This document shows positions 1 through 64,000 of a stretch of 64,000 nt of DNA, piece by piece; within the stretch, counting starts at the first letter, position 1; every line of letters begins with the position of its first letter. The stretch covers positions 102,501-166,500 of the forward strand of contig JBAYWG010000001.1 in assembly GCA_041674225.1 (NCBI GenBank), given 5' to 3'. Both the position numbers and the translations under genes were made by a program. This DNA is from Minisyncoccota bacterium. GTDB taxonomy: Bacteria > Patescibacteriota > Minisyncoccia > Phycocordibacterales > JAACPR01. The notes under the pieces are model-generated. The model saw only the letters and a list, made by a program, of their open reading frames with translations, was not told the origin of the DNA and did no database searches.

Positions 1-876
1 CACGTAGGAGATGTTGTAACAGCTAAAGTTGTAGAAATCGGTGGATCAACAGGATACATTGAACTTTCTGTAAAAGAAGCTAAACAAGCTCTTATTTGGG
101 GTGAAGTTGAAGAAGCTATCAAAAACAAAACACCACTTGAACTTACAATTCAAGATGCAAATAAAGGAGGTCTACTTCTTTCATGGCAAGGTGTTCAAGG
201 ATTTTTGCCTGCATCTCAATTGAAACCAGAAAATTACCCTCGAGTACAAGATGGTGATAAAGAAAGAATTTTAGAAGAACTACAAAAATTAGTTGGAACA
301 AAAATGGTTGTTTCTATAATCGGAGCAACTGAAGATGATGGAAAACTAATCTTCTCTGAAAAAGATTCTGGTGAAGCTGGTGGAGAAAAAATTACAGACA
401 CATTTAACGTTGGTGATATTGTAGCTGGAGAAGTTACAGGTGCAGTTGATTTTGGAGTATTTGTAAAACTAAAAGAAGGTCTAGAAGGATTAGTTCACAT
501 TTCTGAAATTGATTGGGCTCTAGTAGAAGATCCACGACAATTCTATAGTGTTGGAGATTCTGTAAAAGTTAAAATTATTGAAATCAAAGACGGAAAAGTT
601 TCACTTTCAATCAAACAACTTAAAGAAAACCCTTGGGGTAGCGCAGCTGCTAAGTATAAGAAAGGTGACATCGTTAAAGGTGTTGTTATCAAATACAACA
701 AGCATGGTGCATTAGCTTCAATCGAAGAAGGAGTTGCTGGTTTGATTCACATTTCTGAATTTGAAAACGAAGAAGAGTTGAAGAGCAAAATGGAACTTGG
801 AAAGAGATATGATTTCAAGATCAATTTGTTTGAACCAAAAGAACAAAAGATGACTTTGTCTGCGAAGTTAGACTAA
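1..876 (+). CDS. rpsA: 30S ribosomal protein S1, C-terminal part (5' end outside window; track ORF 205..876 starts at an in-frame TTG, the frame is open back to nt 1)
   Basis: Repeated S1 domains (GDIV.G.V...G..V..G..G..H.SE). The reading frame continues without a stop from position 1. Confidence 0.85.
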   Translation, partial: HVGDVVTAKVVEIGGSTGYIELSVKEAKQALIWGEVEEAIKNKTPLELTIQDANKGGLLLSWQGVQGFLPASQLKPENYPRVQDGDKERILEELQKLVGTKMVVSIIGATEDDGKLIFSEKDSGEAGGEKITDTFNVGDIVAGEVTGAVDFGVFVKLKEGLEGLVHISEIDWALVEDPRQFYSVGDSVKVKIIEIKDGKVSLSIKQLKENPWGSAAAKYKKGDIVKGVVIKYNKHGALASIEEGVAGLIHISEFENEEELKSKMELGKRYDFKINLFEPKEQKMTLSAKLD

Positions 877-901
877 GTTAGGAAACAAAATATATTCATT
901 C

Positions 902-995
902 GGATATACGCGATAAAGAAAAAAGCGGGACGCAAAGCGTCCCGCTTTTTCTTTTCGCTGACGCTCGCCGTTTGGGACGGCTCCGAGACATATCC
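902..995. repeat. Structured intergenic repeat element, copy C. Core ACGCGATAAAGAAAAA, hairpin AGCGGGACG-CAAA-CGTCCCGCT, then TTTTTCTTTTCGCTGACGCTCGCC and a second hairpin, enclosed by a short outer IR GGATAT/ATATCC. The inner hairpin also serves as the rpsA terminator.
   Basis: Direct sequence comparison with the copies at 7663-7787 and 18961-19098 (reverse orientation). Flanks are conserved and the hairpin stem changes compensatorily. Confidence 0.5.
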
Positions 996-1063
996 TAAAT
1001 AATGTATTTTGTTTTAAATTTAAATTAAATTTGCAGATAAATGTTTTTGTGAAAGAAAAAACC

Positions 1064-1372
1064 TCAAGATTGAGGTTCAACTACTTCCTGAGTGTCGAGT
1101 AGTTTATAAGCAATCATTTCCAAATTAGTAAATATTGCATGACACCAAGATTGTATACCATCTTCGGTCTCAAACATGCAGACATAGGGGCAGTCTACGC
1201 GAATATCGACATCAGATGAAAACGTCCATCCCACAAATCCCCAACCATCTTGTTGAAGCAGCATTTCATAAGGACTTATCCTCATGCTTCTGGAACTTTT
1301 TTCAAGTGTAAATTTAATAGCACTAAGTCTTGGCAACATCTTCAAGACATCTGTTTCTGTCAGCTCTTTCAT
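1064..1372 (-). CDS. Hypothetical small protein (102 aa), GC-elevated
   Basis: ORF with protein-like composition. No recognisable motif. Confidence 0.45.
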   Translation of the reverse strand: MKELTETDVLKMLPRLSAIKFTLEKSSRSMRISPYEMLLQQDGWGFVGWTFSSDVDIRVDCPYVCMFETEDGIQSWCHAIFTNLEMIAYKLLDTQEVVEPQS

Positions 1373-1437
1373 AATTTATTTAAGATCTTTTATTTTAAAT
1401 CAAAATACACTAAACATTTAATGTGGTCAAAAGAAAA

Positions 1438-1464
1438 CGCGCAGGACGAAGGTCCTGCGCGTTT
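1438..1464 (-). terminator. Rho-independent terminator (CGCGCAGGAC-GAAG-GTCCTGCGCG) downstream of the 1467..1916 gene on the minus strand
   Basis: Perfect GC stem with an A-run on the plus side (a U-run on the minus transcript). Confidence 0.6.
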
Positions 1465-1466
1465 AA

Positions 1467-1916
1467 TTATGTAGCTTTTTTGTGAACTAAAGCGTAATGA
1501 ACAGACCTGAGTTTTGCATCCATCGGAACAAAATGCTGCTTGAGAATTCTGTCCCTGCCAAATGAAAAAGCTTTAAATCCAAAAATTGGACGATCAGACT
1601 GAATTTCAAACAAATCACCAAAACAGATGATGATTTTTTCTGACCATTCTTCCGGAAATCTTTCCGGGACAGTGAGTCCAGATTGTGGCATCCAACCAGA
1701 GTCAGCGACGTTTACATTTGCAAGGTGGCCATAAACTTCTTTAGCTCTTGGAAACTGAGCATACATCAAGCATTCTGGAATTAAAATATCCAAATCACCT
1801 GATATAATCTCGAAATGTATATGACGTCGAACGAGGTCCAGATAGTCATCCACACAAACAGTTTCATCTCCTTCAATAGTTTGAAGTTCGAAAATCTCTT
1901 TTCTTATAATATCCAT
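1467..1916 (-). CDS. Hypothetical protein (149 aa), GC-elevated
   Basis: ORF. No confident family assignment. Confidence 0.5.
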   Translation of the reverse strand: MDIIRKEIFELQTIEGDETVCVDDYLDLVRRHIHFEIISGDLDILIPECLMYAQFPRAKEVYGHLANVNVADSGWMPQSGLTVPERFPEEWSEKIIICFGDLFEIQSDRPIFGFKAFSFGRDRILKQHFVPMDAKLRSVHYALVHKKAT

Positions 1917-1978
1917 TTTTAGTTATTTGGGGTTCTGATTTCAAAAATGAATCTACAACTCCAAATATGTTTTGTCAA

Positions 1979-2572
1979 CTACCAAGAATTCACTTCGTTC
2001 GAAGCCAACAAATAATCTTTTTCAACAAAAATTTCGATTGCTTTGTGGGTGTTTTTTTCGATTTGTTTTAGAGCATCTAGTTCTGATGGTTTAAATTTAG
2101 ACAAAACGTGTTTTACCACAGCGTCTTCGCCTGAAACTTTTTTAACCTTTCCGCTTGGTGTCACAGGTGCAATCCCAATTCTCCAACGAGGAAATTCTTT
2201 TGTTTTAATTAATTTGATAATTGATTCAACACCTTTGTGTCCTCCAGAATTTTTATTAAAAGAAAGTTTTGTTTTCCCTACTCCCAAATCTAAATCATCA
2301 TAAATCACCAAAGTTTCTTTTGCCTGTTTTTTTGTCTTCACAAAATCAACTAAAGATTTACCAGAAAAATTCATATAGGTCTGCGGCAAAATCAAAGTAA
2401 TTTTTTCACCAACGATTTCTCCCTTAGAAATTAGAGCGTTTGATTTTTTATTAAAATTCCACTCTTCAAATTTATTTTTCTTTCGAAAACTTTCTACAAA
2501 ATCCCTTCCAATATTGTGTCGAGTGTTTTTATATTTATCATCAGGGTTTCCCAATCCAACAATTATTTTCAT
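1979..2572 (-). CDS. pth: Peptidyl-tRNA hydrolase (probable start at MKIIVGLGNP; the track ORF extends to 2590)
   Basis: N-terminal MKIIVGLGNP..Y..TRHN(I/A)G signature of Pth. Confidence 0.85.
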   Translation of the reverse strand: MKIIVGLGNPDDKYKNTRHNIGRDFVESFRKKNKFEEWNFNKKSNALISKGEIVGEKITLILPQTYMNFSGKSLVDFVKTKKQAKETLVIYDDLDLGVGKTKLSFNKNSGGHKGVESIIKLIKTKEFPRWRIGIAPVTPSGKVKKVSGEDAVVKHVLSKFKPSELDALKQIEKNTHKAIEIFVEKDYLLASNEVNSW

Positions 2573-2660
2573 ATTTTTAGATTGTATCACGACATCAAAA
2601 AACCCAAATGTTGCAGTATTGGTAACAAATGTATTAGAATAACCACTAATACATAACTCT

Positions 2661-3209
2661 ATGAATGAAAAAATTGGTAATTTCCTTAAAGAATTAATAA
2701 CTTTTGCAGCTGTGGCTGTCGTAATAGTGCTACCAATAAGGATATTTATCGCTCAACCCTTTATCGTAAGTGGTGAATCTATGTTCCCAACTTTTGAATC
2801 TGGACAATATTTAATAGTAGATCAGCTCTCATATAGAATGGGAGAACCAGTTCGTGGAGATGTGGTTGTTTTTAGATATCCACAAGACCCTTCAAAATTT
2901 TTCATCAAAAGAATTATCGCATTACCAAATGAAAAAATTCGAATTGAAGGAAAAAATGTAATCATCACAATGACTGACGGTACAGAAATCACACTAGACG
3001 AACCTTACATCACTCTCGAAAAAGAAAATAATATTTCAGAAACTCTCAACGATGATGAATATTTTGTGATGGGAGATAATCGGTTGGCAAGCTTGGACTC
3101 AAGAGTTTGGGGACCACTTAAAAAAGATATGATCACAGGAAGAGCTTGGCTTAGACTTTTACCGGTTGATAAAATTGATTTTTTACCAGGGGAATTTAAC
3201 AAATTATAA
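2661..3209 (+). CDS. lepB: Signal peptidase I
   Basis: GESMFPT (Ser box), KRIIALP..., GDNR..S.DSR motifs. N-terminal TM anchor. Confidence 0.85.
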   Translation: MNEKIGNFLKELITFAAVAVVIVLPIRIFIAQPFIVSGESMFPTFESGQYLIVDQLSYRMGEPVRGDVVVFRYPQDPSKFFIKRIIALPNEKIRIEGKNVIITMTDGTEITLDEPYITLEKENNISETLNDDEYFVMGDNRLASLDSRVWGPLKKDMITGRAWLRLLPVDKIDFLPGEFNKL

Positions 3210-3211
3210 AT

Positions 3212-4360
3212 ATGCAAAAAACACCTAAAACAGTTTCGAACGCATTCGTTATATCAAAATATTACGGTTTTGAAGGTGCCAGTATTCCAGAAGTAACAAA
3301 AGAAGATAAAGAACTTGCCGACAAAATACGAAAAGGTTCAACATACGAACACGCAGACATGCCTTCTTTGGAGCACAAAATTTCTCTTTTAAAACAACAC
3401 AAAGATAAAGACTTCGAAGAAAATGACCCAGTTTTGATGTATTGCGAATCTACAAATAAAGCAGGAAAAACAGTTGCTGGAGAAAAAAACATTCAGTTGC
3501 AAATTATCGGTACTCCTAAATCTATCGCCGAAGCACTTTTGATCAAAACAACTGTCTGCATCCTACAAGAAGAAGGGTACAAAGATATCGGAGTAGAAAT
3601 AAATAATGTTGGAGGAAAAGAATCTCTACCAAACTTTATTCGTGAATTAAATAATTACTACAAAAAACACGTAAACGATATGGACTCTGATTGTCGACAA
3701 CTTTTTAAAGAAGGTTCTCATGCCTTGGTTGCCTGCGGTGCGACATTAAAAAGTGAAATCAAACAAAACTCCCCTTCTCCTTTGAATTATTTAAATGAAA
3801 ATAATCGATCACACTTTAAAGAAGTTATCGAATATTTAGATGTAGAAGGAATTCCTTATGATGTTAATAAAGATATTTTAGGAAATCCAAACTATTCTAC
3901 AAACACAGTCTTTACAATCGTAGATAAAAAAACTGGGCATGTTTTAGCAACTGGTTCTAGATACAATCAACTTGCAAAAAAAGCTGGTCACAAAAAAGAT
4001 CTTCCAGGTATTGGAGTAACAATCAAATTGAGTAAAGCAAAGCAAGTTCCTTCTTCTAGACTTCCTAAATTGGCCAATACAAAATTCTTCTTCATTCAGA
4101 TCGGCTCACAAGCCAAATTCAAGAGTTTACAGGTTTTGGATATGTTGAGAAAAGCCAAAATTCCAGTACAACAAGTGATAACGCGAGAGAAAATAACCAA
4201 CCAAATAGCCAAGTCTAAGCACCTAAAATCGCCTTATGTATTGATTATGGGTCAAAAAGAAGCTATAGAAAACAGCGTTTTAGTGAGAGATGTGCAATCT
4301 CACAGCCAAACAGCCGTAAAGATTGAAAACTTGATAGATTACCTAAATAATCTTAAATAG
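3212..4360 (+). CDS. Class II aaRS of the HisRS family (atypical/short): HisRS insertion region, motif 3 and a C-terminal anticodon-binding domain, but a divergent or truncated N-terminal catalytic part
   Basis: Alignable to HisRS from the QFHQ-like region onward (…IQLQIIGT…GVEINNVG…, HF..V.EYLD..GIPY…TVFTIV, TGSRYNQLAKKAG…PGIGVTI as the GGRYDGL-type motif 3). The C-terminus is an HGTP_anticodon-like fold. Confidence 0.6.
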   Translation: MQKTPKTVSNAFVISKYYGFEGASIPEVTKEDKELADKIRKGSTYEHADMPSLEHKISLLKQHKDKDFEENDPVLMYCESTNKAGKTVAGEKNIQLQIIGTPKSIAEALLIKTTVCILQEEGYKDIGVEINNVGGKESLPNFIRELNNYYKKHVNDMDSDCRQLFKEGSHALVACGATLKSEIKQNSPSPLNYLNENNRSHFKEVIEYLDVEGIPYDVNKDILGNPNYSTNTVFTIVDKKTGHVLATGSRYNQLAKKAGHKKDLPGIGVTIKLSKAKQVPSSRLPKLANTKFFFIQIGSQAKFKSLQVLDMLRKAKIPVQQVITREKITNQIAKSKHLKSPYVLIMGQKEAIENSVLVRDVQSHSQTAVKIENLIDYLNNLK

Positions 4361-4412
4361 AGCATCTTACTTGTCGTCTTTTTAAAACTATGATAACCTA
4401 CGCTTCACAAAT

Positions 4413-4661
4413 ATGACATCAAATGTAGAGATAAAGAAAAATAAAAACGAAAACAATCTTAGTGTTATTAAGCGCTTTACTCGTCGTGTTCAAGAGTCTG
4501 GAGTTTTGCAAAGAGTTCGAGCAAACAGATATCTAGAAAGAGAAAAATCATCTAACGTACGAAAAGCAAAGAAATTAGTTTCATTAAAGAAAAGAGAAGT
4601 TTTTGATGAACTAGTTAAACTAGGAAAAATCTCAAACATCAGAACAAAGAAACGACGATAA
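4413..4661 (+). CDS. rpsU: 30S ribosomal protein S21
   Basis: IKRFTRRVQESGVLQRVRANRYLEREKSSNVRKAKK matches the S21 core. Confidence 0.8.
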   Translation: MTSNVEIKKNKNENNLSVIKRFTRRVQESGVLQRVRANRYLEREKSSNVRKAKKLVSLKKREVFDELVKLGKISNIRTKKRR

Positions 4662-4664
4662 GAT

Positions 4665-5045
4665 TTGATGCTAAATATTACAAACACAACAAAACAAAGT
4701 CCGATTTCGAAAGATTCGGACTTTGTTTGTATTTCAGAAAAGGTTTTAGGAAAAAGATATGATCTATCTTTAGTTTTTGTTGGTGAAAAAGCTGCAAAAA
4801 AATTAAACCAAGATTATCGAAAAGGTGATTATGTTCCAAATGTACTTTCATTTCCCCTTTCAGAAAGTGCCGGAGAAATTTTTATTTGTTTGAAAAAAAT
4901 TAAAAAAGAGTGTGAGGATTTTGAAATGACACCTGCTCAATATGAAAAATTTCTTTTCATTCACGGATGCCTCCACCTCAAAGGACACGATCATGGAGAC
5001 AAGATGGAAAAGCTAGAGAAAAAATTCATCAAGGAATTCTGCTAA
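4665..5045 (+). CDS. ybeY: Endoribonuclease YbeY (rRNA maturation factor)
   Basis: H..LHL.G.DH metal-binding motif (FIHGCLHLKGHDHGD). Confidence 0.75.
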   Translation: MMLNITNTTKQSPISKDSDFVCISEKVLGKRYDLSLVFVGEKAAKKLNQDYRKGDYVPNVLSFPLSESAGEIFICLKKIKKECEDFEMTPAQYEKFLFIHGCLHLKGHDHGDKMEKLEKKFIKEFC

Positions 5046-5108
5046 AAAACATAAGTTATACACAATAGTTTTTATTTTTTTCTGCTACAATAAAATAGAT
5101 TTTAATTT

Positions 5109-6329
5109 ATGTCTAAAAACATCGCCGTTGGAATTGATATTGGAACTTACCACGTAAAGGTTGTTATAGCCGAGTCTTCTGCTACGTCATACGGAATGCC
5201 AAATGTTTTGGGTGTTGGTTTTGCAGAATCAAAAGGACTTCGACATGGATATATCATCAATCAAGCAGATGCAATAAAAAGTATTCGTAAAGCTGTGCGG
5301 CAAGCAGAAAGAACAGCTGGTGTGAAGGTAAAAAAAGTTTTTATTTCAGTAGGTGGAATTGGTCTTTCTAGTTACACATCAACAGGTTCAATAATGATTA
5401 GTCGCGCCGACAACGAAATCACAGAATTAGATGTAGAAAAAGTTTTAGAAGAAACACAAAAAGCGATTCCTCAAACAATGTCGATCAACAAAAGAGTTGT
5501 TCACAATATCCCTATTCAATTTTTAATTGATGGAAAACCAGTTCTAGGATCAAATCCAATCGGAATGAAAGGAGTGAAGCTTGAAGCAAAAGTTTTATTT
5601 ATTTTTTCATTGGAGCATCACTTGGCAGAATTGATTCAAGCAGTAGAAGATTCTGGAATTGATATCGCAGATGTTATGGCCGCGCCTGTAGCAGCCAGTC
5701 TTGTATCTCTAACAAAAGCAGAGAAAATTGCCGGTGTTGTGCTTGCAAATATTGGCTCTGAGACTGTTTCAATCGTGGTACACGAAGATGGTATCCCAAT
5801 TTCATTAGAAGTCTTCCCTATTGGCTCAAATGACATCACAAATGATATTGCACTAGGACTTCAAGTGTCTCTAGAAGAAGCTGAATTGATAAAAACAGAA
5901 TTCGAAGTAGGAGCTGCTCCAATAAAACATCCTCGAAAAAAATTGGAAGATATCATCACGACAAGACTTTCAGATATTTTTGAATTAATTTCTGCTCACT
6001 TGAAAAAAATTGGAAAAAACGGATTGCTTCCTGCAGGAATTGTTATCACTGGTGGAGGAAGTGGAATCACGACGATCGAAGATTTAGCAAAAGCATATTT
6101 AAAACTTCCAACAAAAATTTCTAATTTAGTTTGTGATAGTCAAATTGCAGAATGCCTTCAGGATAAAGGAGTTGCAATAAAAGATGCGACATGGGCAGTG
6201 TCTTATGGACTTTGTGTTTTCGGATTGAGTGCGGATGGTAACGATATTATTTCTACAAACTTTGGAAAAAAATTCTTCAAAAGCATTTTGGTAAAAATAA
6301 CCAGATTTTTCAAACAATTTTTGCCATAA
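5109..6329 (+). CDS. ftsA: Cell division protein FtsA
   Basis: Actin-fold ATPase (VGIDIGT…, ITGGGS). Sits immediately upstream of ftsZ. Confidence 0.85.
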   Translation: MSKNIAVGIDIGTYHVKVVIAESSATSYGMPNVLGVGFAESKGLRHGYIINQADAIKSIRKAVRQAERTAGVKVKKVFISVGGIGLSSYTSTGSIMISRADNEITELDVEKVLEETQKAIPQTMSINKRVVHNIPIQFLIDGKPVLGSNPIGMKGVKLEAKVLFIFSLEHHLAELIQAVEDSGIDIADVMAAPVAASLVSLTKAEKIAGVVLANIGSETVSIVVHEDGIPISLEVFPIGSNDITNDIALGLQVSLEEAELIKTEFEVGAAPIKHPRKKLEDIITTRLSDIFELISAHLKKIGKNGLLPAGIVITGGGSGITTIEDLAKAYLKLPTKISNLVCDSQIAECLQDKGVAIKDATWAVSYGLCVFGLSADGNDIISTNFGKKFFKSILVKITRFFKQFLP

Positions 6330-6436
6330 TATAAGGTGTAGTCAAGTTTCGCACCGCTATTTTAAGTGCTATTATTCACCTTGTTAAAGAGGAGTTTTCG
6401 GCTAAAATCCGAATTATATTTATTAATTTTCAATAT

Positions 6437-7651
6437 ATGGCACAAATAAAAACAGAAATTGAGACATTCGCACGCATCAAAGTTATTGGTGTTGGTGGTT
6501 CTGGACGAAACGCAGTTGAGCACATGATTGACTCAAAAGTTCAAGGTGTTGAATTTATTACTGTAAATACAGATGCTCAAGATTTGCATCACTCTTCTGC
6601 TAAAAGAAAAATTCATATTGGAAAAAATCTAACTAAAGGACTTGGTACAGGAATGAACCCTGAACTTGGACGTCGTGCTGTAGAAGAAACTAAAGAAGAA
6701 GTTCAAGAAGCTATCAAAGGTGCTGACATGGTTTTCATCACTTGCGGACTTGGAGGAGGAACTGGTTCTGGAGCTAGCCCAATCGTGGCATCAATCGCAA
6801 AAGAAATGGGAATCCTAACCGTTGCAGTTGTGACAAAGCCATTCTTTTTTGAAGGACAACAAAGATCACGAATTGCCGAACAAGCTTTAAACGAATTACG
6901 ACAAGAAGTTGATGCTGTGATTTGTATTCCAAACGACAGACTTCTTTCAAACATTTCAAAAGAAACTACTTCAAAAGATGCTTGGATAATGTCTGATGAT
7001 GTTTTGAAACAAGCTGTTGAAGGTATTTCATATTTGATCACAACACCTGGAAAACTAAATGTCGATTTTGCCGACATTAAAACAATTCTAAAAGATGCAG
7101 GTTCTGCGCTTATGGGAATCGGTATTGCGAGCGGAGAGAAACGAGCCGAAGAAGCTGCAAAAATGGCTATCAGCTCACCTCTTTTGGATTTGTCAGTAAA
7201 TGGTGCTCGAGGTGTACTTTACTCAATCTCTGGAGGAGACGATGTAACAATGTTTGAGCTTCAAGAAGCTTCAAAAATTATCACTAGTTCCCTAGACCCT
7301 GAAGCAAAAGTTATTTTTGGAACAATCAACGATGATAATTTGAAAAAAGGAGATTTGAAAGTGACTGTGATTGCATCTGGTTTTCCTGATGATGTTGTAA
7401 ATAAATCCTTCTTCGCGGCTTATAACCCAAGAAAAAATGTAATCGAAACTCCTACAAAACATGAAGAAGAAAGAGAAGAAGAAACTGCATCAATTCTTGA
7501 AACTCTAAAAATTTCAAAGAAGGCTGATAAAAAAGAAGAGGAGGCGCCGGCTCCAGTGGTTGAGACTAAGAAAGAAATTACAAAGTTGCAGGATGATGAG
7601 GATGATGATTGGGCTGTTCCAAACTTTTTGAGACGATCTAAAATTAAGTAA
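6437..7651 (+). CDS. ftsZ: Cell division GTPase FtsZ
   Basis: GVGGSGRNAV and GGGTGSGASP tubulin signature. Acidic C-terminal tail. Confidence 0.95.
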   Translation: MAQIKTEIETFARIKVIGVGGSGRNAVEHMIDSKVQGVEFITVNTDAQDLHHSSAKRKIHIGKNLTKGLGTGMNPELGRRAVEETKEEVQEAIKGADMVFITCGLGGGTGSGASPIVASIAKEMGILTVAVVTKPFFFEGQQRSRIAEQALNELRQEVDAVICIPNDRLLSNISKETTSKDAWIMSDDVLKQAVEGISYLITTPGKLNVDFADIKTILKDAGSALMGIGIASGEKRAEEAAKMAISSPLLDLSVNGARGVLYSISGGDDVTMFELQEASKIITSSLDPEAKVIFGTINDDNLKKGDLKVTVIASGFPDDVVNKSFFAAYNPRKNVIETPTKHEEEREEETASILETLKISKKADKKEEEAPAPVVETKKEITKLQDDEDDDWAVPNFLRRSKIK

Positions 7652-7662
7652 ATATACGCAAC

Positions 7663-7787
7663 GCAAAATATTCTGTTATTTCGTACACGCGTTAAAACAA
7701 AAATGAGATGCTCTGCATCTCATTTTTGTTTTCCGCTATGCTCGGCCATCAGGCCTGCGCAATGTACTCAATAACAGAATATTTTGC
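7663..7787. repeat. Structured intergenic repeat element, copy A. Outer 18-bp IR GCAAAATATTCTGTTATT/AATAACAGAATATTTTGC enclosing ACGCGTTAAAACAAAAA, the terminator hairpin TGAGATGC-TCTG-CATCTCA, then TTTTTGTTTTCCGCTATGCTCGGCC-ATCA-GGCC…GCGCAA.
   Basis: The inverted repeats were read directly. The core aligns with the copies at 902-995 and 18961-19098. The inner hairpin (7704-7727) is the ftsZ terminator. Confidence 0.5.
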
Positions 7788-7888
7788 TTTATATATAATT
7801 ATTATCTTTATATCGTCTTAAAATGAGTTTTTCACAATATAGATGAATTGTGATAAAATTTGAGAATTAATATCCTAAAAACATTTAT

Positions 7889-8809
7889 ATGCAAGATTTG
7901 ATCATTATTGGAGGAGGGCCAGCTGGAGTGTCTGCTGGAGTATATGCTTCAAGAAAAAAACTAAAAACTATTTTAATTGCGAAAGATTTTGGTGGACAAT
8001 CAATCGTTTCAGACAGTATCGAAAACTGGATTGGAGACATCTCAATCCCCGGCCCTGATCTTGCAAAGAAATTTGAAAATCATTTAATGGCGTACGCTGG
8101 CGAAGATGTACAAGTAGTAAAAGGTGAATTCGCGCAAAAAGTTGAGAAGACTGAAAGTGGTTTCAAAGTCTCAACTGACAAAAACACTTATGAAGCCAAG
8201 GCCGTTTTAATCACAACAGGAAGCCACAGACGACGTTTAGAAGCTGAAAACGCCGACATGTTCGAACACAAAGGAATCACCTACTGTGCGTCTTGTGATG
8301 GACCGATGTTTACAGGAAAAGATGTGGTTGTGATAGGTGGAGGAAATGCAGGATTTGAATCTGCTGCGCAACTTTTAGCATACACAAACTCTGTAACTCT
8401 TTTAAATAGAAGCAACGAACTAAAAGCAGATCCTGTAACAGTTGAATCTGTTTTGAAAGACCCTAAAATGTCTTTGATAAAAAATGCTCAAATTCTAAAA
8501 ATTATTGGAGATAAATTTGTTTCTGGATTAATTTACAAAGACGCAGTGACGGGTGAAGAAAAAGAAATTGCTTGCCAAGGAATTTTTGTGGAAATCGGAA
8601 ATATCCCAACAACTGAAATGGTTCAAGGTGTAGTGCCTCTAGATGAATTCAACAGAATCAAGATTGATCCTTGGACACAAAGAACAGAAACAGATGGTAT
8701 CTGGGCCGCTGGTGATTGTACAAATATTATTTATCATCAAAACAACATTGCGGCAGGAGATGCTGTGAAAGCTTTGGAAGATATTTTCATTTGGGTAAAG
8801 TCTAAATAA
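7889..8809 (+). CDS. trxB: Thioredoxin-disulfide reductase
   Basis: GGGPAG FAD site, redox-active CASCDG, second GGGNAG NADPH site. Confidence 0.85.
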   Translation: MQDLIIIGGGPAGVSAGVYASRKKLKTILIAKDFGGQSIVSDSIENWIGDISIPGPDLAKKFENHLMAYAGEDVQVVKGEFAQKVEKTESGFKVSTDKNTYEAKAVLITTGSHRRRLEAENADMFEHKGITYCASCDGPMFTGKDVVVIGGGNAGFESAAQLLAYTNSVTLLNRSNELKADPVTVESVLKDPKMSLIKNAQILKIIGDKFVSGLIYKDAVTGEEKEIACQGIFVEIGNIPTTEMVQGVVPLDEFNRIKIDPWTQRTETDGIWAAGDCTNIIYHQNNIAAGDAVKALEDIFIWVKSK

Positions 8810-8811
8810 AA

Positions 8812-8833
8812 AGACTCTCTGTAAAGAGAGTCT
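8812..8833. terminator. Hairpin AGACTCTCT-GTAA-AGAGAGTCT between the convergent trxB(+) and 8847..9158(-) genes. The T-run is on the minus side.
   Basis: Perfect 9-bp stem. Confidence 0.5.
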
Positions 8834-8846
8834 GATTGGTTGGGGT

Positions 8847-9158
8847 TTAAATCGCCTTTTTCCGTCTCGCCATATTAGCAATTTTATTCAAAGCAGATTG
8901 ATAAATTTCGCTTTTTTCTTCGGCGTTCCAATTTGAGTCTTTAGAAAAAGGTTCAAAAAATTCTTTCATGGCAACCTCTTCTGGAAATGCAGGGCTTTTG
9001 ACCTCTGCTATATTCATCGCACAGAAATTAATCAGACGTGCAAAAAATGTTCTGGAATCTTTACTTTTAAGTTCCAATTGCTTTCGTTCAATCCATTCTG
9101 CATTAAGAGCCATCAAAAACTCCCGTTCTCCTGGTATTTCCTCTCTTGGTCCTATCAT
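8847..9158 (-). CDS. Hypothetical protein (103 aa)
   Basis: ORF only. Confidence 0.45.
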   Translation of the reverse strand: MIGPREEIPGEREFLMALNAEWIERKQLELKSKDSRTFFARLINFCAMNIAEVKSPAFPEEVAMKEFFEPFSKDSNWNAEEKSEIYQSALNKIANMARRKKAI

Positions 9159-9243
9159 GTGGTAATTGTATTAGGTTCTAGTTTCTATTCAAATTCCCCA
9201 ACACCTTAACAAAATTGTCAAAAAATGCAATCTTGCCGAGAAA

Positions 9244-9996
9244 CTAGATTTTCTTAAAAACCAAACACATAAAAAGTGGAATCTCTTTTCGAGCTAGATT
9301 TTCAGCTTTTGCCCACGGACCATTTTCACTTTTTCTATGAGAAATCCATTCTTCTAGTTTTGTCACAGCGAATCCTTCTTTTGCAAAAGACTTCATATAA
9401 ACTTGTAGTGGTCGATGATAGCTTTGTGTAAATTGTTTTTTAAACTTCTTTCCAGGAGTCATGTCTATTTTGGCTTCAAACTCGCTCATGTAGGCATCTA
9501 CTCTTCTGTATTGTAGCTTTGGTTCTTTATCCATTCCCCACGCGCTGTGGCCCGGAATTCGAAAAGATGGATGATTCAAAACTATGCACACTCGCCCATT
9601 TGGTTTTAGAAGTCGAGAAACATTTTGTACTACAGCAGAAATATTTTTCATATTTTGGAGAGCCAAAACAATTGTAATAACATCAAAAGTTTTTCCCTTT
9701 AAAATATTTTGATCGTCTGCGCTCGCAACAATTAATTCTGCAGGAATTTCTCTTTCTCGCGCTTTTTCGATGAGAGCTTTTCCTAAATCAACTCCGGTAA
9801 TTTTATCCGAGATGCTTGAAAATTTTTCCAAAAAGAAACCTTGCCCACAACCCAGTTCTAGAAGTGATTCGTTTGAATTTAAATCAACGACTCTCAAAAG
9901 ATTTGGTAGCACAACTTGCGAATGATAAGTATTATCATCGTTTAAATGTTTGTCGTACCACTCGGCGACATTTCCCCATGAGGTGTCTTTTTGCAT
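9244..9996 (-). CDS. Class I SAM-dependent methyltransferase
   Basis: Motif I LELGCGQGFF. Methyltransf_11/25-like spacing. Confidence 0.8.
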   Translation of the reverse strand: MQKDTSWGNVAEWYDKHLNDDNTYHSQVVLPNLLRVVDLNSNESLLELGCGQGFFLEKFSSISDKITGVDLGKALIEKAREREIPAELIVASADDQNILKGKTFDVITIVLALQNMKNISAVVQNVSRLLKPNGRVCIVLNHPSFRIPGHSAWGMDKEPKLQYRRVDAYMSEFEAKIDMTPGKKFKKQFTQSYHRPLQVYMKSFAKEGFAVTKLEEWISHRKSENGPWAKAENLARKEIPLFMCLVFKKI

Positions 9997-10008
9997 ATGA
10001 GTAGGAGT

Positions 10009-10365
10009 CTATATAAAAATAACCAAAACAGCAACCAATACACCTAACAGTCCACCAATAAAAACTTGAAACGGCGTATGGACTCTAATTTGTAATCTCC
10101 AAAAAGTAATAGCCACGGCACCTGAAATAATTACACTCACTAACATAATCTTTGAAATTAAATCTATATTTAAATTAAAAATAAAATAAGTGAAGAAAGA
10201 TGCTAAGGCAAACGACATGCTCGTATGACCACTTGGAAAAGAATAATCACACAATTTTACCAACGCATTTTTGGGTCGTTTAATTTTTGTAATATTTTTT
10301 ATTAAAATCGTAAGCAGCGCCGTGATTGAAATTATTAAAATAAGTTGTGTTAAGGGATCTGACAT
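10009..10365 (-). CDS. PAP2-family phosphatase (small membrane form)
   Basis: KX6RP (KNITKIKRP), PSGH (SFPSGHTS) and R…H (RVHTP) motifs. Confidence 0.6.
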   Translation of the reverse strand: MSDPLTQLILIISITALLTILIKNITKIKRPKNALVKLCDYSFPSGHTSMSFALASFFTYFIFNLNIDLISKIMLVSVIISGAVAITFWRLQIRVHTPFQVFIGGLLGVLVAVLVIFI

Positions 10366-10826
10366 TGAAAACTTTTATGACTTTTAACAAAATATTCCTC
10401 AAACTCTTTTTTGTATCTATTAAAAGTAAAAGCAAAACCTGTGTGCAAAGGTTCGGGAAGTTCGTTTATCGGAAACCATTTTATTTCTTCAATTTTATGT
10501 GGCTCACCGTTTATTACTTCGTCTGGATTAACTTTTATAAAAAACGGAACGGCGATCCAATGAGTTTTTTGTCCGTCTTGTTCTCGAAAAATATCATGTG
10601 CCGGAAGCTCTCCTTCTATCACACCTTTGCAACCATATTCTTCTAAAACTTCTTGAAGAACATTTTCTTCCATAGATAAATCAAATTCCATTTTTCCAGA
10701 ACCAGTATCCCAGCGACCGTGTTCGTCCCTACATTCAGTAGTTCTTTTATGCATCAAAATATTCCCCTTTCCATCGTGGCAATAAAAGGGTGTTGTGATG
10801 CCGATAAAGTCGAAACCGATTTTCAT
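10350..10826 (-). CDS. NUDIX hydrolase
   Basis: Nudix box G.5E.7.EVLEE.G (GSGKMEFDLSMEENVLQEVLEEYG). Confidence 0.75.
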   Translation of the reverse strand: MKIGFDFIGITTPFYCHDGKGNILMHKRTTECRDEHGRWDTGSGKMEFDLSMEENVLQEVLEEYGCKGVIEGELPAHDIFREQDGQKTHWIAVPFFIKVNPDEVINGEPHKIEEIKWFPINELPEPLHTGFAFTFNRYKKEFEEYFVKSHKSFQCQIP

Positions 10827-10857
10827 GTGGTTATTATACTACGCTCATTAAATTTCT

Positions 10858-10929
10858 GTGACTCTACGGAGAATCGAACTCCGATTTCCAGGATGAAAAC
10901 CTGATGTCCTAACCGTTAGACGATAGAGC
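10858..10929 (-). tRNA. tRNA-Glu (anticodon UUC), 72 nt, no encoded CCA
   Basis: Folded by hand. Acceptor GGCTCTA/TAGAGTC (one G-U), D arm GTCT/GGAC, anticodon stem TCAGG/CCTGG with loop TT-TTC-AT, T arm CGGAG-TTCGATT-CTCCG. Confidence 0.85.
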
Positions 10930-10985
10930 CGTGGCAAATAATATAACACTAAATGGCGAGATGTAAAAGGGTTTTTAAACGGCCT

Positions 10986-12368
10986 TTATAGGTACAATTG
11001 GCTTATATATTCCTTGATCCTTTGTACATCCCCCACTATGTCAGAGCTATTATTCAAAATAAATACCACAGGACGATCCTCCCCTTTGAATCTCATTTCA
11101 AAAATAACAGCCATTGAACCAGAAGTTTTTTGATCTAATTCAACCACTTCACCTTCTAAAGAAACATTTTCATCTATATCTAATTGTCCACCGATAAAAC
11201 TTTTATCTTCTGCGAACAAATTGTTTTTAAACAAATCATTAAACACAGCTACACCGTATGCACTATTTTCTAAATTCCCAGAACTAATTTTTAAAATAAA
11301 ACTTCGGTTGTTGTATAAATATTTTAGAAGCAAAAATAAATCTTGAGAAGTTGAAATATTTTCTTCACTTTCTCCAGTAGCATCTACAAAATTAGTCGAA
11401 GTCATCCCTACCGCTTTAGTTTTTTCATTCATCAAAGTCAGAAATCTTTTTTGTCCAAGCTTCGCAACAAATGCAGAAGCTGGTTCTGTTGAATCTTCCA
11501 AAAGAAGCGGGAACAAAAGATTATATGCAGACAAAACATTTCCACCTTTTAAAACAGAAGTCGATGTAGGAGAAATATTTTCAACAGGAATCATCAGGTC
11601 ATGATCTAGATTTATGTATTCACCAGACACAAGTGCTGTTAACAATTTTGTAGTTGAGCCAGCTGGGATTTGCGCGAAAGAATTTTTCTCTGTGAAAACG
11701 AAATTGTTTTTTAGATCCGCTATCAAATAATTTTCTGCCGTGATTTGCGGAGTCAGCATTGAGTATTTAAAATCATCCGACACAAAGTCTTGCTCAAAAA
11801 CTAAAACCGGCATTCCAACACTTGAGCTTTCAAAAACCTTTTTCGCATCTTCATCACTCAAACGAATACATCCTCCAGAAAAAGTTGAAGCCACAGGAGT
11901 TCCGTCTGGATAATACGGCCAACCATGAATAAAGAAGTTTCCTTCGAAAGCTAAGCTATATGGTTGATACACACTTCCAAAAGAAGAGAAATGATTTTCG
12001 GCTTTGTATTGAATTTTGTAAATTCCTGAAGGAGTCTCCCACCAAGAACCTTCACGCCCCTTTGTTTTTATCGGCACTTCAAAAGCGAATTCTCCTTCTT
12101 TATAAACTCTCAACACCATTCCAGTCAGATCCGCTTCGATGAAATCTTCTTTCCCAGTTTGCAATTTTTCTTTTGCTTTTTTGAAAAAATCAGCGTCAGC
12201 AAAAAGTGCATTTGAACCATACTCCAAAATATTTATCTTATCTTTTGCTTCACCTCCTAAAGAAAAAAATACATTCTTTTCTTTTATTAATTCTAGTTTA
12301 TAAACCAAAAATATCGCAACAAAAACCAGCGCCGCGAGCAAAGAGAATTTCACAATAAATGTTTTCAT
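10986..12368 (-). CDS. Bifunctional cell-wall enzyme: L,D-transpeptidase (YkuD) domain fused to a serine D-Ala-D-Ala carboxypeptidase (peptidase S11/PBP5-like) domain. Probable start MKTFIV…; the track ORF extends to 12428.
   Basis: HGWPYY…SGGCIRL (Ldt catalytic H/C) in the N-terminal half. PAGSTTKLLTALV (SxxK active site) in the C-terminal half. N-terminal signal anchor. Confidence 0.75.
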   Translation of the reverse strand: MKTFIVKFSLLAALVFVAIFLVYKLELIKEKNVFFSLGGEAKDKINILEYGSNALFADADFFKKAKEKLQTGKEDFIEADLTGMVLRVYKEGEFAFEVPIKTKGREGSWWETPSGIYKIQYKAENHFSSFGSVYQPYSLAFEGNFFIHGWPYYPDGTPVASTFSGGCIRLSDEDAKKVFESSSVGMPVLVFEQDFVSDDFKYSMLTPQITAENYLIADLKNNFVFTEKNSFAQIPAGSTTKLLTALVSGEYINLDHDLMIPVENISPTSTSVLKGGNVLSAYNLLFPLLLEDSTEPASAFVAKLGQKRFLTLMNEKTKAVGMTSTNFVDATGESEENISTSQDLFLLLKYLYNNRSFILKISSGNLENSAYGVAVFNDLFKNNLFAEDKSFIGGQLDIDENVSLEGEVVELDQKTSGSMAVIFEMRFKGEDRPVVFILNNSSDIVGDVQRIKEYISQLYL

Positions 12369-12450
12369 GTCTAAAAATAATATCACAAGGATTGAATAAT
12401 GTGTTTTGAAAAATGAAAAAACTCCCATATTTCAGGGAGTTGAAGTTGAA

Positions 12451-13260
12451 TCATTTGTTGTACTCTTTAAAGATTTTGATAGCCTCGAGCAAATATTTCT
12501 TGGCAATATCCCAATCAATCGGATCTCGTGCATCTCCACTTGAACGCAATCGTCCTTGAGCATCGATACTGACATAAGGAAACTCCTCAACAATTGGACG
12601 AACAACGTCCATCGTATCAGGACCAAGCCCACCAGCGACCGCAATACCGAGACGAGGAAGATCTTTGGTGATTTGATGGAGAAATGGGAGTAAAAACTCC
12701 GTATCCATCAACTTACCTTCACCGGCACTCTTGTCCAAAAGAACATAATGAACATTTCCATCATATTCACAAAGCTTGTCGACAAGTTTTCTCGGTGAAT
12801 TATCCACCATATCAAACGCAGTTGCATCGATCTGTAAGATAACCTTGAATGGATGCCTGTGCATTTTACGCACAGTATCAATTGCGACAAAATCAGGCCA
12901 GACCATGTCCAACTGAAGTGCATCGAGAAATGGCCCTGCGTATCCAACAGCTTTCAGCAACGACATATAAACATCATGGTATGAACGATTGACTCCATTA
13001 CCAAACTTATCGGCATAATGCAGACAGTTAATAATGGGAAAGCGCGGACCTGAAACAGAAAAAATCCTGCCCAGATGTTCTCTCTTTGGCCAAATATCAC
13101 CCCAACGAGAATGTTCTCCGTTGATTGTTTTGCGGCTACACATCACACCAACATGAAGATGGTGCATGTTTCCAGATTTGTTTTCATTGAAGAAAACGAG
13201 CATTTCTCGGACTTGTTCGAATGTTTCGAAATCCGTGATTCCAATATAAGGTTTCTGCAT
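12451..13260 (-). CDS. TrpF-like (phosphoribosylanthranilate isomerase fold) TIM-barrel protein, orphan
   Basis: C-terminal YVLLDKSAGEG…FLLPFL…GIAVAGGLGPD…SIDAQGRLRS aligns with TrpF YVLDNGQGGSG…LAGGLG…GLDFNS. Confidence 0.5.
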   Translation of the reverse strand: MQKPYIGITDFETFEQVREMLVFFNENKSGNMHHLHVGVMCSRKTINGEHSRWGDIWPKREHLGRIFSVSGPRFPIINCLHYADKFGNGVNRSYHDVYMSLLKAVGYAGPFLDALQLDMVWPDFVAIDTVRKMHRHPFKVILQIDATAFDMVDNSPRKLVDKLCEYDGNVHYVLLDKSAGEGKLMDTEFLLPFLHQITKDLPRLGIAVAGGLGPDTMDVVRPIVEEFPYVSIDAQGRLRSSGDARDPIDWDIAKKYLLEAIKIFKEYNK

Positions 13261-13338
13261 ATTTTAGGTTCTATGTTGTTCGGGCCAACACTATCAAATT
13301 AATTTACAAAAGCCAATAAAACAGCTAGATTAGCAAGT

Positions 13339-14499
13339 ATGAAAATACTTGGAATCGAGACATCTTGTGATGAAACAGCGCTTTGCTTAATAGAAGCAGA
13401 CAGCGGTATTTCTGCGCCAAAATTTGAGATTCTAAACACAGCGCTTTTTTCTCAAATTGAAATTCATAAAGAATTCGGGGGAGTCTTCCCTGCTGTCGCA
13501 AAAAGAGAACATGCTAAAAAACTTGTTCCATTAATGAGTGAACTTTTAAAAAATCATCCGACAACTGATTACGATTATGCAGAAATTAATTGGAAGAAAG
13601 TTGAAGAAATTTTAAATCGTGAATATGAACTTTTTTCTGAGTTGAAAAAATGTATAGGAGAGAATTTTGTAGCAAAAAACTTACGCCCAGATTTTGAAAT
13701 GATTGCAGTCACAAGCGGACCAGGACTTGAGCCAGCACTTTGGGTTGGAATAAATTTTGCTCGAGCGATTTCTGAAATTTTTCAAATTCCAGTTTTGCCG
13801 GTGAATCATATGGAAGGTCATATTGTTTCTGTTTTGACTGAAAAAGAAAATCCCAACTTCCCTGCTATTTCCCTTTTGATTTCTGGAGGACACACAGAAA
13901 TAATCGAGATTGAATCTTGGGGAAATTATAAAAAAATTGGAGAGACTTTAGATGACGCTGTAGGTGAAGCGTATGACAAGGTCGCGCGAATGGTCGGTTT
14001 AGAATATCCGGGTGGGCCACAAATATCACGCCTAGCACAAAGTGCGCGCGACCTAAATCTCTCTGACGAGCAAATCGTTTTCCCTCGCCCAATGCTTCAC
14101 ACACCTGATTTAAATTTTTCTCTTTCAGGTTTAAAAACTGCGGTGCTTTATAAAATAAAAGAACTTGGCGAATTAGATGAAATCAAAAAACAAATTATTG
14201 CAAAAGAGTTTGAACAAGCTGTAGTGGATGTGATAAATATGAAAACTAAAAAAGCGATTGAGCAAACAGGTGCACAATCTCTGATTGTCGGTGGAGGTGT
14301 AATTGCAAATAAATATATCCGCGAGAATTTATCTAAAATTGCAGAAGAAAAAAATATTCCAGTTCATTTCCCCACAACAGAACTTTCAACCGACAACGCT
14401 GTCATGATCTCAATCGCTGGCTACCTAAAATCTTTCCGCCAATCTCCCGAAATTTGTCCCGATATTAAAGCCGAGGGAAATTTGAGTTTGAATATTTAA
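13339..14499 (+). CDS. tsaD: tRNA N6-adenosine threonylcarbamoyltransferase TsaD (Kae1/YgjD)
   Basis: MKILGIETSCDETA, HMEGH, GGGV.AN. Confidence 0.9.
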   Translation: MKILGIETSCDETALCLIEADSGISAPKFEILNTALFSQIEIHKEFGGVFPAVAKREHAKKLVPLMSELLKNHPTTDYDYAEINWKKVEEILNREYELFSELKKCIGENFVAKNLRPDFEMIAVTSGPGLEPALWVGINFARAISEIFQIPVLPVNHMEGHIVSVLTEKENPNFPAISLLISGGHTEIIEIESWGNYKKIGETLDDAVGEAYDKVARMVGLEYPGGPQISRLAQSARDLNLSDEQIVFPRPMLHTPDLNFSLSGLKTAVLYKIKELGELDEIKKQIIAKEFEQAVVDVINMKTKKAIEQTGAQSLIVGGGVIANKYIRENLSKIAEEKNIPVHFPTTELSTDNAVMISIAGYLKSFRQSPEICPDIKAEGNLSLNI

Positions 14500-14538
14500 A
14501 CACTTCTAAAATAAGCCATTTTCTGCTAAAATCGCATA

Positions 14539-16740
14539 ATGAATGAGAAATTTTTAAACCCGTACGATCCGGCTTCTACAGAGGCTCGAATCTATAAACT
14601 CTGGGAAGAATCAGGTCTTTTTAATCCTGAAAAATGTATTGTTGAAGGACACACATCTGACAGTGCTGAACCATTCACAATCATCCTTCCTCCTCCGAAC
14701 GTAACAGGAACTCTCCACCTTGGGCACGCCGATATGGTTGCAATTCAAGACACGATTATTCGATACAAAAGAATGAGTGGTTTCAGAACACTTTGGCTTC
14801 CAGGAACAGATCACGCTGCAATTGCAACTCAATCTAAAGTTGAGAAAATTTTGTCTAAAGACGGAATTCGAAAAAATGATTTAGGTCGTGAAGAATTTTT
14901 GAAACGCGTTGAAGATTTTGCACAAGAAAGTCACGACACAATTATTTCTCAATTGAAATCTATGGGAGCTTCTCTAGATTGGAGTCGTGAAGCATATACC
15001 CTTGATAAGATTCGCGAACGAGCAGTGCAAACAGCTTTCAAAAATATGTACGAAGACGGTTTGATTTATCGCGGAGAAAGAATTGTGAACTGGGATCCAA
15101 AAGGACAAACAACAATTTCTGATGATGAAATTGTTTATGAAGAAAGAGATGCGACTCTTTATACTTTTAAATATTCACCAGACTTCCCTATTTCAATTTC
15201 AACAACTCGTCCAGAAACAAAACTTGGTGACACTGCTGTAGCTGTGCACCCAGATGATGAACGATACAAAAAATACATAGGACAAACTTTTGATGTAAAT
15301 TTTATTGGTGTTGATCTAAAAATTAAAATCGTTTCAGATGAAAATGTTGAACCTGATTTTGGAACAGGAGCTCTTGGTGTAACTCCCGCACACAGTCATA
15401 TCGATTTTGATATCGCAAAGAAAAATTCTCTTCCTTTAATAAAAGTTATCAACGAATTTGCAAAAATTTCTGAAAATATTCCTGCACCTTTTACCGGCTT
15501 GAAAGTTTTGGATGCGCGAAATCTTGTTGTAGAAAAACTTCGTGAAGCTGGATTGATTGAAAAAGAAGAAACAACAAAACAAAATATTTCAACAGCCGAA
15601 AGAACTGGCGGAATTATTGAACCACTTCCAAAACTTCAATGGTGGATTGATGTAAACAAAGAGTTTGCAATAAAAAATTCACAGATCGACGGAATAAAAA
15701 CCGGAGATAAAGTAACTCTGAAGAAACTGATGCATCAAGTGGTTGAAAATAATCAAATTGAAATTTTGCCTGAAAGATTTTCAAAAACTTACTATAACTG
15801 GATCGATAACTTGCACGACTGGTGTATATCAAGACAAATTTGGTACGGACACAGAATTCCGGTTTGGTATAAAGGGACAGAAATTTTTGTGGGTGCTGAA
15901 GCTCCGTCTTCGGAATGGATTCAAGACGAAGATACACTCGACACATGGTTTTCATCTGGACTTTGGACTTTCTCAACTCTTGGATGGCCAGACGAAACTG
16001 AAGACATGAAAATTTATCATCCAACAAATGTTTTGGAAACTGGATACGATATTATTTTCTTCTGGGTTGCGAGAATGATTTTGATGAGTACATATCACCT
16101 AGGACAAATTCCTTTTAAAACAGTTTATCTTCATGGATTAGTGCGAGATGAAAAAGGTGTGAAGATGAGTAAATCTCTTGGTAATACTATTGATCCTGTT
16201 GAAGTGGCAAACGAATACGGAGCAGACGCTGTGCGAATGGCTCTACTTGTGGGAGTTGGACCTGGAGCTGACTCAAATCTTGGTGAAAACAAAATCAAAG
16301 CATACAAAAAGTTTTCAAATAAAATTTGGAACATTGCTAGATTTATTCAAGAAAATGTTGGTAACAGCTTATACAATCCAAATTACACACTTACAAATAT
16401 CGACAAAATTACTCTCGAAGAACTTACAGCCACAATCGCCGAAGTCACAGACGATATCGAAAATTACCGATTATATCTTGCAAGTGAAAAACTTTATCAT
16501 TTCACGTGGCATAAATTTGCAGATGAAATTTTGGAAGAAAGTAAAAATATTTTTAAAACTGATATTGAAGCAGAAATTGAATCTCGAAAACAACTTCTAA
16601 TGAGAATGTTTGATAATTTATTAAAAACGCTTCACCCATTTATTCCGTTTATAACTGAAGAAATTAATCAATCTTTGTCGTACAATAATGACAAGACTCT
16701 ATTAATGGTACAAAAGTGGCCATTGTTGTCTGATAAATAA
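14539..16740 (+). CDS. valS: Valine--tRNA ligase (compact form)
   Basis: PPPNVTGTLHLGHA (HIGH region, ValRS type) and KMSKSLGN. Confidence 0.85.
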   Translation: MNEKFLNPYDPASTEARIYKLWEESGLFNPEKCIVEGHTSDSAEPFTIILPPPNVTGTLHLGHADMVAIQDTIIRYKRMSGFRTLWLPGTDHAAIATQSKVEKILSKDGIRKNDLGREEFLKRVEDFAQESHDTIISQLKSMGASLDWSREAYTLDKIRERAVQTAFKNMYEDGLIYRGERIVNWDPKGQTTISDDEIVYEERDATLYTFKYSPDFPISISTTRPETKLGDTAVAVHPDDERYKKYIGQTFDVNFIGVDLKIKIVSDENVEPDFGTGALGVTPAHSHIDFDIAKKNSLPLIKVINEFAKISENIPAPFTGLKVLDARNLVVEKLREAGLIEKEETTKQNISTAERTGGIIEPLPKLQWWIDVNKEFAIKNSQIDGIKTGDKVTLKKLMHQVVENNQIEILPERFSKTYYNWIDNLHDWCISRQIWYGHRIPVWYKGTEIFVGAEAPSSEWIQDEDTLDTWFSSGLWTFSTLGWPDETEDMKIYHPTNVLETGYDIIFFWVARMILMSTYHLGQIPFKTVYLHGLVRDEKGVKMSKSLGNTIDPVEVANEYGADAVRMALLVGVGPGADSNLGENKIKAYKKFSNKIWNIARFIQENVGNSLYNPNYTLTNIDKITLEELTATIAEVTDDIENYRLYLASEKLYHFTWHKFADEILEESKNIFKTDIEAEIESRKQLLMRMFDNLLKTLHPFIPFITEEINQSLSYNNDKTLLMVQKWPLLSDK

Positions 16741-17483
16741 TGTTTGACACACCAACTATAATTTTTACTTTAACAGGTGGAATCCTTCCCGCTTTAATTT
16801 GGTTAACTTTTTGGCTAAGAGAAGATTCTATCCACCCTGAACCAAAGAAGCTAATCTTTACTACTTTTGTTTTTGGAATGTTAACAGTGCCATGTGCATT
16901 GGCATTTCAACTTTTAGTAAATAAATTTTTATTTGTTGGAGCAGATGTTCACACGATTTTTGAAAATACAATTGCGTTTTCAATTCCGGGAATATTGATG
17001 CTTATCGTGTGGGCATTGTCTGAAGAATTTGCAAAATATTTTGCCGCTTATCATGGAGGATTAAAAAAAGAAGACAATGATGAAGCTGTTGATGACATGA
17101 TTTACATGATTAGTGCAGCTCTTGGTTTTGCTGCATTAGAAAATGCATTATTTATTTTTGGACCTCTTCTAACTGGCGACACTGAAATTGCAATCTCGAC
17201 AGGAAATCTAAGATTTATTGGAGCAACACTTCTACATGTGGCAACTGCTTCTATTATCGGTGCGTTTCGTGCTTTTTCTCATTTCAAAACTAATGAAATT
17301 AAAAAAACATATATATTCAGTGGGTTTATTATTGCAATTGCGTTGCATACTGCGTTTAATTTATTTATAATTAAAAATGCTGAAGGCGCATTTATGGCTT
17401 TCTCCACTGTTTGGATTATCATAATAATTATTATTTTAATTTTTGAACGCGTGAAGAAAATTTACGTAGAAAAAATAAAATAA
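16740..17483 (+). CDS. PrsW-family intramembrane protease-like membrane protein
   Basis: Polytopic protein with SEEFAKYFAAYHG (EExxK…FxxxH) motifs. Start overlaps the valS stop (TAATG). Confidence 0.6.
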   Translation: MFDTPTIIFTLTGGILPALIWLTFWLREDSIHPEPKKLIFTTFVFGMLTVPCALAFQLLVNKFLFVGADVHTIFENTIAFSIPGILMLIVWALSEEFAKYFAAYHGGLKKEDNDEAVDDMIYMISAALGFAALENALFIFGPLLTGDTEIAISTGNLRFIGATLLHVATASIIGAFRAFSHFKTNEIKKTYIFSGFIIAIALHTAFNLFIIKNAEGAFMAFSTVWIIIIIIILIFERVKKIYVEKIK

Positions 17484-17498
17484 ATCATCTTTTAAAAT

Positions 17499-18026
17499 AT
17501 GCTTAGAAAAAATAACAAAAAAAGATCTTTTTTTGAAAAATTAACTGGAGTTGTTCCAGCTGATGATTTTGATGATTTTGATTTTGAAGAGAGAGAAGCT
17601 CCTACAAGACAAGCGCCAAGAAGATTTTATGAAGAATCTATAGATGAAGAAGAAAATTCCTTTGATTCTGAAATTGATCACCCACAACCCACTCAAGACG
17701 GTCAATTGGCTGTTGATGTTTTAAATACAGACGATGCAATTATCGTGCGTGCAATGCTGGCTGGTGTTAAACCGTCTGATATTGATATCGATATCGCTCG
17801 AGACCTGGTGACAATCCGCGGAACCAGACAAGAAGAACACGAGGTATCTGAAGACAACTACTACCATAAAGAGCTTTTCTGGGGTTCATTTTCAAGAAAC
17901 ATCCTACTACCAGAAGAAATCGATGTAGATCAGGCTGAAGCTATCGAAAAGAATGGTCTTTTAGTCCTGAAACTGCCCAAATTAGACAAAAAAAGGAAGG
18001 CAAAGCTGATTGTGAAAGGAAAGTAA
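17499..18026 (+). CDS. Hsp20/alpha-crystallin small heat-shock protein
   Basis: ACD signature AVDV..T.D…V…LAGV…DI.I…L.I.G, …G.L.L.LPK. Confidence 0.8.
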   Translation: MLRKNNKKRSFFEKLTGVVPADDFDDFDFEEREAPTRQAPRRFYEESIDEEENSFDSEIDHPQPTQDGQLAVDVLNTDDAIIVRAMLAGVKPSDIDIDIARDLVTIRGTRQEEHEVSEDNYYHKELFWGSFSRNILLPEEIDVDQAEAIEKNGLLVLKLPKLDKKRKAKLIVKGK

Positions 18027-18028
18027 AA

Positions 18029-18053
18029 AATGGCCCATTTGGGGCCATTTTCG
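18029..18053 (+). terminator. Rho-independent terminator AATGGCCC-ATTTG-GGGCCATT followed by TTT
   Basis: GC stem plus T-run after the Hsp20 gene. Confidence 0.6.
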
Positions 18054-18073
18054 CTTCTAAAACTTAAATTTTA

Positions 18074-18149
18074 TGGTGTCAGGAGGCGGGCTCGAACCGC
18101 CGACCCTTCCCTCTTCAGGGGAATGCTCTACCAACTGAGCTATCCTGAC
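18074..18149 (-). tRNA. tRNA-Phe (anticodon GAA), 76 nt with encoded CCA
   Basis: Acceptor GTCAGGA/TCCTGAC, D arm GCTC-AGTTGGTAG-AGC, anticodon loop CT-GAA-GA, T arm GGCGG-TTCGAGC-CCGCC, ACCA 3' end. Confidence 0.9.
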
Positions 18150-18155
18150 GTGTGA

Positions 18156-18473
18156 TTATTCTGAGCCTCCAATTCTAAATGTTTGAAGCAGATTCTGCAA
18201 CCCCGACGAATCCAGTGCAGTATTTGTCTGAGTTTTAAACTGGTTCACACTTTCTGTAGTTTCTTGAATCTGAGCGTACATCATTAACATTTTTTCAAAG
18301 TATGGCTGGATCAAAACCCAAGACCAGATTGTAATAATAATTAGAATAATCCATTTTAGAGAATGAATTATGTTTCCAATAAATTGCCCCCTCCGCATTT
18401 TTCGAAGGATCTGATTATTTTCTTTTGCGAGATCTGCTGTTTCTTGAAGTAGTCTTTTTTCTTCGGGTGTCAT
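18156..18473 (-). CDS. Hypothetical membrane protein (105 aa)
   Basis: ORF with one TM segment. Confidence 0.45.
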   Translation of the reverse strand: MTPEEKRLLQETADLAKENNQILRKMRRGQFIGNIIHSLKWIILIIITIWSWVLIQPYFEKMLMMYAQIQETTESVNQFKTQTNTALDSSGLQNLLQTFRIGGSE

Positions 18474-18550
18474 TAGAGTATTTTAACAGATTTTTAAAAG
18501 AATTGCATGAGGAATATTTATTTGGTAATTTAATTCTAAATTTGAATCAT

Positions 18551-18823
18551 ATGAACATAAGTTTCTTTATGGAACACCCTTGTGGTAGAGGTTTGATTGT
18601 AGACAACGCTGTTATTTTTTCCATAACAACACACCAATACAATCAACTATCGATTTCTGAAAAAGCTTTTGTAACTTGGTATATCAACGAAACAAATCAA
18701 GGTATGCTTGGATTACAAATAGGTCAGGATATTCAAAATTCTCACGAGGTAAGTCTCTTGATGGATGCACCTCAAGAATATCTCTGTGCGGTATTCATGA
18801 AATTGATTCTTTCCAAATCTTAA
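18551..18823 (+). CDS. Possible small protein (~90 aa from MNISFF…) with its own downstream terminator. Alternatively a non-coding transcript.
   Basis: ORF on the plus strand ends 4 nt before a plus-strand terminator (18827-18860). No homology recognised. Confidence 0.3.
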   Translation: MNISFFMEHPCGRGLIVDNAVIFSITTHQYNQLSISEKAFVTWYINETNQGMLGLQIGQDIQNSHEVSLLMDAPQEYLCAVFMKLILSKS

Positions 18824-18826
18824 CCC

Positions 18827-18860
18827 AAGACCTCCGAGTAAAATCGTGAGGTCTTTTTTA
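18827..18860 (+). terminator. Rho-independent terminator AAGACCTC-(13 nt)-GAGGTCTT + TTTTTT
   Basis: Stem plus a plus-strand T-run. Confidence 0.55.
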
Positions 18861-18864
18861 TTTG

Positions 18865-18936
18865 TGCCCTCGCCAGGAATCGAACCCAGAATTATCCCTT
18901 AGGACGGGACAGTTATATCCATTTAACTACGAGGGC
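18865..18936 (-). tRNA. tRNA-Arg (anticodon CCU by hand fold), 72 nt
   Basis: Acceptor GCCCTCG/CGAGGGC perfect. D arm GTTA/TAAC. Anticodon stem GTCCC/GGGAT with loop GT-CCT-AA. T arm CTGGG-TTCGATT-CCTGG (two G-U). The anticodon call is less certain than the tRNA call. Confidence 0.75.
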
Positions 18937-18960
18937 GTCTGTGTAATCTAACATTAATTT

Positions 18961-19098
18961 TTAAAACAAAAAATCATCGTTTGAATACGTTGCGGAGCCG
19001 TACCCAACGGCGAGCATCAGCGAAAAGAAAAACAGCGAACATAAATGTTCGCTGTTTTTCTTTATCGCGTGTATTCAAACGCTGATTTTTTGTTTTAA
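18961..19098. repeat. Structured intergenic repeat element, copy B (reverse orientation). Outer 29-bp imperfect IR TTAAAACAAAAAATCATCGTTTGAATACG / CGTGTATTCAAACGCTGATTTTTTGTTTTAA enclosing hairpin GCCGT-ACCCA-ACGGC and the bidirectional terminator CAGCGAACA-TAAA-TGTTCGCTG flanked by an A-run and a T-run.
   Basis: Its reverse complement aligns with the copy at 902-995: flanks CGCGATAAAGAAAAA … TTTTTCTTTTCGCTGATGCTCGCCGTTGGGTACGGCTCCG are identical or near-identical, while the central hairpin stems differ compensatorily. Confidence 0.5.
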
Positions 19099-19101
19099 AA
19101 A

Positions 19102-19341
19102 CTAGTCTTGAATCTCCAAAAGTTCTCGTAGTTTAGGTTGATCAAAACCTACAACGATCTCCCCTTCGACATCAATAACTGGAACTCCCATTTGCCCACT
19201 CTTCTCCACCATTTCACTTCTCTTTGCTTCATCAACTGAAACATCAAACTCTGTGTACTCTACTCCTTTTTCTTGAAAAAATTCCTTTGCCATTTTGCAG
19301 TATTGGCAAGTTGGAGTTGTATAAACTGAAACTGTTTTCAT
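19102..19341 (-). CDS. Glutaredoxin-like protein (NrdH/Grx family)
   Basis: CQYC active site in a thioredoxin-fold context (TPTCQYCKMAKEF…GVPVI). Confidence 0.75.
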   Translation of the reverse strand: MKTVSVYTTPTCQYCKMAKEFFQEKGVEYTEFDVSVDEAKRSEMVEKSGQMGVPVIDVEGEIVVGFDQPKLRELLEIQD

Positions 19342-19402
19342 AAATAAATCTTATTATCAATAATAATTGCCAAAATATTTTAACACACCGAAAAGTATTC
19401 AA

Positions 19403-19786
19403 CTATTGAAACCAACCTCCAATCGTGGTAAAAAAATTGCCAAAAAATCCTTTTTCTTCTACCACAATCTCCTCTGTAACCTTGTCTTCAACAATAACAA
19501 TCAATTTCTCACCTTCTCTTGCCACATCAAATTTAGATCTGATTTCTTTCTCTATACCAGTTTCTGTTTGTAGTTTTTCGATCTTAGCTTCGATTGTTTG
19601 TTTCTTTTCTTCAAGAACTGTCAGATCTGCTTGTGAATTTTCTAGTTCGCTTTTACTCAAAGAATATTTTTTATAAACTCCCCAAGAACCTTTTGCGACA
19701 AAAAATAAAATGATACACAGTAAAATCAAAACCGGCACCGAAAATATCATTTGACGAACTTTTCTTTTTCTACTAAATTCTCGCAT
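19403..19786 (-). CDS. FtsB/DivIC-like septum formation initiator
   Basis: N-terminal TM, coiled-coil (…LENSQADLTVLEEKKQTIEAKIEKLQ…), then the …FDVAREGEKLIVI motif. Confidence 0.6.
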   Translation of the reverse strand: MREFSRKRKVRQMIFSVPVLILLCIILFFVAKGSWGVYKKYSLSKSELENSQADLTVLEEKKQTIEAKIEKLQTETGIEKEIRSKFDVAREGEKLIVIVEDKVTEEIVVEEKGFFGNFFTTIGGWFQ

Positions 19787-19963
19787 TGTTTTAGTCTTGA
19801 TTTTGAATTATAATAGTGCATTATAACACCATTATGTCTATTTTATTTCATCAAAAAAGCAGAAAAATTATCAAAGTACTTTTCGGAATCTTGTCAGTGA
19901 TTATTATTATATCTATGGTTTTCGCTTACGCTCCGGGTTTCTTTCTATAAAACTGATCCAATA

Positions 19964-21760
19964 TTAATCATTCCGCATCATCTTCAAGAAAATATCTTGT
20001 CCAATATGAACTTTCGCCATACTTTGCATTTTCTTCTTTCCCTTCTTTTGCTTTTCTCGTAGTTTCATTTTTCGAGTGATATCTCCACCATACATGTGAG
20101 CTGTAACATTTTTCTTCAAGGCAGAAAGTGTTTTAGAAGAAACAATCTTCCCCATCGCTTTGGCTTGAATTTTTGTCACAAACATTTGTCTTGGCAAAAT
20201 TTTTGCTAGTCTCTCTACCATATGTTCAGATTCCTCTTGAATTCTCATCAAAGAAACAACTCTAGTAAAAGCAACAACAGGTTCTTCGGCTACAAGTAAT
20301 TCCAATTTTGTCACAGTAGCTGATTTGAATTCACCGATCTCATAAGAAAGTGAAGCATACCCAGAAGATGCACTTTTAATTTCATCAAAAAAGTTTCTCA
20401 TCAATTCTCGAAGAGGCATTTCGATATTCAAAGCATTTCTTTTTGTTCCCAAGTTTTCTGTCGAACCAATAATTGCTTCATGCTTAAATAAAATTTGCAT
20501 AATATCACCCACGTATTCCGGTGGTGTAATAATTCTCATTGTAATCCAAGGTTCCTCGACTTCAGCCACGTCACCGTGATCTGGAAAAAGTGCAGGAGAA
20601 TAAATTGTTTTCAACTCACCTCGCTTCGTCAAAACTCTATAAGTAATAGAAGGCAAAGTCACAACTAACTCCAATTTAAATTCACGACGAAGTCTTTCTG
20701 TAATAATTTCTAGATGAAGCATTCCCAAAAATCCACATCTAAATCCTCGTCCAAGTGTTCCAGAAGATTCTTCTTCAAAAGTATATGAAGCATCAGAAAG
20801 TTTTAATCTCAAAAGTGCTTGTCTCAAAAAATCAAAATCGTCTTGGCTTTCTGGGAAAATACTTGCCCACACAACTGGATTTGGTGCATCGTATCCAGGA
20901 ATTGCTTCCGCATTGCTTCCTGAACGCACAATAGTATCTCCAACAGACGCAATTCCAGGTTCTTTAATTCCTGTCACAATATAACCAATTTCTCCAGCTT
21001 GAAGACTTTCTGTCGCAACCTCATCTGGTTTAAAAAATCCAACTTCCAATCCACTGAAATCTTTTCCAGCAATTTTGAAATGCATCGGCATTGCTCTCTT
21101 GGCACAACCATCAAGCACACGAATAAAAACAACTACACCTTTATGATTTGAATATTGAAAATCAAAAATCAATGCGCGGAAATCTTTTTCATCAGAACTT
21201 TTTGAAACAGGTGCTGGCACTCTTTTAATAATTTCTGCTAAAAGTTCTGGTACACCAATACCAGTTTTTCCTGAAGTTAAAATTATTTCACTTTCATCAC
21301 ATTGCAACAAATCACAAACTTCACTCACCACTTCATCAATTCTGGCCAGAGGAGAATCTACTTTCGAAAGCACAGGAATAATTTTTGCACCTCTTTGTCT
21401 AGCGGTTTCTAGAGTTGTCAGAGTTTGCGCTTGCACACCTTGTGTAGCATCTACCAAAAGAATTGAACCCTCCACAGCTTCTAGAGCTCGAGAAACTTCA
21501 TAAGAAAAGTCGATATGCCCAGGAGTATCAATCAAATTTAAAATATAGTCTTGACCCTCAAAATTGTATTCCATCCTTACAGGACGCATTTTAATAGTGA
21601 TACCTCTTTCTCTTTCAAGCTCCATATTATCCAAAATACGGTCTTGCATTTTTCGTTTATCAATCGTTTTTGTTTCCTCAAGCATTCTATCGGCAAGCGT
21701 AGACTTCCCGTGATCAATGTGAGCGATTATTGAAAAATTTCTAATGTGTTTTAAATCCAT
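19964..21760 (-). CDS. lepA: Elongation factor 4 (LepA)
   Basis: G1 AHIDHGKST, DTPGH, NKID. LepA-specific C-terminal domain. Confidence 0.95.
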   Translation of the reverse strand: MDLKHIRNFSIIAHIDHGKSTLADRMLEETKTIDKRKMQDRILDNMELERERGITIKMRPVRMEYNFEGQDYILNLIDTPGHIDFSYEVSRALEAVEGSILLVDATQGVQAQTLTTLETARQRGAKIIPVLSKVDSPLARIDEVVSEVCDLLQCDESEIILTSGKTGIGVPELLAEIIKRVPAPVSKSSDEKDFRALIFDFQYSNHKGVVVFIRVLDGCAKRAMPMHFKIAGKDFSGLEVGFFKPDEVATESLQAGEIGYIVTGIKEPGIASVGDTIVRSGSNAEAIPGYDAPNPVVWASIFPESQDDFDFLRQALLRLKLSDASYTFEEESSGTLGRGFRCGFLGMLHLEIITERLRREFKLELVVTLPSITYRVLTKRGELKTIYSPALFPDHGDVAEVEEPWITMRIITPPEYVGDIMQILFKHEAIIGSTENLGTKRNALNIEMPLRELMRNFFDEIKSASSGYASLSYEIGEFKSATVTKLELLVAEEPVVAFTRVVSLMRIQEESEHMVERLAKILPRQMFVTKIQAKAMGKIVSSKTLSALKKNVTAHMYGGDITRKMKLREKQKKGKKKMQSMAKVHIGQDIFLKMMRND

Positions 21761-21783
21761 ACGTGCAAAGCATACTAGCAGAA

Positions 21784-23460
21784 TTAAAGCTCTTCTTCCA
21801 CCATTACAACTTTTGATTTCCAGAACCGAGAATGCAATGTTTTTCCAACAGTTTTTATTTCTTGATTACCCATCAAAATCAAAACCATCACACCAACAAA
21901 AATTCCTATGATTCCTGAATAAAATCCTTGAGAGAAAATTCCAATTGTTGTGTTTATATCAAATACATCATCGAAAACTTTTAGCATTTGGTATGTTGTG
22001 TATCCCATAATTATTGAACTTGCTGTAGTGTGAAAAATTGATTGCCACAAAATATCTGAGAAGCAACAAAACTTTTTATCAAAAGAAGCCCAAAGCAAAA
22101 CTAGATTTAAAATCTGACCGATAGAAAAAGCAATTGGCAAAATCAAAACCATACTGCTTTTCCCGCTTGATACACGCATAGCGCTTTCCAATAAAGCTAC
22201 GAAGTGAGGTGATTTTAAATATAAAAGGTAAAGTAGAAAAACTGAACTGATTGTGACCACGATTGAAATTATTGAAAAATAAAGTGGCTTTAAAGTTTCA
22301 CCTGTTGAATAATACCCTCTTACAAAAAGCAAAATTAAACTCTGTGCCACAGCGGATATAACAAACAAAGCTAGCGCAGCAGACACAAGCCTTGTGTCGT
22401 TCCAACTAAATTCTCCTGTTCCCAAAATTGTTCGCACGATTTGAGCTCGCAAAACAATAAATAAAACTGTAATTGGAATCGACCAAAAAATAATATGTCG
22501 TGCAGCCTTTACAACATATTCAATAAATATTTTTGTTTCTCCTTTTGCAAAAAGTTTTGCGAGAGTTGGGAATGCGGCCATAGAATAACTAGCTCCGATA
22601 ATAGAAAGTGGGACTGATTGCAAATTAAAAGCGAATGTAAAAATAGCGACAGAACCAGTTGTCATGATAGCGGCAAAAGCCAACATAACTAGAATCGAAA
22701 CTTGATTTCCTGCCAGCGCTATAGTTCTAGGCAAAGAAAGCATTAGAACTTCTCGAATGATTTTCCAATCTGGATTGTAGATAAATTTTGGGAATATTTT
22801 TTGCTTTAAAACAACAGGGATTGTAATTACAAGATGAGACAAAGCACCTAAAACCACTCCCCACGCAAGTCCTGCAATTCCCATTTTTTCATAGAAGAAA
22901 ACGATTCCAACAATGATTCCAAAGTTATAAAGAATAGGGCTTAAAGCATAAATAAAAAACTTCTGGAAAACTTGCACATAGCTCATATAGAAACCAGAGA
23001 AAGCTAGCAATACTGTTTGGAATAAAAGAATTCGTGTTAACAAAATTAAATTTGCTGCAAATTCTCCACTCATGTATTCAGGGAAAACCAGACTCAAAAG
23101 ATGTGGTGTAAAAATAAAACTAACGACTCCAAAAATAAATGATATTAAAGCGAGTGCTGTGAAAATACTATCTGAAAACTTTTTTAAATATTCTGAATCT
23201 TTTTCTAGAGCTCGAATAATAAATGGAATCAGAACAGAAGCAGAAACTAAAGAAATAATTAGAGTAAAAATAAAATCTGGAATTCGAAAAGCTGCGTAAT
23301 AAATATCTAGTTCAAGTCCTGCTCCAAATTTTCCAGCTAGAAGTCGATCTCGGATCAAACCTAAAAATTGTGAGAGCAAAGCAAAAGCAGCAATCAAATA
23401 TGCAGCTTGGTGAATATTGGAAATTTCTTTGGAAAATAAGGAGATAATTCTTTTGACCAT
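21784..23460 (-). CDS. murJ: Lipid II flippase MurJ (MviN)
   Basis: 14-TM protein with the LAGKFGAGLELDIYYAAFRIPD N-terminal signature. Confidence 0.9.
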   Translation of the reverse strand: MVKRIISLFSKEISNIHQAAYLIAAFALLSQFLGLIRDRLLAGKFGAGLELDIYYAAFRIPDFIFTLIISLVSASVLIPFIIRALEKDSEYLKKFSDSIFTALALISFIFGVVSFIFTPHLLSLVFPEYMSGEFAANLILLTRILLFQTVLLAFSGFYMSYVQVFQKFFIYALSPILYNFGIIVGIVFFYEKMGIAGLAWGVVLGALSHLVITIPVVLKQKIFPKFIYNPDWKIIREVLMLSLPRTIALAGNQVSILVMLAFAAIMTTGSVAIFTFAFNLQSVPLSIIGASYSMAAFPTLAKLFAKGETKIFIEYVVKAARHIIFWSIPITVLFIVLRAQIVRTILGTGEFSWNDTRLVSAALALFVISAVAQSLILLFVRGYYSTGETLKPLYFSIISIVVTISSVFLLYLLYLKSPHFVALLESAMRVSSGKSSMVLILPIAFSIGQILNLVLLWASFDKKFCCFSDILWQSIFHTTASSIIMGYTTYQMLKVFDDVFDINTTIGIFSQGFYSGIIGIFVGVMVLILMGNQEIKTVGKTLHSRFWKSKVVMVEEEL

Positions 23461-23496
23461 ATTTAAATTATTATAACAGGTTTATTGTGTACGAAA

Positions 23497-23520
23497 ATGG
23501 CGCGCCTTGCGGCGCGCCAT
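23497..23520 (-). terminator. Strong GC-clamp terminator ATGGCGCGCC-TTGC-GGCGCGCCAT + U-run (minus strand), ending rnpB upstream of the murJ start
   Basis: Perfect 10-bp GC stem in an AT-rich genome. UUUUCGU follows on the minus strand. Confidence 0.7.
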
Positions 23521-23529
23521 TCCCATTTT

Positions 23530-23846
23530 TTAGTCATATCCGTAAGCCGAATTCTGTTTTATGTGATCATTTATCTAGGCCGCGCCTTACGGCGCGACTC
23601 AAGCGACTCTCTGATATAAAATCAGCACGGTCTTGCATTCAAGTAAGGATTTTGCCGTTTCACTTTTGCATTTCTGCAAAACTCATCCCGAAGGATGCCA
23701 CTTTCTTTCGTCTGTGGCGTCTCTGCTCGCACCTCTTGGATCACTCCAGACGGGCGTTACCCGCTACCCTTTTTCACAGCTTTACTATGAGAATGTTCGG
23801 ACTTTCCACACTCTTGCGAGCGCGATCACTCAATATGACTTTCGGT
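23530..23846 (-). ncRNA. rnpB: RNase P RNA, bacterial type A, reduced size (~317 nt)
   Basis: The minus strand reads …AGUCAUAUUGAGUGAUCGCGCUCGCAAGAGUGUGGAAAGUCCGAACAUUCUCAUAG…GGGUAGCGGGUAACGCCCGUC… GGCCUAGAUAAAUGAUCACAUAAAACAGAAUUCGGCUUACGGAUAUGACU. This matches the universal P4 strands (GGAAAGUCCG / ACAGAA..CGGCUUA), the CAUAG and GGUAACGCC segments and the CCUAGAU.AAUGA…ACAGAA 3' region of E. coli M1 RNA. P1 pairs AGUCAUAU with AUAUGACU. Confidence 0.85.
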
Positions 23847-23895
23847 ACAATAACAGATTTTTGAGGGTTTGTAAATTTAAATAAAAAAGTGTGTT

Positions 23896-24339
23896 TTACC
23901 ACACTAAACTTTCATGAAAGTTTTTTAGCATCAACACTGGATTATTTTTTCTCCAGTAATCACTCAACCATCGCCATCGCCAGTATAATTTTTCTTCACC
24001 GTCGATAATGCTGTGGCACAAGCAACGTACACATTCCCTGCCAGTTTCATCAAAATAAATAGTACCCATAAAAAACAATGGGCACAATTCTTTTATCGAG
24101 TCAGGAATTTCTGACTGATTATCAATAAAGAAATCTAGCAAATTTGCGTTTATCGGAAAAAGATTCTGGATCTCTATTAGAAGGCTGTGACCTGTAATCT
24201 TAATGTCATTAGCCTGCGGTGCTGAAATATATGGAGTCAGCTTCAGAGATTCTAAAGAATCCCAAATACCAAAGTCCTTATGTTGAAGTACATCCCATCC
24301 CGGAGGAACAAAAGGGTTATCGCTCAATCTGATTTTCAT
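23896..24339 (-). CDS. Hypothetical protein (147 aa) with a C-x2-C…C-x-C cluster (ECVRCLCH)
   Basis: ORF only. Confidence 0.45.
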   Translation of the reverse strand: MKIRLSDNPFVPPGWDVLQHKDFGIWDSLESLKLTPYISAPQANDIKITGHSLLIEIQNLFPINANLLDFFIDNQSEIPDSIKELCPLFFMGTIYFDETGRECVRCLCHSIIDGEEKLYWRWRWLSDYWRKNNPVLMLKNFHESLVW

Positions 24340-24398
24340 TGTGTAAATTTAAAGGTTTCTATTTCAGACATTAAAACAAAAGCCACCTACTGTCAAAT

Positions 24399-24926
24399 TT
24401 AAAACAAAACAAACTTATCACCCATTTTTATATGATTTCTATCAACAAAACCTGCGTTGAATTCTAAAACAAATCTAGCGGGTGTAGGAGAACTAAAAAC
24501 TTTTGGAAATGTATCTGGAGATACATTTTTTTCAATATGAACAATCTCACTAAACTGATTCAACCAGATAATATCCAAAGAAAAATTCATTTCTTTCATC
24601 CACATTCCGTAACTCGCACTTTTTTCAAAAATAAAAAGCATTCCATGATTTTTTGGCATAGATACCACGCCAGACAACCCCTTTGCTCTCTCTTCATTTG
24701 ATTCAACAATATCTAAAGTCACCGATGTTTCTCCTATCACACCTCTCTCCACTTCCATCTCGGACATTTTTTCCGCAATCAGCTTTGCGGCAGGTACAGA
24801 AAATAGTCCGCAAATAAAAACTAAATAAACTAAAGCTGTTTGCAAACTTAATCCAGCGTAATGTTTTAAATTGTGTTTTCGATTTATTAATACAATATCT
24901 AGATCCATTTTATTTTTTGTTAGCAA
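24399..24926 (-). CDS. DUF192 family protein
   Basis: …PKNHGMLFIF…MW…MNFSLDIIW…GF… pattern typical of DUF192 (COG1430). N-terminal signal/TM. Confidence 0.55.
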   Translation of the reverse strand: MLTKNKMDLDIVLINRKHNLKHYAGLSLQTALVYLVFICGLFSVPAAKLIAEKMSEMEVERGVIGETSVTLDIVESNEERAKGLSGVVSMPKNHGMLFIFEKSASYGMWMKEMNFSLDIIWLNQFSEIVHIEKNVSPDTFPKVFSSPTPARFVLEFNAGFVDRNHIKMGDKFVLF

Positions 24927-25443
24927 AATTTAACAGAACAACTATTGCAACAAAAGATGTAAGAGCAATCACAGGAATGTTTATATAACCAAGAGCTGTA
25001 AAATAATTTTCAGTACAAGAAACATTACTAAATGGGGAGCAAGTTGTGTTCACATTTTTCAAAAAAGGAAGAAACAAAGCATTATGATAAATAGACACCA
25101 ATCCACCAACAATCGCCAAACACTTTGCATAAGGAATTACATTTTTATCTCCACCTTTATACAAAGCTAACCCCAAAATAAATACATTTGAATACATGAA
25201 AATTCTTTGATACCAACACAGAACGCATGGTGCGTATCCAACTATCTCAGAATAATAAAGACTTCCCAAAAGACCAGCAATAGAAAGCAAATAAGCAAAC
25301 ATCATTCCTCTGTCTCTCAAAATTTTAAATACAAAAAAATCTTTTTTTCCTGAAAACCAAACTACTAAAAGTACAATTGTTAAAATATGAATAAAAAAAG
25401 TTCCCAAAACCATTGACCAATTAACTAATTCTGTAAGTTGCAT
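24910..25443 (-). CDS. DsbB/BdbC-like membrane thiol-disulfide oxidoreductase
   Basis: APCVLCWYQRIFMY closely resembles B. subtilis BdbC CELCWYQRILMY. A second Cys pair sits in a later loop (NTTCSPFSNVSC). Confidence 0.65.
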   Translation of the reverse strand: MQLTELVNWSMVLGTFFIHILTIVLLVVWFSGKKDFFVFKILRDRGMMFAYLLSIAGLLGSLYYSEIVGYAPCVLCWYQRIFMYSNVFILGLALYKGGDKNVIPYAKCLAIVGGLVSIYHNALFLPFLKNVNTTCSPFSNVSCTENYFTALGYINIPVIALTSFVAIVVLLNFANKK

Positions 25444-25462
25444 ATATTTTATAGTATCAATA

Positions 25463-25993
25463 TTAAGGTGTTGTTAAAAGTCTTTGGAAAAGAGAAACTC
25501 TTAGAGCCTTTACCTCCCTACGTAAATTTATACTTCTTCCCAAAACAGTATGCCAGGCCCTCAAAACTAAATTTGTGTTTTTACTAGTTTCTTTAATTGT
25601 GATTTCTGTTCTTTTAGTTTGTTCGTTTTGAGACAAGAAATACTCCCATCTACCTGTAAATCCATTATCAGCTTGAATTCTTTCTATCACTACATAATAC
25701 GGAGCATCTCTCTCTGCAACTCTCAAAGTCCTTTGTGTTCCGTTTCTTAAATATTCTACCCAGAGAGCACCATCTCGATCTTCCTCAAGCACACTAACTC
25801 TTTCTACATCTGGCTTTCTTCCAGGAATTGTTTCTAGATTATTTAGATTTCTCCACACATCTACTTGAGTATCAGGAAATTCTTCTTTAATTTCTCCGGT
25901 GTATTCTTCCGGCGCCAAAACTCCAACAACAAAAAAAGCAATCACTAACAAAAAAATTACGAGGATTGTGCCAATGATTTTTCTTGTACGCAT
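25463..25993 (-). CDS. Hypothetical membrane-anchored protein (176 aa)
   Basis: ORF with an N-terminal TM. Confidence 0.45.
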   Translation of the reverse strand: MRTRKIIGTILVIFLLVIAFFVVGVLAPEEYTGEIKEEFPDTQVDVWRNLNNLETIPGRKPDVERVSVLEEDRDGALWVEYLRNGTQRTLRVAERDAPYYVVIERIQADNGFTGRWEYFLSQNEQTKRTEITIKETSKNTNLVLRAWHTVLGRSINLRREVKALRVSLFQRLLTTP

Positions 25994-26012
25994 TAAAATT
26001 ATTTTAACACGA

Positions 26013-26921
26013 CTATTTAATACTCAAACCTCGAAGCAGTGCAGCTCTTTCGCTTATCGGTGGATGTGTCAGGAAAATTTTATGGAAAAAAGAAATTTTC
26101 TTCACTTGTGTTTTTTCTCCATAAGGATCTGAAATGAAAAGATGGGCGGTAGCGTGATTTGCTTTTTTCATCTGCCCACTGTGCATCTCTATTTTTTCCA
26201 ACGCAGACGCCAAACCCTCTGGATATCTGGTAAGCAAAGCTCCTGTAGCGTCTGCAAGAAATTCTCTTTTTCGTGAAATAGCCAGTTGAATCAGTGTTGC
26301 AATGATCGGTGACAGAATTACTAAAATTATTCCAACGACTAGCAGTATTGTGTGAGCTCTACTATCTCTATTACCTCCACCGTGCATCGACGAACGTAAA
26401 AGAATGTCCGCAATTAAAGTGATGAATCCAACCAGCACAACAATAACAGTCTGCAACAAGATATCTCTGTTTCCAATGTGAGCCAACTCATGAGCCACTA
26501 CACCTTCAAGTTCAGAACGATTTAAAGCTGAAATAATTCCAGTTGTAAAAGCTACTGCGGCATGATCTTTGTTTCGTCCTGTTGCAAAAGCATTCGGAGC
26601 AGGATCATTTATCACATATACCTTTGGTTTCGGCAGTCCTGCTGTAATAGCTAAATTTTCTACCAGATTATGCAAATCTCTGTACTGATTTTCATCTGCT
26701 AATTTTGCACCGGTTATTTTAATTACGATTTTATCTGAAAACCAATAACTAAAAATGTTCATCAAAATACTAAAAGCTACAGCTCCGTACAAAACAATTG
26801 AGCTATCAAAATACCAACTCGCATACCAACCAAGTGCAATAACTACCAAGAAGAAAACTCCCATCAAAACCCAGGTCTTGAAAACATTATTTTCTTGATT
26901 TGTGTAGAGGTTTGCTGACAT
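26013..26921 (-). CDS. htpX: Zinc metalloprotease HtpX (M48)
   Basis: HELAHIGNRD (HExxH) between TM segments, plus a downstream E motif. Confidence 0.85.
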   Translation of the reverse strand: MSANLYTNQENNVFKTWVLMGVFFLVVIALGWYASWYFDSSIVLYGAVAFSILMNIFSYWFSDKIVIKITGAKLADENQYRDLHNLVENLAITAGLPKPKVYVINDPAPNAFATGRNKDHAAVAFTTGIISALNRSELEGVVAHELAHIGNRDILLQTVIVVLVGFITLIADILLRSSMHGGGNRDSRAHTILLVVGIILVILSPIIATLIQLAISRKREFLADATGALLTRYPEGLASALEKIEMHSGQMKKANHATAHLFISDPYGEKTQVKKISFFHKIFLTHPPISERAALLRGLSIK

Positions 26922-26950
26922 GCATTAAAAATACTATAGTAAAAACGAGT

Positions 26951-27466
26951 ATGCAAACAAATAATTTCATAGAAGCGACGGTTTGTTTTCTTCTACGAGA
27001 AAACAACGGAAATACAGAGGTTTTATTAGCTAAAAAGGCTAATAAAATCGGTGCTGGATGTTGGAATGGTTATGGTGGAAAGCCAGAACCTCAAGATTCA
27101 GACATAGATGACACATGTGTCAGAGAAATGTATGAGGAAAGTTTTGTTCAAATTGCGAAGAATGACATTGAGAAAGTGGCCGTCATCAAATTTATCAACA
27201 AAATAGATAATGCTGATGATTTTAGAATGAGGGTACATTTTTATATTTGTCGCAAGTGGCAAGGAGAGGCAGTCTCAACCAAAGAGATGCCTCATCCAAC
27301 ATGGTTTCCAATAAACAATCTTCCAACAGGAGAAATGCAAAACGCAGATCTTCATTTTGTTCCCCTAATACTTTCTGGTAAAAAAGTTATCGGTGAATTC
27401 CATTATGGAATATCACCTGACAGAAAACTTTTGTTTCAAAAAGTAGAGGAGGTTCACGAACTGTAA
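26951..27466 (+). CDS. NUDIX hydrolase (MutT-like). Probable start MQTNNF…; the track ORF 26900 overlaps the htpX start.
   Basis: Nudix box GGKPEPQDSDIDDTCVREMYEESF. Confidence 0.7.
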   Translation: MQTNNFIEATVCFLLRENNGNTEVLLAKKANKIGAGCWNGYGGKPEPQDSDIDDTCVREMYEESFVQIAKNDIEKVAVIKFINKIDNADDFRMRVHFYICRKWQGEAVSTKEMPHPTWFPINNLPTGEMQNADLHFVPLILSGKKVIGEFHYGISPDRKLLFQKVEEVHEL

Positions 27467-27481
27467 AAGGTTCGTTTTTAT

Positions 27482-28039
27482 TTAGAATTTAACAGCAACT
27501 GGTTCTCGTGCAGCTTGTTCGTTTTCTGCAAGTTCGAAGAATTCTTTTACAGTAAATTTAAACCATTTTGCAATGATGTTTGAAGGAAATGTTTGTGTAG
27601 CAATATTGAAGTCTCGAATGTTTGTATTGTAAAAACGTCGAGCAGCTTGAATTTTATTTTCTGTATCAGAAAGTTCTCTTTGTAATTCTAGAAAGTTTGT
27701 ATTCGCTTTTAGATCTGGATAACTTTCAGAAACTGCAAACAAAGATTTCAACGCACCTGTTAGCATATTTTCAGCTTCAGCGTGTTCTGCAACAGTTTGT
27801 GCGCCCATAGCTTTTGTTCGAGCTTCTGTTACGCCTTGTAAAACAGCTTGCTCATGAGATGCATAACCTTTAACTGTTTCGATCAAGTTTGGAATCAAAT
27901 CAAAACGGCGCTTCATTTGAACATCAATATCGGCCCAAGCCTCTTCAGAACGAGTTCGCAAACGCACAAAACGGTTGTAAGCAGAGATAATCCACAAAAC
28001 CAAAACGGCGATTACAATTAAAATAATAATTCCTGACAT
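27482..28039 (-). CDS. LemA family protein
   Basis: N-terminal TM + YNRFV.L…AWADID.Q.KRR.DLIPNL signature. Confidence 0.8.
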   Translation of the reverse strand: MSGIIILIVIAVLVLWIISAYNRFVRLRTRSEEAWADIDVQMKRRFDLIPNLIETVKGYASHEQAVLQGVTEARTKAMGAQTVAEHAEAENMLTGALKSLFAVSESYPDLKANTNFLELQRELSDTENKIQAARRFYNTNIRDFNIATQTFPSNIIAKWFKFTVKEFFELAENEQAAREPVAVKF

Positions 28040-28097
28040 AATTTAAAATTAGTTTATAACTCCACTATTATAGCAAATTTGGCTATTTTTTCAAAAA

Positions 28098-28736
28098 CTA
28101 CTCAATAGTGAAGGTGTTCAAGATATTATCCACAACAGACTTTTGTTCTGCGCTTCCGTAAATACTTTCATTACTCTTTGCAGAATCAAATAATTCGTCA
28201 AAAGTATATTGAATCAAAATTGTTTGATCAGTTTTAAAAGGCAAAGCAATTGTCACAACACCTTCACCTTCTACACCAGAATAATATTGCACACCTGTTT
28301 TTCCAGCCAAAGTAATCGGTTCTGCAAATTCAATTACATCTTTTAATTTATCTTTTTTAAGATTTTCAAATGAAGATTCAATCACACCAAAAGCAACCGC
28401 TGGGTTTTCTAGAAATGGTCGACAGTGTTCTGGTAACCCTGAAGCACCGCAGTGTTGCTCTTCTACATATCTCACCGCAGCCACAGCAGACACTCGATAT
28501 CCTCCAGCTAAAACAATTGCAGAATTTTCGAGCTTCATACCGTCATCATACAAAAATCTAAATCCAAATGGACTCTTGTATTCAAAATATTCTGATTCTA
28601 CTTCTTCACCTGTTTTTTGCTCTTCAACAACTGGTTCTACTACTACTTTATCTACCTCAAAACCTTCTTTATTAACTAGAAAACCGAAACCAAAAGCTAT
28701 TAAGATAAGCAGTATTGTTGTAAATGTGTTTTTCAT
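28098..28736 (-). CDS. Hypothetical secreted protein (212 aa)
   Basis: Signal peptide-like N-terminus. ORF only. Confidence 0.45.
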   Translation of the reverse strand: MKNTFTTILLILIAFGFGFLVNKEGFEVDKVVVEPVVEEQKTGEEVESEYFEYKSPFGFRFLYDDGMKLENSAIVLAGGYRVSAVAAVRYVEEQHCGASGLPEHCRPFLENPAVAFGVIESSFENLKKDKLKDVIEFAEPITLAGKTGVQYYSGVEGEGVVTIALPFKTDQTILIQYTFDELFDSAKSNESIYGSAEQKSVVDNILNTFTIE

Positions 28737-28743
28737 TTGTCTA

Positions 28744-29451
28744 TTATAACTCGATTTTTGAACCGTTCAGGTAAATCTCTACAGATTTAATTGTTGAAAA
28801 TTGTAGAGCAGTTTCTTTAATTTGATTTTCAATTCTACCCTCATCACAGAAATCATCTTCAATTGTCATCTCTCCCTTCAAGAAAATTTTTGCAACACCA
28901 CTTTCAATTACAGCAGAATCAAAATCTAATTTGTTTTGTGTTGAAGAGATAAAGTTTGCAGGAGGAAAGCCATAATCAAAGTCATCATTGAATAATAATT
29001 CCAATGTTGCGTTTAAAACTTTCGGAGTTGCTGGAATTTCTGCCTCAGCAAAAACTAGAGCATCACATCCAACCATTTTATTATTTTTGTAATCAAACAG
29101 ATCCGGACTAGCTAGAAGTGCCAATTTTACTTTTTCAACAGAGCTTTTTACACCAGAGGTCGCGACAGATGGATTTTCTTCCGAATTGTCCAAAATAACT
29201 TCCCCAGCAACTTCATTATTTACTTCTAACTTTGGCTCTCTTTTGAAAATACTTGCCACACTTGCGATATTAGCTTTGAAATCAAAATCTGATTTTGAAA
29301 CAGCAAAAGTCGTTCCAACTATAATTAACAATAAAGCTACTACTCCACTTATAATAAATATCTTCTTATTTCTCTCTTTATTAACGATTTGGGCATCTCT
29401 CGGTTGAACAGATGCAAAACCATATTGTTTTTTTCGATTATGAATTCCCAT
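28744..29451 (-). CDS. Membrane-anchored protein with a possible GerMN-like domain
   Basis: TM anchor. C-terminal …GCDALVFAEAEIP…LELLF… weakly resembles GerMN/Gmad2 folds. Confidence 0.4.
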   Translation of the reverse strand: MGIHNRKKQYGFASVQPRDAQIVNKERNKKIFIISGVVALLLIIVGTTFAVSKSDFDFKANIASVASIFKREPKLEVNNEVAGEVILDNSEENPSVATSGVKSSVEKVKLALLASPDLFDYKNNKMVGCDALVFAEAEIPATPKVLNATLELLFNDDFDYGFPPANFISSTQNKLDFDSAVIESGVAKIFLKGEMTIEDDFCDEGRIENQIKETALQFSTIKSVEIYLNGSKIEL

Positions 29452-29579
29452 ATAATTGAACTATACCCCCTGCTTCTCTACCGTCAACTTGACAGTTTTA
29501 TCTAAAAAAGTCGCTTTTAAATGAGTATCTACGCAGTATTGCATCAAAAATAGGGCTATGTTATAGTGTCTTCACGTCG

Positions 29580-29804
29580 ATGGTTACTATTTTACCCATT
29601 ATTCAAATAATTCTTGCGGTTATTCTTATAACTACAATATTACTACAGAGATCATCTGCAGGTATTGGCTCTTTAGGTGGAGGAGAAAGCGTAGATGCTG
29701 GATACCACACAAGAAGAGGATTTGAGAAAACACTATTCAACGCAACAATAATAATTGCGATAGCCTTTGTCGTTATTTCATTTATAATATTTGTACTGGC
29801 TTAA
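29580..29804 (+). CDS. secG: Preprotein translocase subunit SecG
   Basis: Two TM helices with LLQ.SSAG.GSLGGG between them. Confidence 0.75.
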   Translation: MVTILPIIQIILAVILITTILLQRSSAGIGSLGGGESVDAGYHTRRGFEKTLFNATIIIAIAFVVISFIIFVLA

Positions 29805-29833
29805 TATAGGTCTTTCGGTATTAAATCTCACTT

Positions 29834-31600
29834 GTGAAAAAAGTAATACGCTTGTTTGGCAAAGAATTCAATATTTCTAGATTCAACAAAATAGCAGAGG
29901 CTATAAGTCGTTTTTCTTTTGCAGAAAAAATAATCTTTGGAGTGTTCTCAGTTATATTTGTTTTATCTGCTCTATTAATAATGTTGAAAGTAAATGAACA
30001 GTTTTTGATAAAAGTGCCAAAAGTTGGAGGAACACTGCATGAAGGTGTTATTGGAACTCCTAGATTTATTAATCCCCTTTTAGCAATCTCAGAAACAGAT
30101 CGAGACTTAACGACTTTGATCTATTCTGGATTAACAAGAACAACTCCAACAGGAGACGTGATTCCAGATTTAGCTTATTCATATGAAGTAACCGAAGATG
30201 GTTTGGAATATATTTTCAAAATTAGAGACGACGCAGTTTTCCATGATGGAGAAAAAGTTACAGCCGATGATATTGTATTTACAATTGAAAAAGCTAAAGA
30301 CCCTGTGATCAAAAGTCCAAAAAGAGCTAACTGGGAAGGAGTTCTAGTAGAGAAATTATCTGATAATGAAGTACGGTTCGTTTTATCTCAACCATATTCA
30401 CCATTTTTACTAAACACAACATTAGGAATTCTTCCTAAACACATCTGGGAAAATGTTTCTCCTGAAGAGTTTGCTTTCACACAAATAAATATTGAACCAA
30501 TCGGTTCTGGTCCTTATGAATTATCAAAAGTAAAAAGAAATTCTTCTGGTATTGCAGAAAAATACGAATTGAAAGCTTTTGATAAATTTACATTGAGCAA
30601 ACCTTACATAAAAAATATTTATTTTTCATTCTTTAAGAACGAAGATATTCTGGTCAATGCTCTAAAGAGTAATCAAATAAATTCCATCAACAGCATCCAA
30701 CCTGCCAGAGCTAGTGAATTAGAATTATCTGGCCACAATGTAAAGCAATTTCCTCTTCCTAGAATTTTTGGAGTTTTCTTGAATCAAAGTAAATCCCCAA
30801 TATTAGTTTCAAAAGCAGTTCGGTCTGCGCTTGATGAAGCGATCAATAAAGAAGCTCTTGTTGGAAAAGTTCTATCTAATTATGGAAATGTTGCGAATGG
30901 ACCAATCCCTGAAAGCATTATTCCTTTTTCACAATTAAGCAGTCCAGATGAAAGTGCGAGCGAAACAACAGTTTCAGACGAAGCCCACATCGCCGCTGCA
31001 AAATTAATTTTGGAAGAAGCAGGGTTTGAATTAAATGAACAAGGTGTAATGCAAAGAGAAACATCTGACGGAGTTGAGATATTGAGTTTTAGTATTTCAA
31101 CTCCGAATGTTCCAGAATTAACTCTAGCAGCTGAGTCTGTTATCGAATCTTGGAAAAAAATAGGCGCAGATGTTACATTAAAAGTATTCGAACCAAATGA
31201 CTTTAATCAAAATGTTATTAGACCAAGAAATTATGATGCAATCTTGTTTGGTGAAATAATTGGAAGAGATTTAGATTTCTTTGCGTTCTGGCATTCGTCG
31301 CAAAGAAATGATCCTGGATTAAATATTGCAGATTATGCAAACATCGATGTTGACTCTGCACTTGAAGAAGCGCGTCAGTTAGACAACGGTCCAGAGAGAG
31401 TTGAAAAACTTAGAGTTTTCGTGCAAGAAATTCAAAAAGATATGCCGGCAATTTTTCTTTATTCGCCAAATTTCATTTATGTAGTACCAGAGAGACTTCA
31501 AGGTGTTGTTCCAAAAAATATTGCAACTCCATCAGAAAGATTCTTGTCGGTATATAACTGGTATTTGGAAACAGATACAGTCTGGCGGATTTTTAATTAA
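29834..31600 (+). CDS. ABC transporter substrate-binding protein, family 5 (Opp/Dpp-like), orphan (no permease adjacent)
   Basis: SBP_bac_5-like segments (LAYSYEVTEDGLEYIFKIRDDAVFHDGEKVTADDIVFTIE). N-terminal anchor. Confidence 0.8.
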   Translation: MKKVIRLFGKEFNISRFNKIAEAISRFSFAEKIIFGVFSVIFVLSALLIMLKVNEQFLIKVPKVGGTLHEGVIGTPRFINPLLAISETDRDLTTLIYSGLTRTTPTGDVIPDLAYSYEVTEDGLEYIFKIRDDAVFHDGEKVTADDIVFTIEKAKDPVIKSPKRANWEGVLVEKLSDNEVRFVLSQPYSPFLLNTTLGILPKHIWENVSPEEFAFTQINIEPIGSGPYELSKVKRNSSGIAEKYELKAFDKFTLSKPYIKNIYFSFFKNEDILVNALKSNQINSINSIQPARASELELSGHNVKQFPLPRIFGVFLNQSKSPILVSKAVRSALDEAINKEALVGKVLSNYGNVANGPIPESIIPFSQLSSPDESASETTVSDEAHIAAAKLILEEAGFELNEQGVMQRETSDGVEILSFSISTPNVPELTLAAESVIESWKKIGADVTLKVFEPNDFNQNVIRPRNYDAILFGEIIGRDLDFFAFWHSSQRNDPGLNIADYANIDVDSALEEARQLDNGPERVEKLRVFVQEIQKDMPAIFLYSPNFIYVVPERLQGVVPKNIATPSERFLSVYNWYLETDTVWRIFN

Positions 31601-31624
31601 CAATAACCATTAATAATAAAAAAT

Positions 31625-33505
31625 ATGAACGAACAAAATCAACAAAAAATATCAGTAAGTCCGAATAAAAAACCTTTCATAGGAAAACCAGGGCAAAAAC
31701 CTTTCAATCGAAATGCCACTCCGCAAGGAAATTCTTCTAATACAAAAAGAACTGGAATTCGAAGAATGGGACATAGACCAAAATCAAACCGACCGGCCTA
31801 TGAAGCAGGATCTCGAGCTTCAATTCCACCAGTTGGAGAAAACAATATTCGTATTGTTCCCTTAGGAGGAGTAGAACAAATTGGTCAAAACATGACCGCT
31901 ATTGAAATTGGTGATGACATCATCGTAATAGATGCAGGTTTTCAATTCAAAGAAGAATCTACTCCTGGAATTGATTACATTTTGCCAAACACAAAATATC
32001 TTGAAGATAGAAAAGACAGAATCCGCGCAATGTTTGTAACTCATGGTCACTTAGATCACATCGGAGCTATTCCCTACATCATCGAGAAAATAAATTCTCC
32101 TAAAATTTACACTCGTCAATTCGGAGCAATCATGATTGCAAAAAGACAAGAAGAATTTCCTCATGTTAAAAAGCCAGAAATAATAACTCTAGACGGAGAC
32201 GAAACAATTGTTGTTTCAGATAAAATAAAAGTTGAGACTTTCCCTATTTCTCATGCAATTCCAGATTCAATGGGATTGATTATTCACACTCCTTTAGGAA
32301 AAATTGCTTTCATCGAGGACGTGCGTGTAGATAACTTTGATGGTGTACCAACTGAAACGGAAGTTCAACAATATGCCAGATTTAAAAATGAAGAATTTTT
32401 GCTTTTGACTATGGACTCGACTTCAGTAGAAAAACCAGGCTGGTCTCTTTCTGAACAAATCGTAATCGAAAACATCGAGAAAATAATGAAAGACGTTTCA
32501 GGACGTTTGATCATTGGAACTTTTGCATCTCAAGTAGAAAGAATCAAAGCAATCATCGAAAGTGCAACTAAATTTGGAAAGAAAGTTGTTATCGAAGGAA
32601 GAAGTATGAAAACGAGTGTGGAAATTATCAAACACTTAAAACTTATCGATACATCTTGCGTGATTTCTGTTAACGAAATGGAAAGCGTTGCTCCAGATAA
32701 ATTGGTAATGATCGTGACAGGAGGACAAGGAGAAGAATTTGCGGCTCTAAACAGAATGGCAAGTAAATCTCACAAACAAGTAACACTTCGAAAAGAAGAT
32801 ACTATTCTGCTTTCATCATCAATCATTCCAACCAACTTCACAGCGGTGACAAAAATGAAAGATTTACTTTATAGAACTGATGCGAGAATCATTACTTACG
32901 TTGATGCTGAAGTACATGCTTCTGGTCACGGAAACAGAGAGGAATTAGGTTGGATTCATCAACAAATTAACTACCGATTCTTCATCCCTCTTCACGGTAA
33001 CCACTTTATGTTGAAGCTTCATTCACAATTAGCTCAATCTTTGGGAACTCCTGCAGAAAATATAATAGTTCCAGATAACGGTTCTATTATCGAAATTTCC
33101 GACGGCGGAAAAAAGATTGGTGTACTTCCGATGAAAGCTCCGAGTGATCTTGTGACAGTTGATGGATTTTCAGTTTCAGATGTACGAGATGTTGTGCTTC
33201 GAGACAGACAACTTCTATCTGAATCAGGAATCTTTGTGATTGTAGCAAGCGTAAACACTACGACAGGTAAATTAAAAAAATCTCCAGATATTATTTCTCG
33301 TGGTTTCGTTTATCTAAGAGAATCTCAAGAACTTCTTCGAGAAGCTCGAACAATAATCCGCAGATCAATCGAAAGAGAAATTCAAAAATCTAGTACTGTT
33401 GATTTTGACAAACTAAAAGGAATTGTTGAAGGTGAAGTAAGTCGTTTCTTATTCCAAAAAACTGCAAAGGAACCATTAGTTATTCCAGTTATTCTAGGTA
33501 TATAA
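31625..33505 (+). CDS. rnj: Ribonuclease J (metallo-beta-lactamase / beta-CASP) with a ~60-aa basic N-terminal extension
   Basis: FVTHGHLDHIGAIPYI (HxHxDH), beta-CASP motifs. The C-terminal domain is typical of RNase J. Confidence 0.85.
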   Translation: MNEQNQQKISVSPNKKPFIGKPGQKPFNRNATPQGNSSNTKRTGIRRMGHRPKSNRPAYEAGSRASIPPVGENNIRIVPLGGVEQIGQNMTAIEIGDDIIVIDAGFQFKEESTPGIDYILPNTKYLEDRKDRIRAMFVTHGHLDHIGAIPYIIEKINSPKIYTRQFGAIMIAKRQEEFPHVKKPEIITLDGDETIVVSDKIKVETFPISHAIPDSMGLIIHTPLGKIAFIEDVRVDNFDGVPTETEVQQYARFKNEEFLLLTMDSTSVEKPGWSLSEQIVIENIEKIMKDVSGRLIIGTFASQVERIKAIIESATKFGKKVVIEGRSMKTSVEIIKHLKLIDTSCVISVNEMESVAPDKLVMIVTGGQGEEFAALNRMASKSHKQVTLRKEDTILLSSSIIPTNFTAVTKMKDLLYRTDARIITYVDAEVHASGHGNREELGWIHQQINYRFFIPLHGNHFMLKLHSQLAQSLGTPAENIIVPDNGSIIEISDGGKKIGVLPMKAPSDLVTVDGFSVSDVRDVVLRDRQLLSESGIFVIVASVNTTTGKLKKSPDIISRGFVYLRESQELLREARTIIRRSIEREIQKSSTVDFDKLKGIVEGEVSRFLFQKTAKEPLVIPVILGI

Positions 33506-33546
33506 AAAGATAAAAAAATATTTATGTTAAAATTTGTTTAACATAA

Positions 33547-34737
33547 ATGTATAACTTATCTTTGGAACAAAAAAAGTCTAATGAGAAATTATCTGCTAGG
33601 CATTTAATTTATTTTATTGCGTTTTTGTTTACACTCCACATGACTCCAGCTGTCTACGTGACATCTAGTTTCATTGGACAATATCTGCCGGAATCAAAAG
33701 TTGGTTACATATATTCTATTTCAGCACTTCTAACAATTATCCTTTTTGTAGCGATAAGACCAATCTTGGTTAAGCACGGAAACTACAAGAGCTTTATTTT
33801 TACTCTTTCAACAAGTGTTTTGATGCTTGCGATAATGGTGCTACCAAATATTGATTCAAAAATAATATTAGCGGCGCTTATAGTAAACTCGATCACACAC
33901 GCATTAGCCTTCTTTCATTTAGATATTTTTATATCTCACTATTCTAACCTCAAAGACACAGGGGTAGTGCGTGGTGCATTTTTGACGGCTCAAAATATAG
34001 CTTTTGTAATAGGCCCTCTTTTAGCTGGATCAATGTTGACCGGTGATGATTTTTGGAAAGTATTTTTGTTTGGAATATGTTTATTGATTCCAACAATTTA
34101 TATTTCTATAAAATATTTAAAAGATTTTAAAGATCCTGTATACAAAGAACCACAACTAATTAAAACTGCGATAAAAGTTTTAAGAAATAAAGATATATAT
34201 CATGCTATTAGTATTCAGGGACTTCTAAGAGTTTTTTATTCATGGATGATTATTTACACTCCTATTTTTTTAACAATGCATATAGGATTTTCAATTTCAG
34301 AAACGGCAACGATTATTGGTATTGCTTTGATAGCATTTTTGTTTTTCACAACACCTCTAGGGTACATTTCAGATAAGGTTATGGGAGAAAAAGAACTTTT
34401 GATTTTAGGTTTTTTAATTATGGCACTTTCTACCGGAGCAATGGCTTTTATAGAAACAGAAAACTTTTTATTGTGGGCTGGAATTCTATTCGTAACAAGA
34501 ATTGGTGCAAGTATGGTAGAACTAATGGGAGAAGCTTATTTTTTCAAAAAAATAGATAGCACTGATGTGAGCATGGTTAGTTTTTATAGGATGGTAAGAC
34601 CTTTGACTCATTTAATCTTTCCTGCACTAGCCTCTGGTTTATTAATTTTCATAGAAATAAAATACCTATTTTTGATTCTAGGTATTTTAATGCTTTATGG
34701 AATTAAATATAGCTTAGCTATTAAGGACACCTGCTAG
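33547..34737 (+). CDS. MFS transporter
   Basis: 12 predicted TM segments in MFS-like 6+6 organisation. Confidence 0.6.
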   Translation: MYNLSLEQKKSNEKLSARHLIYFIAFLFTLHMTPAVYVTSSFIGQYLPESKVGYIYSISALLTIILFVAIRPILVKHGNYKSFIFTLSTSVLMLAIMVLPNIDSKIILAALIVNSITHALAFFHLDIFISHYSNLKDTGVVRGAFLTAQNIAFVIGPLLAGSMLTGDDFWKVFLFGICLLIPTIYISIKYLKDFKDPVYKEPQLIKTAIKVLRNKDIYHAISIQGLLRVFYSWMIIYTPIFLTMHIGFSISETATIIGIALIAFLFFTTPLGYISDKVMGEKELLILGFLIMALSTGAMAFIETENFLLWAGILFVTRIGASMVELMGEAYFFKKIDSTDVSMVSFYRMVRPLTHLIFPALASGLLIFIEIKYLFLILGILMLYGIKYSLAIKDTC

Positions 34738-34956
34738 TTCTCTTTCTATTTCCTCCTTATCAGTATCAGCGATAATTTTTCCATCAATTTCTACAACTGG
34801 CGCTTTTGTTTGTCCTGACTTCGCTTGCATCTCTACAAAAAATTCTTGATTTTCTGTAACGTTTCTTTCTTCAAAATCAATTCCCTTTTCTTTAAGAAAA
34901 TCAGTTACACCAATACACCAAGGGCAGCCCGTTTTTGTATATACGATTATATTCAT
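34714..34956 (-). CDS. Glutaredoxin-like protein (CPWC)
   Basis: VYTKTGCPWCIGV…APVVEIDGK thioredoxin-fold signature. Confidence 0.7.
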   Translation of the reverse strand: MNIIVYTKTGCPWCIGVTDFLKEKGIDFEERNVTENQEFFVEMQAKSGQTKAPVVEIDGKIIADTDKEEIERELAGVLNS

Positions 34957-34965
34957 AGTTTTTTG

Positions 34966-35664
34966 TTATTTAGTAGACTTCTTTTTTGTTTTAGATGTAG
35001 CTACAGTATCAACTTTATCAAGCAATTCTTCAGCTTTCTTTCTTCCTCCTAGACCAAATGCCAAAGCTAGAGCTAGTACAATACCTGCGAATAGAATTTG
35101 GATTAAAGATGGTGCAATTCCTAATTGAATAAGAGCCGCTAGAGCACCGAAGATCATAAATGACCATCTTGTTAGAGACCCAAGCACTTCAGGCTTGTCT
35201 ACAGGAGTATTTGAGCCCATTAGAGACCGTACAACGATTGATTCAAAGAATTTACCAGCAATAATAGATAGGACAAGAATGATTATTGCTACTAGAACTT
35301 GAGGAATGTAGAAGATTATTTCATTCAAAAATTGAGTTACTCTATCCCATCCAAGAACTTCTGCTGCGGCCATTGTAAATGCTAATACAAAAAACCATTT
35401 CACCAATCTTCCAATCAATAATGAGATTGAAAAATTACTTGAGTATCCTTGGAACATATCGTTCACACCAACCTTTTGAGATAGTTGATCAATTTTTAGG
35501 AGATCAATAAATTTTTTCACTAATCCACCAAGTAGAGGTGCAATTATGAATCCAAAAATTACAATAATCACTGCGCCAATTAAGTCTGGCAAAATACTTA
35601 CGATTCTTCCCCAAAGATCCAACATTGTGATTTGAACGACTTGTGCAAATGAATATACCTGCAT
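34966..35664 (-). CDS. Membrane protein with conserved TM-helix repeats (MscS-associated 'TM_helix'-like)
   Basis: Several TM helices. Lys-rich C-terminus. Confidence 0.4.
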   Translation of the reverse strand: MQVYSFAQVVQITMLDLWGRIVSILPDLIGAVIIVIFGFIIAPLLGGLVKKFIDLLKIDQLSQKVGVNDMFQGYSSNFSISLLIGRLVKWFFVLAFTMAAAEVLGWDRVTQFLNEIIFYIPQVLVAIIILVLSIIAGKFFESIVVRSLMGSNTPVDKPEVLGSLTRWSFMIFGALAALIQLGIAPSLIQILFAGIVLALALAFGLGGRKKAEELLDKVDTVATSKTKKKSTK

Positions 35665-35806
35665 AATATTTTTAATTAATTTTTTAAAGTTACTATTTTA
35701 TTTTAACACCTTTGAAAAAAGTTAAATAAAAAAGTGTGCACAAGTGTAAATAAAAATTTGTTTGTATAGATTTTTTTACAAAAAATAATTTGTAAAAATA
35801 AAAAGA

Positions 35807-35839
35807 GGAGTACTGACTGAGTGAATCAGTACTCCTCTA
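35807..35839 (-). terminator. Terminator GAGGAGTACTGA-(9 nt)-TCAGTACTCCTC followed by a U-run on the minus strand
   Basis: Perfect 12-bp inverted repeat. A-rich on the plus side upstream. Confidence 0.65.
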
Positions 35840-35857
35840 TTAGAGATGTTTTGAAAA

Positions 35858-36148
35858 TTACACTTTTAAACAAAGTAATCGGAACTCATCAAAAATTTCT
35901 TGAACAAGTCTTTCCAGATCATTAAACCCAGGAACATTCGACTGTCCAGAAACTAATTCATTTGGGTTTAGGCACTCAAAAAGTTGTTCCATAATACCAA
36001 AGCGCTTTTCAATTAACTCCTTACGAGCTACCTGCAAGTGAAAGATAAGTTCTTTCACATCATTTTCAGAGTGCAATACGGTTCGTTTCAGATTATAGTT
36101 AACAAAAGTTAAAAGATACCTGATACTATACTTAATACTTTCTTCCAT
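35858..36148 (-). CDS. Hypothetical protein (96 aa)
   Basis: ORF with the terminator immediately downstream. Confidence 0.45.
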   Translation of the reverse strand: MEESIKYSIRYLLTFVNYNLKRTVLHSENDVKELIFHLQVARKELIEKRFGIMEQLFECLNPNELVSGQSNVPGFNDLERLVQEIFDEFRLLCLKV

Positions 36149-36187
36149 TTCTGTATTTGGTTGTTTGTTCTATTCTAATTTGAAAGA

Positions 36188-36267
36188 GGTTTCTAAAGCC
36201 AAATTGTATTACAGGTTTCTAAATAAGTCCAGCATAAGATAAATAAGCCTTAAAATAAGGTTCTAAA
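36188..36267. promoter_or_regulatory. Three direct repeats GGTT(T)CTAAA (36188, 36214, 36259) in the divergent promoter region upstream of the response-regulator gene. Candidate regulator binding sites.
   Basis: The repeats were read directly. Function is inferred. Confidence 0.3.
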
Positions 36268-36355
36268 TTAGTTATGAAGTTTTTTGTAGTTTCTCAACAG
36301 TAAATCCACGATGTCTAGTTGCATCGCTTTGGAGTTTGAGATAAAAATAAGCCCA

Positions 36356-37033
36356 ATGAAATTGTTAATCATTGAAGACGATAGCTCGATTCGAAATGTA
36401 CTTCGTATGAGTCTTGAGGCCTCATGTTTTACAGTCGACACTGCAGAAGACGGAGAGCAGGGTTCATACATGGCTCGCACAAACGAATACAATCTTATTA
36501 TTCTAGACAACATGCTACCTAAAAAACTTGGTAAAAAAGTTTGCCAAGAAGTACGAGAAGCTGGTAAAACTACTCCAATAATTTTACTTTCAATGAAGTC
36601 TGACATTTTAGAGAAAGTTTCTGTGTTAGATGCTGGAGCAGATGATTATATGACAAAGCCTTTTTCTTTTGAAGAATTACTAGCGAGGATTCGTGCGCTT
36701 ACAAGAAGACCTAGAACAATGGCAGAAAAAGTTTTAAAAATAAAAGACATAGAACTAAACACAGATAGAAACATTGTTACAAAAGACGGAGCCGAAATTG
36801 AACTAACTAAAAAAGAATTTAATCTTCTGGAATACCTTTTACAAAACAAAGAGAGAGTTGTGACACGCGGTCAAATAATGGAGCATGTGTGGGATATAAA
36901 TGCAGATCCATTTTCAAACACAATTGAATCACACATTGTAAATTTGCGAAAAAAGATTGGAGATCATCACAAAAGAGTAATTAAAAATATTCCAGGACGT
37001 GGATATAAAATCACTGAAACATGTTTAGTTTAA
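36356..37033 (+). CDS. OmpR-family response regulator (REC + winged helix). Start MKLLIIEDD.
   Basis: LIIEDD…D…, …LSMK(S) … C-terminal trans_reg_C (…VTRGQIMEHVW…RKKIG…GRGYKI). Confidence 0.85.
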   Translation: MKLLIIEDDSSIRNVLRMSLEASCFTVDTAEDGEQGSYMARTNEYNLIILDNMLPKKLGKKVCQEVREAGKTTPIILLSMKSDILEKVSVLDAGADDYMTKPFSFEELLARIRALTRRPRTMAEKVLKIKDIELNTDRNIVTKDGAEIELTKKEFNLLEYLLQNKERVVTRGQIMEHVWDINADPFSNTIESHIVNLRKKIGDHHKRVIKNIPGRGYKITETCLV

Positions 37034-37779
37034 ATAATATACGAAATAAATACACGTTTTTGAGGAATAGCTCAGCTATTCCTTTTTTTTATGAAAAATT
37101 ATCAATTATTCCCCGAAGTTTTAATAATGCGATTCATTTTATGACATTAGGCAGAATAGCCAACGGTGTATTTCATGATTTGATGAATCCTATAACTTCC
37201 CTTTTAATTTCAATTGAATTAAAAAACTCTACACAAGTAAATGACATTTCTGAAAGCAGTAAAGAATTATCGGAGTTTTTAAAGGTTATACAAAGTCAGT
37301 TAAAAAATAACTACGATCGCGAGACTTTTTTAATATCAAAAATTATAAACGACTCCACAGTACTGATTAAATACAAAGCTCTTATGAACAATGTCCGAAT
37401 AGTTACTGTAAATAAAAATGATTGCGAGCTGTTTGGAAATAAATTAATTTTAATCCGCGCAATTTTAAATCTTATAAATAATGCTATCGAATCGTATGAG
37501 AGATGTCCTCGCGAGATGCAAGACGTAATAATTTCTTTTTACAAAGAGAGCGAGTATTTAAATATAAGTATCAAAGATTTTGGTTGTGGAATTTCCACAA
37601 AAGATCAGAAGAAAATTTTCAATTATTTTTATACAAATAAATCAGATGGGACGGGAATTGGATTACCTATTTCTTATAGATCAATTAGGAAAGAATACGG
37701 TGGTGAAATTATTATTGAAAGTGAATATGGTAAAGGTAGTAATTTTATAATAAAAATCCCTTTAAAAATTTCCATCTAA
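37021..37779 (+). CDS. Minimal cytoplasmic sensor histidine kinase (DHp + HATPase_c only)
   Basis: H-box FHDLMNPITSL, N-box NLINNAIES, G1 DFGCGIS, G2 GTGIGL. No TM or sensor domain. Overlaps the RR stop by 13 nt. Confidence 0.75.
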   Translation: MFSLNNIRNKYTFLRNSSAIPFFYEKLSIIPRSFNNAIHFMTLGRIANGVFHDLMNPITSLLISIELKNSTQVNDISESSKELSEFLKVIQSQLKNNYDRETFLISKIINDSTVLIKYKALMNNVRIVTVNKNDCELFGNKLILIRAILNLINNAIESYERCPREMQDVIISFYKESEYLNISIKDFGCGISTKDQKKIFNYFYTNKSDGTGIGLPISYRSIRKEYGGEIIIESEYGKGSNFIIKIPLKISI

Positions 37780-38640
37780 CTCCACATTAACAAAAGAATT
37801 ATCTCTATCATGCACATTAAAGAAATAAGACGGCGGAGCAGCGGATTTTGGTGCGTCGATCTTGTAAATTTTATTCGTTTCTGGATTTACTATAATTGTA
37901 GGGTTGGTTGGTAAATTAGTATTATTTGGATTGTTTTCTACAAATAAATCCTTATCCTGTTCATTAACTACTGTAGTATTTGAAGATGTATAAATAACAT
38001 TTTGATTATTAGAATTATTTTGATTTGGAGGAGTGATACTTGTCACAAGTAAATCCCCTTCTTCAACTATTGAATCATTTAAGGAAAGTTGAATCTGAAT
38101 TGATTCGCCTCCTGAATTAATTGTCACTACCTGACCGTTCTCGGTATTTTCAATAGAATCAACAATTCCGATAATTTTTAAATTTGTATTATTAGAGCTA
38201 AGGAAAAAATCTTCCAATGTTGAATCAATCTCAGAAAGAGTTACGTGGTCAGAAAAAGTAAGTTTACAATCCTGGATAAAAACATTTGGAAATCCAAGTC
38301 GTGCAAATCTTTCACAAGAAACAGGTAAGTTGGTAATTTCCACAACTCTCCACAACTCTCCAATCCTTATCATGAAAAAATCTTTTTCTAATCCATCGTT
38401 TGCATCAGTTAATTTCCCGCGTGCAAAATTTCCAGCTAATTGTCCTATAACGATATTTTCTGGCACAACACTTCCAGAGCGCTCATCTATAGTTAAACTT
38501 TTTTGAATATCGTCTCTTTCTTTCTGTTCATCAACAGTATCTTCTGACGTCAAAACTAAAAATAAAATAATAATCGCAGTCAACAAAATAACTGTAACGG
38601 AAATTAGTAGAGTTTTTGCTATTCCTCTATTGCCTTGCAT
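37762..38640 (-). CDS. Hypothetical secreted/anchored protein with an Asn-rich low-complexity tract
   Basis: N-terminal TM. NNSNNQN repeats. Confidence 0.45.
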   Translation of the reverse strand: MQGNRGIAKTLLISVTVILLTAIIILFLVLTSEDTVDEQKERDDIQKSLTIDERSGSVVPENIVIGQLAGNFARGKLTDANDGLEKDFFMIRIGELWRVVEITNLPVSCERFARLGFPNVFIQDCKLTFSDHVTLSEIDSTLEDFFLSSNNTNLKIIGIVDSIENTENGQVVTINSGGESIQIQLSLNDSIVEEGDLLVTSITPPNQNNSNNQNVIYTSSNTTVVNEQDKDLFVENNPNNTNLPTNPTIIVNPETNKIYKIDAPKSAAPPSYFFNVHDRDNSFVNVELDGNF

Positions 38641-38661
38641 AGTTAAATTATAACAGCTAGA

Positions 38662-38982
38662 ATGTCATTCAACACTATGAAATTACTAGTAAAACCAACC
38701 CTTGTAACAGCCACAATAATTTACTTAATTGCACTATTACCTTCAGTAATACTCGCTCCATTTTCTTTTTTCCTATACGATTCTGGAAAAGAAACTACAC
38801 TTATTTTACATATTTTCGCAATCCTGTGGCTTCTTTTCCCGGTCACTCTAATTGTTTCAGTTTTAGGTTCTTGGCTGACAAATGTTTATAAAAGAAATAA
38901 TTTTGTAACTTTATTTCTTTTGCTTCCGATTGCTCATTGTTTACTACTAGTAGTTTTTGGTTTATTTCATTTTGCTGGATAG
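38662..38982 (+). CDS. Hypothetical small membrane protein (3-4 TM)
   Basis: ORF. Hydrophobic. Confidence 0.4.
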   Translation: MSFNTMKLLVKPTLVTATIIYLIALLPSVILAPFSFFLYDSGKETTLILHIFAILWLLFPVTLIVSVLGSWLTNVYKRNNFVTLFLLLPIAHCLLLVVFGLFHFAG

Positions 38983-39776
38983 TGCTTTTTCAAATATTCC
39001 ATAGACCCATACAATCCACCAAAATCTCCAAGTCCTGCCAACTTTAATTTAGGTAATTCAGGAAATCTAAAAGGGAATTTAGCTAGCTCATTTTTTAAAT
39101 CTTCTAAAACAAAAGTTTCAGTCATTCCACCACCAAGCACAACAACATCAGGTGACCAAAAAACAATCGTATTATGGATACCTGCCACGACATCAGTTAA
39201 AACTTCTTTTCTAACTTTCTCATCTTCTATATCTCTAAAAAGTAATCCATATTTTTCTTTCAATTCCGTACCAGCCACACTATGTAAATGTCTTTTATCT
39301 TGTGAATCAATAATTTGAAATCCTGGCTCAAATCCAAAATTATAAGAAAGTAAATTCTTTGCTATTACTAGTGACCCACCTATTCCTGTAGAAAATGTTA
39401 GATATGCCACAACCCTTTCGTCTTTTCCTGCGCCATGAACCGCTTCGCCTAGAGCCACCATGTCTGTGTCATTTTTTATAAAAACTTTTGCACCGGAAAG
39501 TCTAGATAAATCCTCGGCTAGAGGTTTCCCTATCCATGTTTTCAAATTTGGAGCTACGCAAAGTTTTTTTCCATCACGACTCAAAACACCCGCAACACCT
39601 CCGGCCATACATTCTATTTTCTGCCCTTTCGAAATTTTCATCAAAATCTCTGTGATTTCAGCAAGTGACTCAATGTAATCTGATGGAGTTTGGATAACAA
39701 TCGGTTCAGATATTCCAGAACCATCCACTGACGCGAATCTCATTTTTGTTCCACCAATATCAAATACAATATTCAT
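38967..39776 (-). CDS. ROK-family sugar kinase (glucokinase-like)
   Basis: DIGGTK…, NDTDMVALGE, STGIGGSLVI, VLGGGMTE motifs. Confidence 0.7.
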   Translation of the reverse strand: MNIVFDIGGTKMRFASVDGSGISEPIVIQTPSDYIESLAEITEILMKISKGQKIECMAGGVAGVLSRDGKKLCVAPNLKTWIGKPLAEDLSRLSGAKVFIKNDTDMVALGEAVHGAGKDERVVAYLTFSTGIGGSLVIAKNLLSYNFGFEPGFQIIDSQDKRHLHSVAGTELKEKYGLLFRDIEDEKVRKEVLTDVVAGIHNTIVFWSPDVVVLGGGMTETFVLEDLKNELAKFPFRFPELPKLKLAGLGDFGGLYGSMEYLKKHYPAK

Positions 39777-39800
39777 AAAGTTATTATACCGTGATAAAAA

Positions 39801-40793
39801 TTAATTAAAAATTTCTTTTGCTTCATCCCAAAATTCTGGATGGTTTTTTTGGTTCATGTAATACCACCATTCAGCTCCCCATAAATATTGATTTTCAAAA
39901 TTAGTTTCTTTTGCAAAAGATATTATTTCTTTAAATTTTTGAATATTCATTCTTTCAAGCTGTACGCTTACTGGAGTATCTACCACAGGTTGAAGAAGCC
40001 AAGGCTCCAAAGAAAGTTCAATCAGCATTGATTCTTTTTTACCACCTAAAATTTCCATCAAACTAGTTTTAAATCTATAGAAAGATGGAGGTAGATAAGA
40101 TTTAAACGGGCCAATGTCCTTGTTCCATAAATAGACATAAACTGATGTTCCAAAAGCATCACCTCTTTTCCAAGGAGAAATCCAAGTTCCAAGATTTCCA
40201 CTATCAGTCACAAGCACAGGTCGTGCATCATCTAGACTTTTTACCAACTCAATTTCTTTTTTCAAAAATTCTTCATCCAAATCTCCACAATGTTCTTTTG
40301 CAAATACTTCTAGATAAGGCTCGTTTTCAACTTGCCAATAGATAACTCCTTCCCTGTCTTTGTATCTATTCACAACAACTTCTATATATTCCAAAATTTC
40401 TTTTTGTTGAAATTCCCAAGACTCGTCTATTGCCCAACTAGGCACATGACATTCTGGCCAGCGCGGAAGTCTTCGTCCAATAGCTAAAATTATTTTTGCG
40501 TCTTTTTCTTCTGCCAAATCAATTTGTTTATCTAATTCAACAAAGTTCCATTGATCATTTTCTGGTTCTACCATATTCCAATGAGCCGCTAATCTAAATC
40601 TTCTTACACCTAAATCATTCAATATAGCTCGGTAAACTTCTTCCCAATCTAAATGTAGTTCTTTTGCGTACAAAGTATTAAAAGAAACACCATAATTTAT
40701 TTTTTCTGGAGCAGGTCTTTTTGATAAATAAAAATAGAAAATAGAAAGTGCAGCCAATAAAATTATTATAATAATCAGTATTTTTTTAAACAT
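39801..40793 (-). CDS. Clan GH-A glycoside hydrolase (GH5-like), membrane-anchored
   Basis: WQVENEPY (NEP acid/base strand) in a (beta/alpha)8-like context. N-terminal TM. Confidence 0.55.
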   Translation of the reverse strand: MFKKILIIIIILLAALSIFYFYLSKRPAPEKINYGVSFNTLYAKELHLDWEEVYRAILNDLGVRRFRLAAHWNMVEPENDQWNFVELDKQIDLAEEKDAKIILAIGRRLPRWPECHVPSWAIDESWEFQQKEILEYIEVVVNRYKDREGVIYWQVENEPYLEVFAKEHCGDLDEEFLKKEIELVKSLDDARPVLVTDSGNLGTWISPWKRGDAFGTSVYVYLWNKDIGPFKSYLPPSFYRFKTSLMEILGGKKESMLIELSLEPWLLQPVVDTPVSVQLERMNIQKFKEIISFAKETNFENQYLWGAEWWYYMNQKNHPEFWDEAKEIFN

Positions 40794-40795
40794 AA

Positions 40796-41731
40796 CTATA
40801 TAAATAATAACGAAAATCCTGTAACAATAATAGATACAGAAACAATCTTTTGAATGCGATCAATAATCTCGCAATGTTCTCCTATACACTTCGGAGCTTT
40901 GTGCCCCAAAAATATTGCAAACATAAGCAAGAATACAAATTGAAATCCAGAAAGCGCCTGCACAATTGCAACATCACCTAATTGAACAGCTTTCAATATC
41001 AATATTCCCGCAACACCCGCTAAAACTTTATTAAACAGAAGTAGAAAAACTCCACCCTTTCCAGCCTTTTTGGTTTCTGAAGCAACATTTCTACCACAAC
41101 AATTTGGAAGAAGAAGTAAAGATAGTGCTGTTAATGTAATAAAGAATCTAGACCAGAAAAAAGCATTGTCAAAACCGGTTTCATTGAAAAGCATTTTTAT
41201 CAAAACAAAATGTAATCCAAACAAAACTCCCGCCAAAAAACATTTAATAAAAAGTTTTCTTGTCATTCTGAAACGAGCAATCAAAAACATTCCAATCACC
41301 AAAAACAAAAATCCCCAAAGAAAATTACCGCTCAAACTTGTGTTCAAGAGATAGAAGGAAAATAATAACGAAGACACTGCGCTAATAGAACTCACAACTG
41401 GCACAACATCGGATGCTTCAGAAAGTAGGAAAGATGAAAATAAATTATATAAAGCATAAACAAAAGATACAGATGACAAAACACTCAATAATATAATAGG
41501 GATAGTTGGCCAAGATATATTTGCTAATGTTGGCAGAACCACTCCATCGATCGGAATTTTTATCCAACTAAATAAAAATATAAATATACTTAGAGAAGAT
41601 AAAACGCTTACATAAAATGTAAGCACAATCGGCCAACCAATTTTCCCAGAAGAAACAATGTATTTATCAATTATGGCAACAAAAGCATTTATTAGTTGAG
41701 CGACTATTACTAAAGAAATCCAAATTGCCAT
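40796..41731 (-). CDS. DMT-superfamily (EamA-like) transporter
   Basis: 10 TM helices in two repeats. Confidence 0.5.
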   Translation of the reverse strand: MAIWISLVIVAQLINAFVAIIDKYIVSSGKIGWPIVLTFYVSVLSSLSIFIFLFSWIKIPIDGVVLPTLANISWPTIPIILLSVLSSVSFVYALYNLFSSFLLSEASDVVPVVSSISAVSSLLFSFYLLNTSLSGNFLWGFLFLVIGMFLIARFRMTRKLFIKCFLAGVLFGLHFVLIKMLFNETGFDNAFFWSRFFITLTALSLLLLPNCCGRNVASETKKAGKGGVFLLLFNKVLAGVAGILILKAVQLGDVAIVQALSGFQFVFLLMFAIFLGHKAPKCIGEHCEIIDRIQKIVSVSIIVTGFSLLFI

Positions 41732-41732
41732 T

Positions 41733-42896
41733 TTAGTTTATTGTTAGAGAATTACTCTCACAGATTTTTTTATAATCATAAGCAGAATCACGAATTTTTC
41801 TTTCTTTTGTTTCGTAATCAATTTCTATCAAACCGAATCTTTGATCATATCCTTTTGCCCATTCAAAATTGTCAGTCAACGACCAGTACATAAAACCCTT
41901 CACAGGGACTCCATCTAGAACTGCTCGGTGAGTCCAATAAACTAAATCCTTTATATACTGACCTCTGTGAATATCGTCTCTATCAGCGATTCCCGCCTCG
42001 GCGACAAAAACAGGTTTGTTGTATCTTTTTAATTCAACCAAAGTATGAAAAATTCCTTCTGGAAATATATCCCAACCCATATCATTCTTTTTGTATTTTT
42101 TATTATCTCCAGATTTTCTATGAAAATAATAATTCAAACCGATCGAATCAAAATTATTTTTAATTTTATTCAGAAATCTAAAATTCCAATATTGTCTTAG
42201 AAAACCTGAAACCAATTTATTGATCGGATTTTTGTTTGAATGAAAATAAATATTATCTTTTACAATTCCCACTTCTGAAGTCAGATTTATTTTCTTCATA
42301 GCAAGATAAGCTTTTATATGAGCCTTTGCAACATTGTTAGTCACCTTCATTTCCATAAAAATATTCCTTTTAAATGGCGGCCAGTTACCTCTCATCCAAC
42401 CATTTGAAACCAAAACTTCTGGCTCGTTAATAGTCGCCCAATGCGAACAATATTTTGATAAATGGTTCATCACAAATTTGGCATATTTTTCAAAATATTC
42501 TGGAAAATCTTTGTTTTCTAAACCACCCTTTTTATAAAGCCATTCTGGAATAGTAAAATGCCAAAGAGTCACGAATGGTTCCAAGTCTCTTTTTTTGATT
42601 TCTCTCAAAACATTTTCATAATGTCTAATAGCTTCGATACTGAACTCCCCTTCTTCTGGCTCAATTCTCGCCCATTCAATAGAAATACGTGTCGCATTGT
42701 GCCCAAGTGACTTCGCAATATCAAAATCTTCTTTATATCGATTCCAGTGATCAGGCCCACTGTCTGCAATAGGAACTTTTTTAGAAGTTCTAGCTTCATA
42801 TGCCCAATCTGTATTATAAATATTTCCCTCTACTTGATACGAAGCAGATGCAGCTCCCCAGTAAAATCCTTTAGGAAATTCAAGTTTTTGTTCCAT
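41733..42896 (-). CDS. Glycoside hydrolase family 1 (beta-glucosidase-like), short form
   Basis: N-terminal FPKGFYWGAASASYQVEG (GH1 signature), WATINEP acid/base segment. Confidence 0.75.
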   Translation of the reverse strand: MEQKLEFPKGFYWGAASASYQVEGNIYNTDWAYEARTSKKVPIADSGPDHWNRYKEDFDIAKSLGHNATRISIEWARIEPEEGEFSIEAIRHYENVLREIKKRDLEPFVTLWHFTIPEWLYKKGGLENKDFPEYFEKYAKFVMNHLSKYCSHWATINEPEVLVSNGWMRGNWPPFKRNIFMEMKVTNNVAKAHIKAYLAMKKINLTSEVGIVKDNIYFHSNKNPINKLVSGFLRQYWNFRFLNKIKNNFDSIGLNYYFHRKSGDNKKYKKNDMGWDIFPEGIFHTLVELKRYNKPVFVAEAGIADRDDIHRGQYIKDLVYWTHRAVLDGVPVKGFMYWSLTDNFEWAKGYDQRFGLIEIDYETKERKIRDSAYDYKKICESNSLTIN

Positions 42897-42951
42897 TAAA
42901 AAATTATAACATACGGTATAATGTCATTTATATAATTTAAATAATAATTTT

Positions 42952-43941
42952 ATGATCAAATATCTTAGTGGCTTATTTATATTTTTTATAATATTTTATG
43001 CCAACAAAACAGAAGCTCATGTTCGTTATTTATTAGACGAGGAGACAGTTTCTCAGAACAGCGGAACAAACTTCAATCTTTTATGGGAGGCAATAAAAGA
43101 TCCTACAAATATTTCATTAGTTTTAGGCACAATATTTGTTGTTGTAATAGCAATAATAGCTTGCACTAAAATAAATATCTTAAAAAACAAATTAAACTCC
43201 ATCAAAAAACAAGCCGAAACATATCTAGTATTTACACCGTGGATGTTGAGACTAGCTCTAGGTATAGCTCTAATCGGTTCTGGTACAGCTTTTAATCTAG
43301 TATCACCAGCACTATCTGGTTATGAAGGATTTGCAACAATTCAGATTCTTTTAGGGTTTTTAATAATGGCTGGTTTCTTGGTAATACCCGCAACTTTATT
43401 AGCTGTTGCAATTTATTTTTATGCACTATTCCAAGATTTCTATATTTTAGGTAACTTGGATTTCCTAGCAGTAGCAATAGCTCTTTTAATTTTAGATAAT
43501 GAGAAACCAGGATTAGATGATCTAATTGGAATGCCTAAAATTTCACCTTTTTCAATTTTTAAAAAATATGTCCCACTAGTTTTAAGATTTGGAATTGGAG
43601 GAGCTATGATTTTTCTAGCGCTTTATGAAAAAATATTTAATCCAAACTTATCTGAATTAATAGTTTTAGGATTTGATTTGCAAAAAGTATTTCCAGTATC
43701 AGTAGGAATGTGGGTATTATCAACAGGTATTATAGAATTCGTAATAGGAATGTCTTTGATACTTGGATTATTTACAAGAGTTACATCAGCTATAGCTTTT
43801 ATAGTTTTATCTCTTTCATTCTTCTATTTTGGAGAAGATGTGGCATCACACATAACACTATTTGGAATACTAGCAGTACTGTTTATAACTTCAGGAGGAA
43901 AATACTCTCTTGATAATTATTTCAAGAAACAACAAAGTTAG
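42952..43941 (+). CDS. DoxX-family-like polytopic membrane protein
   Basis: The C-terminal half matches the DoxX pattern (…RFGIGGAMIF…GG.YSLD). Confidence 0.45.
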   Translation: MIKYLSGLFIFFIIFYANKTEAHVRYLLDEETVSQNSGTNFNLLWEAIKDPTNISLVLGTIFVVVIAIIACTKINILKNKLNSIKKQAETYLVFTPWMLRLALGIALIGSGTAFNLVSPALSGYEGFATIQILLGFLIMAGFLVIPATLLAVAIYFYALFQDFYILGNLDFLAVAIALLILDNEKPGLDDLIGMPKISPFSIFKKYVPLVLRFGIGGAMIFLALYEKIFNPNLSELIVLGFDLQKVFPVSVGMWVLSTGIIEFVIGMSLILGLFTRVTSAIAFIVLSLSFFYFGEDVASHITLFGILAVLFITSGGKYSLDNYFKKQQS

Positions 43942-44657
43942 ATTTTAATTTCAGAAAATTTGATTCTAGCTTCTTGAGAAGAATAAGCATAAGCGGCTAC
44001 AGCGTAAGGTTCAAAAAGGAAAACAACTTCTTCATTTTCAATGTAGAAATTTTTAAAATTTTCAATTTCAGGACCAGCTCCATCTGCAATCATTTCTGGA
44101 TTTGCGTTTTCTGCCAATTTATCAGAAATTATTTTTTTAACTAATTCTGAAATTTTGTTTACAGCATCTAATCCTCCAAATTCCCTCTTCACAAGATCTT
44201 CAATAGAAATAACACTATTTTGCTTATCAAAAGTTATAGTTTTATAAAAATGATTAGGATGTGCACCACCAAAATCAACAGACATCAAAAAAACAAAAGT
44301 ATCATATTTATTTCCCAAATGAGGTGTGAAAGTTCCAAACAGAGTATATGGTCTATCGAAACCAGATGGATGAGGGCTAAAACTAATAGCTTCTTCTTCA
44401 AAAGTTTTTATTAAACTATCTACAGTCTTTTTTATTTCTGCATTAACCTGTTCTTCATTAGTTACTGGAAAATCAAATTGGATTTCATAAGTTTCTTTTA
44501 AAATTTGTTTAGAAGAACTCGCAACAGTTAATTGTTCTGGCGTTGTATCCACAATTTCATCTTCAATTTTAGGAGCTTCCACAGTTTTGTTTAAAAACAC
44601 AAAATAAATTACTGCAGCAAAAGCAACTATTACAATTCCAATTAAAATATTTTTCAT
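43938..44657 (-). CDS. DUF4163/DUF3298 (RsiV/PdaC C-terminal-like) domain protein
   Basis: GGAHP motif and the two-domain layout typical of the family. N-terminal TM. Confidence 0.55.
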   Translation of the reverse strand: MKNILIGIVIVAFAAVIYFVFLNKTVEAPKIEDEIVDTTPEQLTVASSSKQILKETYEIQFDFPVTNEEQVNAEIKKTVDSLIKTFEEEAISFSPHPSGFDRPYTLFGTFTPHLGNKYDTFVFLMSVDFGGAHPNHFYKTITFDKQNSVISIEDLVKREFGGLDAVNKISELVKKIISDKLAENANPEMIADGAGPEIENFKNFYIENEEVVFLFEPYAVAAYAYSSQEARIKFSEIKI

Positions 44658-44658
44658 A

Positions 44659-45030
44659 TTAGTGTCCAGCAGCTAGTGCGTCTGCTTTTGTTTTGTGAAT
44701 AGTTCCGTCCGCATGTTCTGCTGGAGAATAAATTGTATAAAGTTTCAATTCCTCACTTCCTGTATTCACCACGTTGTGCAATGCACCAGCTGGTACAATC
44801 ACAGCAAATCCATCTCCACCTGCGACAACATCACCATCTATTGTGAATTCTGCCTCGCCTGCTTCAATACGGAAAAACTGATCATGTGTATCATGAACTT
44901 CCTTTCCGATTTCATCCCCTGGTTGAATTGTCATCAAAACTAATTGACTATTCTTTCCAGTGAAAAGAACTCTTCTATAATCTGTATTTTCTAATGTTTT
45001 TTGTTCGATATTATCAGCGTAAAATTTCAT
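44659..45030 (-). CDS. Cupin-domain protein
   Basis: G(X)5HXH-like (EVHDTHDQ) and G..P…H cupin motifs. 123 aa. Confidence 0.7.
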   Translation of the reverse strand: MKFYADNIEQKTLENTDYRRVLFTGKNSQLVLMTIQPGDEIGKEVHDTHDQFFRIEAGEAEFTIDGDVVAGGDGFAVIVPAGALHNVVNTGSEELKLYTIYSPAEHADGTIHKTKADALAAGH

Positions 45031-45049
45031 ACACTAATTATACCATTTT

Positions 45050-46747
45050 TTATTTTCGGTGTTCAACAAAAGTAAATGCCTTTCCTGTAGCATCTCCACG
45101 TCCTGTTCGTCCGATTCGGTGAACATAATCATCGTAAGTTTGAGGAGTATCAAAGTTGATAACGTGAGTTACGTTTGGAATATCCAGTCCTCGCGCAGCC
45201 ACATCAGTAGCAACCAAAATATTAACTTTTCCATCTTTGAAACCTTTCAAAGCTCTTTGTCTTTGTGGGTGACTTTTATCTCCGTGAATAGAGTCGGTCT
45301 TGAAACCTTCTTTTACTAAACATTTAGAAAGATTTTCAACACCTCTTTTAGTTCTTCCGAAAATAATTACTTTTTCGAAATCTGCTCCAGCCAACATTTT
45401 ACATAGAACATCATTTTTGTTTTCGTTATATCCAACTTTCACAATGTCTTGATCAATATTTTTTGAAGTTTCTCTTTTCTTTACAGAAACGTGTTCTGGA
45501 TTTTTTAAGAAATCGTGAATAAGCTTTTCAATTTGAGGTGAAAGAGTAGCTGAGAAGAATAGTGTTTGTCTTTCTTTTGGAAATCCAGACAAAATCCATC
45601 GCATATCATCGATGAATCCCATATCAAGCATTCTGTCCGCTTCATCAAGAACGATTGTTCCAAATTGACTTGTATCAATCATTTTTCTTTGGATCAAATC
45701 TTTTACTCGTCCTGGAGTACCAATCACGAAATTGTTTGGACGTCGTAGTTGATCGATTTGTTTTCCGATGTGCATACCACCAACGCAACAAGCAAAGTGC
45801 ATGTGATCATTTGATGTGAATTCTTTTAATTCGTCAGCAATTTGAATTGCTAGTTCTCGTGTTGGAGCTAGAATCAAAACTTTTTCTTTTGGAATAAGTC
45901 TCGCTTTTGTGATTAGAGGCAACAAGAAAGCTGCTGTTTTTCCTGAACCAGTATTGGCAAGACCTACAACATCTCTTCCTTCTAGAATAAATGGAATAGT
46001 TTGATCTTGAATCGGAGTAGGAGTAACGTATCCTTTTTTCTCAATCGCTTCTTTTAGTTTTGTATCAAAAGCAAAGTCAGCAAATTTGTGTTTAATTTTC
46101 ACAACATCTTCTTTTACAATTGCAGTAGTATCAGCTTTTGAAATAAATCGATTCATATCAATATTTTCTCCACGGTTATTTTTTGAACCTCTTCCACTAC
46201 TTCCGCCCGATCTTGCACCGTAAGAACCTCTTCCACCTGCGCTTGATCGACTACCATATGAAGATGAACCACCTGATCTTCCACCAAATGAAGGTTTTGA
46301 ACCGTATGAGCTTTTTCCATAACTTGATCCACCAGAACGACTTCCACCTGGTGTTCTTGGGCGACTTCCGTAACTTGATGATCCACTTGAAGTAGAAGAA
46401 CTTCCTGTTCGTGGTCTTGAACCATAAGATGAACCTTCTGAAGAACCTCTATCTGTTCGAGGTCTGCTTCCGTATGAAGAACCCTCCGCAGAATCACTTC
46501 TTGAACCAAATCTTGATGAACTTCTAGAATCACTTCTAGGTCGCGCAGAATATGATCCCGCACCTGCGTATGTTCGTTTTTTAAATCCACCTTCTGATCT
46601 ATCTGATGATCGTTCTGATCGATCTGACCTTTCTGGTCGAGCTGATCCTCCTGATCTTTTTGCTGCAAATCGAGAAGAAGAATTTCCTCTACTATTTCCA
46701 AAGTCACGCTTTGGTTTAGCGTCTTTTCTTTTTATTGTGTAAGCCAT
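45050..46747 (-). CDS. DEAD-box ATP-dependent RNA helicase with a ~190-aa N-terminal Ser/Arg/Gly/Tyr-rich disordered region
   Basis: Q motif (TPTPIQ), motif I TGSGKT, DEAD, SAT, HRIGRTGR. N-terminal repeats of SSYGSRPRT. Confidence 0.9.
   Translation of the reverse strand: MAYTIKRKDAKPKRDFGNSRGNSSSRFAAKRSGGSARPERSDRSERSSDRSEGGFKKRTYAGAGSYSARPRSDSRSSSRFGSRSDSAEGSSYGSRPRTDRGSSEGSSYGSRPRTGSSSTSSGSSSYGSRPRTPGGSRSGGSSYGKSSYGSKPSFGGRSGGSSSYGSRSSAGGRGSYGARSGGSSGRGSKNNRGENIDMNRFISKADTTAIVKEDVVKIKHKFADFAFDTKLKEAIEKKGYVTPTPIQDQTIPFILEGRDVVGLANTGSGKTAAFLLPLITKARLIPKEKVLILAPTRELAIQIADELKEFTSNDHMHFACCVGGMHIGKQIDQLRRPNNFVIGTPGRVKDLIQRKMIDTSQFGTIVLDEADRMLDMGFIDDMRWILSGFPKERQTLFFSATLSPQIEKLIHDFLKNPEHVSVKKRETSKNIDQDIVKVGYNENKNDVLCKMLAGADFEKVIIFGRTKRGVENLSKCLVKEGFKTDSIHGDKSHPQRQRALKGFKDGKVNILVATDVAARGLDIPNVTHVINFDTPQTYDDYVHRIGRTGRGDATGKAFTFVEHRK
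46250..46570. repeat. Imperfect tandem nucleotide repeats encoding the SSYGSRPR(T) low-complexity tail of the helicase
   Basis: Repeated peptide motif. The spurious overlapping ORF 46153..46707 arises from this repetitiveness. Confidence 0.5.
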
Positions 46748-46776
46748 TATTTATTTGTTAAATATTTTTTAATTAA

Positions 46777-48564
46777 TTATTTAACTCCGTTTTTCTTTCT
46801 ATCTGATTCTGTTAAGAATTTTTTTCGTAGGCGAATATTTTGTGGAGTAACTTCAAGATATTCATCTTCTCGCATCATTCCAAGAGCTCTTTCAAGTGTT
46901 AAGTCGAAAGGTGGAGTAAGCTGTAGAGCACCATCACTTCCTGATGCACGCATGTTTGTAAGTTGTTTTCCTTTTGTAGGATTAACTGTCATATCTTCAC
47001 CCTTTGTGGTGTAGCCAATAACCATACCCTCGTATACTTCAGCACTCGGACCTATGTAAAGGACTCCTCTGTCTTGGAGGTTGTCTAAAGAAAAACCAAG
47101 GGCTTTTCCTGTAGCCATAGAGACCATTGATCCGTATTCTGTTTTATTGATCGCACCAACTTTTGGTTGGAATGAATGGAAAACACTTGTCATGATTCCC
47201 TCACCTTTTGTATCAATAATGAATTCGTTTCTGTAACCTAAAAGACCTCGAGTTGGAACCTGGAAAACCAATTTTGCATGGTTATCTTTTGTTACCATAT
47301 TCATCATGATTCCTTTTCTATTTCCCATTTTTTCAATTACAACACCGGAAAATTCTTCTGGAACTAAAATGTTTACTTCTTCGAATGGTTCGTACTTTAC
47401 ACCATCGAGATCTTTAATAATTACAGTCGGTTGTGATACCGCTAATTCAAACCCTTCTCTTCTCATTCTTTCAATCAACACGGCTAAGTGAAGTTCTCCA
47501 CGACCATAAACTGTGAAGTAACCTTGTCCGTCGAAATCAACTTTCAATCCAACGTTAACTTCCAATTCTTTCTCAAGTCGATCACGAATTTGTCGAGAAG
47601 TTAGAAATTTTCCAACTCGTCCTCCAAAAGGTGAATCGTTCACTAGCATATTTAATGAAAGAGTTGGTTCATCAACTGCGATTGGAGAAAGTGATTCTGT
47701 TTTTTCATCATTAACTAAAGTCTGTCCGATGAAAATATCTGGAATACCAGCAATCATCACAATATCTCCAGCCACTCCTTCTTTTGAATCAATTTTACTT
47801 AAACCTTCGAAAGTGAAAAGTTTTGTAATTTTTCCAGGAAAAACTTTTCCTGAAGAATCTTTCACAAGAAGTTGTTGCCCCATTAAAAGTTTTCCTTTAT
47901 AAATTCGACAAACACCCATACGTCCAAGGAAGTTGTCGTATGCCAAGTTGAAAACTTGCGCTTGAAGAGGTTCATTAATTAATGCATCACTTGAAACAGC
48001 TGGAACTTTTTCCAAAATCAAATCCAAAAGTGGATTCAGATCTTTCAATTCATCATCCAACTTTCTTTTTGCAACAGCATTTCTACCAATTGCATAAACT
48101 GTTTCAAAATCTAATTGCTCATCTGTAGCACCTAGGTCGAAGAAAAGTTCGTAAACTTGATCGTGCGCCCATTGAATATCTGCAGCTGGTTTATCAATTT
48201 TATTTAGGACAAGAATTGGTTTAAGACCAAGCTCCAAAGATTTTTTCAAAACAAATTTTGTTTGTGGCATTGGACCTTCTGCGGCATCTACCACAAGTAA
48301 AACTGAATCAACACTTCTCAAAACTCGTTCAACCTCAGAACCGAAGTCGGCGTGACCTGGTGTATCTAGAATGTTGATTTTTGTTCCTTTATAAAACAGA
48401 GATGTGTTTTTAGCATAAATAGTAATACCACGCTCTTTTTCAAGATCGTTTGAATCCATTGATACCCCTCCTTCAATCATATTATTTTGAACAAGGAGAG
48501 CATCTGTAAGAGTAGTCTTTCCGTGGTCAACGTGGGCGATAATCGCTATATTTCTTATTTCCAT
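46777..48564 (-). CDS. typA: Translational GTPase TypA/BipA
   Basis: [18 protein letters not shown]. BipA-type C-terminal domain. Confidence 0.9.
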
Positions 48565-48673
48565 AAATTAAATGAGCCAAGAGTTTAACATAGTTTTAAA
48601 TGGATGTACAGGGTTTTGGGGGTTTTAAAGAAAAATAGCCTCAAATTTGTAATAAGAGGCTATACATGGCTTT

Positions 48674-49036
48674 TCAGCCTCGAAAAATAGATTTCTTCAA
48701 TTGAGTCAAAACAGCGGCAGATTCTCCATCATCTTGAATTGCTGACAAATCTTTTTCAGCCAAATCTGCCAGCGTTCTTACACGATACACGTACAAATCG
48801 CGTTGTGATATAAGCCTTGAATCGAACTCCTCGCTTTCTGAAATATTCTGACCAACAGAAACAAGTAAACTACCTAAATTTCCTGTTGCCAAACTCCAAG
48901 AAGCATTTGCCTTCTGGGCCATGTCATTCAAAGAGGACCTTAGTTTCTCCCTTTCAGACACTTCTTCTGTTGAAACAAATGTGCACACAGCACGGTAATA
49001 TTGAGTGATTAGATTATTATCCATTTTCATAACCAA
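48674..49036 (-). CDS. Hypothetical protein (120 aa)
   Basis: ORF only. Confidence 0.45.
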   Translation of the reverse strand: MVMKMDNNLITQYYRAVCTFVSTEEVSEREKLRSSLNDMAQKANASWSLATGNLGSLLVSVGQNISESEEFDSRLISQRDLYVYRVRTLADLAEKDLSAIQDDGESAAVLTQLKKSIFRG

Positions 49037-49082
49037 TTTGTTTGTATTGGCGCTTTCTATTCTTATTTTTATAGTAATTAGA

Positions 49083-50075
49083 CTACTTTGTCAAAATAAA
49101 ATCCTCCTTCACTCCAATCAAATCAAGAACATTTTTCTTATCCTCCCCTACAGAAACCGAAACCTCAGCTCTCTCAATATCCACCGGAATCAAAGTGAAA
49201 TTTTGGGTTTTTGAGTTTAGCTCGAGACTCACTGCTAACCCGCGTCGAGTGTTGTATGAAAAATCTTGGTCGAAGACGAAGTTGCCGAGTGAATAAAAAA
49301 TTGCTTTGTCTTTATAAAACTCCAAAGGTTGCACGACGTGCGGATGCGCACCAATAATCAAATCCGCTCCAGCATCGATAAATTGATGCGCCAAAATTAT
49401 TTGTCTTTCATTTTGCACAGTCTCATATTCTTCTCCCCAGTGCGGTAAAACTACAATATAAAAACAAGTTGAACGAATATTTTTTATTTCCTCCAAAACT
49501 GATTCTGGGTTTCTCGTATATAAATCATGATAACCGATCAAGCAAATATTTTTTCCGCGAACATTCTCTACAACCGAAATCTGAGAATTATTCAACGGCG
49601 ATCCAAAATATTTTAAATCGTTTGCGTCTAAATATTTTTTGGTTTGCAAAAATCCTTCATGCTCAAAATCTAATGCGTGATTATTTGCCAAACTGAGATG
49701 TGTAAAATTATTTTGTTTTAAATATTCGGCAATTTTAGGATTGAAAGTAAATTTAAGAATTTGATTATTTGGAACTGAAACGGATGGAAAGTCGGTTATC
49801 GTTCCTTCTAAATTGCCTACGACCATATTTTTGTTTTGAAAAAGGTGCGCGACACCTCCCAAAATTGAATCAATTCCAAAATTTTGAATATGATTTGCGG
49901 TACCTCGATCAAACATCATATCTCCCACAAACAAAATTGAAATATTACCTTCAACCTTTTTTGCGGGAGTTTTTTCCAAAAATGCTAATGCAGGAATAAA
50001 ATCAATCTTTCTATATGAAAGTAAAAAAATTCCTAGCATCAAAATAATGACCAGAAATATTTTTAATAGTTTCAT
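49083..50075 (-). CDS. CapA/PgsA-family metallophosphatase-like protein (PGA_cap)
   Basis: GDMMFDRG, GNLEG, ANNHALD, …GAHPHVVQ…GNFVFDQ. Confidence 0.75.
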   Translation of the reverse strand: MKLLKIFLVIILMLGIFLLSYRKIDFIPALAFLEKTPAKKVEGNISILFVGDMMFDRGTANHIQNFGIDSILGGVAHLFQNKNMVVGNLEGTITDFPSVSVPNNQILKFTFNPKIAEYLKQNNFTHLSLANNHALDFEHEGFLQTKKYLDANDLKYFGSPLNNSQISVVENVRGKNICLIGYHDLYTRNPESVLEEIKNIRSTCFYIVVLPHWGEEYETVQNERQIILAHQFIDAGADLIIGAHPHVVQPLEFYKDKAIFYSLGNFVFDQDFSYNTRRGLAVSLELNSKTQNFTLIPVDIERAEVSVSVGEDKKNVLDLIGVKEDFILTK

Positions 50076-50495
50076 TTATTTGAAAGTTAACAAAATTGCA
50101 CCCGCAACAATCAACAAAGCTCCAATTGCAGTCTTTATAGTAAAAGCTTCTCCCAAAAACAAAGCTGCTAAAATAACTACAAAAACAACACTCAATCTAT
50201 CAATTCCTGAAACAGCTGCGGCTGGACCATTTTGTAATGCAAAAAAATAAAAAAGCCAAGACAGTGCACCTGCTATTCCTGAAGCCACAATAAAACCAAA
50301 CATCTTTCCATCTATTGTTTTTAATAATGGAGCTTTGTTTAAAAGTAATGCAGTTGAAACCAGAAACACAGCCATCACCACACCACGTACAGCAGTAGCT
50401 AAAGTTGAATCAACATTTTTTAAACCAATCTTGGCCAAGATCGCCACAGCGGATGCAAATATTGCAGATAGTAATGCGTAAATAATCCAAGTCAT
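50076..50495 (-). CDS. Small DMT/EamA-like 4-TM transporter (start MTWIIY…; the track used an upstream TTG)
   Basis: Four TM helices of the EamA pattern. Confidence 0.55.
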   Translation of the reverse strand: MTWIIYALLSAIFASAVAILAKIGLKNVDSTLATAVRGVVMAVFLVSTALLLNKAPLLKTIDGKMFGFIVASGIAGALSWLFYFFALQNGPAAAVSGIDRLSVVFVVILAALFLGEAFTIKTAIGALLIVAGAILLTFK

Positions 50496-50643
50496 ATTAA
50501 AATTCTCCACTACCTCTATCAATCATCACATCTTCTACTTGAAATTCTTCAGGTTGATTGAATATATTGTTCAACACAAAACCTAAAATAGCCAAAAATA
50601 TTATTGAAATAATTATCTTCTTTTTGCTCATCCTGAGATTATA

Positions 50644-50901
50644 TCACTTAAGGAAACCTTCTTTCAACAAAATCTTCTTTTTATTAGCAAGACCTCTATT
50701 ATATCCACCGAGCTGACCGTTACTTTTTATCACACGATGACAGGGAATTAGCGGATCATAATTTTTGTTCAAAATATTTCCCACAGAACGAAAAGCTTTT
50801 TCACTTCCCGCCTTTTTAGCAACTTCTTTATAAGAAAGCGTCTTTCCTTCTGGAATCCTCTTCACCACCTCAAATACTTTTTCGGCAAAAGTTTTAGTCA
50901 T
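50644..50901 (-). CDS. MGMT-family DNA-binding domain protein (O6-alkylguanine-DNA alkyltransferase C-domain-like, PCHRV). Start MTKTF…
   Basis: …VGNILNKNYDPLIPCHRVIKSNG…GY.. matches the MGMT C-terminal active-site motif. The ATG lies 2 nt upstream of the preceding gene's stop. Confidence 0.7.
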   Translation of the reverse strand: MTKTFAEKVFEVVKRIPEGKTLSYKEVAKKAGSEKAFRSVGNILNKNYDPLIPCHRVIKSNGQLGGYNRGLANKKKILLKEGFLK

Positions 50902-52039
50902 GATGGTGCCCGTGACTGTGTCCATGACCGCTGACTTTCAAATTTTTATATTTATCAACAAAATAAACTGCCAAAAATGTAGTGATAGGAACAGTCAGAA
51001 TCAGTCCAATACTTCCCACCAATGTTCGGGCGATTTCCGTAGCAAAAATTTCATTATTAATTATTCTTCCAAAATCAGATTTTGATTGAGAGAACCAAAG
51101 CAGGAGTGGCAGAGAAACTCCAGCGTATGCGAGCACTAGAGTATTCACTAATGCACTTATGTGCTCATTACCCACTCGCAAAGCTTTTTGATAAAGCTCT
51201 ATCGGCTTCAAATGATCAGCGGCTCTTTTTAATTCTGCAACCACAGCGACTTGAGTTGTTGCAATATCATCGAGCACCCCAAGCACACCGATAATAATTC
51301 CTCCCAAAAGCAATCCTTCGAAATCTAGAGAACCTTGTGTACTAAAATTTAGATAAACAGTTTCATCAGAAAAGAATCCACTCAGATTTAAAATCTTCAC
51401 CGAAAACCAAGCCAGAACTCCAGTGATACAGACAGCTATCACTGTGCCCGAAAATGCGATAAGCGATCGATAATTAAATCCATGCGTAAAAAAAATCGCA
51501 ATTGCTAGAATCACCGAGCCAAGCAAAATACTTGTAATGATTGGATTGTATCCTTGAATCAAAAGTGGTAACAAAACATAAATAATAATCAGAAAACTTC
51601 CAATCAAACTAATTAATGAACGCAAACCTTGCCATCTGCCGAAATACAAAACAATTCCAGCAAATAATGCTGTTAAGAAAAACAAAGTTGCACGACGATC
51701 AATATCACGCACAGAATAAATCTCATCACCTTGAATTGTAATCAAATAATTCATATAAAATTTCTGACCTTCCTCCAATAAAATGAAATCGTTTTCTATT
51801 TCGATTTTTTCTCCAGCTCTTTCTCCTTCGAGAATTTCAACTTTTAAAGTTTGATATTTTGTCTTTGTCTCAGTTCCTGGAATTATTTTTTCACCCTCAG
51901 AAACAACTTCTGTAACTTCAGCGCGCCAAACACCTTGCAAATCTTCGTAAATCTCTTGGGCATTCAAAAAAAACGGAGAGAACAAAACTAAGCCGAACAG
52001 TATGAATTTAATTTGATTTTTTACCATAGCCAACCACAA
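50894..52039 (-). CDS. YibE/F-family membrane protein with a His-rich C-terminus
   Basis: Polytopic, with the YibE/F-like segment …GVLDDIATTQVAVV.EL…. Tail HGHSHGHHHD. Confidence 0.6.
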   Translation of the reverse strand: MWLAMVKNQIKFILFGLVLFSPFFLNAQEIYEDLQGVWRAEVTEVVSEGEKIIPGTETKTKYQTLKVEILEGERAGEKIEIENDFILLEEGQKFYMNYLITIQGDEIYSVRDIDRRATLFFLTALFAGIVLYFGRWQGLRSLISLIGSFLIIIYVLLPLLIQGYNPIITSILLGSVILAIAIFFTHGFNYRSLIAFSGTVIAVCITGVLAWFSVKILNLSGFFSDETVYLNFSTQGSLDFEGLLLGGIIIGVLGVLDDIATTQVAVVAELKRAADHLKPIELYQKALRVGNEHISALVNTLVLAYAGVSLPLLLWFSQSKSDFGRIINNEIFATEIARTLVGSIGLILTVPITTFLAVYFVDKYKNLKVSGHGHSHGHHHD

Positions 52040-52424
52040 CAGATGTTGCCAATGCCACGATAATAATATTTTTAATGATGTATTGTCCAGGTAGAGTTGG
52101 AGTCAGTAATCCTTGCCATGCGATATCTGGAAGCATTATTAAAGGTAAAAATGTTGTACACATGTGGGGAATTAAAATCGCGATTGCAATCTTTTCTGTT
52201 TTTTTAAATAGAAACAAAATTCCAATTAACATTTCCACAGCTCCCAAGAAACCAAAAAATGAACTCATCGGCCACCATGGAATTGTTATCGCTCGCAAAG
52301 CATCTACTAAATCATACGCAGGAGATGTTCCGATTAGTTTTAATAATCCGAACCAAAAGAAAACTACGAAGATTGATACGTGCGCTAATAAATATGTAAA
52401 TTTTTTAATTTTTGCTGATTTCAT
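52008..52424 (-). CDS. DoxX-family membrane protein
   Basis: FFWFGLLKL (F..G..KL) motif. 4 TM. Confidence 0.5.
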   Translation of the reverse strand: MKSAKIKKFTYLLAHVSIFVVFFWFGLLKLIGTSPAYDLVDALRAITIPWWPMSSFFGFLGAVEMLIGILFLFKKTEKIAIAILIPHMCTTFLPLIMLPDIAWQGLLTPTLPGQYIIKNIIIVALATSVVVGYGKKSN

Positions 52425-52426
52425 TT

Positions 52427-52867
52427 TTATATATTACTACACTTTCCGCATGTTCCAAAAAATTCTAGTGCGTGATCTGAAACTTTTTTAAATTTTGTAG
52501 AATTCTTTTGAATTTTTTTAATAAAGTTTTCTGGCAAACAAATTTCAACTTCTTCTAAATCCCCGCAACCTTTGCAAATAATATGATGATGGTGATGGTC
52601 TTGAAATTCAAAATAAGCTTTCCCGGAACGAAAATCCGTTTGATACACAATGTCTTTTAAAACAAATTGATTTAAAATTCGGTAAATTGTCACTTGGTCG
52701 GCTTTTTTTAATTTTTTAAAAATATCTTCAACGGACAGAGGCTTTGAATTTGAAATTAAAAGTTCCAAAACAGATAAACGGTTTTTGGTTATTTTCAAAT
52801 CAGCGTCTTTTAAAATTTGACGAATATTCTTTACGATTTTTTGGGCTCTTTCTTGCTTTTTTATCAT
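52427..52867 (-). CDS. Fur-family metalloregulator (probably Zur, given the divergent ZIP transporter)
   Basis: wHTH (VTIYRILNQF), HHHHHIICKGCG…C…C metal sites. Confidence 0.85.
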   Translation of the reverse strand: MIKKQERAQKIVKNIRQILKDADLKITKNRLSVLELLISNSKPLSVEDIFKKLKKADQVTIYRILNQFVLKDIVYQTDFRSGKAYFEFQDHHHHHIICKGCGDLEEVEICLPENFIKKIQKNSTKFKKVSDHALEFFGTCGKCSNI

Positions 52868-52885
52868 GTTTCGTATTATACTCTA

Positions 52886-52904
52886 AATGCAAATAAATTG
52901 CATT
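52886..52904. promoter_or_regulatory. Palindrome AATGCAA-ATAAA-TTGCATT in the zur/ZIP divergent intergenic region. Candidate Fur/Zur operator.
   Basis: Perfect 7-5-7 inverted repeat. Position between a Fur-family gene and a zinc transporter. Confidence 0.4.
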
Positions 52905-52919
52905 AACTAAATTTTAATT

Positions 52920-53681
52920 ATGACAACAATACCATTATTATATTCTTTAATCAGCGTTTTAATTATAAGCCTTATTTCCCTAATAGGAATTTTTAGCCTT
53001 TCTGTAAAAGAAAGTACAATCAGAAAATATGTGTTTGTATTTGTCAGCCTTGCTCTCGGTGCCCTACTAGGTGATGCTTTCATTCACTTGATACCAGAAG
53101 CAATCGAAGAGACTGGTGATTTGAACAAAGTCTCACTGTTTGTAATAATCGGAATTTTTATATTTTTTATATTAGAAAAGTTTTTGCACTGGCATCATCA
53201 TCAAACTGATTCTGAAAAACACATCAAACCAGTTGGAAAAATGATTTTGATTTCAGATGGTTTTCATAATTTTATAGACGGCGTAATAATCGGAGCGAGT
53301 TATTTGATTAGTGTGGAAGTTGGTATCGCTACAACGATCGCAGTATTGCTTCACGAAATTCCACAAGAAATTGGCGACTACGGAGTTTTGATTCATGCAG
53401 GATACACAAAATCACGTGCCTTGTTTTTAAACTTTGTATCAGCATTAATCTCGATAGTTGGAGTAATATCTGTATTCTTGATCGGAGATACTCTTGAAGG
53501 AATTTTAGTTTGGTTCCTACCGATTGCTGCTGGAGGATTCATTTATATTGCTCTATCGGATTTGATTCCAGAGCTTCATGATCACGCTGAAGATAAAAAA
53601 GATATTTGGAGCACTCTGATTCAAATTTTTGTAGCGATTGCTGGTGTAGGTCTAATGTATGGACTTTTGTTTTTGGAATAA
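52920..53681 (+). CDS. ZIP-family zinc transporter (ZupT-like)
   Basis: HEIPQEIGDYGVL and H-rich loop. 8 TM. Confidence 0.85.
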   Translation: MTTIPLLYSLISVLIISLISLIGIFSLSVKESTIRKYVFVFVSLALGALLGDAFIHLIPEAIEETGDLNKVSLFVIIGIFIFFILEKFLHWHHHQTDSEKHIKPVGKMILISDGFHNFIDGVIIGASYLISVEVGIATTIAVLLHEIPQEIGDYGVLIHAGYTKSRALFLNFVSALISIVGVISVFLIGDTLEGILVWFLPIAAGGFIYIALSDLIPELHDHAEDKKDIWSTLIQIFVAIAGVGLMYGLLFLE

Positions 53682-54053
53682 ATAAAAAAAACAAGGGGCA
53701 GGCGGCCCCTTGTTTCGCTTGATCAAGAAAATCTTGATCTCACGTGACAAGCAAATCTCTTCCCTGACGGGATAAATCTTGCTCAGAAATCCTGGCACTG
53801 TTTGTTTTCTGGGTTCATCATCATCGTAAATGTCAGAAAGAACGAGACGATCGATATTAAAACTCTCTTTGAAACGCAGTAGCATTTCTAAAGGATCAGT
53901 TCTTTCTCTATCGTCCACTACGATAATCAATCGTTTTCCTTCAGGATTTTCGTTGAGAGTAAGGCCCTCAAGTTCCTGTAAAATTGTTTCTGTTAAAGTT
54001 CGTGTTGAGATCGCCCCCAACACACAAAAGTGCAGCGGGTGTCTGTATCTCAT
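53652..54053 (-). CDS. Hypothetical protein 'B' (133 aa as an ORF; the C-terminal ~25 aa are translated from a terminator hairpin and are doubtful)
   Basis: ORF preceded on the minus strand by a TTGACA-17-TATTAA promoter. No family recognised. Confidence 0.4.
   Translation of the reverse strand: MRYRHPLHFCVLGAISTRTLTETILQELEGLTLNENPEGKRLIIVVDDRERTDPLEMLLRFKESFNIDRLVLSDIYDDDEPRKQTVPGFLSKIYPVREEICLSREIKIFLIKRNKGPPAPCFFYLFQKQKSIH
53692..53716. terminator. Hairpin CAAGGGGC-AGGCG-GCCCCTTG with an A-run upstream and TTT downstream (bidirectional). It lies inside the C-terminal part of ORF 53652..54053.
   Basis: Perfect 8-bp GC stem. Confidence 0.6.
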
Positions 54054-54068
54054 TTTTTCTAACGAATA

Positions 54069-54097
54069 TTAATACATTAATTGTACTAGTTTGTCAA
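54069..54097 (-). promoter_or_regulatory. Sigma70-like promoter (TTGACA at 54097-54092, TATTAA at 54074-54069 on the minus strand) driving ORF B. It lies inside the reading frame of ORF A.
   Basis: Perfect -35, 17-nt spacer, 4/6 -10. Confidence 0.4.
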
Positions 54098-54521
54098 ATA
54101 CAATACAGGAGTCCTGGTTAAAAGAAAAAAGGTGCCCGGTGCTCACCTCCTCAAATGAGCCACCGGACACCACAAAATACAAGTATGCATGAAAAGAAAA
54201 ACAACATCCGCGCAAATAAAGGGGGGGACCTTTATTACGATCATCATCATGAATCGAATGCGAAATATTATCACTTTTCATTGCCTTCTCAGCGATAAGG
54301 CCGAGATACAAACTAAACAAAGGAACACTGTCGTAAGATTCAATCTCTTGAACTGGGTAATCTTGTCGAACAAACGACTCTGCAGCTTTTGCTAACAAGT
54401 GATCTACACTGGTTTCATTTGCTGGGTAAAAGACGATATAAACTTGATTACTCTTTTCAAAGGATTGAACGAATACTGGAATACAAGATCCCAGCAAAGC
54501 TAGAATATTTGTACTTCTCAT
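54069..54521 (-). CDS. Hypothetical protein 'A'. The ORF runs through a C7 homopolymer, a terminator and a promoter, so the true C-terminus is uncertain (possible frameshift or pseudogene).
   Basis: The N-terminal ~95 aa are protein-like. Downstream sequence has regulatory-RNA features. Confidence 0.35.
   Translation of the reverse strand: MRSTNILALLGSCIPVFVQSFEKSNQVYIVFYPANETSVDHLLAKAAESFVRQDYPVQEIESYDSVPLFSLYLGLIAEKAMKSDNISHSIHDDDRNKGPPLYLRGCCFSFHAYLYFVVSGGSFEEVSTGHLFSFNQDSCIVFDKLVQLMY
54131..54171 (-). terminator. Minus-strand terminator GGTGTCCGGTG-(19 nt loop containing GGAGGUGA)-CACCGGGCACC + UUUUUU, inside ORF A
   Basis: 11-bp GC-rich stem plus T-run in an AT-rich genome. Confidence 0.55.
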
Positions 54522-54560
54522 TTATGAAGATAATACTATTAGTCTAAAAAAATGCAACTA

Positions 54561-56042
54561 CTACTTTTTCTTATCCAAATCCAAAACTTCATCAATGCGA
54601 ATTTGTTCTACGAATTCTGGAACATGGGAAACTAAAATCATTGCACCCTCATAATCATTCAAAGCTTTCGCAATCACAGGAATGTGTCGGAAATTAATAT
54701 GGTTTGTCGGCTCGTCTAAAATCAAAAGTCCTGGTTGCAATAAAACTAATCTTGCAAAAGCCACTAAACCTTTCTGCCCTTCCGAAAGTAAACCGATTCT
54801 TGTTTTAATAATTTCTCCATAAATTAAAAATCCAGCCGCAATAGAACGAATATCTTCTTCTGTTTTTTCACCAGCAACATTCATCAAACAATCAAAAACA
54901 GTTTGTTCAAAATCCAAGTTTGAAAAATCTTGTCGATAGTATCCGATCTTTACACCATCAGAAATTTCTTCACCAGTAGCATGACCCGAAGCCAATGATT
55001 CAAGTAGAGTAGTTTTTCCAATTCCATTCGGACCAACGATTTGTAAATGTTGTCTTCTTTTCAAAACTAAATTCGATGGAACATCTTTTGGTTTGTGATT
55101 TCGAATCACTTTATAAGAAGTAAGTTTCAAAACTTCAGTTGGTAAATCTTCTTGTACAGGAATAATAAAAGGACGAATTGTTTTATCTTCTTTTCGCACA
55201 TCTACTTTATTTTCTTCAGCTTCTTCAGCTTTTTCACGCATTTTTTTCGCAACCAATCTCATTTGACCTCCTTTGTTCGCAAAAAAGTTTGCTTTGTCTT
55301 TGTTTGCCTGAATCTCTTTTTCAAGTTGAGCATTTTTTCTTTTCTCTTTCAAAACTCTCACTGCGATTTCTTCCACCACGTCGTGATAGTTTCCGGTGTA
55401 TTGTTCAATATTTTTTGTTTGAACATTTAAATAAAGAACACCGTCGGTAAATGCATTCAAAAAATCAGCATCATGGGAAATAACAATCACAGTTTTTCTA
55501 TACTCTTTCAAAAATTCTGTTAGATGTTCAATTCCCTCTTTGTCCAAATTGTTTGTCGGCTCATCTAGCAAAAGAACATCTGGATTTTGAATTAAAGCAG
55601 AAGCTAAAAGTAATCGCGCTTGTTGCCCGCCAGAAAAACTTCCAATGACTCTTTCTTTGAAAGTTTTCGCTACATCTTCATCTTTTGGTGATAAATTTAC
55701 AACTTCTAAAACATCATCAATTTTTGGATCAATTGCATAAATTTTTTCATTGAAACATTTTTCAAAAAATTCACGCACAGTCAAAGTCAGTTCATCTCGT
55801 GGAATAACTTGTCTTGAAACCGCAATACTTGTGCGAGGCATTGTAGTGATTTGTCCTTCGTCGGCTTTGTATTGGCCAGTGATCAAGCCAAACAGCGTAC
55901 TTTTTCCTGCACCGTTTTGACCCATCAAAGTTAGTTTTGCTCCACGACGAATAGAAAAACTCGTCTCGATAAGAATCGGTTTATTTGCTCCATGTTCATA
56001 AGAAACATTATTAAATGTAATCAGTCCTGCGTTCTTCGACAT
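54561..56042 (-). CDS. ABC-F family ATPase (tandem ABC domains, no TMD), compact
   Basis: Walker A GQNGAGKST and GPNGIGKTT. Signatures LSGGQQ and LSEGQK. Linker with a charged coiled region. Confidence 0.85.
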   Translation of the reverse strand: MSKNAGLITFNNVSYEHGANKPILIETSFSIRRGAKLTLMGQNGAGKSTLFGLITGQYKADEGQITTMPRTSIAVSRQVIPRDELTLTVREFFEKCFNEKIYAIDPKIDDVLEVVNLSPKDEDVAKTFKERVIGSFSGGQQARLLLASALIQNPDVLLLDEPTNNLDKEGIEHLTEFLKEYRKTVIVISHDADFLNAFTDGVLYLNVQTKNIEQYTGNYHDVVEEIAVRVLKEKRKNAQLEKEIQANKDKANFFANKGGQMRLVAKKMREKAEEAEENKVDVRKEDKTIRPFIIPVQEDLPTEVLKLTSYKVIRNHKPKDVPSNLVLKRRQHLQIVGPNGIGKTTLLESLASGHATGEEISDGVKIGYYRQDFSNLDFEQTVFDCLMNVAGEKTEEDIRSIAAGFLIYGEIIKTRIGLLSEGQKGLVAFARLVLLQPGLLILDEPTNHINFRHIPVIAKALNDYEGAMILVSHVPEFVEQIRIDEVLDLDKKK

Positions 56043-56081
56043 AAGGCTTTACATCTTACACTATTTTTCGTGTAATTGCAC

Positions 56082-57107
56082 TTACTTCTTAAAAGAAAAA
56101 TAAATATCAATTAGAGCTAGGAATACACTCACAGAAAGAGGTCCTAGCAAAAAACCTAATGGACCAAAGAAAGCTAGTCCTCCCAAAACTGAAATGAATA
56201 CAAGAAGTGGATGAAGTTTCATTCCTCTTCCAACCAATCGTGGACTCAAAAAATTATCAATCAAACCAACAGCGATAATTCCCCACGCTAAAAGTCCGAA
56301 TCCCGCAAAAGAACTTTCTGTTACAAATAAAAATATAATTGCAGGAGCTATAACTAAAGCAGTTCCAACTCCAGGAATCAAAGCAGCGAGAGCAGCAACA
56401 GTTCCCCACAAAACAGCATTCGGCACTCCAAAAATCATAAACCCAATTCCTGTTAGTGTTCCTTGGATCAATCCTATTGAAAGACTTCCCTTCACCGTTG
56501 CAGATACAGCGAGCTTCAAACGATCAACAATTTTCTCATCATCATTATCATCAAGTGGACTCAATCGCACAAAATAATCTTTCAATTTACTTCCGTCTTT
56601 CAAAAAGAAATAGAATGCTGTTAGAAATACAAAAATATTTAATAGGCTTTTTGTAACGCTAGAAAAAATTGTTCCGAAATTTTGAATCACAACTTCCAAA
56701 CCACTCTGTGCATATTTTTTAAAATCTAATTGAAAGTTTTCAGGGATCGGTAAAAATGTTTTTGCTTTATTTAAAAGTGCATCTGTGGATTCAACAAAAA
56801 AATCTGTATCTCCTGCAATCACTCCTGTATAAAGCTGAGTTGATTCTTTGAAAATTTGAAATCCAATAAAAGATATTGGCAACAAAATTATAATGACTGC
56901 AAGAATAGTGGTTATAAGTGCAGAAATTTTTACCGAATTTTTTAGATAAGATAAAATCCTTTTATAAACAGGTTGAAATAAAAATGCAAATACAGCAGCT
57001 ACAATCAAAGATCCAATAAAAGGACTGATTATAAGGTAAACCAAAGCAAAAGTGGCTACAATACAAACTAGCAGAAAATATATCGAGTGGTGTTTTATTG
57101 TGTCCAT
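56082..57107 (-). CDS. AI-2E family (PerM/UPF0118) transporter
   Basis: 8-TM topology and the family's conserved central loop. Confidence 0.7.
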   Translation of the reverse strand: MDTIKHHSIYFLLVCIVATFALVYLIISPFIGSLIVAAVFAFLFQPVYKRILSYLKNSVKISALITTILAVIIILLPISFIGFQIFKESTQLYTGVIAGDTDFFVESTDALLNKAKTFLPIPENFQLDFKKYAQSGLEVVIQNFGTIFSSVTKSLLNIFVFLTAFYFFLKDGSKLKDYFVRLSPLDDNDDEKIVDRLKLAVSATVKGSLSIGLIQGTLTGIGFMIFGVPNAVLWGTVAALAALIPGVGTALVIAPAIIFLFVTESSFAGFGLLAWGIIAVGLIDNFLSPRLVGRGMKLHPLLVFISVLGGLAFFGPLGFLLGPLSVSVFLALIDIYFSFKK

Positions 57108-57125
57108 ATCACTATAATACTTTTT

Positions 57126-57371
57126 TTATTTACTATTTTCAATCAATTCTAATTTCTTCGCTCTGGGTAACTTTTTTATTTCTGCTTCTCTCTTTGAGGC
57201 AGAGCTTCTATCTTTGTGTTCTTCTAAATACAAAAAACTCACAGGTTTGTGAGCTTTTGTATAACGGCTCCCTATACCGTCTTTATGTTCTTTAAATCTT
57301 CTAACCACATCGGTAGTTATACCTGTATAAAGACTTCCATCTTCACATTCTAGAATATATACCGAATACAT
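57126..57371 (-). CDS. GIY-YIG domain protein (YhbQ/UPF0213-like)
   Basis: YSVYILECEDGSLYTGITTDVVRRFKEH. Confidence 0.75.
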   Translation of the reverse strand: MYSVYILECEDGSLYTGITTDVVRRFKEHKDGIGSRYTKAHKPVSFLYLEEHKDRSSASKREAEIKKLPRAKKLELIENSK

Positions 57372-57374
57372 TAG

Positions 57375-57833
57375 TTAATCTTTTTTGAATTTCAATACAC
57401 TGGCGTTTTCAAGATACACCATTGTTAAACTATCCTTTGTAACTTCTGAGATAACAAAGTTTGTAGAAAGTTCTTTATCGTTTAGAGTGACAAAGATTGC
57501 TCCATCTCCAACTGGATAATTGAAGTTTGTAGGTCGGTCTTCTTTATCAAAAGTATTCCAAGTTCCTGAGACAGATACTTCCGGACCTTTTTCGTTTTTA
57601 TAAGTATCTGTGAAAGTTCCATCTGTATTAAATGTTCTTTTGAAATTTTCATCATCCACATTTACCCATGTTCCAACCAAAAGTGTAGGATCAAAACTAA
57701 GTTTTTGCTCTACCATTTCATCAGCTTTTTTATCTACACCTACAATAGACCATACATATACTATTCCGATAATAATTAGTATTCCAAGCACTATTTGCAC
57801 AACTCGTTTGTTGTTTTCGTTCATTTTTGTCAA
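57375..57833 (-). CDS. Hypothetical anchored protein (152 aa)
   Basis: N-terminal TM. ORF only. Confidence 0.45.
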   Translation of the reverse strand: MTKMNENNKRVVQIVLGILIIIGIVYVWSIVGVDKKADEMVEQKLSFDPTLLVGTWVNVDDENFKRTFNTDGTFTDTYKNEKGPEVSVSGTWNTFDKEDRPTNFNYPVGDGAIFVTLNDKELSTNFVISEVTKDSLTMVYLENASVLKFKKD

Positions 57834-57839
57834 TTAATA

Positions 57840-60530
57840 CTAATATTTATAAGCCCATTTAAGTATACCAAATTTATGGACAACCTTTCTTATTTCTTCT
57901 ACAAAAACAACAGAGAGCGCAACTGGTATCATCATCAACCATTCATCCAAAGTGAGTGGGACTGTTTTTAAAATTGATTGCATGAATGGATTATAGACCG
58001 CAAGTATTTGCAAAAGAATCACGATAATCGTTGCTCCAATTAAATAAAGATTTGAAAAAGGATTCAGTGCAAAAATCGATTTTGTTTCAGAACGACAATT
58101 CCACGCGTTGAACCATTGGAACATCGCAAGAGTTGTCAGAGATATTGTCCAAGCTTTTTCAATATTGTTTTCAAAATATTGTCCAAAGAAATAAAGTGTA
58201 CCAATCATCATCGGTATAGACATAACAATTATTCTTGTCATCATCAAACGATCAACCAAATTCTTTTTATATTTTTTAAATCTTCCAGAAAGCAAATCTT
58301 TTCTTTTTGGCTCCATAGAAAGTGCAACATCCAAAAATCCATCAGTCACTAAATTTAACCAAATAATCTGCGCAGCTAAAATAGGCAGTGGATAATCTAA
58401 AACAAAAAGTGCAACTATAATTGTGAGCATTTCTCCTGCACCTGTAGAAAAAAGATACAGAATCACTCTTTTAATTGTTTTATAAATACTTCTTCCCTCC
58501 TCAATTGCAGAAATAATACTTCCAAAATTATCGTCCATCAAAACAATATCTGAAGCCTCTTTTGCAACCTCTGTACCAATTTTTCCCATCGCCACTCCTA
58601 AATCAGCAGTCACAAGAGACGGCGCATCATTTACCCCATCGCCTGTCATCGCAATAATATCACCCTTCAACTTATAAGCTTCAATAATTTTTGATTTATC
58701 TTCTGGTGTGATTCTAGTGAAGACAGACGTTTTTTCTAAACGTGCCAACATTTCTTCTTGTGACATCGATGCTAATTCGTGACCAGAAATAATGTCATCA
58801 CCATCAGAAAAAATTCCGGCTTCTTTTGCAATAGCTTGAGCTGTGATTTTATGATCACCTGTAATCATCACAACCTTTATTCCCGCTTGCTTTGCGCGTT
58901 TCATAGATTCAAAAACTTCTGGACGAATTGTGTCTTTCATTCCGATGAATCCAACAAAAGTAAGACTATGCACCGAACCAGCATTCAAAACATTCGGGCC
59001 GTGATCTTTTGTAGCCACAGCGAGCACCCTCAAACCTTCTTCGGACATTTTGACAAACACTTTATGTAGATCATCTCGATACTCTTCATTTAGAGAAACA
59101 TTTCTTCCGTCTCTTTTTAAAGTAGTGCACATATCCAAAATAACTTCCGGCGCTCCCGTGACCGACAGAATATTATTTTCTTCAACTTTATTTAAAAGAG
59201 CGTGATACTTTAATTTAAAATCAAAAGGAATTTCAGAAATCAAAGGAATTTCTTTTAATAAATCATCGCGATTGAAACCAACTTTTTCTCCAAAAACCAA
59301 CATTGCAGCTTCTGTCGGGTCACCAGAAATTTTCCAGGTCTTTTGCTCTTCATTAAAAGAAATTCTTGCACCAGAAGAAAGTGTAAGTATTTTTGCGATT
59401 GATAAAATTTCAGGATGATTCAATGCGCTGATTATTTGATTATCTATAGAAATATCTCCTTTTGATTCGTATCCTTCGCCGGTAATTTCAAAAAGTTTTT
59501 TGTCTGTCCAAATTTTTGAGAGAATTAATTCGTTTTTTGTGATTGTGCCAGTTTTGTCTACCGCTATCACAGTGGCTTGTCCGAGCGCTTCTACGGCTTG
59601 AAGTTTTTTTACCAAAACATTTTTCTTGGACATTCTCCATACTCCTGTAGCCAAAACTAAAGTAATCACAATCGGCAACCCTTCAGGAATAACAGACACA
59701 GAAAGTGAAACCACGATTTTAAAAATCTCTTTCACAGCAAAGCCTTTTAGAATTCCAAAAATAAAAATTAAGGCACTCACCACACCCACAATCAAAATAA
59801 TCGAGTTCGAAAGTTTTTTAACATCTTTCTTCAAAGGAATATCAGTATCAATCGAAGAAATCTGTTTTGCTATTTTTCCAATCACAGTGTTTATACCTGT
59901 ATCTACCACAACCGCTTTTCCATTTCCTCCTACAATATGTGTGCCCTTGAAAACCATATTTTTTTGAGAATGCACAGGCAAATCTTTTCTATTTATATCT
60001 TCTTCATTTTTATAAACTGGCACAGATTCGCCAGTCATCGCAGCTTCATCAATTTTCAATCCATGCGAAATTATTATTCTAGCGTCGGCAGGAATTTTTT
60101 CTCCTTCTTGCAAAATAATTAAATCTCCTGGCACGAGCTCCTTATCTGAAATAATTATTTCTTTTCCATCTCGCAAAACAGTCGCTGTGGTTTCTGAAAA
60201 TTTCTTTAGAGCAAGTAAAGTGTTTTGTGCTCGACCTTCTTGAATCGTTCCTATGATCGAATTAAAAATTAAAACTCCTAAAATAATCAGGCCGTCTCCT
60301 AAATCCCCTAGAGAAATCACCACTAATGACGAAATAAAAAGAATATATATCAGCGGACTTTTAAATTGTGATACAAAAATTTTAAAAATTGAATCAGGTT
60401 TTTCTTCAGGTAAAGAGTTTGGACCATATTCTTTAAATCTTCTAGAAATTTCGTCACCAAAAAGACCGTGCTGATTTGTTTTTAGCTTTTCAAAAATATT
60501 CTCTGCAGAATTTGAATACCAATTGCTCAT
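57840..60530 (-). CDS. P-type cation-transporting ATPase (P2-type, Ca2+/Mg2+-ATPase-like)
   Basis: PEGLP, DKTGTIT phosphorylation site, TGDGVNDAPSL hinge, 10 TM. Confidence 0.9.
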   Translation of the reverse strand: MSNWYSNSAENIFEKLKTNQHGLFGDEISRRFKEYGPNSLPEEKPDSIFKIFVSQFKSPLIYILFISSLVVISLGDLGDGLIILGVLIFNSIIGTIQEGRAQNTLLALKKFSETTATVLRDGKEIIISDKELVPGDLIILQEGEKIPADARIIISHGLKIDEAAMTGESVPVYKNEEDINRKDLPVHSQKNMVFKGTHIVGGNGKAVVVDTGINTVIGKIAKQISSIDTDIPLKKDVKKLSNSIILIVGVVSALIFIFGILKGFAVKEIFKIVVSLSVSVIPEGLPIVITLVLATGVWRMSKKNVLVKKLQAVEALGQATVIAVDKTGTITKNELILSKIWTDKKLFEITGEGYESKGDISIDNQIISALNHPEILSIAKILTLSSGARISFNEEQKTWKISGDPTEAAMLVFGEKVGFNRDDLLKEIPLISEIPFDFKLKYHALLNKVEENNILSVTGAPEVILDMCTTLKRDGRNVSLNEEYRDDLHKVFVKMSEEGLRVLAVATKDHGPNVLNAGSVHSLTFVGFIGMKDTIRPEVFESMKRAKQAGIKVVMITGDHKITAQAIAKEAGIFSDGDDIISGHELASMSQEEMLARLEKTSVFTRITPEDKSKIIEAYKLKGDIIAMTGDGVNDAPSLVTADLGVAMGKIGTEVAKEASDIVLMDDNFGSIISAIEEGRSIYKTIKRVILYLFSTGAGEMLTIIVALFVLDYPLPILAAQIIWLNLVTDGFLDVALSMEPKRKDLLSGRFKKYKKNLVDRLMMTRIIVMSIPMMIGTLYFFGQYFENNIEKAWTISLTTLAMFQWFNAWNCRSETKSIFALNPFSNLYLIGATIIVILLQILAVYNPFMQSILKTVPLTLDEWLMMIPVALSVVFVEEIRKVVHKFGILKWAYKY

Positions 60531-60569
60531 TATTTTTAATACTACTATAAAGTTAGGAAAAATCTGTGT

Positions 60570-61775
60570 TTATAAAAAATCACCATAAGTATTTTTCACA
60601 TCTTGTGAATTTGCTGGATTATATTTTGGAAGATTTCTGTATTCTTCGATACCGTAATTTACAGCCTGAGCCTGTATTGCTTCTATATATTTATAGTAAT
60701 CCGCAGGTTGACCATCTATCAACAAATTTGGATTTGCAGCATTAAAACTGTCTACAGCTTTATCAATATCATTTGAATCCCCCAAATTATTCAAATGTTT
60801 TTTAACATCCCCTTCGTATTCAGGTCTACCAGAATACCTTTTTAGTGCTCTTTGCAGAGGATCCAAACCTTCAAATCTTTTATCTTTTGCCAAACTTTCA
60901 CTAGACATAAAAGAAGCAATCATTCTTCCCGCAGCATCAATATTTAAAAGGACATTCAATCTATCGTCTGCTTCCACCAGAGTCTTGCGATCATCTTTCT
61001 TTTCTATCATCAATTCCTCTAAACGTGCAGCATGATTTTGCAATTTACCACCTTCTTTACAACCTCTCACATCATTACAAATAAGAGTATGGCAATCTTC
61101 AAAAGTTTCTAGGGCAAATTCTTGAGCTACAACACCTTGCATATGACAAAGTCCAAATCCTCCGTCTTTAGCAGAGTTTGGCAACAGATCAATTCCTGTA
61201 CTTTCTTGCATAATCATCCCCAACAAAATTCCGCGAGGTATGTTGTATCTATCTTCAACGACCTCTGTAACATTCCTCCACAATAAAGTCATCGCGACTT
61301 TTCCATCAACACTTGAAGCCCCTCCTCTTGTGCTACCTCCAGGAATATTAAAGTTTTCAATTTTGGGAGGAGGAACAATTTCTTGATATCGCAATTCTGG
61401 TTTTATTCTTCTAAGTTCAGCAGAACTGATTTCTAATCTTTTTTCTTCTTTTTCTGTTTGTGGAGAACTTTCAACTTGCTCTAGTGCCTGTTCTTGCACT
61501 TTTTCTAATTTTTGTTCGTCAATGCTATCAAGTAAATTATCTATTCTCTTTTCTATATCATCTAATCTGCCAGATGCATCAGCAATTCCATTTTCTTTGT
61601 TATTTTTCAAATAAATACCTCCAAGACTAACACTGGATATAAAAGCTCCAGCTGCCCTCTCCAATAAATCTCTCCTAGAAATTGCTTTTTTATATTCTTT
61701 CTCTGCATCAGACACCTTGTCGGTCTCTTTTTTATTAAATCCCTCATAATTACTAGCTAGTTTCTCGAAATTCAC
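60570..61775 (-). CDS. Secreted protein with a lytic-transglycosylase (SLT/lysozyme-like) motif
   Basis: …MIMQESTGIDLLPNSAKDGGFGLCHMQG resembles the SLT catalytic E-S…GLMQ segment. N-terminal SRRDLL…AGAFISSV Tat-like or signal-anchor region. GC-elevated. Confidence 0.5.
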   Translation of the reverse strand: MNFEKLASNYEGFNKKETDKVSDAEKEYKKAISRRDLLERAAGAFISSVSLGGIYLKNNKENGIADASGRLDDIEKRIDNLLDSIDEQKLEKVQEQALEQVESSPQTEKEEKRLEISSAELRRIKPELRYQEIVPPPKIENFNIPGGSTRGGASSVDGKVAMTLLWRNVTEVVEDRYNIPRGILLGMIMQESTGIDLLPNSAKDGGFGLCHMQGVVAQEFALETFEDCHTLICNDVRGCKEGGKLQNHAARLEELMIEKKDDRKTLVEADDRLNVLLNIDAAGRMIASFMSSESLAKDKRFEGLDPLQRALKRYSGRPEYEGDVKKHLNNLGDSNDIDKAVDSFNAANPNLLIDGQPADYYKYIEAIQAQAVNYGIEEYRNLPKYNPANSQDVKNTYGDFL

Positions 61776-61888
61776 ATGTAAATTATAACAGATTTGATAT
61801 TTTGTTTATAAATTTTTTCACTAAATACCTCTGTATTGACATATTGTTAAATATGTTATATTTTCACTAAGAACCCTTCTTTAAAAAC

Positions 61889-63550
61889 ATGAAAAATCAA
61901 AGCACTCTTCCGGAAAAGCAGGAGTCTTTGACTCCTGCAAAAAGAACAAATCCAGCAGAAGAATTGTTTTTGCTGGACAAAACATCACCTTGGGATGAGA
62001 GAATCCTCTCGGACACAAATATTCAAAAAAGTGCATCCATCAGGCAACAGCTTGTTACTGCGCTCGAAAGAATTTACAGCCAAGTTCCCTTGCTAATGAA
62101 TATTGATCAGGCCATCAAAAATGGTTTTGTCAGCACATCGGATGCAGAGAATTTGTATCGCCTATTAAGTTTATTTCTTCAAGAGGAACACTGCAGTGAG
62201 AGATTCATTCTATATTTTCCCATGGAACTTATTCCACTAAATTTATTTAGTGAGTTCCGAGAAATCTATAAGCAAAAATGGTATCAACTGCTTTCGCACG
62301 AAGATTACAGAGCGAATTTCGTCGATGGAGATATCTCTGAAGAAGAAATTCAATCTGGAAAAATTCCAGAGGTTATCAAAGCAACTCATCTGATACCAAT
62401 ACTAATTCAAAAAGAAATTATTTCTTTAGCAGAAGTTTTGGAAATCAGAGGAGGAAGCGTTGGACTACTGAGAGATAACATTGACGAAGTCTTGAGAGCA
62501 ATTAATGGAAAGGAATTATCTAAACAAAGGAAGATTTCTTCTCAACAAATTTCCACTGCAAGAAAATCATGGGAGAAAAAAAGAGATACTCAAGAAAGGC
62601 TTCTGAAAAGTGCGAATAAAGTGGCGGAACTTCTAATTGCAAAAAGAATAACAATCGAAGAGGTAGTCAAAAAGAAAAATTACCACCTCGCAATTACGTC
62701 TGTCAGCATAGCTATTCAAAGACTTGCTCAAAATACCAGATCGAAAGCTTGTGCTCAGAGACTCTATTCAGTAATTAATCCAATCATGACTACCACGTGG
62801 TCTAGTGAGGACGATTTTACCAAAGAAATCATTGAAAGCGCGTGGTCACACATGTTGCATGTGGGGATCGGAGATCAGAAAGCAATTCAGTCTATCGGAG
62901 CACTAACAGATCGTCATGAAATTAAAACTTTCGAGGTGATTGTTGAAACAATCCGATTTGACGAAGAGTTGAAAGATTGGCTTATGCCGATCGTCATCTC
63001 TTACGGTTCTCGTGGAAAAGATTTTGGAACCATAAGTTCTGACTTCGATTTTGGAATCTTTGTTAAACCGAATGTTCCAATGATGCTCCGCTCTCAAATT
63101 CAAAAGCGTCTCAAGAAACTACTTGAGCCATTGGGTGTAAAGGGTAATGCACTTGAGTTTTGGTTGGAAGAAAATGATGATGGTCTTTTAATACAAGACT
63201 TCACAAACGCCGACAAAAAACTCGGTACGAGTAATTTTGTATCTACACTTTTCAATGGAGTGTGGATAGGTGAATTTGAAACCATTCAATTGATATATTC
63301 ACAGGTTTTGCAAAAATACCTGAAGTTGTCTGAAGATTCTGTACAACAATTTGTGGAACTTGAACGCTCAGTCTTGCAATACAGACTGATGCACAAAAAC
63401 TACCACTACTTTTATCCAAAGAGAGAAACTGAAGACTTGCCTAGAAACACAATAGACAAAAAAGGTGCCTTTTGGGACCCTGGATATCGTCGTATGGCTT
63501 CTGTTTTATTTTTGAGAAAAGTGTTTTTGCCTGAAATCGGCGAAAAATAA
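61889..63550 (+). CDS. Large hypothetical protein (553 aa) with a C-terminal minimal nucleotidyltransferase (Pol-beta/MNT-like) motif
   Basis: YGSRGKDFGTISSDFDFGIFV fits GS-x(9-13)-D-x-D of the NTase fold. An acidic LEENDDG follows ~50 aa later. No match recognised for the N-terminal ~370 aa. Confidence 0.5.
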   Translation: MKNQSTLPEKQESLTPAKRTNPAEELFLLDKTSPWDERILSDTNIQKSASIRQQLVTALERIYSQVPLLMNIDQAIKNGFVSTSDAENLYRLLSLFLQEEHCSERFILYFPMELIPLNLFSEFREIYKQKWYQLLSHEDYRANFVDGDISEEEIQSGKIPEVIKATHLIPILIQKEIISLAEVLEIRGGSVGLLRDNIDEVLRAINGKELSKQRKISSQQISTARKSWEKKRDTQERLLKSANKVAELLIAKRITIEEVVKKKNYHLAITSVSIAIQRLAQNTRSKACAQRLYSVINPIMTTTWSSEDDFTKEIIESAWSHMLHVGIGDQKAIQSIGALTDRHEIKTFEVIVETIRFDEELKDWLMPIVISYGSRGKDFGTISSDFDFGIFVKPNVPMMLRSQIQKRLKKLLEPLGVKGNALEFWLEENDDGLLIQDFTNADKKLGTSNFVSTLFNGVWIGEFETIQLIYSQVLQKYLKLSEDSVQQFVELERSVLQYRLMHKNYHYFYPKRETEDLPRNTIDKKGAFWDPGYRRMASVLFLRKVFLPEIGEK

Positions 63551-63557
63551 AAAAATA

Positions 63558-63594
63558 ACCCCGACCTCTCTTTCGAGAGGATCGGGGTTTTTTA
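63558..63594. terminator. Bidirectional terminator CCCCGACCTCTC-TTTC-GAGAGG(A)TCGGGG flanked by an A-run and a T-run, between convergent genes
   Basis: Long GC stem (one bulge) with AAAAAA upstream and TTTTTT downstream. Confidence 0.7.
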
Positions 63595-63599
63595 CTGCA

Positions 63600-64000
63600 T
63601 CATAGACGCTTTCTTCCAATACCAGCTCGGCCGGCGTCGTTGGAAAGTTTATCCCACGGAATCATTGCACCAAGTTGGTACATAGCCATAAGATAAGAGA
63701 TCTCCTCACTCCCAGACGGAAGATTGGGGAGCTCCATGATCGCAAGAGTGAACCGTGTCAAGTTCCTCTCAAGACGAACATAGTCGCTATTCACATCTGC
63801 TCCAAGCATCTTCAACATTTGCTCACGACTGGTGGCACCTATCGAAGCAGGCAAAGAGGGATTCTCAAGAATTCCCTTGACCCTGGTTGCGTCGTAAGCG
63901 AGAGCTCGAGCGATAGGAACACCCACACCTGAGAATACCTTGTTGATTTGATCGATGACAGACTCAGCGGCATCACGGACACCGGAAGTTTCCGGAGGAG
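63600..64000 (-). CDS. Partial gene (3' part; frame open to the window edge) encoding an unrecognised protein, strikingly GC-rich (~half GC by eye)
   Basis: The open frame continues beyond 63926 to nt 64000. The track's 'M' at 63926 is a GTG. Confidence 0.5.
   Translation of the reverse strand, partial: PPETSGVRDAAESVIDQINKVFSGVGVPIARALAYDATRVKGILENPSLPASIGATSREQMLKMLGADVNSDYVRLERNLTRFTLAIMELPNLPSGSEEISYLMAMYQLGAMIPWDKLSNDAGRAGIGRKRL

Follow-up and report, generated by a model that had tools for sequence, protein, structure and literature searches.

The stretch of DNA analysed here (the window, 64 kb in length) carries three copies of a structured intergenic element, which have in common a conserved core and a single three-way-junction fold (Table 1). 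Copy A lies directly 3' of the ftsZ stop codon (7649-7651), in tandem with a trxB-like gene; the copy at 902 lies between convergent genes, an S1-domain gene ending at 876 (+) and an ORF encoding 102 amino acids (1064-1372, -); and copy C follows a glutaredoxin-like gene (79 aa, 19102-19341, -). A sequence-only reading of this DNA had described copies as following tRNAs, which turns out to be mistaken: in the direction of transcription, copy C precedes the tRNA-Arg gene (18864-18936, -). The description, in that reading, of the preceding genes as highly expressed is not supported either.

The pattern ACGCGWTAAA-N(20-50)-TTTTC-NNNN-AYGCTCGSC, which describes the core, has exactly three matches in the 64 kb (908-969, +; 7687-7746, +; and 19009-19070, -) and none in 100 dinucleotide-preserving shuffles, bearing out the claim of three loci with a shared core. 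A weak fourth match (19919-19936), inside a small membrane-protein-like ORF, was rejected as chance, and a search of the whole window with a covariance model of the element (R1; 122 positions, 51 pairs) revealed no further copies. Of the four longest inverted repeats in the window, three are the outer repeats of these copies. Such a repeat had already been seen in each copy, with its length understated (18, 29 and 6 bp for copy A, copy C and the copy at 902, against actual lengths of 39, 39 and 25 nt); that the central stems are perfectly paired as quoted was confirmed by reading the three loci.

Table 1. Positions of the element copies, their parts and one element-free site in the 64-kb window (R1, bit score against the covariance model).
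Feature	Position	Strand	Basis and scores
Copy A, full element	7649..7801	+	inverted repeat I2; fold -62.6 kcal/mol, z = -11.6; R1 86.3 bits
Copy A, outer inverted repeat	7649-7687/7763-7801		39 nt, 82% complementarity
Copy A, P1 5' arm	7663..7687	+	pairs with 7763-7787; from fold
Copy A, P1 3' arm	7763..7787	+	inverted repeat and fold
Copy A, P2 (predicted bidirectional intrinsic-terminator hairpin)	7689..7736	+	18-bp perfect inverted repeat I9; fold
Copy A, P3	7739..7761	+	UGC/GCA closing helix, internal loop, GGCC-AUCA-GGCC; fold and pair table, columns 80-89 with 114-124
Copy at 902, full element	883..1014	+	inverted repeats I4, I11; fold -56.8 kcal/mol, z = -8.3; R1 112.3 bits
Copy at 902, outer inverted repeat	883-907/990-1014		25 nt, 84% complementarity
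Copy at 902, parts	P1 883-907/990-1014; P2 910-958; P3 964-987	+	fold
Copy C, full element	18950..19109	-	inverted repeats I1, I7; fold -76.5 kcal/mol, z = -13.1; R1 133.1 bits
Copy C, outer inverted repeat	18950-18988/19071-19109		39 nt, 90% complementarity
Copy C, parts	P1 19071-19104/18955-18988; P2 19020-19068; P3 18991-19016	-	fold
'Empty' site between HSP20 (+) and tRNA-Phe (-)	18026..18074	.	terminator scan and comparison with CAZVRT01

The element is about 125-160 nt long, and every copy has a three-way junction of one and the same form as its minimum-energy fold (z-scores between -8 and -13 against shuffles). The fold consists of an outer helix of 25-39 bp (P1); a hairpin of 19-23 bp with a 5' A-tract and a 3' U-tract (P2, from the fold of the window copies); and a third arm (P3) made up of a 3-bp closing helix, a UC or UCC internal loop and a hairpin of 4-5 bp. 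P1 reaches up to 20 bp (typically 5-10) past the 20 bp that were modelled, and at its base A residues abound on the 5' side and T residues on the 3' side, an A-tract to T-tract layout that P1 shares with P2. The junction sequence is invariant and reads AC / GCGA-U-AAA ... UUUUCGC / UGA / UGC-UC ... UCC-GCA / AC. Read by eye, the core holds no conserved ORF or start codon on either strand, and a promoter/terminator scan (also judged by reading) gave no convincing -35/-10 promoter inside it.

The anatomy of P2 is nearly constant. In 22 of the 23 copies assembled below, a distal stem of 8-10 bp is followed by UUUUU(C/G)UUUU, and a mirror A-tract (AAAGAAAAA or AAAACAAAAA) lies 5' of every type-1 P2. 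The exception is the post-ftsZ copy in locus L017, whose P2 is flipped (U-tract 5', A-tract 3', and no trailing U-tract) and would therefore not be a terminator there. In copy A, P2 is laid out as AAAACAAAAA-TGAGATGC-TCT-GCATCTCA-TTTTTGTTTT with a base helix of CGC (7689-7691) paired with GCG (7734-7736), the same form as that of plain terminators found at the post-ftsZ site in L016 and L024; its P1 base, GCAAAATATT/AATATTTTGC, is common to the orthologues in L005, L012, L023 and L017, and the inner part of P1 differs among them by compensated changes. The P3 of copy A is a 'type 2' variant. A terminator scan flags the copy at 902 and misses copies A and C, because the U-tract is fully paired with the A-tract.

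Further copies were gathered from FtsZ-anchored loci of relatives and by pattern scans, which found real copies in MAG CAZVRT01 (4), MAG JAGOTN01 (1) and JGI metagenome contigs (5); the covariance model, a check that the sequence-only reading had proposed, added two copies in fetched loci that the pattern scan had missed. In total, 23 distinct copies at seven independent genomic sites are known from the window and from loci of about ten related CPR metagenome contigs and MAGs, and they score 49-133 bits against the model. Nine of the copies in other loci are orthologous to the copy at 902, and copy C has orthologues in L003 (2235-2356) and L007. Pattern matches in L006, L008, L011, L013 and L014, in unrelated and mostly higher-GC DNA, were discarded as chance. 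The carrier genomes have FtsZ proteins 82-88% identical, and the copies are syntenic among them; copies of this family (family A) are absent from the examined relatives with FtsZ at most 75% identical, and no match was found in IMG/VR viral contigs or phage records. The family is specific to a narrow clade of uncultured, ultra-small CPR bacteria (labelled Paceibacterota).

At all seven sites a stop codon lies directly 5' of the element. Convergent genes flank five of them (the S1 gene and the 102-aa ORF; HSP20 and tRNA-Phe; and three sites in L004, L010 and L015), where P1 reaches to or into the stop codons on either side; the remaining two sites are tandem (ftsZ followed by the trxB-like gene, and the glutaredoxin-like gene followed by tRNA-Arg). 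Scans against Pfam of 20 larger window ORFs (26-56 kb) revealed no transposase or mobile-element gene, and for those fetched loci that overlap the start of the window, L001 among them, the precomputed Pfam annotation lists no mobile-element gene.

The central stems of the three window copies had been read as completely different and yet covarying. The covariation extends well beyond these three copies; the stems are diverged homologues. Neither outcome that the sequence-only reading had named as refuting it, a lack of further copies or a lack of covariation past the first three, was observed. In a model-fitted alignment of all 23 copies (A5), 95.1% of 1147 pair cells hold standard pairs, whereas shuffles give 69.2 ± 0.9% and sliding the partners by 1-3 columns leaves no more than 52%; double-sided changes are found in 41 of 51 pairs, and the covariation score of 0.629 compares with 0.159 for shuffles and does not exceed 0.125 for slid partners. 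As A5 leans towards the model, the count was repeated on a structure-blind MAFFT alignment of 12 copies, in which 88.9% of cells are paired (72.4% in shuffles) and the score is 0.449 (0.169 in shuffles). Covariation is present in all three helices: P3b alternates between GCCGU/ACGGC and GGCC/GGCC, the latter being the form in copy A; P3a alternates among UGC/GCA, CGC/GCG and AGC/GCU; the conserved P2 base GCGA/UCGC becomes GCUG/CAGC in L003; and at the S1-gene site P2 passes through a series of compensated steps (GCGGGACGC, GCGAGACTC, GTGAGACAC, TACAGACAC and GAGAGACAT), each matched by its 3' arm. Almost all stem changes lead from one Watson-Crick pair to another. G.U pairs occupy 17 cells (1.5%) and A.C 9 cells, an excess of G.U that is weak and suggestive at most. 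Two P3 variants, GCUGU/AUGGC in L016 with two G.U pairs and that of L012 with one U.G pair, keep the helix on the element strand only.

Where several genomes have a copy at one and the same site, conservation of the flanking coding sequence shows these copies to be orthologous. Among eight orthologues of the S1-domain gene, mean pairwise identity is 0.94 at codon position 1, 0.97 at position 2 and 0.74 at position 3. When the window copy is compared with each S1-site orthologue in this set, identity is 0.33-0.82 in the variable stems and 0.89-0.95 in the junctions and P3; regional means from a nine-genome run that includes the frameshifted L021 are 0.56 for P1, 0.41 for the P2 distal stem, and 1.00 both for J12 with the P2 base and for J31. 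Measured against the codon positions, the stems therefore drift at an approximately neutral rate with their pairing kept. Purifying selection, by contrast, acts on the junction and P3 about as strongly as on non-synonymous sites. Between sites, the P2 stems are related GYGAGACRC-like variants and the P1 bases are AAAYAAAAT-like; as both helices are recognisably related, the whole unit was once dispersed, and not the core alone.

Several relatives hold other structures at the same sites. Plain bidirectional terminators of the P2 form (for example, AAAAAACAAAAAGTCTGGAT-TAT-ATCCAGATTTTTTGTTTTT) are found after ftsZ in L016 (FtsZ 87% identical), L024 (71%) and L025 (75%), and L025 has a plain bidirectional terminator after the S1 gene as well. 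Between HSP20 and tRNA-Phe, MAG CAZVRT01 has the full element, and the window has the plain bidirectional terminator AAAATGGCCCATTTGGGGCCATTTT followed by CGCT and nothing more. A sister family (family B) is a long terminator-like stem without P2, with an apex core of CAACGGCUUCGG and CCUGCAGA on either side of a hairpin; its carriers are L021 (after ftsZ) and L019/L020 (at the post-ftsZ and S1-gene sites). Within family A, it is the type-2 P3 region that aligns with the family-B core, the closest correspondence being with L017 (CUACGGGCUCGGCC...GGCCUCCGCAG). At the post-ftsZ site, the base of P1 in L021 (CCGCAAATAATT) is similar to that of family A (ACGCAAAATATT). Two sites in L019 have a 41-nt core that is 100% identical between them and oppositely oriented, in each case at the apex of a stem with a base resembling the plain terminators of L025; both orientations of family B also occur at one site. 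Fourteen family-B pattern matches in viral contigs were all dismissed as chance, since the DNA around them is unrelated and for the most part far richer in G+C (0.36-0.70), and none has the surrounding long stem. The post-ftsZ site is thus held by family A, family B or a plain terminator, depending on the genome, and the sites appear to have turned over among plain terminator, stem with apical core and full three-way junction.

Probably, though far from certainly, the element is an elaborated bidirectional intrinsic terminator or 3'-end module, confined to a narrow CPR clade, whose conserved junction has an added role. Termination and insulation make up its best-supported function, because of the anatomy of P2, the position at gene ends and the substitution of plain terminators for the element in relatives. 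As an A-tract, a GC-containing stem and a U-tract, P2 would stop polymerase arriving from either side. P2 and P3 are nested inside the 25-39-bp P1, and with a P1 base that is A-rich on one side and U-rich on the other, a read-through transcript would fold into the Y shape and then carry a second U-tract. Such a structure would insulate adjacent, mostly convergent, transcription units, and it probably also caps and stabilises mRNA 3' ends. P1, the junction and P3 are clearly selected, and may serve as a back-up or strengthened terminator for read-through, a protective 3' cap, a processing site or a platform for factor binding; the invariant junction itself would most likely be a folding or tertiary core, or else the site for a putative binding factor. 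As to its origin, one unit probably dispersed in MITE-like fashion, which is plausible, and was later inherited vertically at fixed sites.

A purely RNA-level account is weakened by three observations: the scarcity of G.U pairs, the flipped P2 of L017, and the position of P2 itself. If P2 terminates efficiently, neither transcript has both arms of P1, and RNA-level selection on P1 thus needs substantial read-through. Rare G.U pairs with a weak excess over A.C are also expected from a DNA-level palindrome or from constraint on two strands. The presence of family B in both orientations at one site likewise counts against the favoured reading. The P3 variants of L016 and L012 would favour RNA of the element strand as the active form.

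A DNA-level explanation, whether a template-switched selfish palindrome or a protein-binding or cruciform site, is a serious rival; the chief objection to it is that, in copies both old and syntenic, unpaired nucleotides of the core are under strong purifying selection. In the first version, unlikely in our judgement and yet the strongest of the competing accounts, the element is selfish or mobile palindromic DNA (MITE-like, or a module homing to the terminator apex), the arms of which are kept by intrastrand template switching or quasi-palindrome correction and not by RNA selection. Such a history would fit the homology of P1, P2 and core over seven non-orthologous sites, which indicates dispersal of one unit; the presence or absence of the element at HSP20/tRNA-Phe and the turnover of family A, family B and plain terminators after ftsZ; the identical, oppositely oriented 41-nt cores of L019 atop L025-like terminator stems; and stem changes that are nearly all Watson-Crick, with few G.U. 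However, the copies are old, being syntenic in genomes with FtsZ 82-88% identical, and their unpaired junction and P3 are 89-100% identical beside near-neutral stems, which argues for purifying selection on each copy and against decay. The features expected of a MITE are found in part. Every copy has long terminal inverted repeats, but only an AAAYAAAAT-like base is shared between copies and the rest is compensated (P1 arms, 0.56 identity). Insertion polymorphism is seen at HSP20/tRNA-Phe (filled in CAZVRT01, plain in the window) and after ftsZ (plain in L016), with boundaries that are not clean; no target-site duplication was found, there being no direct repeat beside the P1 ends in 22 copies whose flanks were read by eye. 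Nor was a transposase found in the window regions scanned, or any match in viral contigs or phage records.

A further reading, about which we are rather doubtful, takes the junction and P3 together as an autonomous RNA or single-stranded-DNA module that settled at the apex of pre-existing terminator hairpins and was domesticated afterwards. It is suggested by finding the module in either orientation, in some cases accompanied by a P2 arm and in others not, at sites that different genomes share.

The second DNA-level version, a protein-binding or cruciform site (for example, for gyrase or a nucleoid protein) that relieves supercoiling between convergent genes, we consider improbable. Such a role has been proposed for the BIMEs of E. 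coli, and it would agree with the five of seven sites between convergent genes, with a core that is invariant in a sequence-specific manner, and with symmetric stems that are almost exclusively Watson-Crick. Bidirectional terminators, however, are equally expected between convergent genes, and plain ones hold the same sites in relatives; moreover, the strand-specific G.U pairs in the P3 of L016 and L012 break the opposite-strand hairpin of a cruciform. Less probable still is an independently transcribed family of small RNAs, protein-sponging or regulatory, with promoters of their own and P2 as terminator. The elements are structured, conserved and multi-copy, and their sub-threshold Rfam matches are to the terminator-bearing small RNAs sraA, RmaA and TD-2; but these matches lie far below gathering scores and fall on both strands, a generic likeness of hairpin plus terminator. 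Furthermore, no conserved promoter is found upstream, where the P1 ends abut the flanking stop codons, P3 comes after the P2 terminator when the element strand is read, and plain terminators replace the element at the same sites; the small-RNA alternative of the sequence-only reading is not supported. That the copies are unrelated ordinary terminators, alike by chance in their A/T-run context, is refuted here: taken alone, P2 is a terminator of the ordinary kind, and the genome has many AT-rich flanks, but a pattern present three times in the window and never in 100 shuffles, 23 copies at 49-133 bits with P1, P2 and P3 all covarying, and a conserved non-A/T core (GCTGATGCTCGCCGTTTGGGACGGCTCCGCAAC) leave standing the earlier proposal of a selected structured family built on a bidirectional terminator.

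The elaborated terminator that we favour is close to several known systems. With bidirectional intrinsic terminators it shares the A-tract, GC-containing stem, short loop and U-tract of P2, which reads on both strands, and a position at gene 3' ends that are mostly convergent; the plain terminators of relatives have the same form at the same sites. The element differs in enclosing its terminator within a three-way junction that has an outer helix of 25-39 bp and in which the sequences of P3 and the junction are conserved. No primary sequence is common to ordinary terminators, whereas here one unit recurs at many loci and is conserved from genome to genome.

REPs are simple palindromes of 20-40 bp whose arm sequence is conserved; they bear a GTAG/CGTC tag and have RAYT transposases as partners. 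Like the REP/BIME elements of Enterobacteria and REPINs, the present elements are repeated extragenic palindromes located at 3' ends or between convergent genes; unlike them, they have hypervariable and compensated arms, a conserved junction and P3, a branched form and a low copy number. By reading, no GTAG/CGTC tag occurs in the aligned copies; the P1 arms are 0.56 identical between orthologues, the unit is branched and 125-160 nt long, and no RAYT was found among the 20 window ORFs compared with Pfam or in the Pfam annotation of L001. A double role in termination and mRNA stabilisation has been proposed for REP elements and, in a 2026 preprint, shown for REP325 (bioRxiv 10.64898/2026.03.23.713779). 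As to the suggestion of a REP/MITE-like element, membership of the REPs fails on the features tested, and assignment to the MITEs is tentative at best, with insertion polymorphism present, terminal repeats shared only at their base, and no target-site duplication.

The ERIC, Correia, RUP and BOX families have terminal inverted repeats that are conserved between copies, often with target-site duplications, and show strain-level insertion polymorphism. ERIC/IRU, the Correia elements of Neisseria and pneumococcal RUP/BOX resemble the present family in being imperfect intergenic palindromes of 100-160 nt that form long RNA hairpins; they are often co-transcribed, can affect the termination, processing and stability of flanking transcripts, and are thought to have a MITE-like origin (in part from PMC3184786). 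The present family differs in being syntenic across genomes about 26% apart at third codon positions, in having terminal arms that are free to vary, and in its embedded canonical terminator. REP/BIME elements, together with the larger palindromic repeats of the ERIC, Correia and RUP type, are the closest functional counterparts.

Three-way-junction cis-regulatory RNAs, such as purine-riboswitch-type aptamers, also have a P1/P2/P3 organisation with conserved junction nucleotides and covarying helices. These are located in 5' leaders, with a short switching P1 and a terminator outside the aptamer, whereas the present structure follows genes on their 3' side, has a very long P1, and includes the terminator as one of the arms of its junction. 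Comparison with Rfam, another check proposed earlier, gave no family for the element, whether hammerhead or other three-way-junction ribozyme, riboswitch or Y RNA: at the gathering threshold, Rfam 15 finds RNase P and three tRNAs in the whole window and nothing else; permissive scans of the three copies do not exceed 32 bits, and the lowest threshold concerned is 47 or more; and a scan of the sister element returns sub-threshold hairpin or terminator look-alikes only, on both strands. A hammerhead ribozyme was rejected, as the core CUGAUGA/GAAA is not conserved (by reading, copies have CUAUG, CUAAUG or CUGACG) and Rfam gives no match. Integron attC sites were likewise rejected: by reading, the P1 ends lack the R-box consensus (attC boxes being RYYYAAC ... 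GTTRRRY), and the flanks are housekeeping genes (ftsZ, the S1-domain gene and tRNAs) with no cassette array. A DNA uptake sequence was ruled out by the presence of only three copies in 64 kb. In the literature on repeats or structured RNAs of CPR bacteria and Saccharibacteria, we found no description of such elements.

The family is real, selected and lineage-restricted, Y-shaped with an embedded terminator, and it falls within the repeated palindromic intergenic 3'-end elements; on present evidence it is not a categorically new system. In CPR bacteria (Patescibacteria) genomes are tiny and very few non-coding elements have been described, and a 3'-end module that has been long retained under constraint implies a function worth its cost, in the insulation of transcription or the fate of mRNA. 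The family offers a natural example of the elaboration of a terminator, from a plain form to a stem with an apical core to a three-way junction, and a test case for RNA-level selection against DNA-level maintenance of palindromes; with a covariance model in existence, it is also a ready candidate for a new RNA family. If the apex module is indeed a domesticated one, it would represent a new class of terminator-embedded element, with a putative lineage-specific partner, in the control of 3'-end formation or decay in the minimal genomes of CPR bacteria.

Two intergenic sites, one following ftsZ and one following the S1-domain gene, carry members of a sister family, termed family B, in the related CPR loci L019 and L020 and, at the ftsZ site, in L021. 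In other genomes the two sites hold family A, the Y-shaped three-way-junction element (outer stem P1, bidirectional terminator hairpin P2, short hairpin P3). In family B the P2 arm is absent, and a conserved core of the form CAACGGCTTCGG-[covarying hairpin]-CCTGCAGA sits at the apex of a long terminator-like stem. The 41-nt cores at the two L019 sites are 100% identical and lie in opposite orientations.

Coordinates of the elements and other features in the window and in related loci
Feature	Locus	Position (strand)	Detail
Family B copies	L019, L020	4820-4905; 11215-11300	
Family B copy	L021	11245-11330	
Family A, post-ftsZ	L017	11236-11356	P2 flipped
Family A, variant	L007	2049-2189 (-)	18-nt tandem duplication
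Family A, HSP20/tRNA-Phe	L003	2928-3049	full element
Plain terminator, HSP20/tRNA-Phe	window	18026-18074	
Family A, convergent genes	L015	5650-5788	
Family A, convergent genes	L004	5214-5336	
Family A, convergent genes	L010	3960-4084	
Promoter-like site	window	7771-7799 (+)	ATAACA-17-TATAAT, within P1 3' arm of copy A
Promoter-like site	window	7831-7859 (+)	TTCACA-17-TAAAAT with TG extension
RNase P RNA	window	23527-23841 (-)	bacterial class A
Inserted block	L016	14527-21221	

The post-ftsZ family A copy of L017 has a P3 intermediate between families A and B, and its P2 is no terminator, since the U-tract precedes the distal stem and the A-tract follows it. The L007 copy contains GCTGATGCTCGCCGTTTG twice in tandem within the region of P3 and of the strand joining it to P2 (J23), a duplication that apparently arose by slippage; the structure outside this region is intact. 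Presence of the element is polymorphic at the HSP20/tRNA-Phe spacer, where MAG CAZVRT01 (L003) has the full family A element and the window a plain terminator; the two sequences have a common 3' flank, GCTT(T)CTAAAA, and no clean insertion boundaries.

In three loci (L015, L004 and L010) the element takes up the entire spacer between convergent genes, and in L015 the base of P1, GGGAAATAA / TTATTTTCCC, takes in the stop codons and last codons of both. In the window, copy A directly follows the ftsZ stop codon, and the two promoter-like sites upstream of the trxB-like gene are consistent with that gene having its own promoter 3' of the element.

The taxonomic labels attached to window 6437-7651 and loci L002-L007 disagree: an FtsZ identical to that of the window (6437-7651) is assigned by NCBI to Candidatus Paceibacterota, and the close MAG CAZVRT01 to Candidatus Saccharibacteria. 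Relative to the window, L016 carries an inserted block 3' of the NUDIX gene, probably a mobile island, with genes for type I restriction-modification (N6_Mtase, Methylase_S), a resolvase and TraX. In L021, the housekeeping genes gyrA, the S1-domain gene, ftsA and the trxB-like gene are each split into two ORFs, which may reflect sequencing or assembly frameshifts, or pseudogenisation.

The low score of the window's RNase P RNA (113.9 bits vs a gathering score of 100) and its length (315 nt vs a model of 367 positions) suggest that this RNA is reduced or divergent, as is common among CPR bacteria.

Follow-up and report, generated by a model that had tools for sequence, protein, structure and literature searches.

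The window analysed here is a 64,000-nucleotide (nt) stretch of a Minisyncoccota genome (GCA_041674225.1, JBAYWG010000001.1:102501-166500). The region from position 60570 to the window end, together with the contig extended past it, holds the following features, the last three in window-equivalent numbering.

60570–61775, minus strand: open reading frame (ORF) for a 401-aa protein (WC087_00875 in NCBI)
61776–61888: divergent intergenic region of 113 bp, in which collinearity with a close relative (L003) is lost (synteny breakpoint)
61836–61864, plus strand: promoter-like site for the nucleotidyltransferase (NTase) gene, TTGACA-17-TATTTT, from a promoter scan
61889–63550, plus strand: ORF for the 553-aa protein NT553 (WC087_00880), which is gene five of the type I cassette and convergent to the other four
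63559–63592: bidirectional intrinsic terminator, CCCCGAcCTCTC-tttc-GAGAGgaTCGGGG, with an A-run upstream and a T-run downstream, from a terminator scan
63600–64000, minus strand: last 133 codons and stop codon of A459 (WC087_00885), from translation; the remainder lies past the window end
64976–66370, upstream of A459 in the operon: PurA-like protein P, from the contig extension
66453–67595, upstream of A459 in the operon: MIDAS-motif protein V, from the contig extension
67632–68456, upstream of A459 in the operon: kinase-like protein K, from the contig extension

The cassette thus reads K (274 aa), V (380 aa), P (about 464 aa) and A459 (A; about 403 aa), with NT553 (N; 553 aa) convergent to them. 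The order and orientation are identical in two other loci (L006 and L007), and the same order recurs in about 50 of 80 genome loci, mostly from Patescibacteria. The original prediction had described a divergent pair of 401-aa and 553-aa ORFs with an SLT/lysozyme-like segment and an NTase motif, respectively, followed by a strong bidirectional terminator and a convergent, strikingly GC-rich partial gene of unknown type. All of these descriptive points are borne out by the data below, and the contig extension that it proposed identified the truncated gene as A459, at the centre of a five-gene cassette.

A lysozyme-like enzyme at the end of a syntenic block

The 401-aa protein starts with a twin-arginine-like signal or anchor (SRRDLL and a hydrophobic stretch) and a low-complexity linker, followed by an SLT/goose-lysozyme-like (GH23-type) domain. 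Across its small family of 31 homologues, the catalytic-type glutamate lies in an E191-S192 pair that is invariant or nearly so, and E191, D204-G-G-x-G-x-x-H-M-Q213 (DGGFGLCHMQ), N278-x-D-A, R284 and G316 are family-invariant. Canonical SLT domains carry downstream GLMQ-type and AYNxG-type motifs, of which the family has variants, G208-L-C-H211-M212-Q213 (invariant) and R313-Y314-x-G316 (conserved). PF01464 (SLT) was matched by 10 of the 31 members (best E = 4e-5) and TAT_signal by 8; the window protein itself had no Pfam match at E ≤ 1. Searched against the PDB, the family profile aligned with goose lysozyme 153l (E = 0.007) across the catalytic glutamate, placing E191-S192 on the 'RES' of its catalytic segment. 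By prediction, the protein cleaves peptidoglycan as an SLT/goose-lysozyme (GH23)-type enzyme that is either exported or anchored in the membrane. It resembles SLT (PF01464) and goose-type (GH23) proteins in having the E-S, GL(x)xMQ and (A/R)Y(x)G motifs in the right order, but differs from them in a Cys-rich insert between the motifs, a long C-terminal extension, the twin-arginine-like anchor and the small size and fast evolution of its family.

Collinearity with L003 spans positions 49092–61712 of the window and ends at the 401-aa gene. Homologues of this gene keep the same downstream neighbours, comprising a small 149-aa protein, P-type ATPase, AI-2E, ABC-F, Zip, FUR and YibE_F, and in the relatives' loci compared the NTase was never among the neighbours. 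Likewise, the 401-aa family was absent from all 83 other A459 loci. The 401-aa gene thus closes a syntenic block that is vertically conserved, and it lies outside the cassette. Because it is collinear in relatives that lack the NTase, and the NTase always accompanies A459, the 401-aa and 553-aa proteins do not form a functional pair; NT553 belongs with the convergent GC-rich A459 gene. In the intergenic region, the NTase promoter-like site has 10 of 12 matches, such matches being no commoner here than in shuffled sequences, and 18-nt direct repeats occupy 61812–61829 and 61858–61875. A check of the cassette borders for the integrase, tRNA or att boundaries suggested in the original prediction found no tRNA within 21 kb and no significant flanking direct repeats or att sites, and the called genes included no integrase domain. 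Overall, 60570–64000 is probably best explained as a junction of two unrelated units rather than one island, in which an ordinary, vertically inherited gene for a cell-wall-cleaving enzyme adjoins one end of a five-gene cassette that is rare and undescribed.

NT553 and its convergent partner A459

NT553 consists of a helical N-terminal region of about 360 residues and a C-terminal Pol-beta/MNT-type NTase domain. Its matches to Pfam Polbeta (E = 0.047) and NCBIfam MntA (E = 0.006) are both under the cut-off, with 14.3 bits against a threshold of 26.9 for PF18765 and 16.5 against 60 for MntA; several of its 41 homologues have a precomputed PF18765 match. Among these homologues G373, S374, K377, D385 and D387 are invariant and E423 nearly so, and the family profile matches HI0073 (E = 0.004) and MntA, with the GS, DxD and E residues aligned. 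An AlphaFold2 (AF2) model (pLDDT 86, pTM 0.87) gave only weak structural matches, to MntA, CdnC and minimal NTases. The hG[GS]...DxD motif with a third acidic residue is shared with the MNT/MntA-HI0073 minimal NTases, antitoxins of type VII toxin–antitoxin systems, which are the best sequence and fold matches. However, NT553 is about four times larger, its conserved 360-aa N-terminal region and C-terminal helical extension having unassigned folds.

Of 86 loci, 59 show linkage between NT553 and A459, and in the loci examined the NTase homologues are always convergent to the A459 operon. Here, the two convergent genes share the terminator, whose hairpin folds as RNA with −25.1 kcal/mol (z = −6.3; none of 200 shuffles as stable). 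The two genes do not qualify as a type VII MNT–HEPN pair, because, unlike the partner in such pairs, A459 lacks HEPN features: there was no HEPN match in Pfam, NCBIfam or PADLOC and no conserved Rx4-6H motif.

A459 is annotated with 459 residues and is probably 403 residues long, starting at the invariant M57. It has more than 347 homologues at 46–67% identity, forming 347 clusters among 1.84 billion (1.84e9) representatives, and identity between phyla is still 44–56%. The AF2 model (pLDDT 83) consists entirely of helices; A459 had no match in Pfam or PDB sequences, and the model had no Foldseek match in the PDB or in viral models (BFVD). A near-consensus promoter (TTGACA-17-TATAAA) lies upstream of the gene, and hairpins follow the V, P and A genes. 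A459, the GC-rich centrepiece of the cassette, is as modelled an all-alpha orphan: its sequence is highly conserved and no structural relatives were detected. Its strong conservation and codon-optimised appearance are unusual for defence effectors; they would suit an enzyme, or else a housekeeping-like or structural protein made in abundance.

Predicted enzymes and a MIDAS-motif protein upstream of A459

P (a 512-aa ORF) matches PF00709 from end to end (E = 2e-34), with bit scores far below the equivalog cut-offs (88 against 402 for NF002223 (purA) and 81 against 396 for TIGR00184). Its residues were provisionally mapped onto E. coli PurA, and their roles follow those in E. coli AdSS. Across 36 cassette proteins, GDGGKG, GSHG, TW(F/L)DQ and SFGP show no or almost no variation, and the equivalents of H41 and D333 are retained. 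Thereby P has in common with the PurA/PurZ enzymes its P-loop Asp and Lys, a catalytic His, GAGP, the Asp specific for guanine, and SxGP. In contrast to PurA, Q224 is replaced by a nearly invariant histidine (H297), GTTGRG by GTVGxG, with T129 and R131 changed, and the aspartate-binding GATTGRRRR loop by ENRWQG-KVR. In addition, the operon partners of P are kinase-fold and MIDAS-motif proteins rather than purine genes. P therefore does not qualify as a plain adenylosuccinate synthetase (PurA), since residues for IMP and L-aspartate are changed and the scores are so low. Identity with PurZ, of the 2-aminoadenine pathway, is contradicted by 14 bits against the 300 of NF038379 and by the lack of DatZ, MazZ or DpoZ neighbours near the cassette. 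Judged from its residues, P is a divergent PurA-like enzyme that probably keeps GTP binding and phosphoryl transfer and has lost the IMP O6 and aspartate contacts.

In an alignment that takes in the N-lobe, catalytic loop and Mg loop, the K profile matches CK2-alpha (E = 2e-6), and a PHROG 'kinase' family is matched at E = 1e-8; Pkinase is matched by 7 of the 37 family members and APH by 3. The catalytic-loop Asn is present in 30 of the 37 and a DFG-like Asp in 28, whereas the beta3 Lys position is mixed (Q in 17, K in 12, R in 7) and the HRD-Asp position is variable or gapped. K thus appears to have a protein-kinase fold whose catalytic motifs are degenerate. V has no Pfam or PDB sequence match; its invariant residues are D80, T82, S84, D125, D128, E138, E161 and D192, of which the DxTxS residues (D80, T82 and S84) and D192 are invariant across cassette types I–III. 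This MIDAS-like DxTxS...D motif makes V a candidate vWA protein.

Distribution and variant loci

The cassette is patchy across phyla and occurs in unrelated genomic contexts; some of its hosts outside Patescibacteria are known from short MAG contigs that may be mis-binned. It also occurs in tiny genomes, and in Nanosyncoccaceae it is inherited with local synteny. A459, a kinase and a MIDAS-motif protein form the invariant core of all architectures. The MIDAS-motif protein belongs either to the 380-aa family or to a 340–350-aa LIDNSGS family, the two being unrelated by profile, and hhalign identifies the 496-aa protein of type II as a homologue of V (probability 95%, E = 3.5e-8). P is frequent across architectures; N is confined to the Patescibacteria version. 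The kinases of type II, type III and a further locus (L089) score as ordinary Pkinase, and L089 retains the core and lacks P. Type III loci, from Falkowbacteria and a gammaproteobacterial MAG, encode a NadE–NMNAT fusion, an NRK-like kinase, an ADP-ribosylglycohydrolase and an NMNAT-like protein, and a 416-kb IMG/VR contig carries a WGR-PARP protein at a distance of 6.4 kb from an A459, kinase and MIDAS trio.

PADLOC-DB v2 contained no known defence family for the cassette, giving chance-level matches only (Can1, E = 0.016; PglW, E = 0.056). The constant coupling of a kinase-fold protein with a DxS/TxS metal-site protein recalls vWA and Ser/Thr kinase triads such as TerY-P (vWA, STK and PP2C), and the patchy, multi-enzyme and NTP-dependent nature of the cassette recalls the vWA NTP-dependent conflict systems (Kaur et al. 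2020, PMC7159879). Unlike both, the cassette has no PP2C, MoxR or STAND component, V is recognized by its motif alone, and no relatives are known for A459, the third invariant partner. The conflict-system paper (PMC7159879) names no PurA-like component. The cassette is a rare, undescribed five-gene module built around an orphan family of all-helical proteins.

Possible functions of the cassette

We tentatively favour, at somewhat less than even chances, a cytoplasmic NTP-dependent regulatory or conflict module. The metal site of V would mediate its docking onto either A459 or some target, the state of the resulting complex would be set or modified by K and by the P-like, GTP-using ligase, and N might nucleotidylate a component, as MntA-type NTases do. 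The output may be tied to NAD+/ADP-ribose metabolism in the variant loci. The absence of a PADLOC defence family and the conservation and codon-optimised appearance of A459 speak against this reading.

A role in nucleotide or cofactor salvage or biosynthesis is a rather doubtful alternative. K would phosphorylate a scavenged nucleoside-like precursor, P would use GTP to exchange a ring oxygen for a non-aspartate amine, N (NMNAT in variants) would make a dinucleotide, and A459 would be a new all-alpha enzyme, such as a lyase analogue, or a carrier. The PurA-family chemistry of P, whose GTP site is intact while its substrate site is altered, speaks for this, as do the three APH-matching (small-molecule kinase) K members, the NAD salvage enzymes beside type III loci and the strong sequence conservation. 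Patescibacteria are nucleotide-scavenging episymbionts, which also suits salvage. However, metabolic pathways do not typically include a docking protein of the MIDAS type or partners with a protein-kinase fold, the partners in type III loci and L089 are bona fide Ser/Thr kinases, and the catalytic residues of K are degenerate. Moreover, L089 dispenses with P, A459 has no conserved His/Ser/metal triad of the lyase type, and, at 347 clusters, the module is rare for a salvage function of which such organisms would commonly have need.

It is unlikely that A459 is instead an abundant structural or scaffold protein, in a cytoskeletal, nucleoid or ribonucleoprotein-like assembly, to which V binds through its metal site and which K, P and N modify or regulate. 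A459 is very conserved and uniform in length, with no fusions, it has its own promoter and is insulated by hairpins, its gene and that of V, rather than P or N, have raised GC at third codon positions (GC3) in most hosts, and the cassette is retained in tiny genomes, with the local synteny in Nanosyncoccaceae. Against this stand the rare and patchy distribution, the lack of repeats, coiled coils or a known filament fold in A459, and a codon shift that is not clearly of the translational-selection type: C-ending and G-ending codons are both increased, so that translational selection is not proven.

Base composition and origin of the cassette

The original prediction took the GC content to rise from about 60570. 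The GC-rich part is 63600–64000 only, where 200-nt windows range from 0.485 to 0.52, against a window mean of 0.35. Per-kilobase values of 0.332, 0.348 and 0.378 for 60–61, 61–62 and 62–63 kb lie within the whole-window range (0.286–0.385), and the last kilobase alone exceeds it (0.429). Against 67 background genes (GC 0.350 ± 0.033, GC3 0.261 ± 0.055), the 401-aa gene (GC 0.354, z = +0.1; GC3 z = −0.7) and the 553-aa gene (GC 0.378, z = +0.8; GC3 z = +1.5) are ordinary; the truncated gene deviates (GC z = +4.6; GC3 z = +4.1). The elevated stretch continues from 63600 to about 4.9 kb past the window end (positions 11700–16600 of the extended contig, L001).

It is improbable that the block was simply imported as a whole, very recently, from a donor of higher GC and that nothing gene-specific lies behind the rise. 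GC is 0.40–0.50 over 11500–16500 of L001 against 0.35 in the flanks, and the synteny break and patchy distribution agree with an import. However, GC3 forms a mosaic inside the block, at 0.485 for A459 (overall GC 0.50), 0.404 for V, 0.343 for NT553, 0.324 for K and 0.269 for P. The P gene is at background (z = +0.1) despite its position between V and A, which argues against block-wise amelioration. Furthermore, A459 exceeds its flanks in GC3 in 89% of 53 loci (mean excess +0.15; V +0.12, P +0.03, N 0.00), although flank GC3 spans 0.25 to 0.74, indicating that the rise is intrinsic to the A459 gene, and no mobility genes or att sites were found. The GC excess is therefore a recurrent property of A459, and of V, across many hosts and no sign of recent import. 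Horizontal acquisition of a module, as originally proposed, fits the NTase and the GC-rich operon: composition, synteny break and patchiness mark an island from 63600 onward, with the cassette, whereas they do not mark 60570–61775. GC enrichment by itself is no simple mark of such transfer.

That a GC-rich imported island from 60570 pairs a secreted lytic enzyme with a divergent NTase for attack, effector or defence functions is highly improbable: the genes are adjacent and divergent, with a synteny break and a GC-rich gene close by, and both domain guesses were correct, but the 401-aa gene has background GC and GC3 and stays collinear with its downstream neighbours in relatives without the NTase, which accompanies A459 in 59 loci but the 401-aa family in none, and no support for an attack or effector role emerged. 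The 401-aa gene evolves fast within its block, with 39% identity to its collinear relative against 64–91% for the neighbouring genes.

Base composition at the window end

Computed per kilobase, GC content lies between 0.286 and 0.385 across the window up to 63 kb, with values of 0.332, 0.348 and 0.378 from 60 to 63 kb, and rises to 0.429 in the last kilobase, where 200-nt windows over 63600–63999 reach 0.485–0.52. As a background we used 67 genes upstream of 60 kb, taken from long non-overlapping ORF calls, with a GC content of 0.350 ± 0.033 and a GC3 of 0.261 ± 0.055.

Genes at the window end, with z-scores against the 67 background genes
60570–61775, minus strand, 401-aa SLT-like protein: GC 0.354 (z +0.1), GC3 0.221 (z −0.7)
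61889–63550, plus strand, 553-aa nucleotidyltransferase (NTase)-motif protein (NT553, or N): GC 0.378 (z +0.8), GC3 0.343 (z +1.5)
63600–64000, minus strand, C-terminal part of the truncated gene (A459), values counted from the likely start: GC 0.502 (z +4.6), GC3 0.485 (z +4.1)

The ORF layout of the 401-aa and 553-aa genes is as first described. The original prediction had a GC-elevated island starting at ~60570; the 60–63 kb stretch falls within the range of the window and both complete genes are near background, and only the last partial gene is GC-rich, as was also claimed. The per-gene z-scores therefore establish a real composition anomaly with its onset at 63600, not 60570. On L001, a locus that overlaps the window and extends 9.5 kb beyond it (window position = L001 position + 51888), GC is 0.40–0.50 over 11500–16500 and ~0.36 again further on. 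A structural RNA as the source of the GC-rich end was rejected: Rfam (gathering and E-value thresholds) and ARAGORN were empty at 63300–64000, and the stretch belongs to an ORF running on along the source contig.

The lytic enzyme and the synteny break

The 401-aa protein (NCBI WC087_00875) has only 31 detectable homologues, which share an N-terminal SRRxFL motif with a hydrophobic stretch after it, a charged, variable linker and a conserved domain with the invariant elements E191(-S), D204-G-G-x-G-x-x-H-M-Q213, N278-x-D-A-x-x-R284 and R-Y-x-G316. Pfam gave no match for the window protein itself; among the 31 relatives, 10 match PF01464 SLT (best 4e-5) and 8 match TAT_signal, and the family profile reaches goose-type lysozymes (153l, E = 0.007) in an alignment that spans the catalytic Glu segment. 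Because of the motifs, the PF01464 matches in relatives and the 153l match, the SLT/lysozyme-like catalytic segment read from the sequence is borne out at the motif and profile level, and the protein is a predicted new member of the known GH23/SLT kind.

On two other contigs (L003, from a close relative, and L004/5), homologues have the downstream neighbours that are also seen in the window: a 148–151-aa protein, a P-type ATPase, an AI-2E transporter and ABC-F, then Zip, FUR and YibE_F. Gene-by-gene tblastn showed L003 to be collinear with the window and its extension over 49092–61712, with neighbours 64–91% identical. The 401-aa gene is the last collinear gene; the ten L003 genes upstream of its orthologue matched nothing by tblastn in the window or its 9.5-kb extension, and the synteny breakpoint lies within the 113-bp spacer at 61776–61888. 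The collinearity with L003 thus marks the 401-aa gene as native and vertically inherited with its downstream neighbours. It also evolves fast: the orthologue pair (60570–61775 and L003 8001–9158) shares just 39% identity and the neighbouring small protein of 149 aa 40%, against 64–91% for the other collinear neighbours, which suggests rapid divergence of exported or surface proteins. An 18-nt motif, ATTTTTTCACTAAATACC, occurs in three copies that are 83–100% identical, two within the divergent spacer between the 401-aa and 553-aa genes (61812–61829 and 61858–61875) and one inside the 5′ end of the 401-aa gene (61602–61619); they may be operator sites or have arisen by chance in AT-rich DNA.

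A conserved cassette beside the lytic gene

The 553-aa protein (WC087_00880) has an exact match on a 242.6-kb ENA contig and on a Logan contig; like the 401-aa protein and the truncated one (WC087_00885), it is annotated in a 'Candidatus Paceibacterota bacterium' MAG. The strong bidirectional terminator predicted beyond it is present as a hairpin at 63559–63592 (−25.1 kcal/mol, z = −6.3). Extension of the contig, the proposed means of naming the truncated GC-rich gene, identified it as A459, the last gene of a four-gene minus-strand operon.

Genes of the cassette and the 401-aa family. Matches are those of six L001 proteins searched by tblastn against all loci, counted over 86 non-self loci, where many absences are contig ends; GC3 excess is the mean over flanks for the 53 loci that have five or more flanking genes, with the share of loci above flanks in brackets
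K, kinase-like, minus-strand operon: 274 aa; match in 52/86; GC3 excess +0.07 (87%)
V, MIDAS-motif, minus-strand operon: 380 aa; match in 51/86; GC3 excess +0.12 (87%)
P, PurA-like, minus-strand operon: 512 aa as called, ~464 aa from the conserved MKxKK start; match in 64/86; GC3 excess +0.03 (55%)
A459, last gene of the minus-strand operon: 459 aa annotated, ~403 aa from Met57; match in 83/86; GC3 excess +0.15 (89%)
NT553, convergent: 553 aa; match in 59/86; GC3 excess 0.00 (55%)
401-aa family: match only at its own three loci among the 86

WC087_00885 is annotated from a GTG (459 aa) that probably lies 56 codons upstream of the true start (L001 12924–13091, window-equivalent 64812–64979); we place the start at Met57 because this residue is invariant in 60 homologues and the residues upstream are unmatched and modelled with low confidence. 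The PurA-like ORF probably starts at MKNKKVF.

An A459 profile scan, with one genome per species, returned 80 loci, and homologues of the 553-aa protein and of A459 occur on shared contigs. At L006 and L007/L008, K, V, P and A459 follow one another on one strand with the NTase gene convergent, in differing surroundings, and the gene string 'K> V> P> A> N<' appears in ~50 loci. The flanks are otherwise unrelated, save among close relatives such as five Nanosyncoccaceae/Saccharibacteria loci. The lytic enzyme and the NTase, first read as a pair, come apart in this comparison: the 553-aa gene is linked to A459 loci, and the 401-aa family is confined to its own three. Carrying the idea of a lysozyme–NTase attack island forward would mislead, since the lytic enzyme belongs to the ordinary core equipment. 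An accessory module, as proposed for the horizontally acquired island, does exist; its extent and gene content were misread, and the lytic enzyme has no connection with it. What is of value adjoins the lytic gene: a compact, strongly conserved and rare cassette, lying mostly outside the window.

The integrase, tRNA or att borders to be looked for did not emerge at the cassette loci, with no recurrent integrase, no adjoining tRNA and, as candidate att sites or terminal repeats, no flanking repeat and only chance-level 14–30-nt matches. A phage origin was rejected, as neither tblastn with A459 and V as queries over 50,697 phage records nor Foldseek against BFVD gave a match; two virus-labelled IMG/VR contigs of ~410 kb carry A459 loci. 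Rfam gave no match to a riboswitch or other RNA element in L001 9800–17000 or 16 other loci.

GC3 excess and expression signals

The loci scored for GC3 excess have flank GC3 values of 0.25–0.74. Within this genome's operon GC3 is a mosaic (A459 0.485, P 0.269, V 0.404 and K 0.324), and the background value of mid-operon P argues against block import from a GC-rich donor; a locally raised GC3 can reflect the gene family itself rather than recent transfer. In A459, C- and G-ending codons are both increased, and four-fold sites gain C and lose A; translational selection is therefore plausible, if unproven, from this mixed shift. As a highly expressed reference for codon bias, the window holds no ribosomal protein genes, and its highest-GC3 genes have no informative domains. 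The 164-nt spacer upstream of A459 contains TTGACA-17-TATAAA on the minus strand, and GC-rich hairpins follow V (L001 14524–14551), P (~13050–13080) and A459 (11671–11704, window 63559–63592); a promoter-like site and hairpins of this kind are consistent with expression levels being set separately. The hairpins after V and after A459 share one tail, TTTTACTGCA.

Components of the cassette

A459, the centre of the cassette, has more than 347 homologues at 46–67% identity (347 clusters at E ≤ 1e-3 and 245 at E ≤ 1e-30, among 1.84 billion representatives), all of ~400 aa and none fused, with a between-phyla identity of 44–56%. It has no family in Pfam, NCBIfam, PADLOC or PHROG, and its profile matched no PDB sequence. 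The AF2 model is confident and all-helical (pLDDT 83, 278 residues at ≥ 90), and Foldseek found no PDB match (best E = 0.29, TM < 0.2) and none among the viral models of BFVD. Adenylosuccinate lyase or fumarase-fold proteins, ARH, HD, MazG, HEPN, Ro60-TROVE and pore-forming toxins were considered as identities and rejected, being absent from the Foldseek PDB matches above noise.

The C-terminal nucleotidyltransferase motif predicted in the 553-aa protein is confirmed by invariant G373-S374, K377 and D385-x-D387, with E423 nearly invariant, and by profile matches to HI0073 (E = 0.004) and MntA. Its AF2 model is confident (pLDDT 86, pTM 0.87); the C-terminal domain gave weak local Foldseek matches only, to MntA, CdnC and minimal NTases, and the helical N-terminal part (360 aa) gave none.

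P matches PF00709 (E = 2e-34), yet far under every PurA and PurZ equivalog cut-off. In an alignment of 36 cassette proteins with E. coli PurA, P keeps GDGGKG, the catalytic His, GAGP, the guanine-specificity Asp and SxGP, and changes Q224 to His, GTTGRG to GTVGxG and the aspartate-binding GATTGRRRR loop to ENRWQG-KVR. These residues suggest a GTP-dependent ligase for substrates other than IMP and aspartate, and the cassette thus appears to couple A459 to a PurA-derived enzyme with a clearly altered substrate. To our knowledge, PurA paralogues with new chemistry are few, with phage PurZ as the precedent.

The K profile reaches CK2-alpha kinases (E = 2e-6) with both lobes covered. Neither the β3 Lys nor the HRD Asp is conserved; the catalytic-loop Asn is present in 30/37 members and the DFG-like Asp in 28/37, and K is predicted to be an atypical kinase or pseudokinase. 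For V, vWA was sought by scanning 37 members with Pfam and by two profile searches of the PDB, all negative; its invariant DxTxS (D80, T82 and S84), D125, D128, E138, E161 and D192 make it a putative vWA/MIDAS-like protein, by motif only.

Variant architectures

Loci other than the type I cassette (K, V, P and A459 with convergent N) were found in the following forms.

Variant loci
Type II: A459, kinase, 480–496-aa protein, P; Melainabacteria (including a 7-Mb Obscuribacter contig), Chthonomonadaceae, Bdellovibrionales and some Patescibacteria
Type III: adds a second kinase-fold/V-like pair, a 698-aa bona fide Ser/Thr kinase, a 352-aa 'LIDNSGS' protein and NAD/ADP-ribose enzymes; three Falkowbacteria and one gammaproteobacterial MAG
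L089: LIDNSGS protein, Ser/Thr kinase (561 aa, PF00069 E = 7e-24), A459; 416-kb IMG/VR contig
L090: type I cassette with N on the same strand; second IMG/VR contig

Type II preserves the cyclic order K-V-P-A of type I; its 480–496-aa protein is a V homologue by hhalign (probability 95%, E = 3.5e-8), and one type II locus has a V–P fusion (956 aa). The type III NAD/ADP-ribose enzymes comprise a CN_hydrolase–NAD_synthase–NMNAT fusion, a PRK/NRK-like kinase, an ADP-ribosylglycohydrolase (E = 9e-46) and an NMNAT-like protein; their order is the same in the Falkowbacteria and the gammaproteobacterial MAG (L020:5015-7477, L020:12569-13207, L029:12790-13851, L029:13881-14504 and L036). At L089, the LIDNSGS protein is 52% identical to that of type III, a eukaryote-style WGR–PARP_reg–PARP protein lies 6.4 kb away, and no P is found within 10 kb. 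This contig (IMGVR_UViG_3300027896_005002; 416 kb, GC 0.31, labelled viral; locus span 2118–11158) also carries genes for an R2K ATP-grasp protein, saccharopine dehydrogenase and ornithine decarboxylase nearby. At a hybrid locus (L021 1028–10382), K, V and P are followed by another kinase-fold protein, one that is V-like and one weakly resembling a pyruvate-kinase barrel, and only afterwards by A459 and N; this order shows that the K–V unit can be duplicated inside one cassette. Across these architectures the invariant core is A459, the kinase and the MIDAS-motif protein, with P frequent; N is specific to type I, largely the Patescibacteria version.

Relation to known systems and possible function

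The cassette differs from MNT–HEPN in lacking HEPN, from PurA/PurZ in the substrate residues and failed score cut-offs of P, and from TerY-P in lacking PP2C, with V resembling vWA by motif; it is not CBASS and matches no PADLOC system. We found no published description in the literature searched, whose coverage was incomplete, and with no matching system either, we therefore rate the cassette as categorically new.

Beyond the observed anatomy, linkage, conservation and catalytic-site states of the cassette, its mode of action can be sketched. No secretion signal was present in the cassette sequences read, and the module would be cytoplasmic. The MIDAS-motif protein may dock on A459 or a target, K and the GTP-dependent PurA derivative may form a switch or modifier, and the NTase may nucleotidylate a component; the NAD/ADP-ribose enzymes of type III and L089 may point to the output or currency of the system.

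We tentatively propose that A459, the MIDAS-motif protein and the protein kinase form an unrecognised class of cytoplasmic system, built on a new all-alpha fold, usually with a PurA-derived ligase of new specificity and in Patescibacteria with the large NTase. It would be wired to NAD+/ADP-ribose metabolism, given neighbours such as ARH, PARP, NadE–NMNAT and NRK, and could be, for example, a sensor-and-switch module for immunity or host interaction, common to episymbiotic Patescibacteria, Bdellovibrionota, Melainabacteria, Chthonomonadaceae and the 416-kb virus-labelled contig. A regulatory or conflict (defence-like) role is the likeliest single reading, at less than even odds. In favour of a conflict role, the cassette is rare, patchy across phyla and variable in context, with modular accessory genes and, at one locus, an adjoining restriction–modification pair; against it stand the very high conservation, the apparently optimised codons of A459 and the lack of a PADLOC match. 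A pathway for nucleotides or cofactors in which A459 is a new enzyme seems unlikely, and A459 as an abundant structural protein served by modifying enzymes more unlikely still; some other function accounts for the remainder.

Patescibacteria have tiny genomes, and the carriers among them devote ~6.5 kb to the cassette despite this. Some Saccharibacteria strains are now genetically tractable, and the recurrent kinase, MIDAS-motif and NAD/ADP-ribose links provide concrete hypotheses that can be tested in them.

Other features of the window

The most GC-deviant coding gene in the window proper is a 269-aa ORF at 12451–13260 on the minus strand (GC 0.423, GC3 0.381), which has no Pfam match. The only RNA genes detected by Rfam and ARAGORN, all far upstream of the GC-rich end, are the following.

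RNA genes of the window
10858–10930, tRNA-Glu
18074–18149, tRNA-Phe
18864–18936, tRNA-Arg
23527–23841, minus strand, RNase P RNA, bacterial class A (113.9 bits), with several helices shortened

Follow-up and report, generated by a model that had tools for sequence, protein, structure and literature searches.

A predicted multidomain nucleotidyltransferase of Patescibacteria and its linkage to a convergent four-gene operon

Gene A and its surroundings

The window analysed here, a stretch of 64,000 nucleotides from the genome of a Minisyncoccota bacterium, ends with two convergent genes (Table 1). Gene A, the subject of this study, is an exact match to MFA7193456.1 in NCBI (locus tag WC087_00880, 'hypothetical protein'), and its length, strand and ATG start are as the first-pass annotation had described them. 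The TTGACA/TATTTT site upstream of the gene is suggestive only of a promoter, and promoter-like sites are no more numerous across the region than in shuffled sequence. Downstream, the terminator common to A and B consists of an A-run, CCCCGACCTCTC, a loop, GAGAGGATCGGGG and a T-run. The full gene B (MFA7193457.1, annotated as 459 aa; positions 11712-13091 of locus L001) is the first of a convergent four-gene operon, B-C-D-E, which lies mostly past the window end and to which A is linked.

Table 1 Features of gene A and its flanks (positions in the window)
Feature	Position	Strand	Evidence
Promoter-like site, TTGACA / 17 nt / TATTTT, 25 nt 5' of gene A start codon	61836..61864	+	Consensus scan, 10/12 matches
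Gene A, predicted 553-aa multidomain nucleotidyltransferase	61889..63550	+	ORF, ATG start, exact database match
All-helical N-terminal domain, aa ~18-205	61940..62503	+	Conservation (177 sequences), AF2 helices
R141-A-N-F-V-D-G-D148-x-x-E151 motif (RANFVDGD)	62309-62341	+	Conservation
K164-A-x-H167-L-x-P170 motif (KAxHLIP)	62378-62398	+	Conservation
Variable helical insert, aa ~206-340, starting with conserved R225...W228	62504..62908	+	Alignment gaps, AF2 helices 223-335
Minimal Pol-beta-type NTase core, aa ~342-472	62912..63304	+	AF2 secondary-structure order, Pfam, PDB profile, Foldseek
Catalytic signature YGSRGKDFGTISSDFDFGIFV, hG[GS]x9-13Dh[DE]h, aa 372-392	63002..63064	+	Translation, conservation
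E423-F424-W425 on beta3, candidate third metal-binding carboxylate	63155..63163	+	Translation, conservation, AF2 strand position
C-terminal helical extension, aa 473-553	63305..63547	+	Conservation, translation, AF2 helices 484-501, 504-508, 531-544
Bidirectional intrinsic terminator common to convergent genes A and B	63559..63595	.	Terminator scan, sequence
Gene B, 3' part (runs past window end)	63600..64000	-	ORF fragment

A deep profile search against 1.8 billion representatives resolved the A family into 572 clusters at 50% identity and revealed no remote tail joining it to a characterised family. The family is essentially confined to Patescibacteria/CPR, where its distribution appears patchy (129 species hits). 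Its undescribed status, which the first-pass annotation had suspected of this enzyme family, is supported by the uniform 'hypothetical' in database names, the lack of a Pfam family and the lack of any paper found.

A nucleotidyltransferase core between helical regions

The core signature of A reads Y-G373-S374-x10-D385-F-D387-F. Taken alone, the bare pattern hG[GS]x9-13Dh[DE]h is only moderately unusual: of the 69 window ORFs with at least 100 aa one contains it, as do 36 of 5000 shuffled versions of A, and a few chance matches per genome are expected. The motif in A goes beyond chance because it is conserved across 177 family members, which span 25-40% overall identity and keep G373, S374 and D385 without exception, D387 in 99% and K377 in 98%. 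The AlphaFold2 (AF2) model of A (pLDDT 86, pTM 0.87) presents the alpha-beta-alpha-beta-alpha-beta core topology expected of the nucleotidyltransferase (NTase) superfamily, with the elements H342-357, E365-372 (beta1), E387-392 (beta2), H398-415, E422-429 (beta3), E432-435 (beta4) and E458-461 (beta5); beta1 precedes G373-S374, D385 and D387 lie just before beta2, and W459 and G461 fall in beta5. Three expectations set by the first-pass annotation hold: that GS...DxD is a genuine Pol-beta-superfamily signature, as the 177 homologues and the profile matches in the same register indicate; that homologues would keep its GS and DxD residues; and that a Pol-beta-like alpha/beta fold, here of minimal NTase topology, would be predicted at the motif.

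At the level of curated models, A itself stays below threshold against Pfam PF18765 (14.3 bits, gathering 26.9) and PF01909 (13.4 bits, gathering 21), as it does against its best NCBIfam match, MntA (NF047752; 16.5 bits, cut-off 60). Among its relatives, 39 of 41 match Polbeta (PF18765; best E 4.2e-7), 26 of 41 match NTP_transf_2 and 19 of 41 match MTPAP-like_central. Because the window protein is sub-threshold while 39 of the 41 members match Polbeta, it is the ensemble that supports the superfamily assignment. Profile matches to PDB entries on the core segment comprise HI0073 (E 0.004), MntA, GLD-2 and DrrA (E 0.91), and local Foldseek matches of the core comprise MntA (TM on target 0.5-0.55), CdnC, 1wot, HI0073 and a Catovirus Pol-beta NTase; the latter are mutually consistent but individually non-significant, with all Foldseek E-values for A above 0.2. 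Full-length Foldseek comparisons against PDB and BFVD returned helical-repeat matches (STAG1, condensin, PDCD4 and Rel) that were likewise non-significant and were regarded as noise.

Judged by these profiles and by the modelled fold, the core is closest to MNT/MntA-type enzymes. MNT-type proteins (MntA and HI0073, PDB 1no5; PF18765) give its best sequence and structure matches and have in common with it the signature FGSxxKGxxxxxSDhDhhh (alignment vilfGSrlKGYgtknaDlDvavfv against HI0073 VWAFGSRVKGKAKKYSDLDLAII), the alpha/beta topology and probably also the transfer of NMP, dependent on Mg, to an acceptor hydroxyl. They are stand-alone proteins of about 100-140 aa encoded beside a HEPN RNase, whereas A, at 553 aa, joins its core to a ~340-aa helical N-region of novel type and to a C-tail that is conserved, and belongs to a five-gene module. 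Relative to the MntA/MNT type VII definition, A is thus too long and scores far below the cut-off, and the adjacent protein B is without HEPN features. In a broader comparison, the layout of a helical N-region, a minimal core and a helical tail is unlike that of MNT antitoxins, CD-NTases, GlnE/GlnD and CCA-adding enzymes, as the first-pass annotation had pointed out.

The candidate third metal-binding carboxylate is E423, placed there from its position at the start of the model strand 422-429; among the 177 sequences the position is E in 81%, D in 2% (E/D together 84%) and Q in 8%, and W425 is kept in 98%. An earlier candidate, the acidic cluster LEENDDG (aa 426-432), does exist but has to be given up for this role, as it is variable (E428 in 58%, positions 429-432 with no majority residue) and sits at the beta3-beta4 turn of the AF2 model.

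The regions flanking the core are conserved in their own right. In the N-terminal domain, residues that are invariant or kept in at least 95% of the 177 sequences include Y109-x-P111, W131 and the RANFVDGD and KAxHLIP motifs; aa 144-155 have pLDDT below 50 in the AF2 model, so that the RANFVDGD loop is probably flexible. The N-terminal ~340-370 aa gave no sequence match in Pfam, NCBIfam, PHROG, PADLOC or PDB and no significant Foldseek match, in line with the earlier description of a ~370-aa region as unrecognisable. A relationship of the N-domain to B or D was also considered and rejected (hhalign probability below 1%). The insert between the N-domain and the core is missing from family members of about 500 aa (alignment gaps in P0027, P0031 and P0033) and enlarged in members of about 800 aa, in which no additional Pfam domain was detected. 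The C-tail carries the motifs L496-Q-Y-R499-L-x-H502-x-G-Y505, F528-W-D530-x-G-Y-R534-x-x-A537 and F546-L-P548, with R499, R534, F528 and A537 kept in 100% of the 177 sequences, D530 in 99% and H502 in 98%, and presumably lines the acceptor/NTP site. Its Y-R499-L-M-H502 stretch was examined as a HEPN motif and dismissed: arginine and histidine are spaced as Rx2H, not Rx4-6H, there are two long helices only in the model, and there are no HEPN matches. The NTase superfamily would thus gain a new architecture, in which two conserved accessory regions are without a known fold match.

An obligate genomic partnership and its phage counterpart

Linkage of A to the module is obligate. Specifically, 59 of the 60 genome loci selected for A and with room for the module carry C and D, all 38 metagenome loci selected for D and with room carry A, and the module was present in each of six contexts of diverse A homologues. 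A is rarely co-directional with the B-E operon; in one lineage, E-D-C-B-A form a single abutting operon. B went undetected in about one third of loci. Mean column identity is 60% for C, 46% for D and 43% for E.

B is a helical protein of about 400 aa (AF2 model all-alpha, pLDDT 84). Searches for its relatives returned nothing by Foldseek against PDB and no recurrent Pfam signal, and its best PDB profile match is a marginal, Rad51-N/HhH-like one (E 0.25). It has no invariant Arg or His and shows no HEPN-like Rx4-6H, HEPN Pfam match or HEPN structural match. C keeps a full set of catalytic residues: it matches Pfam Adenylsucc_synt (PF00709) at 2e-34 to 2e-41 and conserves the P-loop GxGDGGKGG, H94, D411, K378/R380 at the Asp-binding RxR position and also the purine-specificity Asp. 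Against the PurA equivalogs (TIGR00184 / NF002223) it reaches 81-111 bits where the cut-offs are 396-402, and against PurZ 14-17 bits where the cut-off is 300; at two positions that we take to be substrate contacts in E. coli PurA, Q224 and K331, it has H298 and W409. C is not an orthologue of PurA or PurZ, since it lies far below the equivalog cut-offs and these presumed contact positions are changed.

D carries the invariant motif DTTGSM...T...D (D80, T81, T82, S84, M85 and D192, with T174 in 37 of 40 members), which suggests, at motif level only, a vWA/MIDAS-like protein; VWA_4 was matched by 1 of 40 members (E 0.25) with no recurrent Pfam signal, and a PDB profile search returned no match. 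E matches the CK2alpha profile (E 1.7e-6) and lacks the full eukaryotic-like kinase catalytic set (VAIK Lys, HRD Asp, catalytic-loop Asn and DFG Asp): the Asp expected at the HRD position is missing, and 25 of 40 members have Q in place of the beta3 Lys; Asn163 is present in 39 and Asp177 in 33 of the 40. These residues point to a pseudokinase-like or atypical enzyme with a kinase fold.

Homologues of E, D and C occur in the same order (gp253-gp256) in Bixzunavirus (cluster C1) mycobacteriophages, a link found via PHROG profiles and via C, and also on viral contigs. E matches gp253 (hhalign 98.6%, E 5e-16), D matches gp254 (98.8%, E 1e-16) and C matches gp256 over its full length at ~31-33% identity. 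In phage LRRHood the genes are annotated as a 'Ser/Thr kinase' with a J-domain, a hypothetical protein, a small ORF and a 'PurA-like adenylosuccinate synthetase'; like the module genes, gp253-gp256 are themselves uncharacterised. Two differences separate phages and module: homologues of A and B are missing from the phages, and the phage kinase-like protein bears a J-domain at its N-terminus. When 50,697 phage genomes were searched by tblastn with A and D as queries, no match was returned. Because the phage triad lacks A and B, A is not required for the core chemistry. Our findings imply that these three long-annotated yet unstudied mycobacteriophage genes ('kinase', hypothetical and 'PurA-like' in Bxz1-like phages) form a conserved functional unit, and such phages, being experimentally tractable, could reveal the core function. 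Nothing relevant on the module, the phage triad or the PurA-like paralogues was found in the literature.

Possible roles of the five proteins

The explanation that we favour, tentatively and at a little less than an even chance, is a joint one. The five genes would encode an undescribed five-protein system restricted to CPR, with A as its fifth component; the product of A is predicted to be a catalytically competent Mg2+-dependent nucleotidyltransferase and C to be a divergent GTP-dependent amidoligase of PurA-like type, its catalytic residues intact; and A, by analogy with known enzymes, would regulate a module partner by nucleotidylylation. Under this explanation, A would transfer NMP, most likely AMP, from NTP to a hydroxyl of a partner protein, much as MntA AMPylates HepT and GlnE adenylylates glutamine synthetase, with C, the PurA-like ligase, or B, which is specific to CPR, as the likeliest targets, and the flexible invariant acidic loop FVDGDxxE of A may bind as ligand at the MIDAS site of D. 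Since no enzymes come closer to the core than those of MNT type, AMPylation-like protein modification is the guess that we prefer, and a protein acceptor is suggested by its nearest characterised relatives (MntA), which modify a partner protein; PDB titles among the Foldseek matches include 'mono-AMPylated HEPN toxin in complex with MNT antitoxin'. The AMPylators GlnE and DrrA/SidM offer a functional analogy, as Pol-beta NTases with flanking helical domains that nucleotidylylate a tyrosine of their partner, and the target of GlnE is an amidoligase, like C; past the generic core, however, neither has detectable homology to A (the DrrA match being marginal), and GlnE/GlnD domains (GlnD_UR_UTase) were matched in none of the 41 members by Pfam or NCBIfam. 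Several observations weigh against the favoured explanation: Q replaces E423 in some members, the window protein misses the Pfam and NCBIfam thresholds with every Foldseek E-value non-significant, the vWA/MIDAS call for D stays at motif level, B is undetected in many loci and the phage triad does without A and B. The weak palm similarity (19 of 41 members) fits an RNA acceptor equally well and so weighs against a protein one.

MNT-like cores are also found in small-molecule NTases such as KNTase, and A may, though this is unlikely, act on a small molecule: C would make an N6-substituted, adenylosuccinate-like purine nucleotide, and A would activate or conjugate it, or a related metabolite, through NMP transfer, while D, E and B provide scaffolding or regulation. 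The complete set of PurA catalytic residues in C fits such a pathway, as do the good conservation of the module and its setting amid housekeeping genes, the dependence of CPR on nucleotide salvage, and the action on small molecules of KNTase-type enzymes, whose layout of a minimal NTase followed by a helical C-domain presumably resembles that of A. However, there is no ANT-family match, A is far larger than KNTase and its context is not that of a resistance gene; ordinary metabolic pathways seldom include pseudokinase-like and MIDAS-type proteins, eight module loci yielded no riboswitch or ncRNA, and phages have D-C(-E) without A. It is quite unlikely that A adds nucleotides to RNA 3' ends, as an enzyme of tailing, repair or tRNA modification that binds RNA through its helical N- and C-regions. 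The poly(A)-polymerase palm matches (MTPAP-like_central and GLD-2), the invariant basic and aromatic residues R105, Y109, W131, R141, K164, H167, R225, W228, R499 and R534, the marginal HhH/SAM-like N-terminal signal of B and the PurA chemistry of oxo-group phosphorylation and amine attack, which, by analogy only, resembles that of tRNA base-modifying ligases, are all consistent with this role. Yet the palm similarity is weak and generic to the superfamily, neither PolyA_pol (PF01743; CCA-adding enzymes and PcnB) nor an RNA-binding domain was matched, class-I CCA architecture is absent, and no conserved tRNA or ncRNA gene was found beside the module.

It appears improbable that the five genes form an anti-phage or other conflict system. 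In such a system A would synthesise a signal in the manner of a CD-NTase, or serve as an antitoxin or regulator of MNT type, and the triad of the phages would represent a counter-measure or the evolutionary source. The ingredients are suggestive, in that NTase, kinase-fold, MIDAS-like and NTPase proteins are a combination typical of conflict systems, homologues of E, D and C occur in Bixzunavirus and on viral contigs, presence within CPR appears patchy, and the core has a local match to CdnC (PDB 6u7b/6p80; prob 0.75 over 114 columns), with a multi-gene setting common to CD-NTases and A. On the other hand, PADLOC models gave no convincing match to any of the five proteins, no nuclease, pore or NADase effector is recognisable, the sequences are highly conserved for such a system, and the flanks are housekeeping genes (tRNA synthetases, ATP synthase and 16S rRNA) rather than mobile islands and are not conserved. 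Relative to the CD-NTase/CBASS definition, CD-NTase models detect no bilobed cGAS/DncV-like fold in A, and B-E have no effector-type domain. A messenger synthase like the CD-NTases is the less likely because A has no cGAS/OAS-like C-lobe, PADLOC match or effector gene, nor Cap2/Cap3 or HORMA/TRIP13 genes, and an MNT-like antitoxin is disfavoured by the lack of HEPN features in B. A chance motif or a catalytically dead domain, leaving A purely structural, is very improbable: A does lie below all curated thresholds and 0.7% of shuffles contain the bare motif, but this reading is effectively refuted by the invariance of GS and the first Asp in 177 sequences, the Polbeta matches of nearly all members and the predicted NTase fold.

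Beyond the favoured regulatory role, a more speculative proposal, which we regard as doubtful, is that the five proteins are a CPR machine in which A is the subunit for nucleotidyl transfer and a PurA-like amidoligase, a MIDAS-type adaptor and a pseudokinase form an ancient phage-shared core; this machine would make a non-canonical N6-substituted purine nucleotide and attach it, or AMP, to protein or RNA; if true, it would constitute a new nucleotide-based pathway of modification or regulation in organisms unable to make their own purines. The module probably concerns the handling of purine nucleotides, on which these symbionts depend. CPR/Patescibacteria account for a large share of bacterial diversity and have tiny genomes full of unannotated genes, and the five genes, of whose enzymes at least two (the NTase and the PurA-like ligase) have intact catalytic motifs, offer a concrete, testable entry into CPR-specific biochemistry. 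The module spans ~7 kb, ~1% of such a CPR genome, and is kept across several CPR classes.

Identity and architecture of the gene A nucleotidyltransferase

The product of gene A, a 553-aa open reading frame (ORF) confirmed as annotated, is identical to MFA7193456.1, 'hypothetical protein WC087_00880', from a Candidatus Paceibacterota metagenome-assembled genome (MAG). The pattern hG[GS]x9-13Dh[DE]h occurs in 1 of the 69 window ORFs of at least 100 aa and in 36 of 5000 composition-preserving shuffles of the protein; a few chance matches to the bare pattern are expected per genome, and alone it is not overwhelming. A word-indexed search returned 40 full-length homologues (26-42% identity), all 'hypothetical' or unnamed, and an exhaustive profile search of 1.84 billion representatives delineated a family of 572 clusters at 50% identity, every one full-length and 480 with E < 1e-30, with no tail of distant relatives. 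Across a 177-sequence alignment, G373, S374 and D385 are 100%, D387 99% and K377 98% conserved, bearing out the GS/DxD motif as a nucleotidyltransferase (NTase) signature. Pfam Polbeta is matched independently by 39 of 41 family members (best E 4.2e-7) and NTP_transf_2 by 26 of 41, and the family profile retrieves from the PDB, at the same segment, the minimal NTases (MNTs) HI0073 (E 0.004) and MntA. The protein thus carries the signature and topology of the Pol-beta superfamily, with the window sequence alone scoring below threshold against Polbeta (14.3 bits), NTP_transf_2, the MTPAP palm domain and NCBIfam MntA.

An AlphaFold2 (AF2) model built from the family alignment (mean pLDDT 86, pTM 0.87) predicts the canonical order around the motif: helix 342-357, strand 365-372, the GS loop, strand 387-392, helix 398-415, strands 422-429 and 432-435, then strand 458-461. 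Foldseek gave no significant global match; its sole alpha/beta matches were MntA (TM on target 0.5-0.55), 1wot, HI0073, CdnC and a Catovirus 'Pol beta NTase domain' protein (prob 0.84, rmsd 3.6 A, 94 columns). The anticipated Pol-beta-like fold is therefore recovered, with minimal NTases as matches, and alignment and model together identify A as a real Pol-beta-type NTase. The first-pass annotation had placed the third carboxylate at LEENDDG (aa 426-432), which does not hold: the segment is variable (E428 58%, residues 429-432 without a majority residue in the 177 sequences) and forms, in the model, the turn joining two strands. The likely candidate for the third metal ligand is E423, within the conserved E423-F424-W425 that starts strand 422-429 (position 423 holds E, D or Q in 81%, 2% and 8% of members, respectively, and W425 is kept in 98%).

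Coordinates of gene A, its parts, the module and related loci (L001, source contig read beyond the window end; other L-numbers, loci of homologues)
Feature	Location	Strand	Details
Gene A ORF	window 61889..63550	+	ATG start, 553 aa
Part (i), N-domain	A aa ~18-205		conserved, all-helical (AF2 model and alignment)
Part (ii), helical insert	A aa ~206-340		starts at conserved R225...W228
Part (iii), NTase core	A aa ~342-472		
Signature peptide	A aa 372-392, window nt 63002-63064	+	YGSRGKDFGTISSDFDFGIFV (translation)
Part (iv), helical tail	A aa 473-553		L-Q-Y-R499-L-x-H502-x-G-Y and F528-W-D530-x-G-Y-R534-x-x-A537
Gene B	window 63600-64000; L001 11712-13091		~400 aa; annotated 459 aa, GTG start
Gene C	L001 13088-14734		~460 aa (Pfam Adenylsucc_synt); start ambiguous: 548-aa longest ORF, 512-aa ENA/Logan call, 463-aa NCBI call
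Gene D (MFA7193459.1)	L001 14565-15707		~375 aa; NCBI model 295 aa, ORF 380 aa
Gene E			~275 aa
Upstream neighbour of A	window 60570-61775	-	divergent, 401 aa
Co-directional module	L091 3040-9566		IMGVR_UViG_3300000976_000008, 408 kb
16S rRNA gene	L007 14960-16467		~330 nt beyond module gene E
A-selected locus without detectable C, D, E	L017 (JAHFLU010000001.1) 8001-9764		8 kb of flank on each side
Partly duplicated module	L059 10026-16060		A, B, D, E, C, D, E
LRRHood triad region	L090 (GQ303262.1) 6553-10326		gp253, gp254, gp256; 88-aa ORF before gp256

The four parts of the protein are indicated by the model to pack as one body; given this packing and the high pTM, the accessory regions probably give the acceptor site its shape. 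In the N-domain, R105, Y109-x-P111, W131, R141-A-N-F-V-D146-G147-D148-x-x-E151 and K164-A-x-H167-L-x-P170 are 90-100% conserved, and the tail keeps R499, F528, R534 and A537 in 100% of sequences. Among these invariant residues, only the acidic RANFVDGD...E loop forms an internal low-confidence stretch (pLDDT <50 at aa 144-155), so that it is probably flexible. Members of ~500 aa lack the insert, and those of ~800 aa have it in enlarged form without having gained a known domain. The N-terminal region was rightly called unrecognisable: neither N-domain nor tail has sequence or structural relatives in Pfam, NCBIfam, PHROG, PDB or Foldseek searches.

As proposed from the sequence, the architecture departs from the common bacterial NTase contexts. 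An MntA antitoxin was rejected on size, score and the absent HEPN partner; a CD-NTase on the lack of a bilobed fold, PADLOC match and effector; and GlnE/GlnD, CCA-adding enzymes and poly(A) polymerase on the absence of their family domains. By analogy, A would work like MNT and GlnE-type transferases while belonging to neither, and represents a new architecture within a known enzyme superfamily.

A conserved five-gene module in Patescibacteria

The window ends 450 nt past gene A, within gene B. In the source contig and five divergent homologue contexts, A converges on the same four-gene operon (B, C, D and E), with wholly different upstream flanks. Gene A is found in 129 species (GTDB, one genome per species), nearly all Patescibacteria (CPR), including Paceibacteria, Saccharimonadia and Uhr-, Falkow-, Peri-, Davies-, Kaiser-, Ryan- and Yanofskybacteria. 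Among A-selected loci, counted only where at least 5.5 kb of downstream sequence was available (n=60), C and D accompany A in 59, with detectable E in 49 and detectable B in 37, and C lies on the strand opposite A in 58. Reciprocally, A is present in 38/38 D-selected metagenome loci with sufficient room. In CPR, A cannot be separated genetically from C, D and E. What surprises is less the NTase than this genomic context, in a branch of life that is poorly understood.

All five genes are co-directional (E-D-C-B-A) in one 408-kb contig and two metagenome loci; in the former their stop and start codons abut, forming a single operon. That contig is classed as viral; it may belong to a huge phage, or be a piece of a CPR genome that was classified wrongly. 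In the window, the 49-nt A-B gap holds a textbook bidirectional terminator, and a promoter-like TTGACA-17-TATTTT site lies upstream of A; no Rfam element was found near the module in eight loci. Most of the genes around it have housekeeping functions (tRNA synthetases, ATP synthase, YchF, a 16S rRNA gene).

The only A-selected locus with ample flanks and no detectable C, D or E (L017) may reflect a relocated module or a genuine exception. Besides the partly duplicated module of L059, two D-like ORFs occur in L021, L026, L031, L038 and L072 and may be duplications or split genes. Several module-bearing MAGs (L027, L028, L037, L039, L041, L075, L080, L082, L085 and L088) are titled 'uncultured Gammaproteobacteria', 'Bdellovibrionales' or 'Pseudomonadales'; they show the same CPR-type module and small-gene context, and their titles look unreliable, although the module may be genuinely present outside CPR. 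GC content is 40.4% at window 62001-64000, spanning module genes, versus 31-38% elsewhere in the window; the rise could stem from constraint on conserved coding sequence or from a different origin. The upstream neighbour of A has by eye an SLT/lytic-transglycosylase-like 'QESTG...GLCHMQ' motif, lacks Pfam and NCBIfam matches and is not kept beside the module in other genomes.

Partner proteins and their phage relatives

C matches Pfam Adenylsucc_synt (2e-34 to 2e-41); on the PurA equivalog models, whose cut-offs are ~400, it reaches 81-111 bits, and on PurZ 14-17 bits; these scores, far under the cut-offs, exclude a PurA or PurZ orthologue. Invariant or nearly so are the P-loop GxGDGGKGG, H94 (equivalent to the PurA catalytic acid), D411 (the purine-specificity Asp) and basic residues at the aspartate-binding RxR position, and C therefore looks like an active, divergent PurA-family enzyme with an intact PurA-type active site. 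Its longer versions overlap the D 3' end, and the family consensus starts near the 463-aa start.

The E profile matches CK2alpha (E 1.7e-6) over the N-lobe and catalytic-loop/DWG region, and PHROG 'kinase' (1e-8). E thus has a protein-kinase fold. Gln takes the place of the beta3 Lys in 25/40 members and Asp is absent from the HRD position; the catalytic-loop Asn is kept in 39/40 and the DFG-type Asp in 33/40. By these residues E is a pseudokinase or atypical transferase. D carries an invariant D80-T-T-G-S84-M motif, T174 (37/40) and D192 (40/40) in vWA MIDAS order and context; since PDB and Pfam profiles gave no support for a fold, we call it 'vWA-like' at the motif level. The shorter NCBI model of D begins at or after M85, dropping the invariant DTTGSM (D80-M85), and probably has a mis-called start. 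B is modelled as all-helical (AF2 pLDDT 84), with residues 1-77 of low confidence and no relatives in Foldseek, PDB or Pfam; its annotation probably begins ~56 codons too early, M57 being a near-invariant start in the family alignment.

C, D and E are linked to phage families by PHROG profiles. With C as tblastn query, 217 phage records match, 201 of them from Mycobacterium phages; among the matches listed, identity is 31-33% and the products are named 'PurA-like adenylosuccinate synthetase' (RefSeq copies, '2-aminooxy adenylosuccinate synthetase'). Phage LRRHood (Bixzunavirus Bxz1) encodes, in order, gp253 ('Ser/Thr kinase' with a J-domain), the hypothetical gp254, the 88-aa gp255 and the PurA-like gp256; in gp253 the J-domain is N-terminal to a kinase fold whose HRD Asp is replaced ('HGAITPDN'). 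The gp253/gp254/gp256 triad is conserved and unstudied in Bxz1-like (cluster C1, Bixzunavirus) mycobacteriophages. Comparison by hhalign confirms homology between E and gp253 (98.6%, E 5e-16) and between D and gp254 (98.8%, E 1e-16); tblastn of A and D against phage genomes found no homologue. A smaller viral contig has an overlapping D-like/PurA-like pair alone, and together with the Bixzunavirus triad this points to D-C as the minimal conserved pair, to which Bixzunaviruses and CPR add E; A and B are confined to the CPR-type module.

Searches of Pfam, NCBIfam, PHROG and PADLOC yielded no family for A, B or D, and a full-text literature search found no paper on the module or the phage triad, consistent with the suggestion of an undescribed family. 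The module may be a new kind of system, and the finding is solid, specific and testable.

Possible roles of A within the module

A would bind NTP-Mg2+ through G373-S374, K377, D385, D387 and probably E423, and would move NMP onto a hydroxyl acceptor that the conserved N-domain and C-tail would hold. We tentatively prefer a model, somewhat short of an even chance, in which A carries out regulatory nucleotidylylation of a module protein, with C or the co-acquired B as target, because MntA and GlnE modify partner proteins and A is an add-on to a C-D-E core that functions without it in phages. MntA, among the characterised enzymes nearest the A core, oligo-AMPylates a partner protein (PDB titles), and GlnE acting on glutamine synthetase is the best-known NTase controlling an amidoligase. 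The MIDAS-like site of D would have a candidate ligand in A's acidic loop, which is invariant and probably flexible.

Other models can be envisioned. With a PurA-family enzyme as neighbour, A could instead be a small-molecule NTase in a purine-derivative pathway, which we consider rather unlikely. An RNA 3'-end transferase is less probable than that, and lower again ranks a role for A as signal synthase or regulator in a conflict or defence system. An inactive protein is highly improbable: the MNT-type NTase active site of A is intact and strictly conserved.
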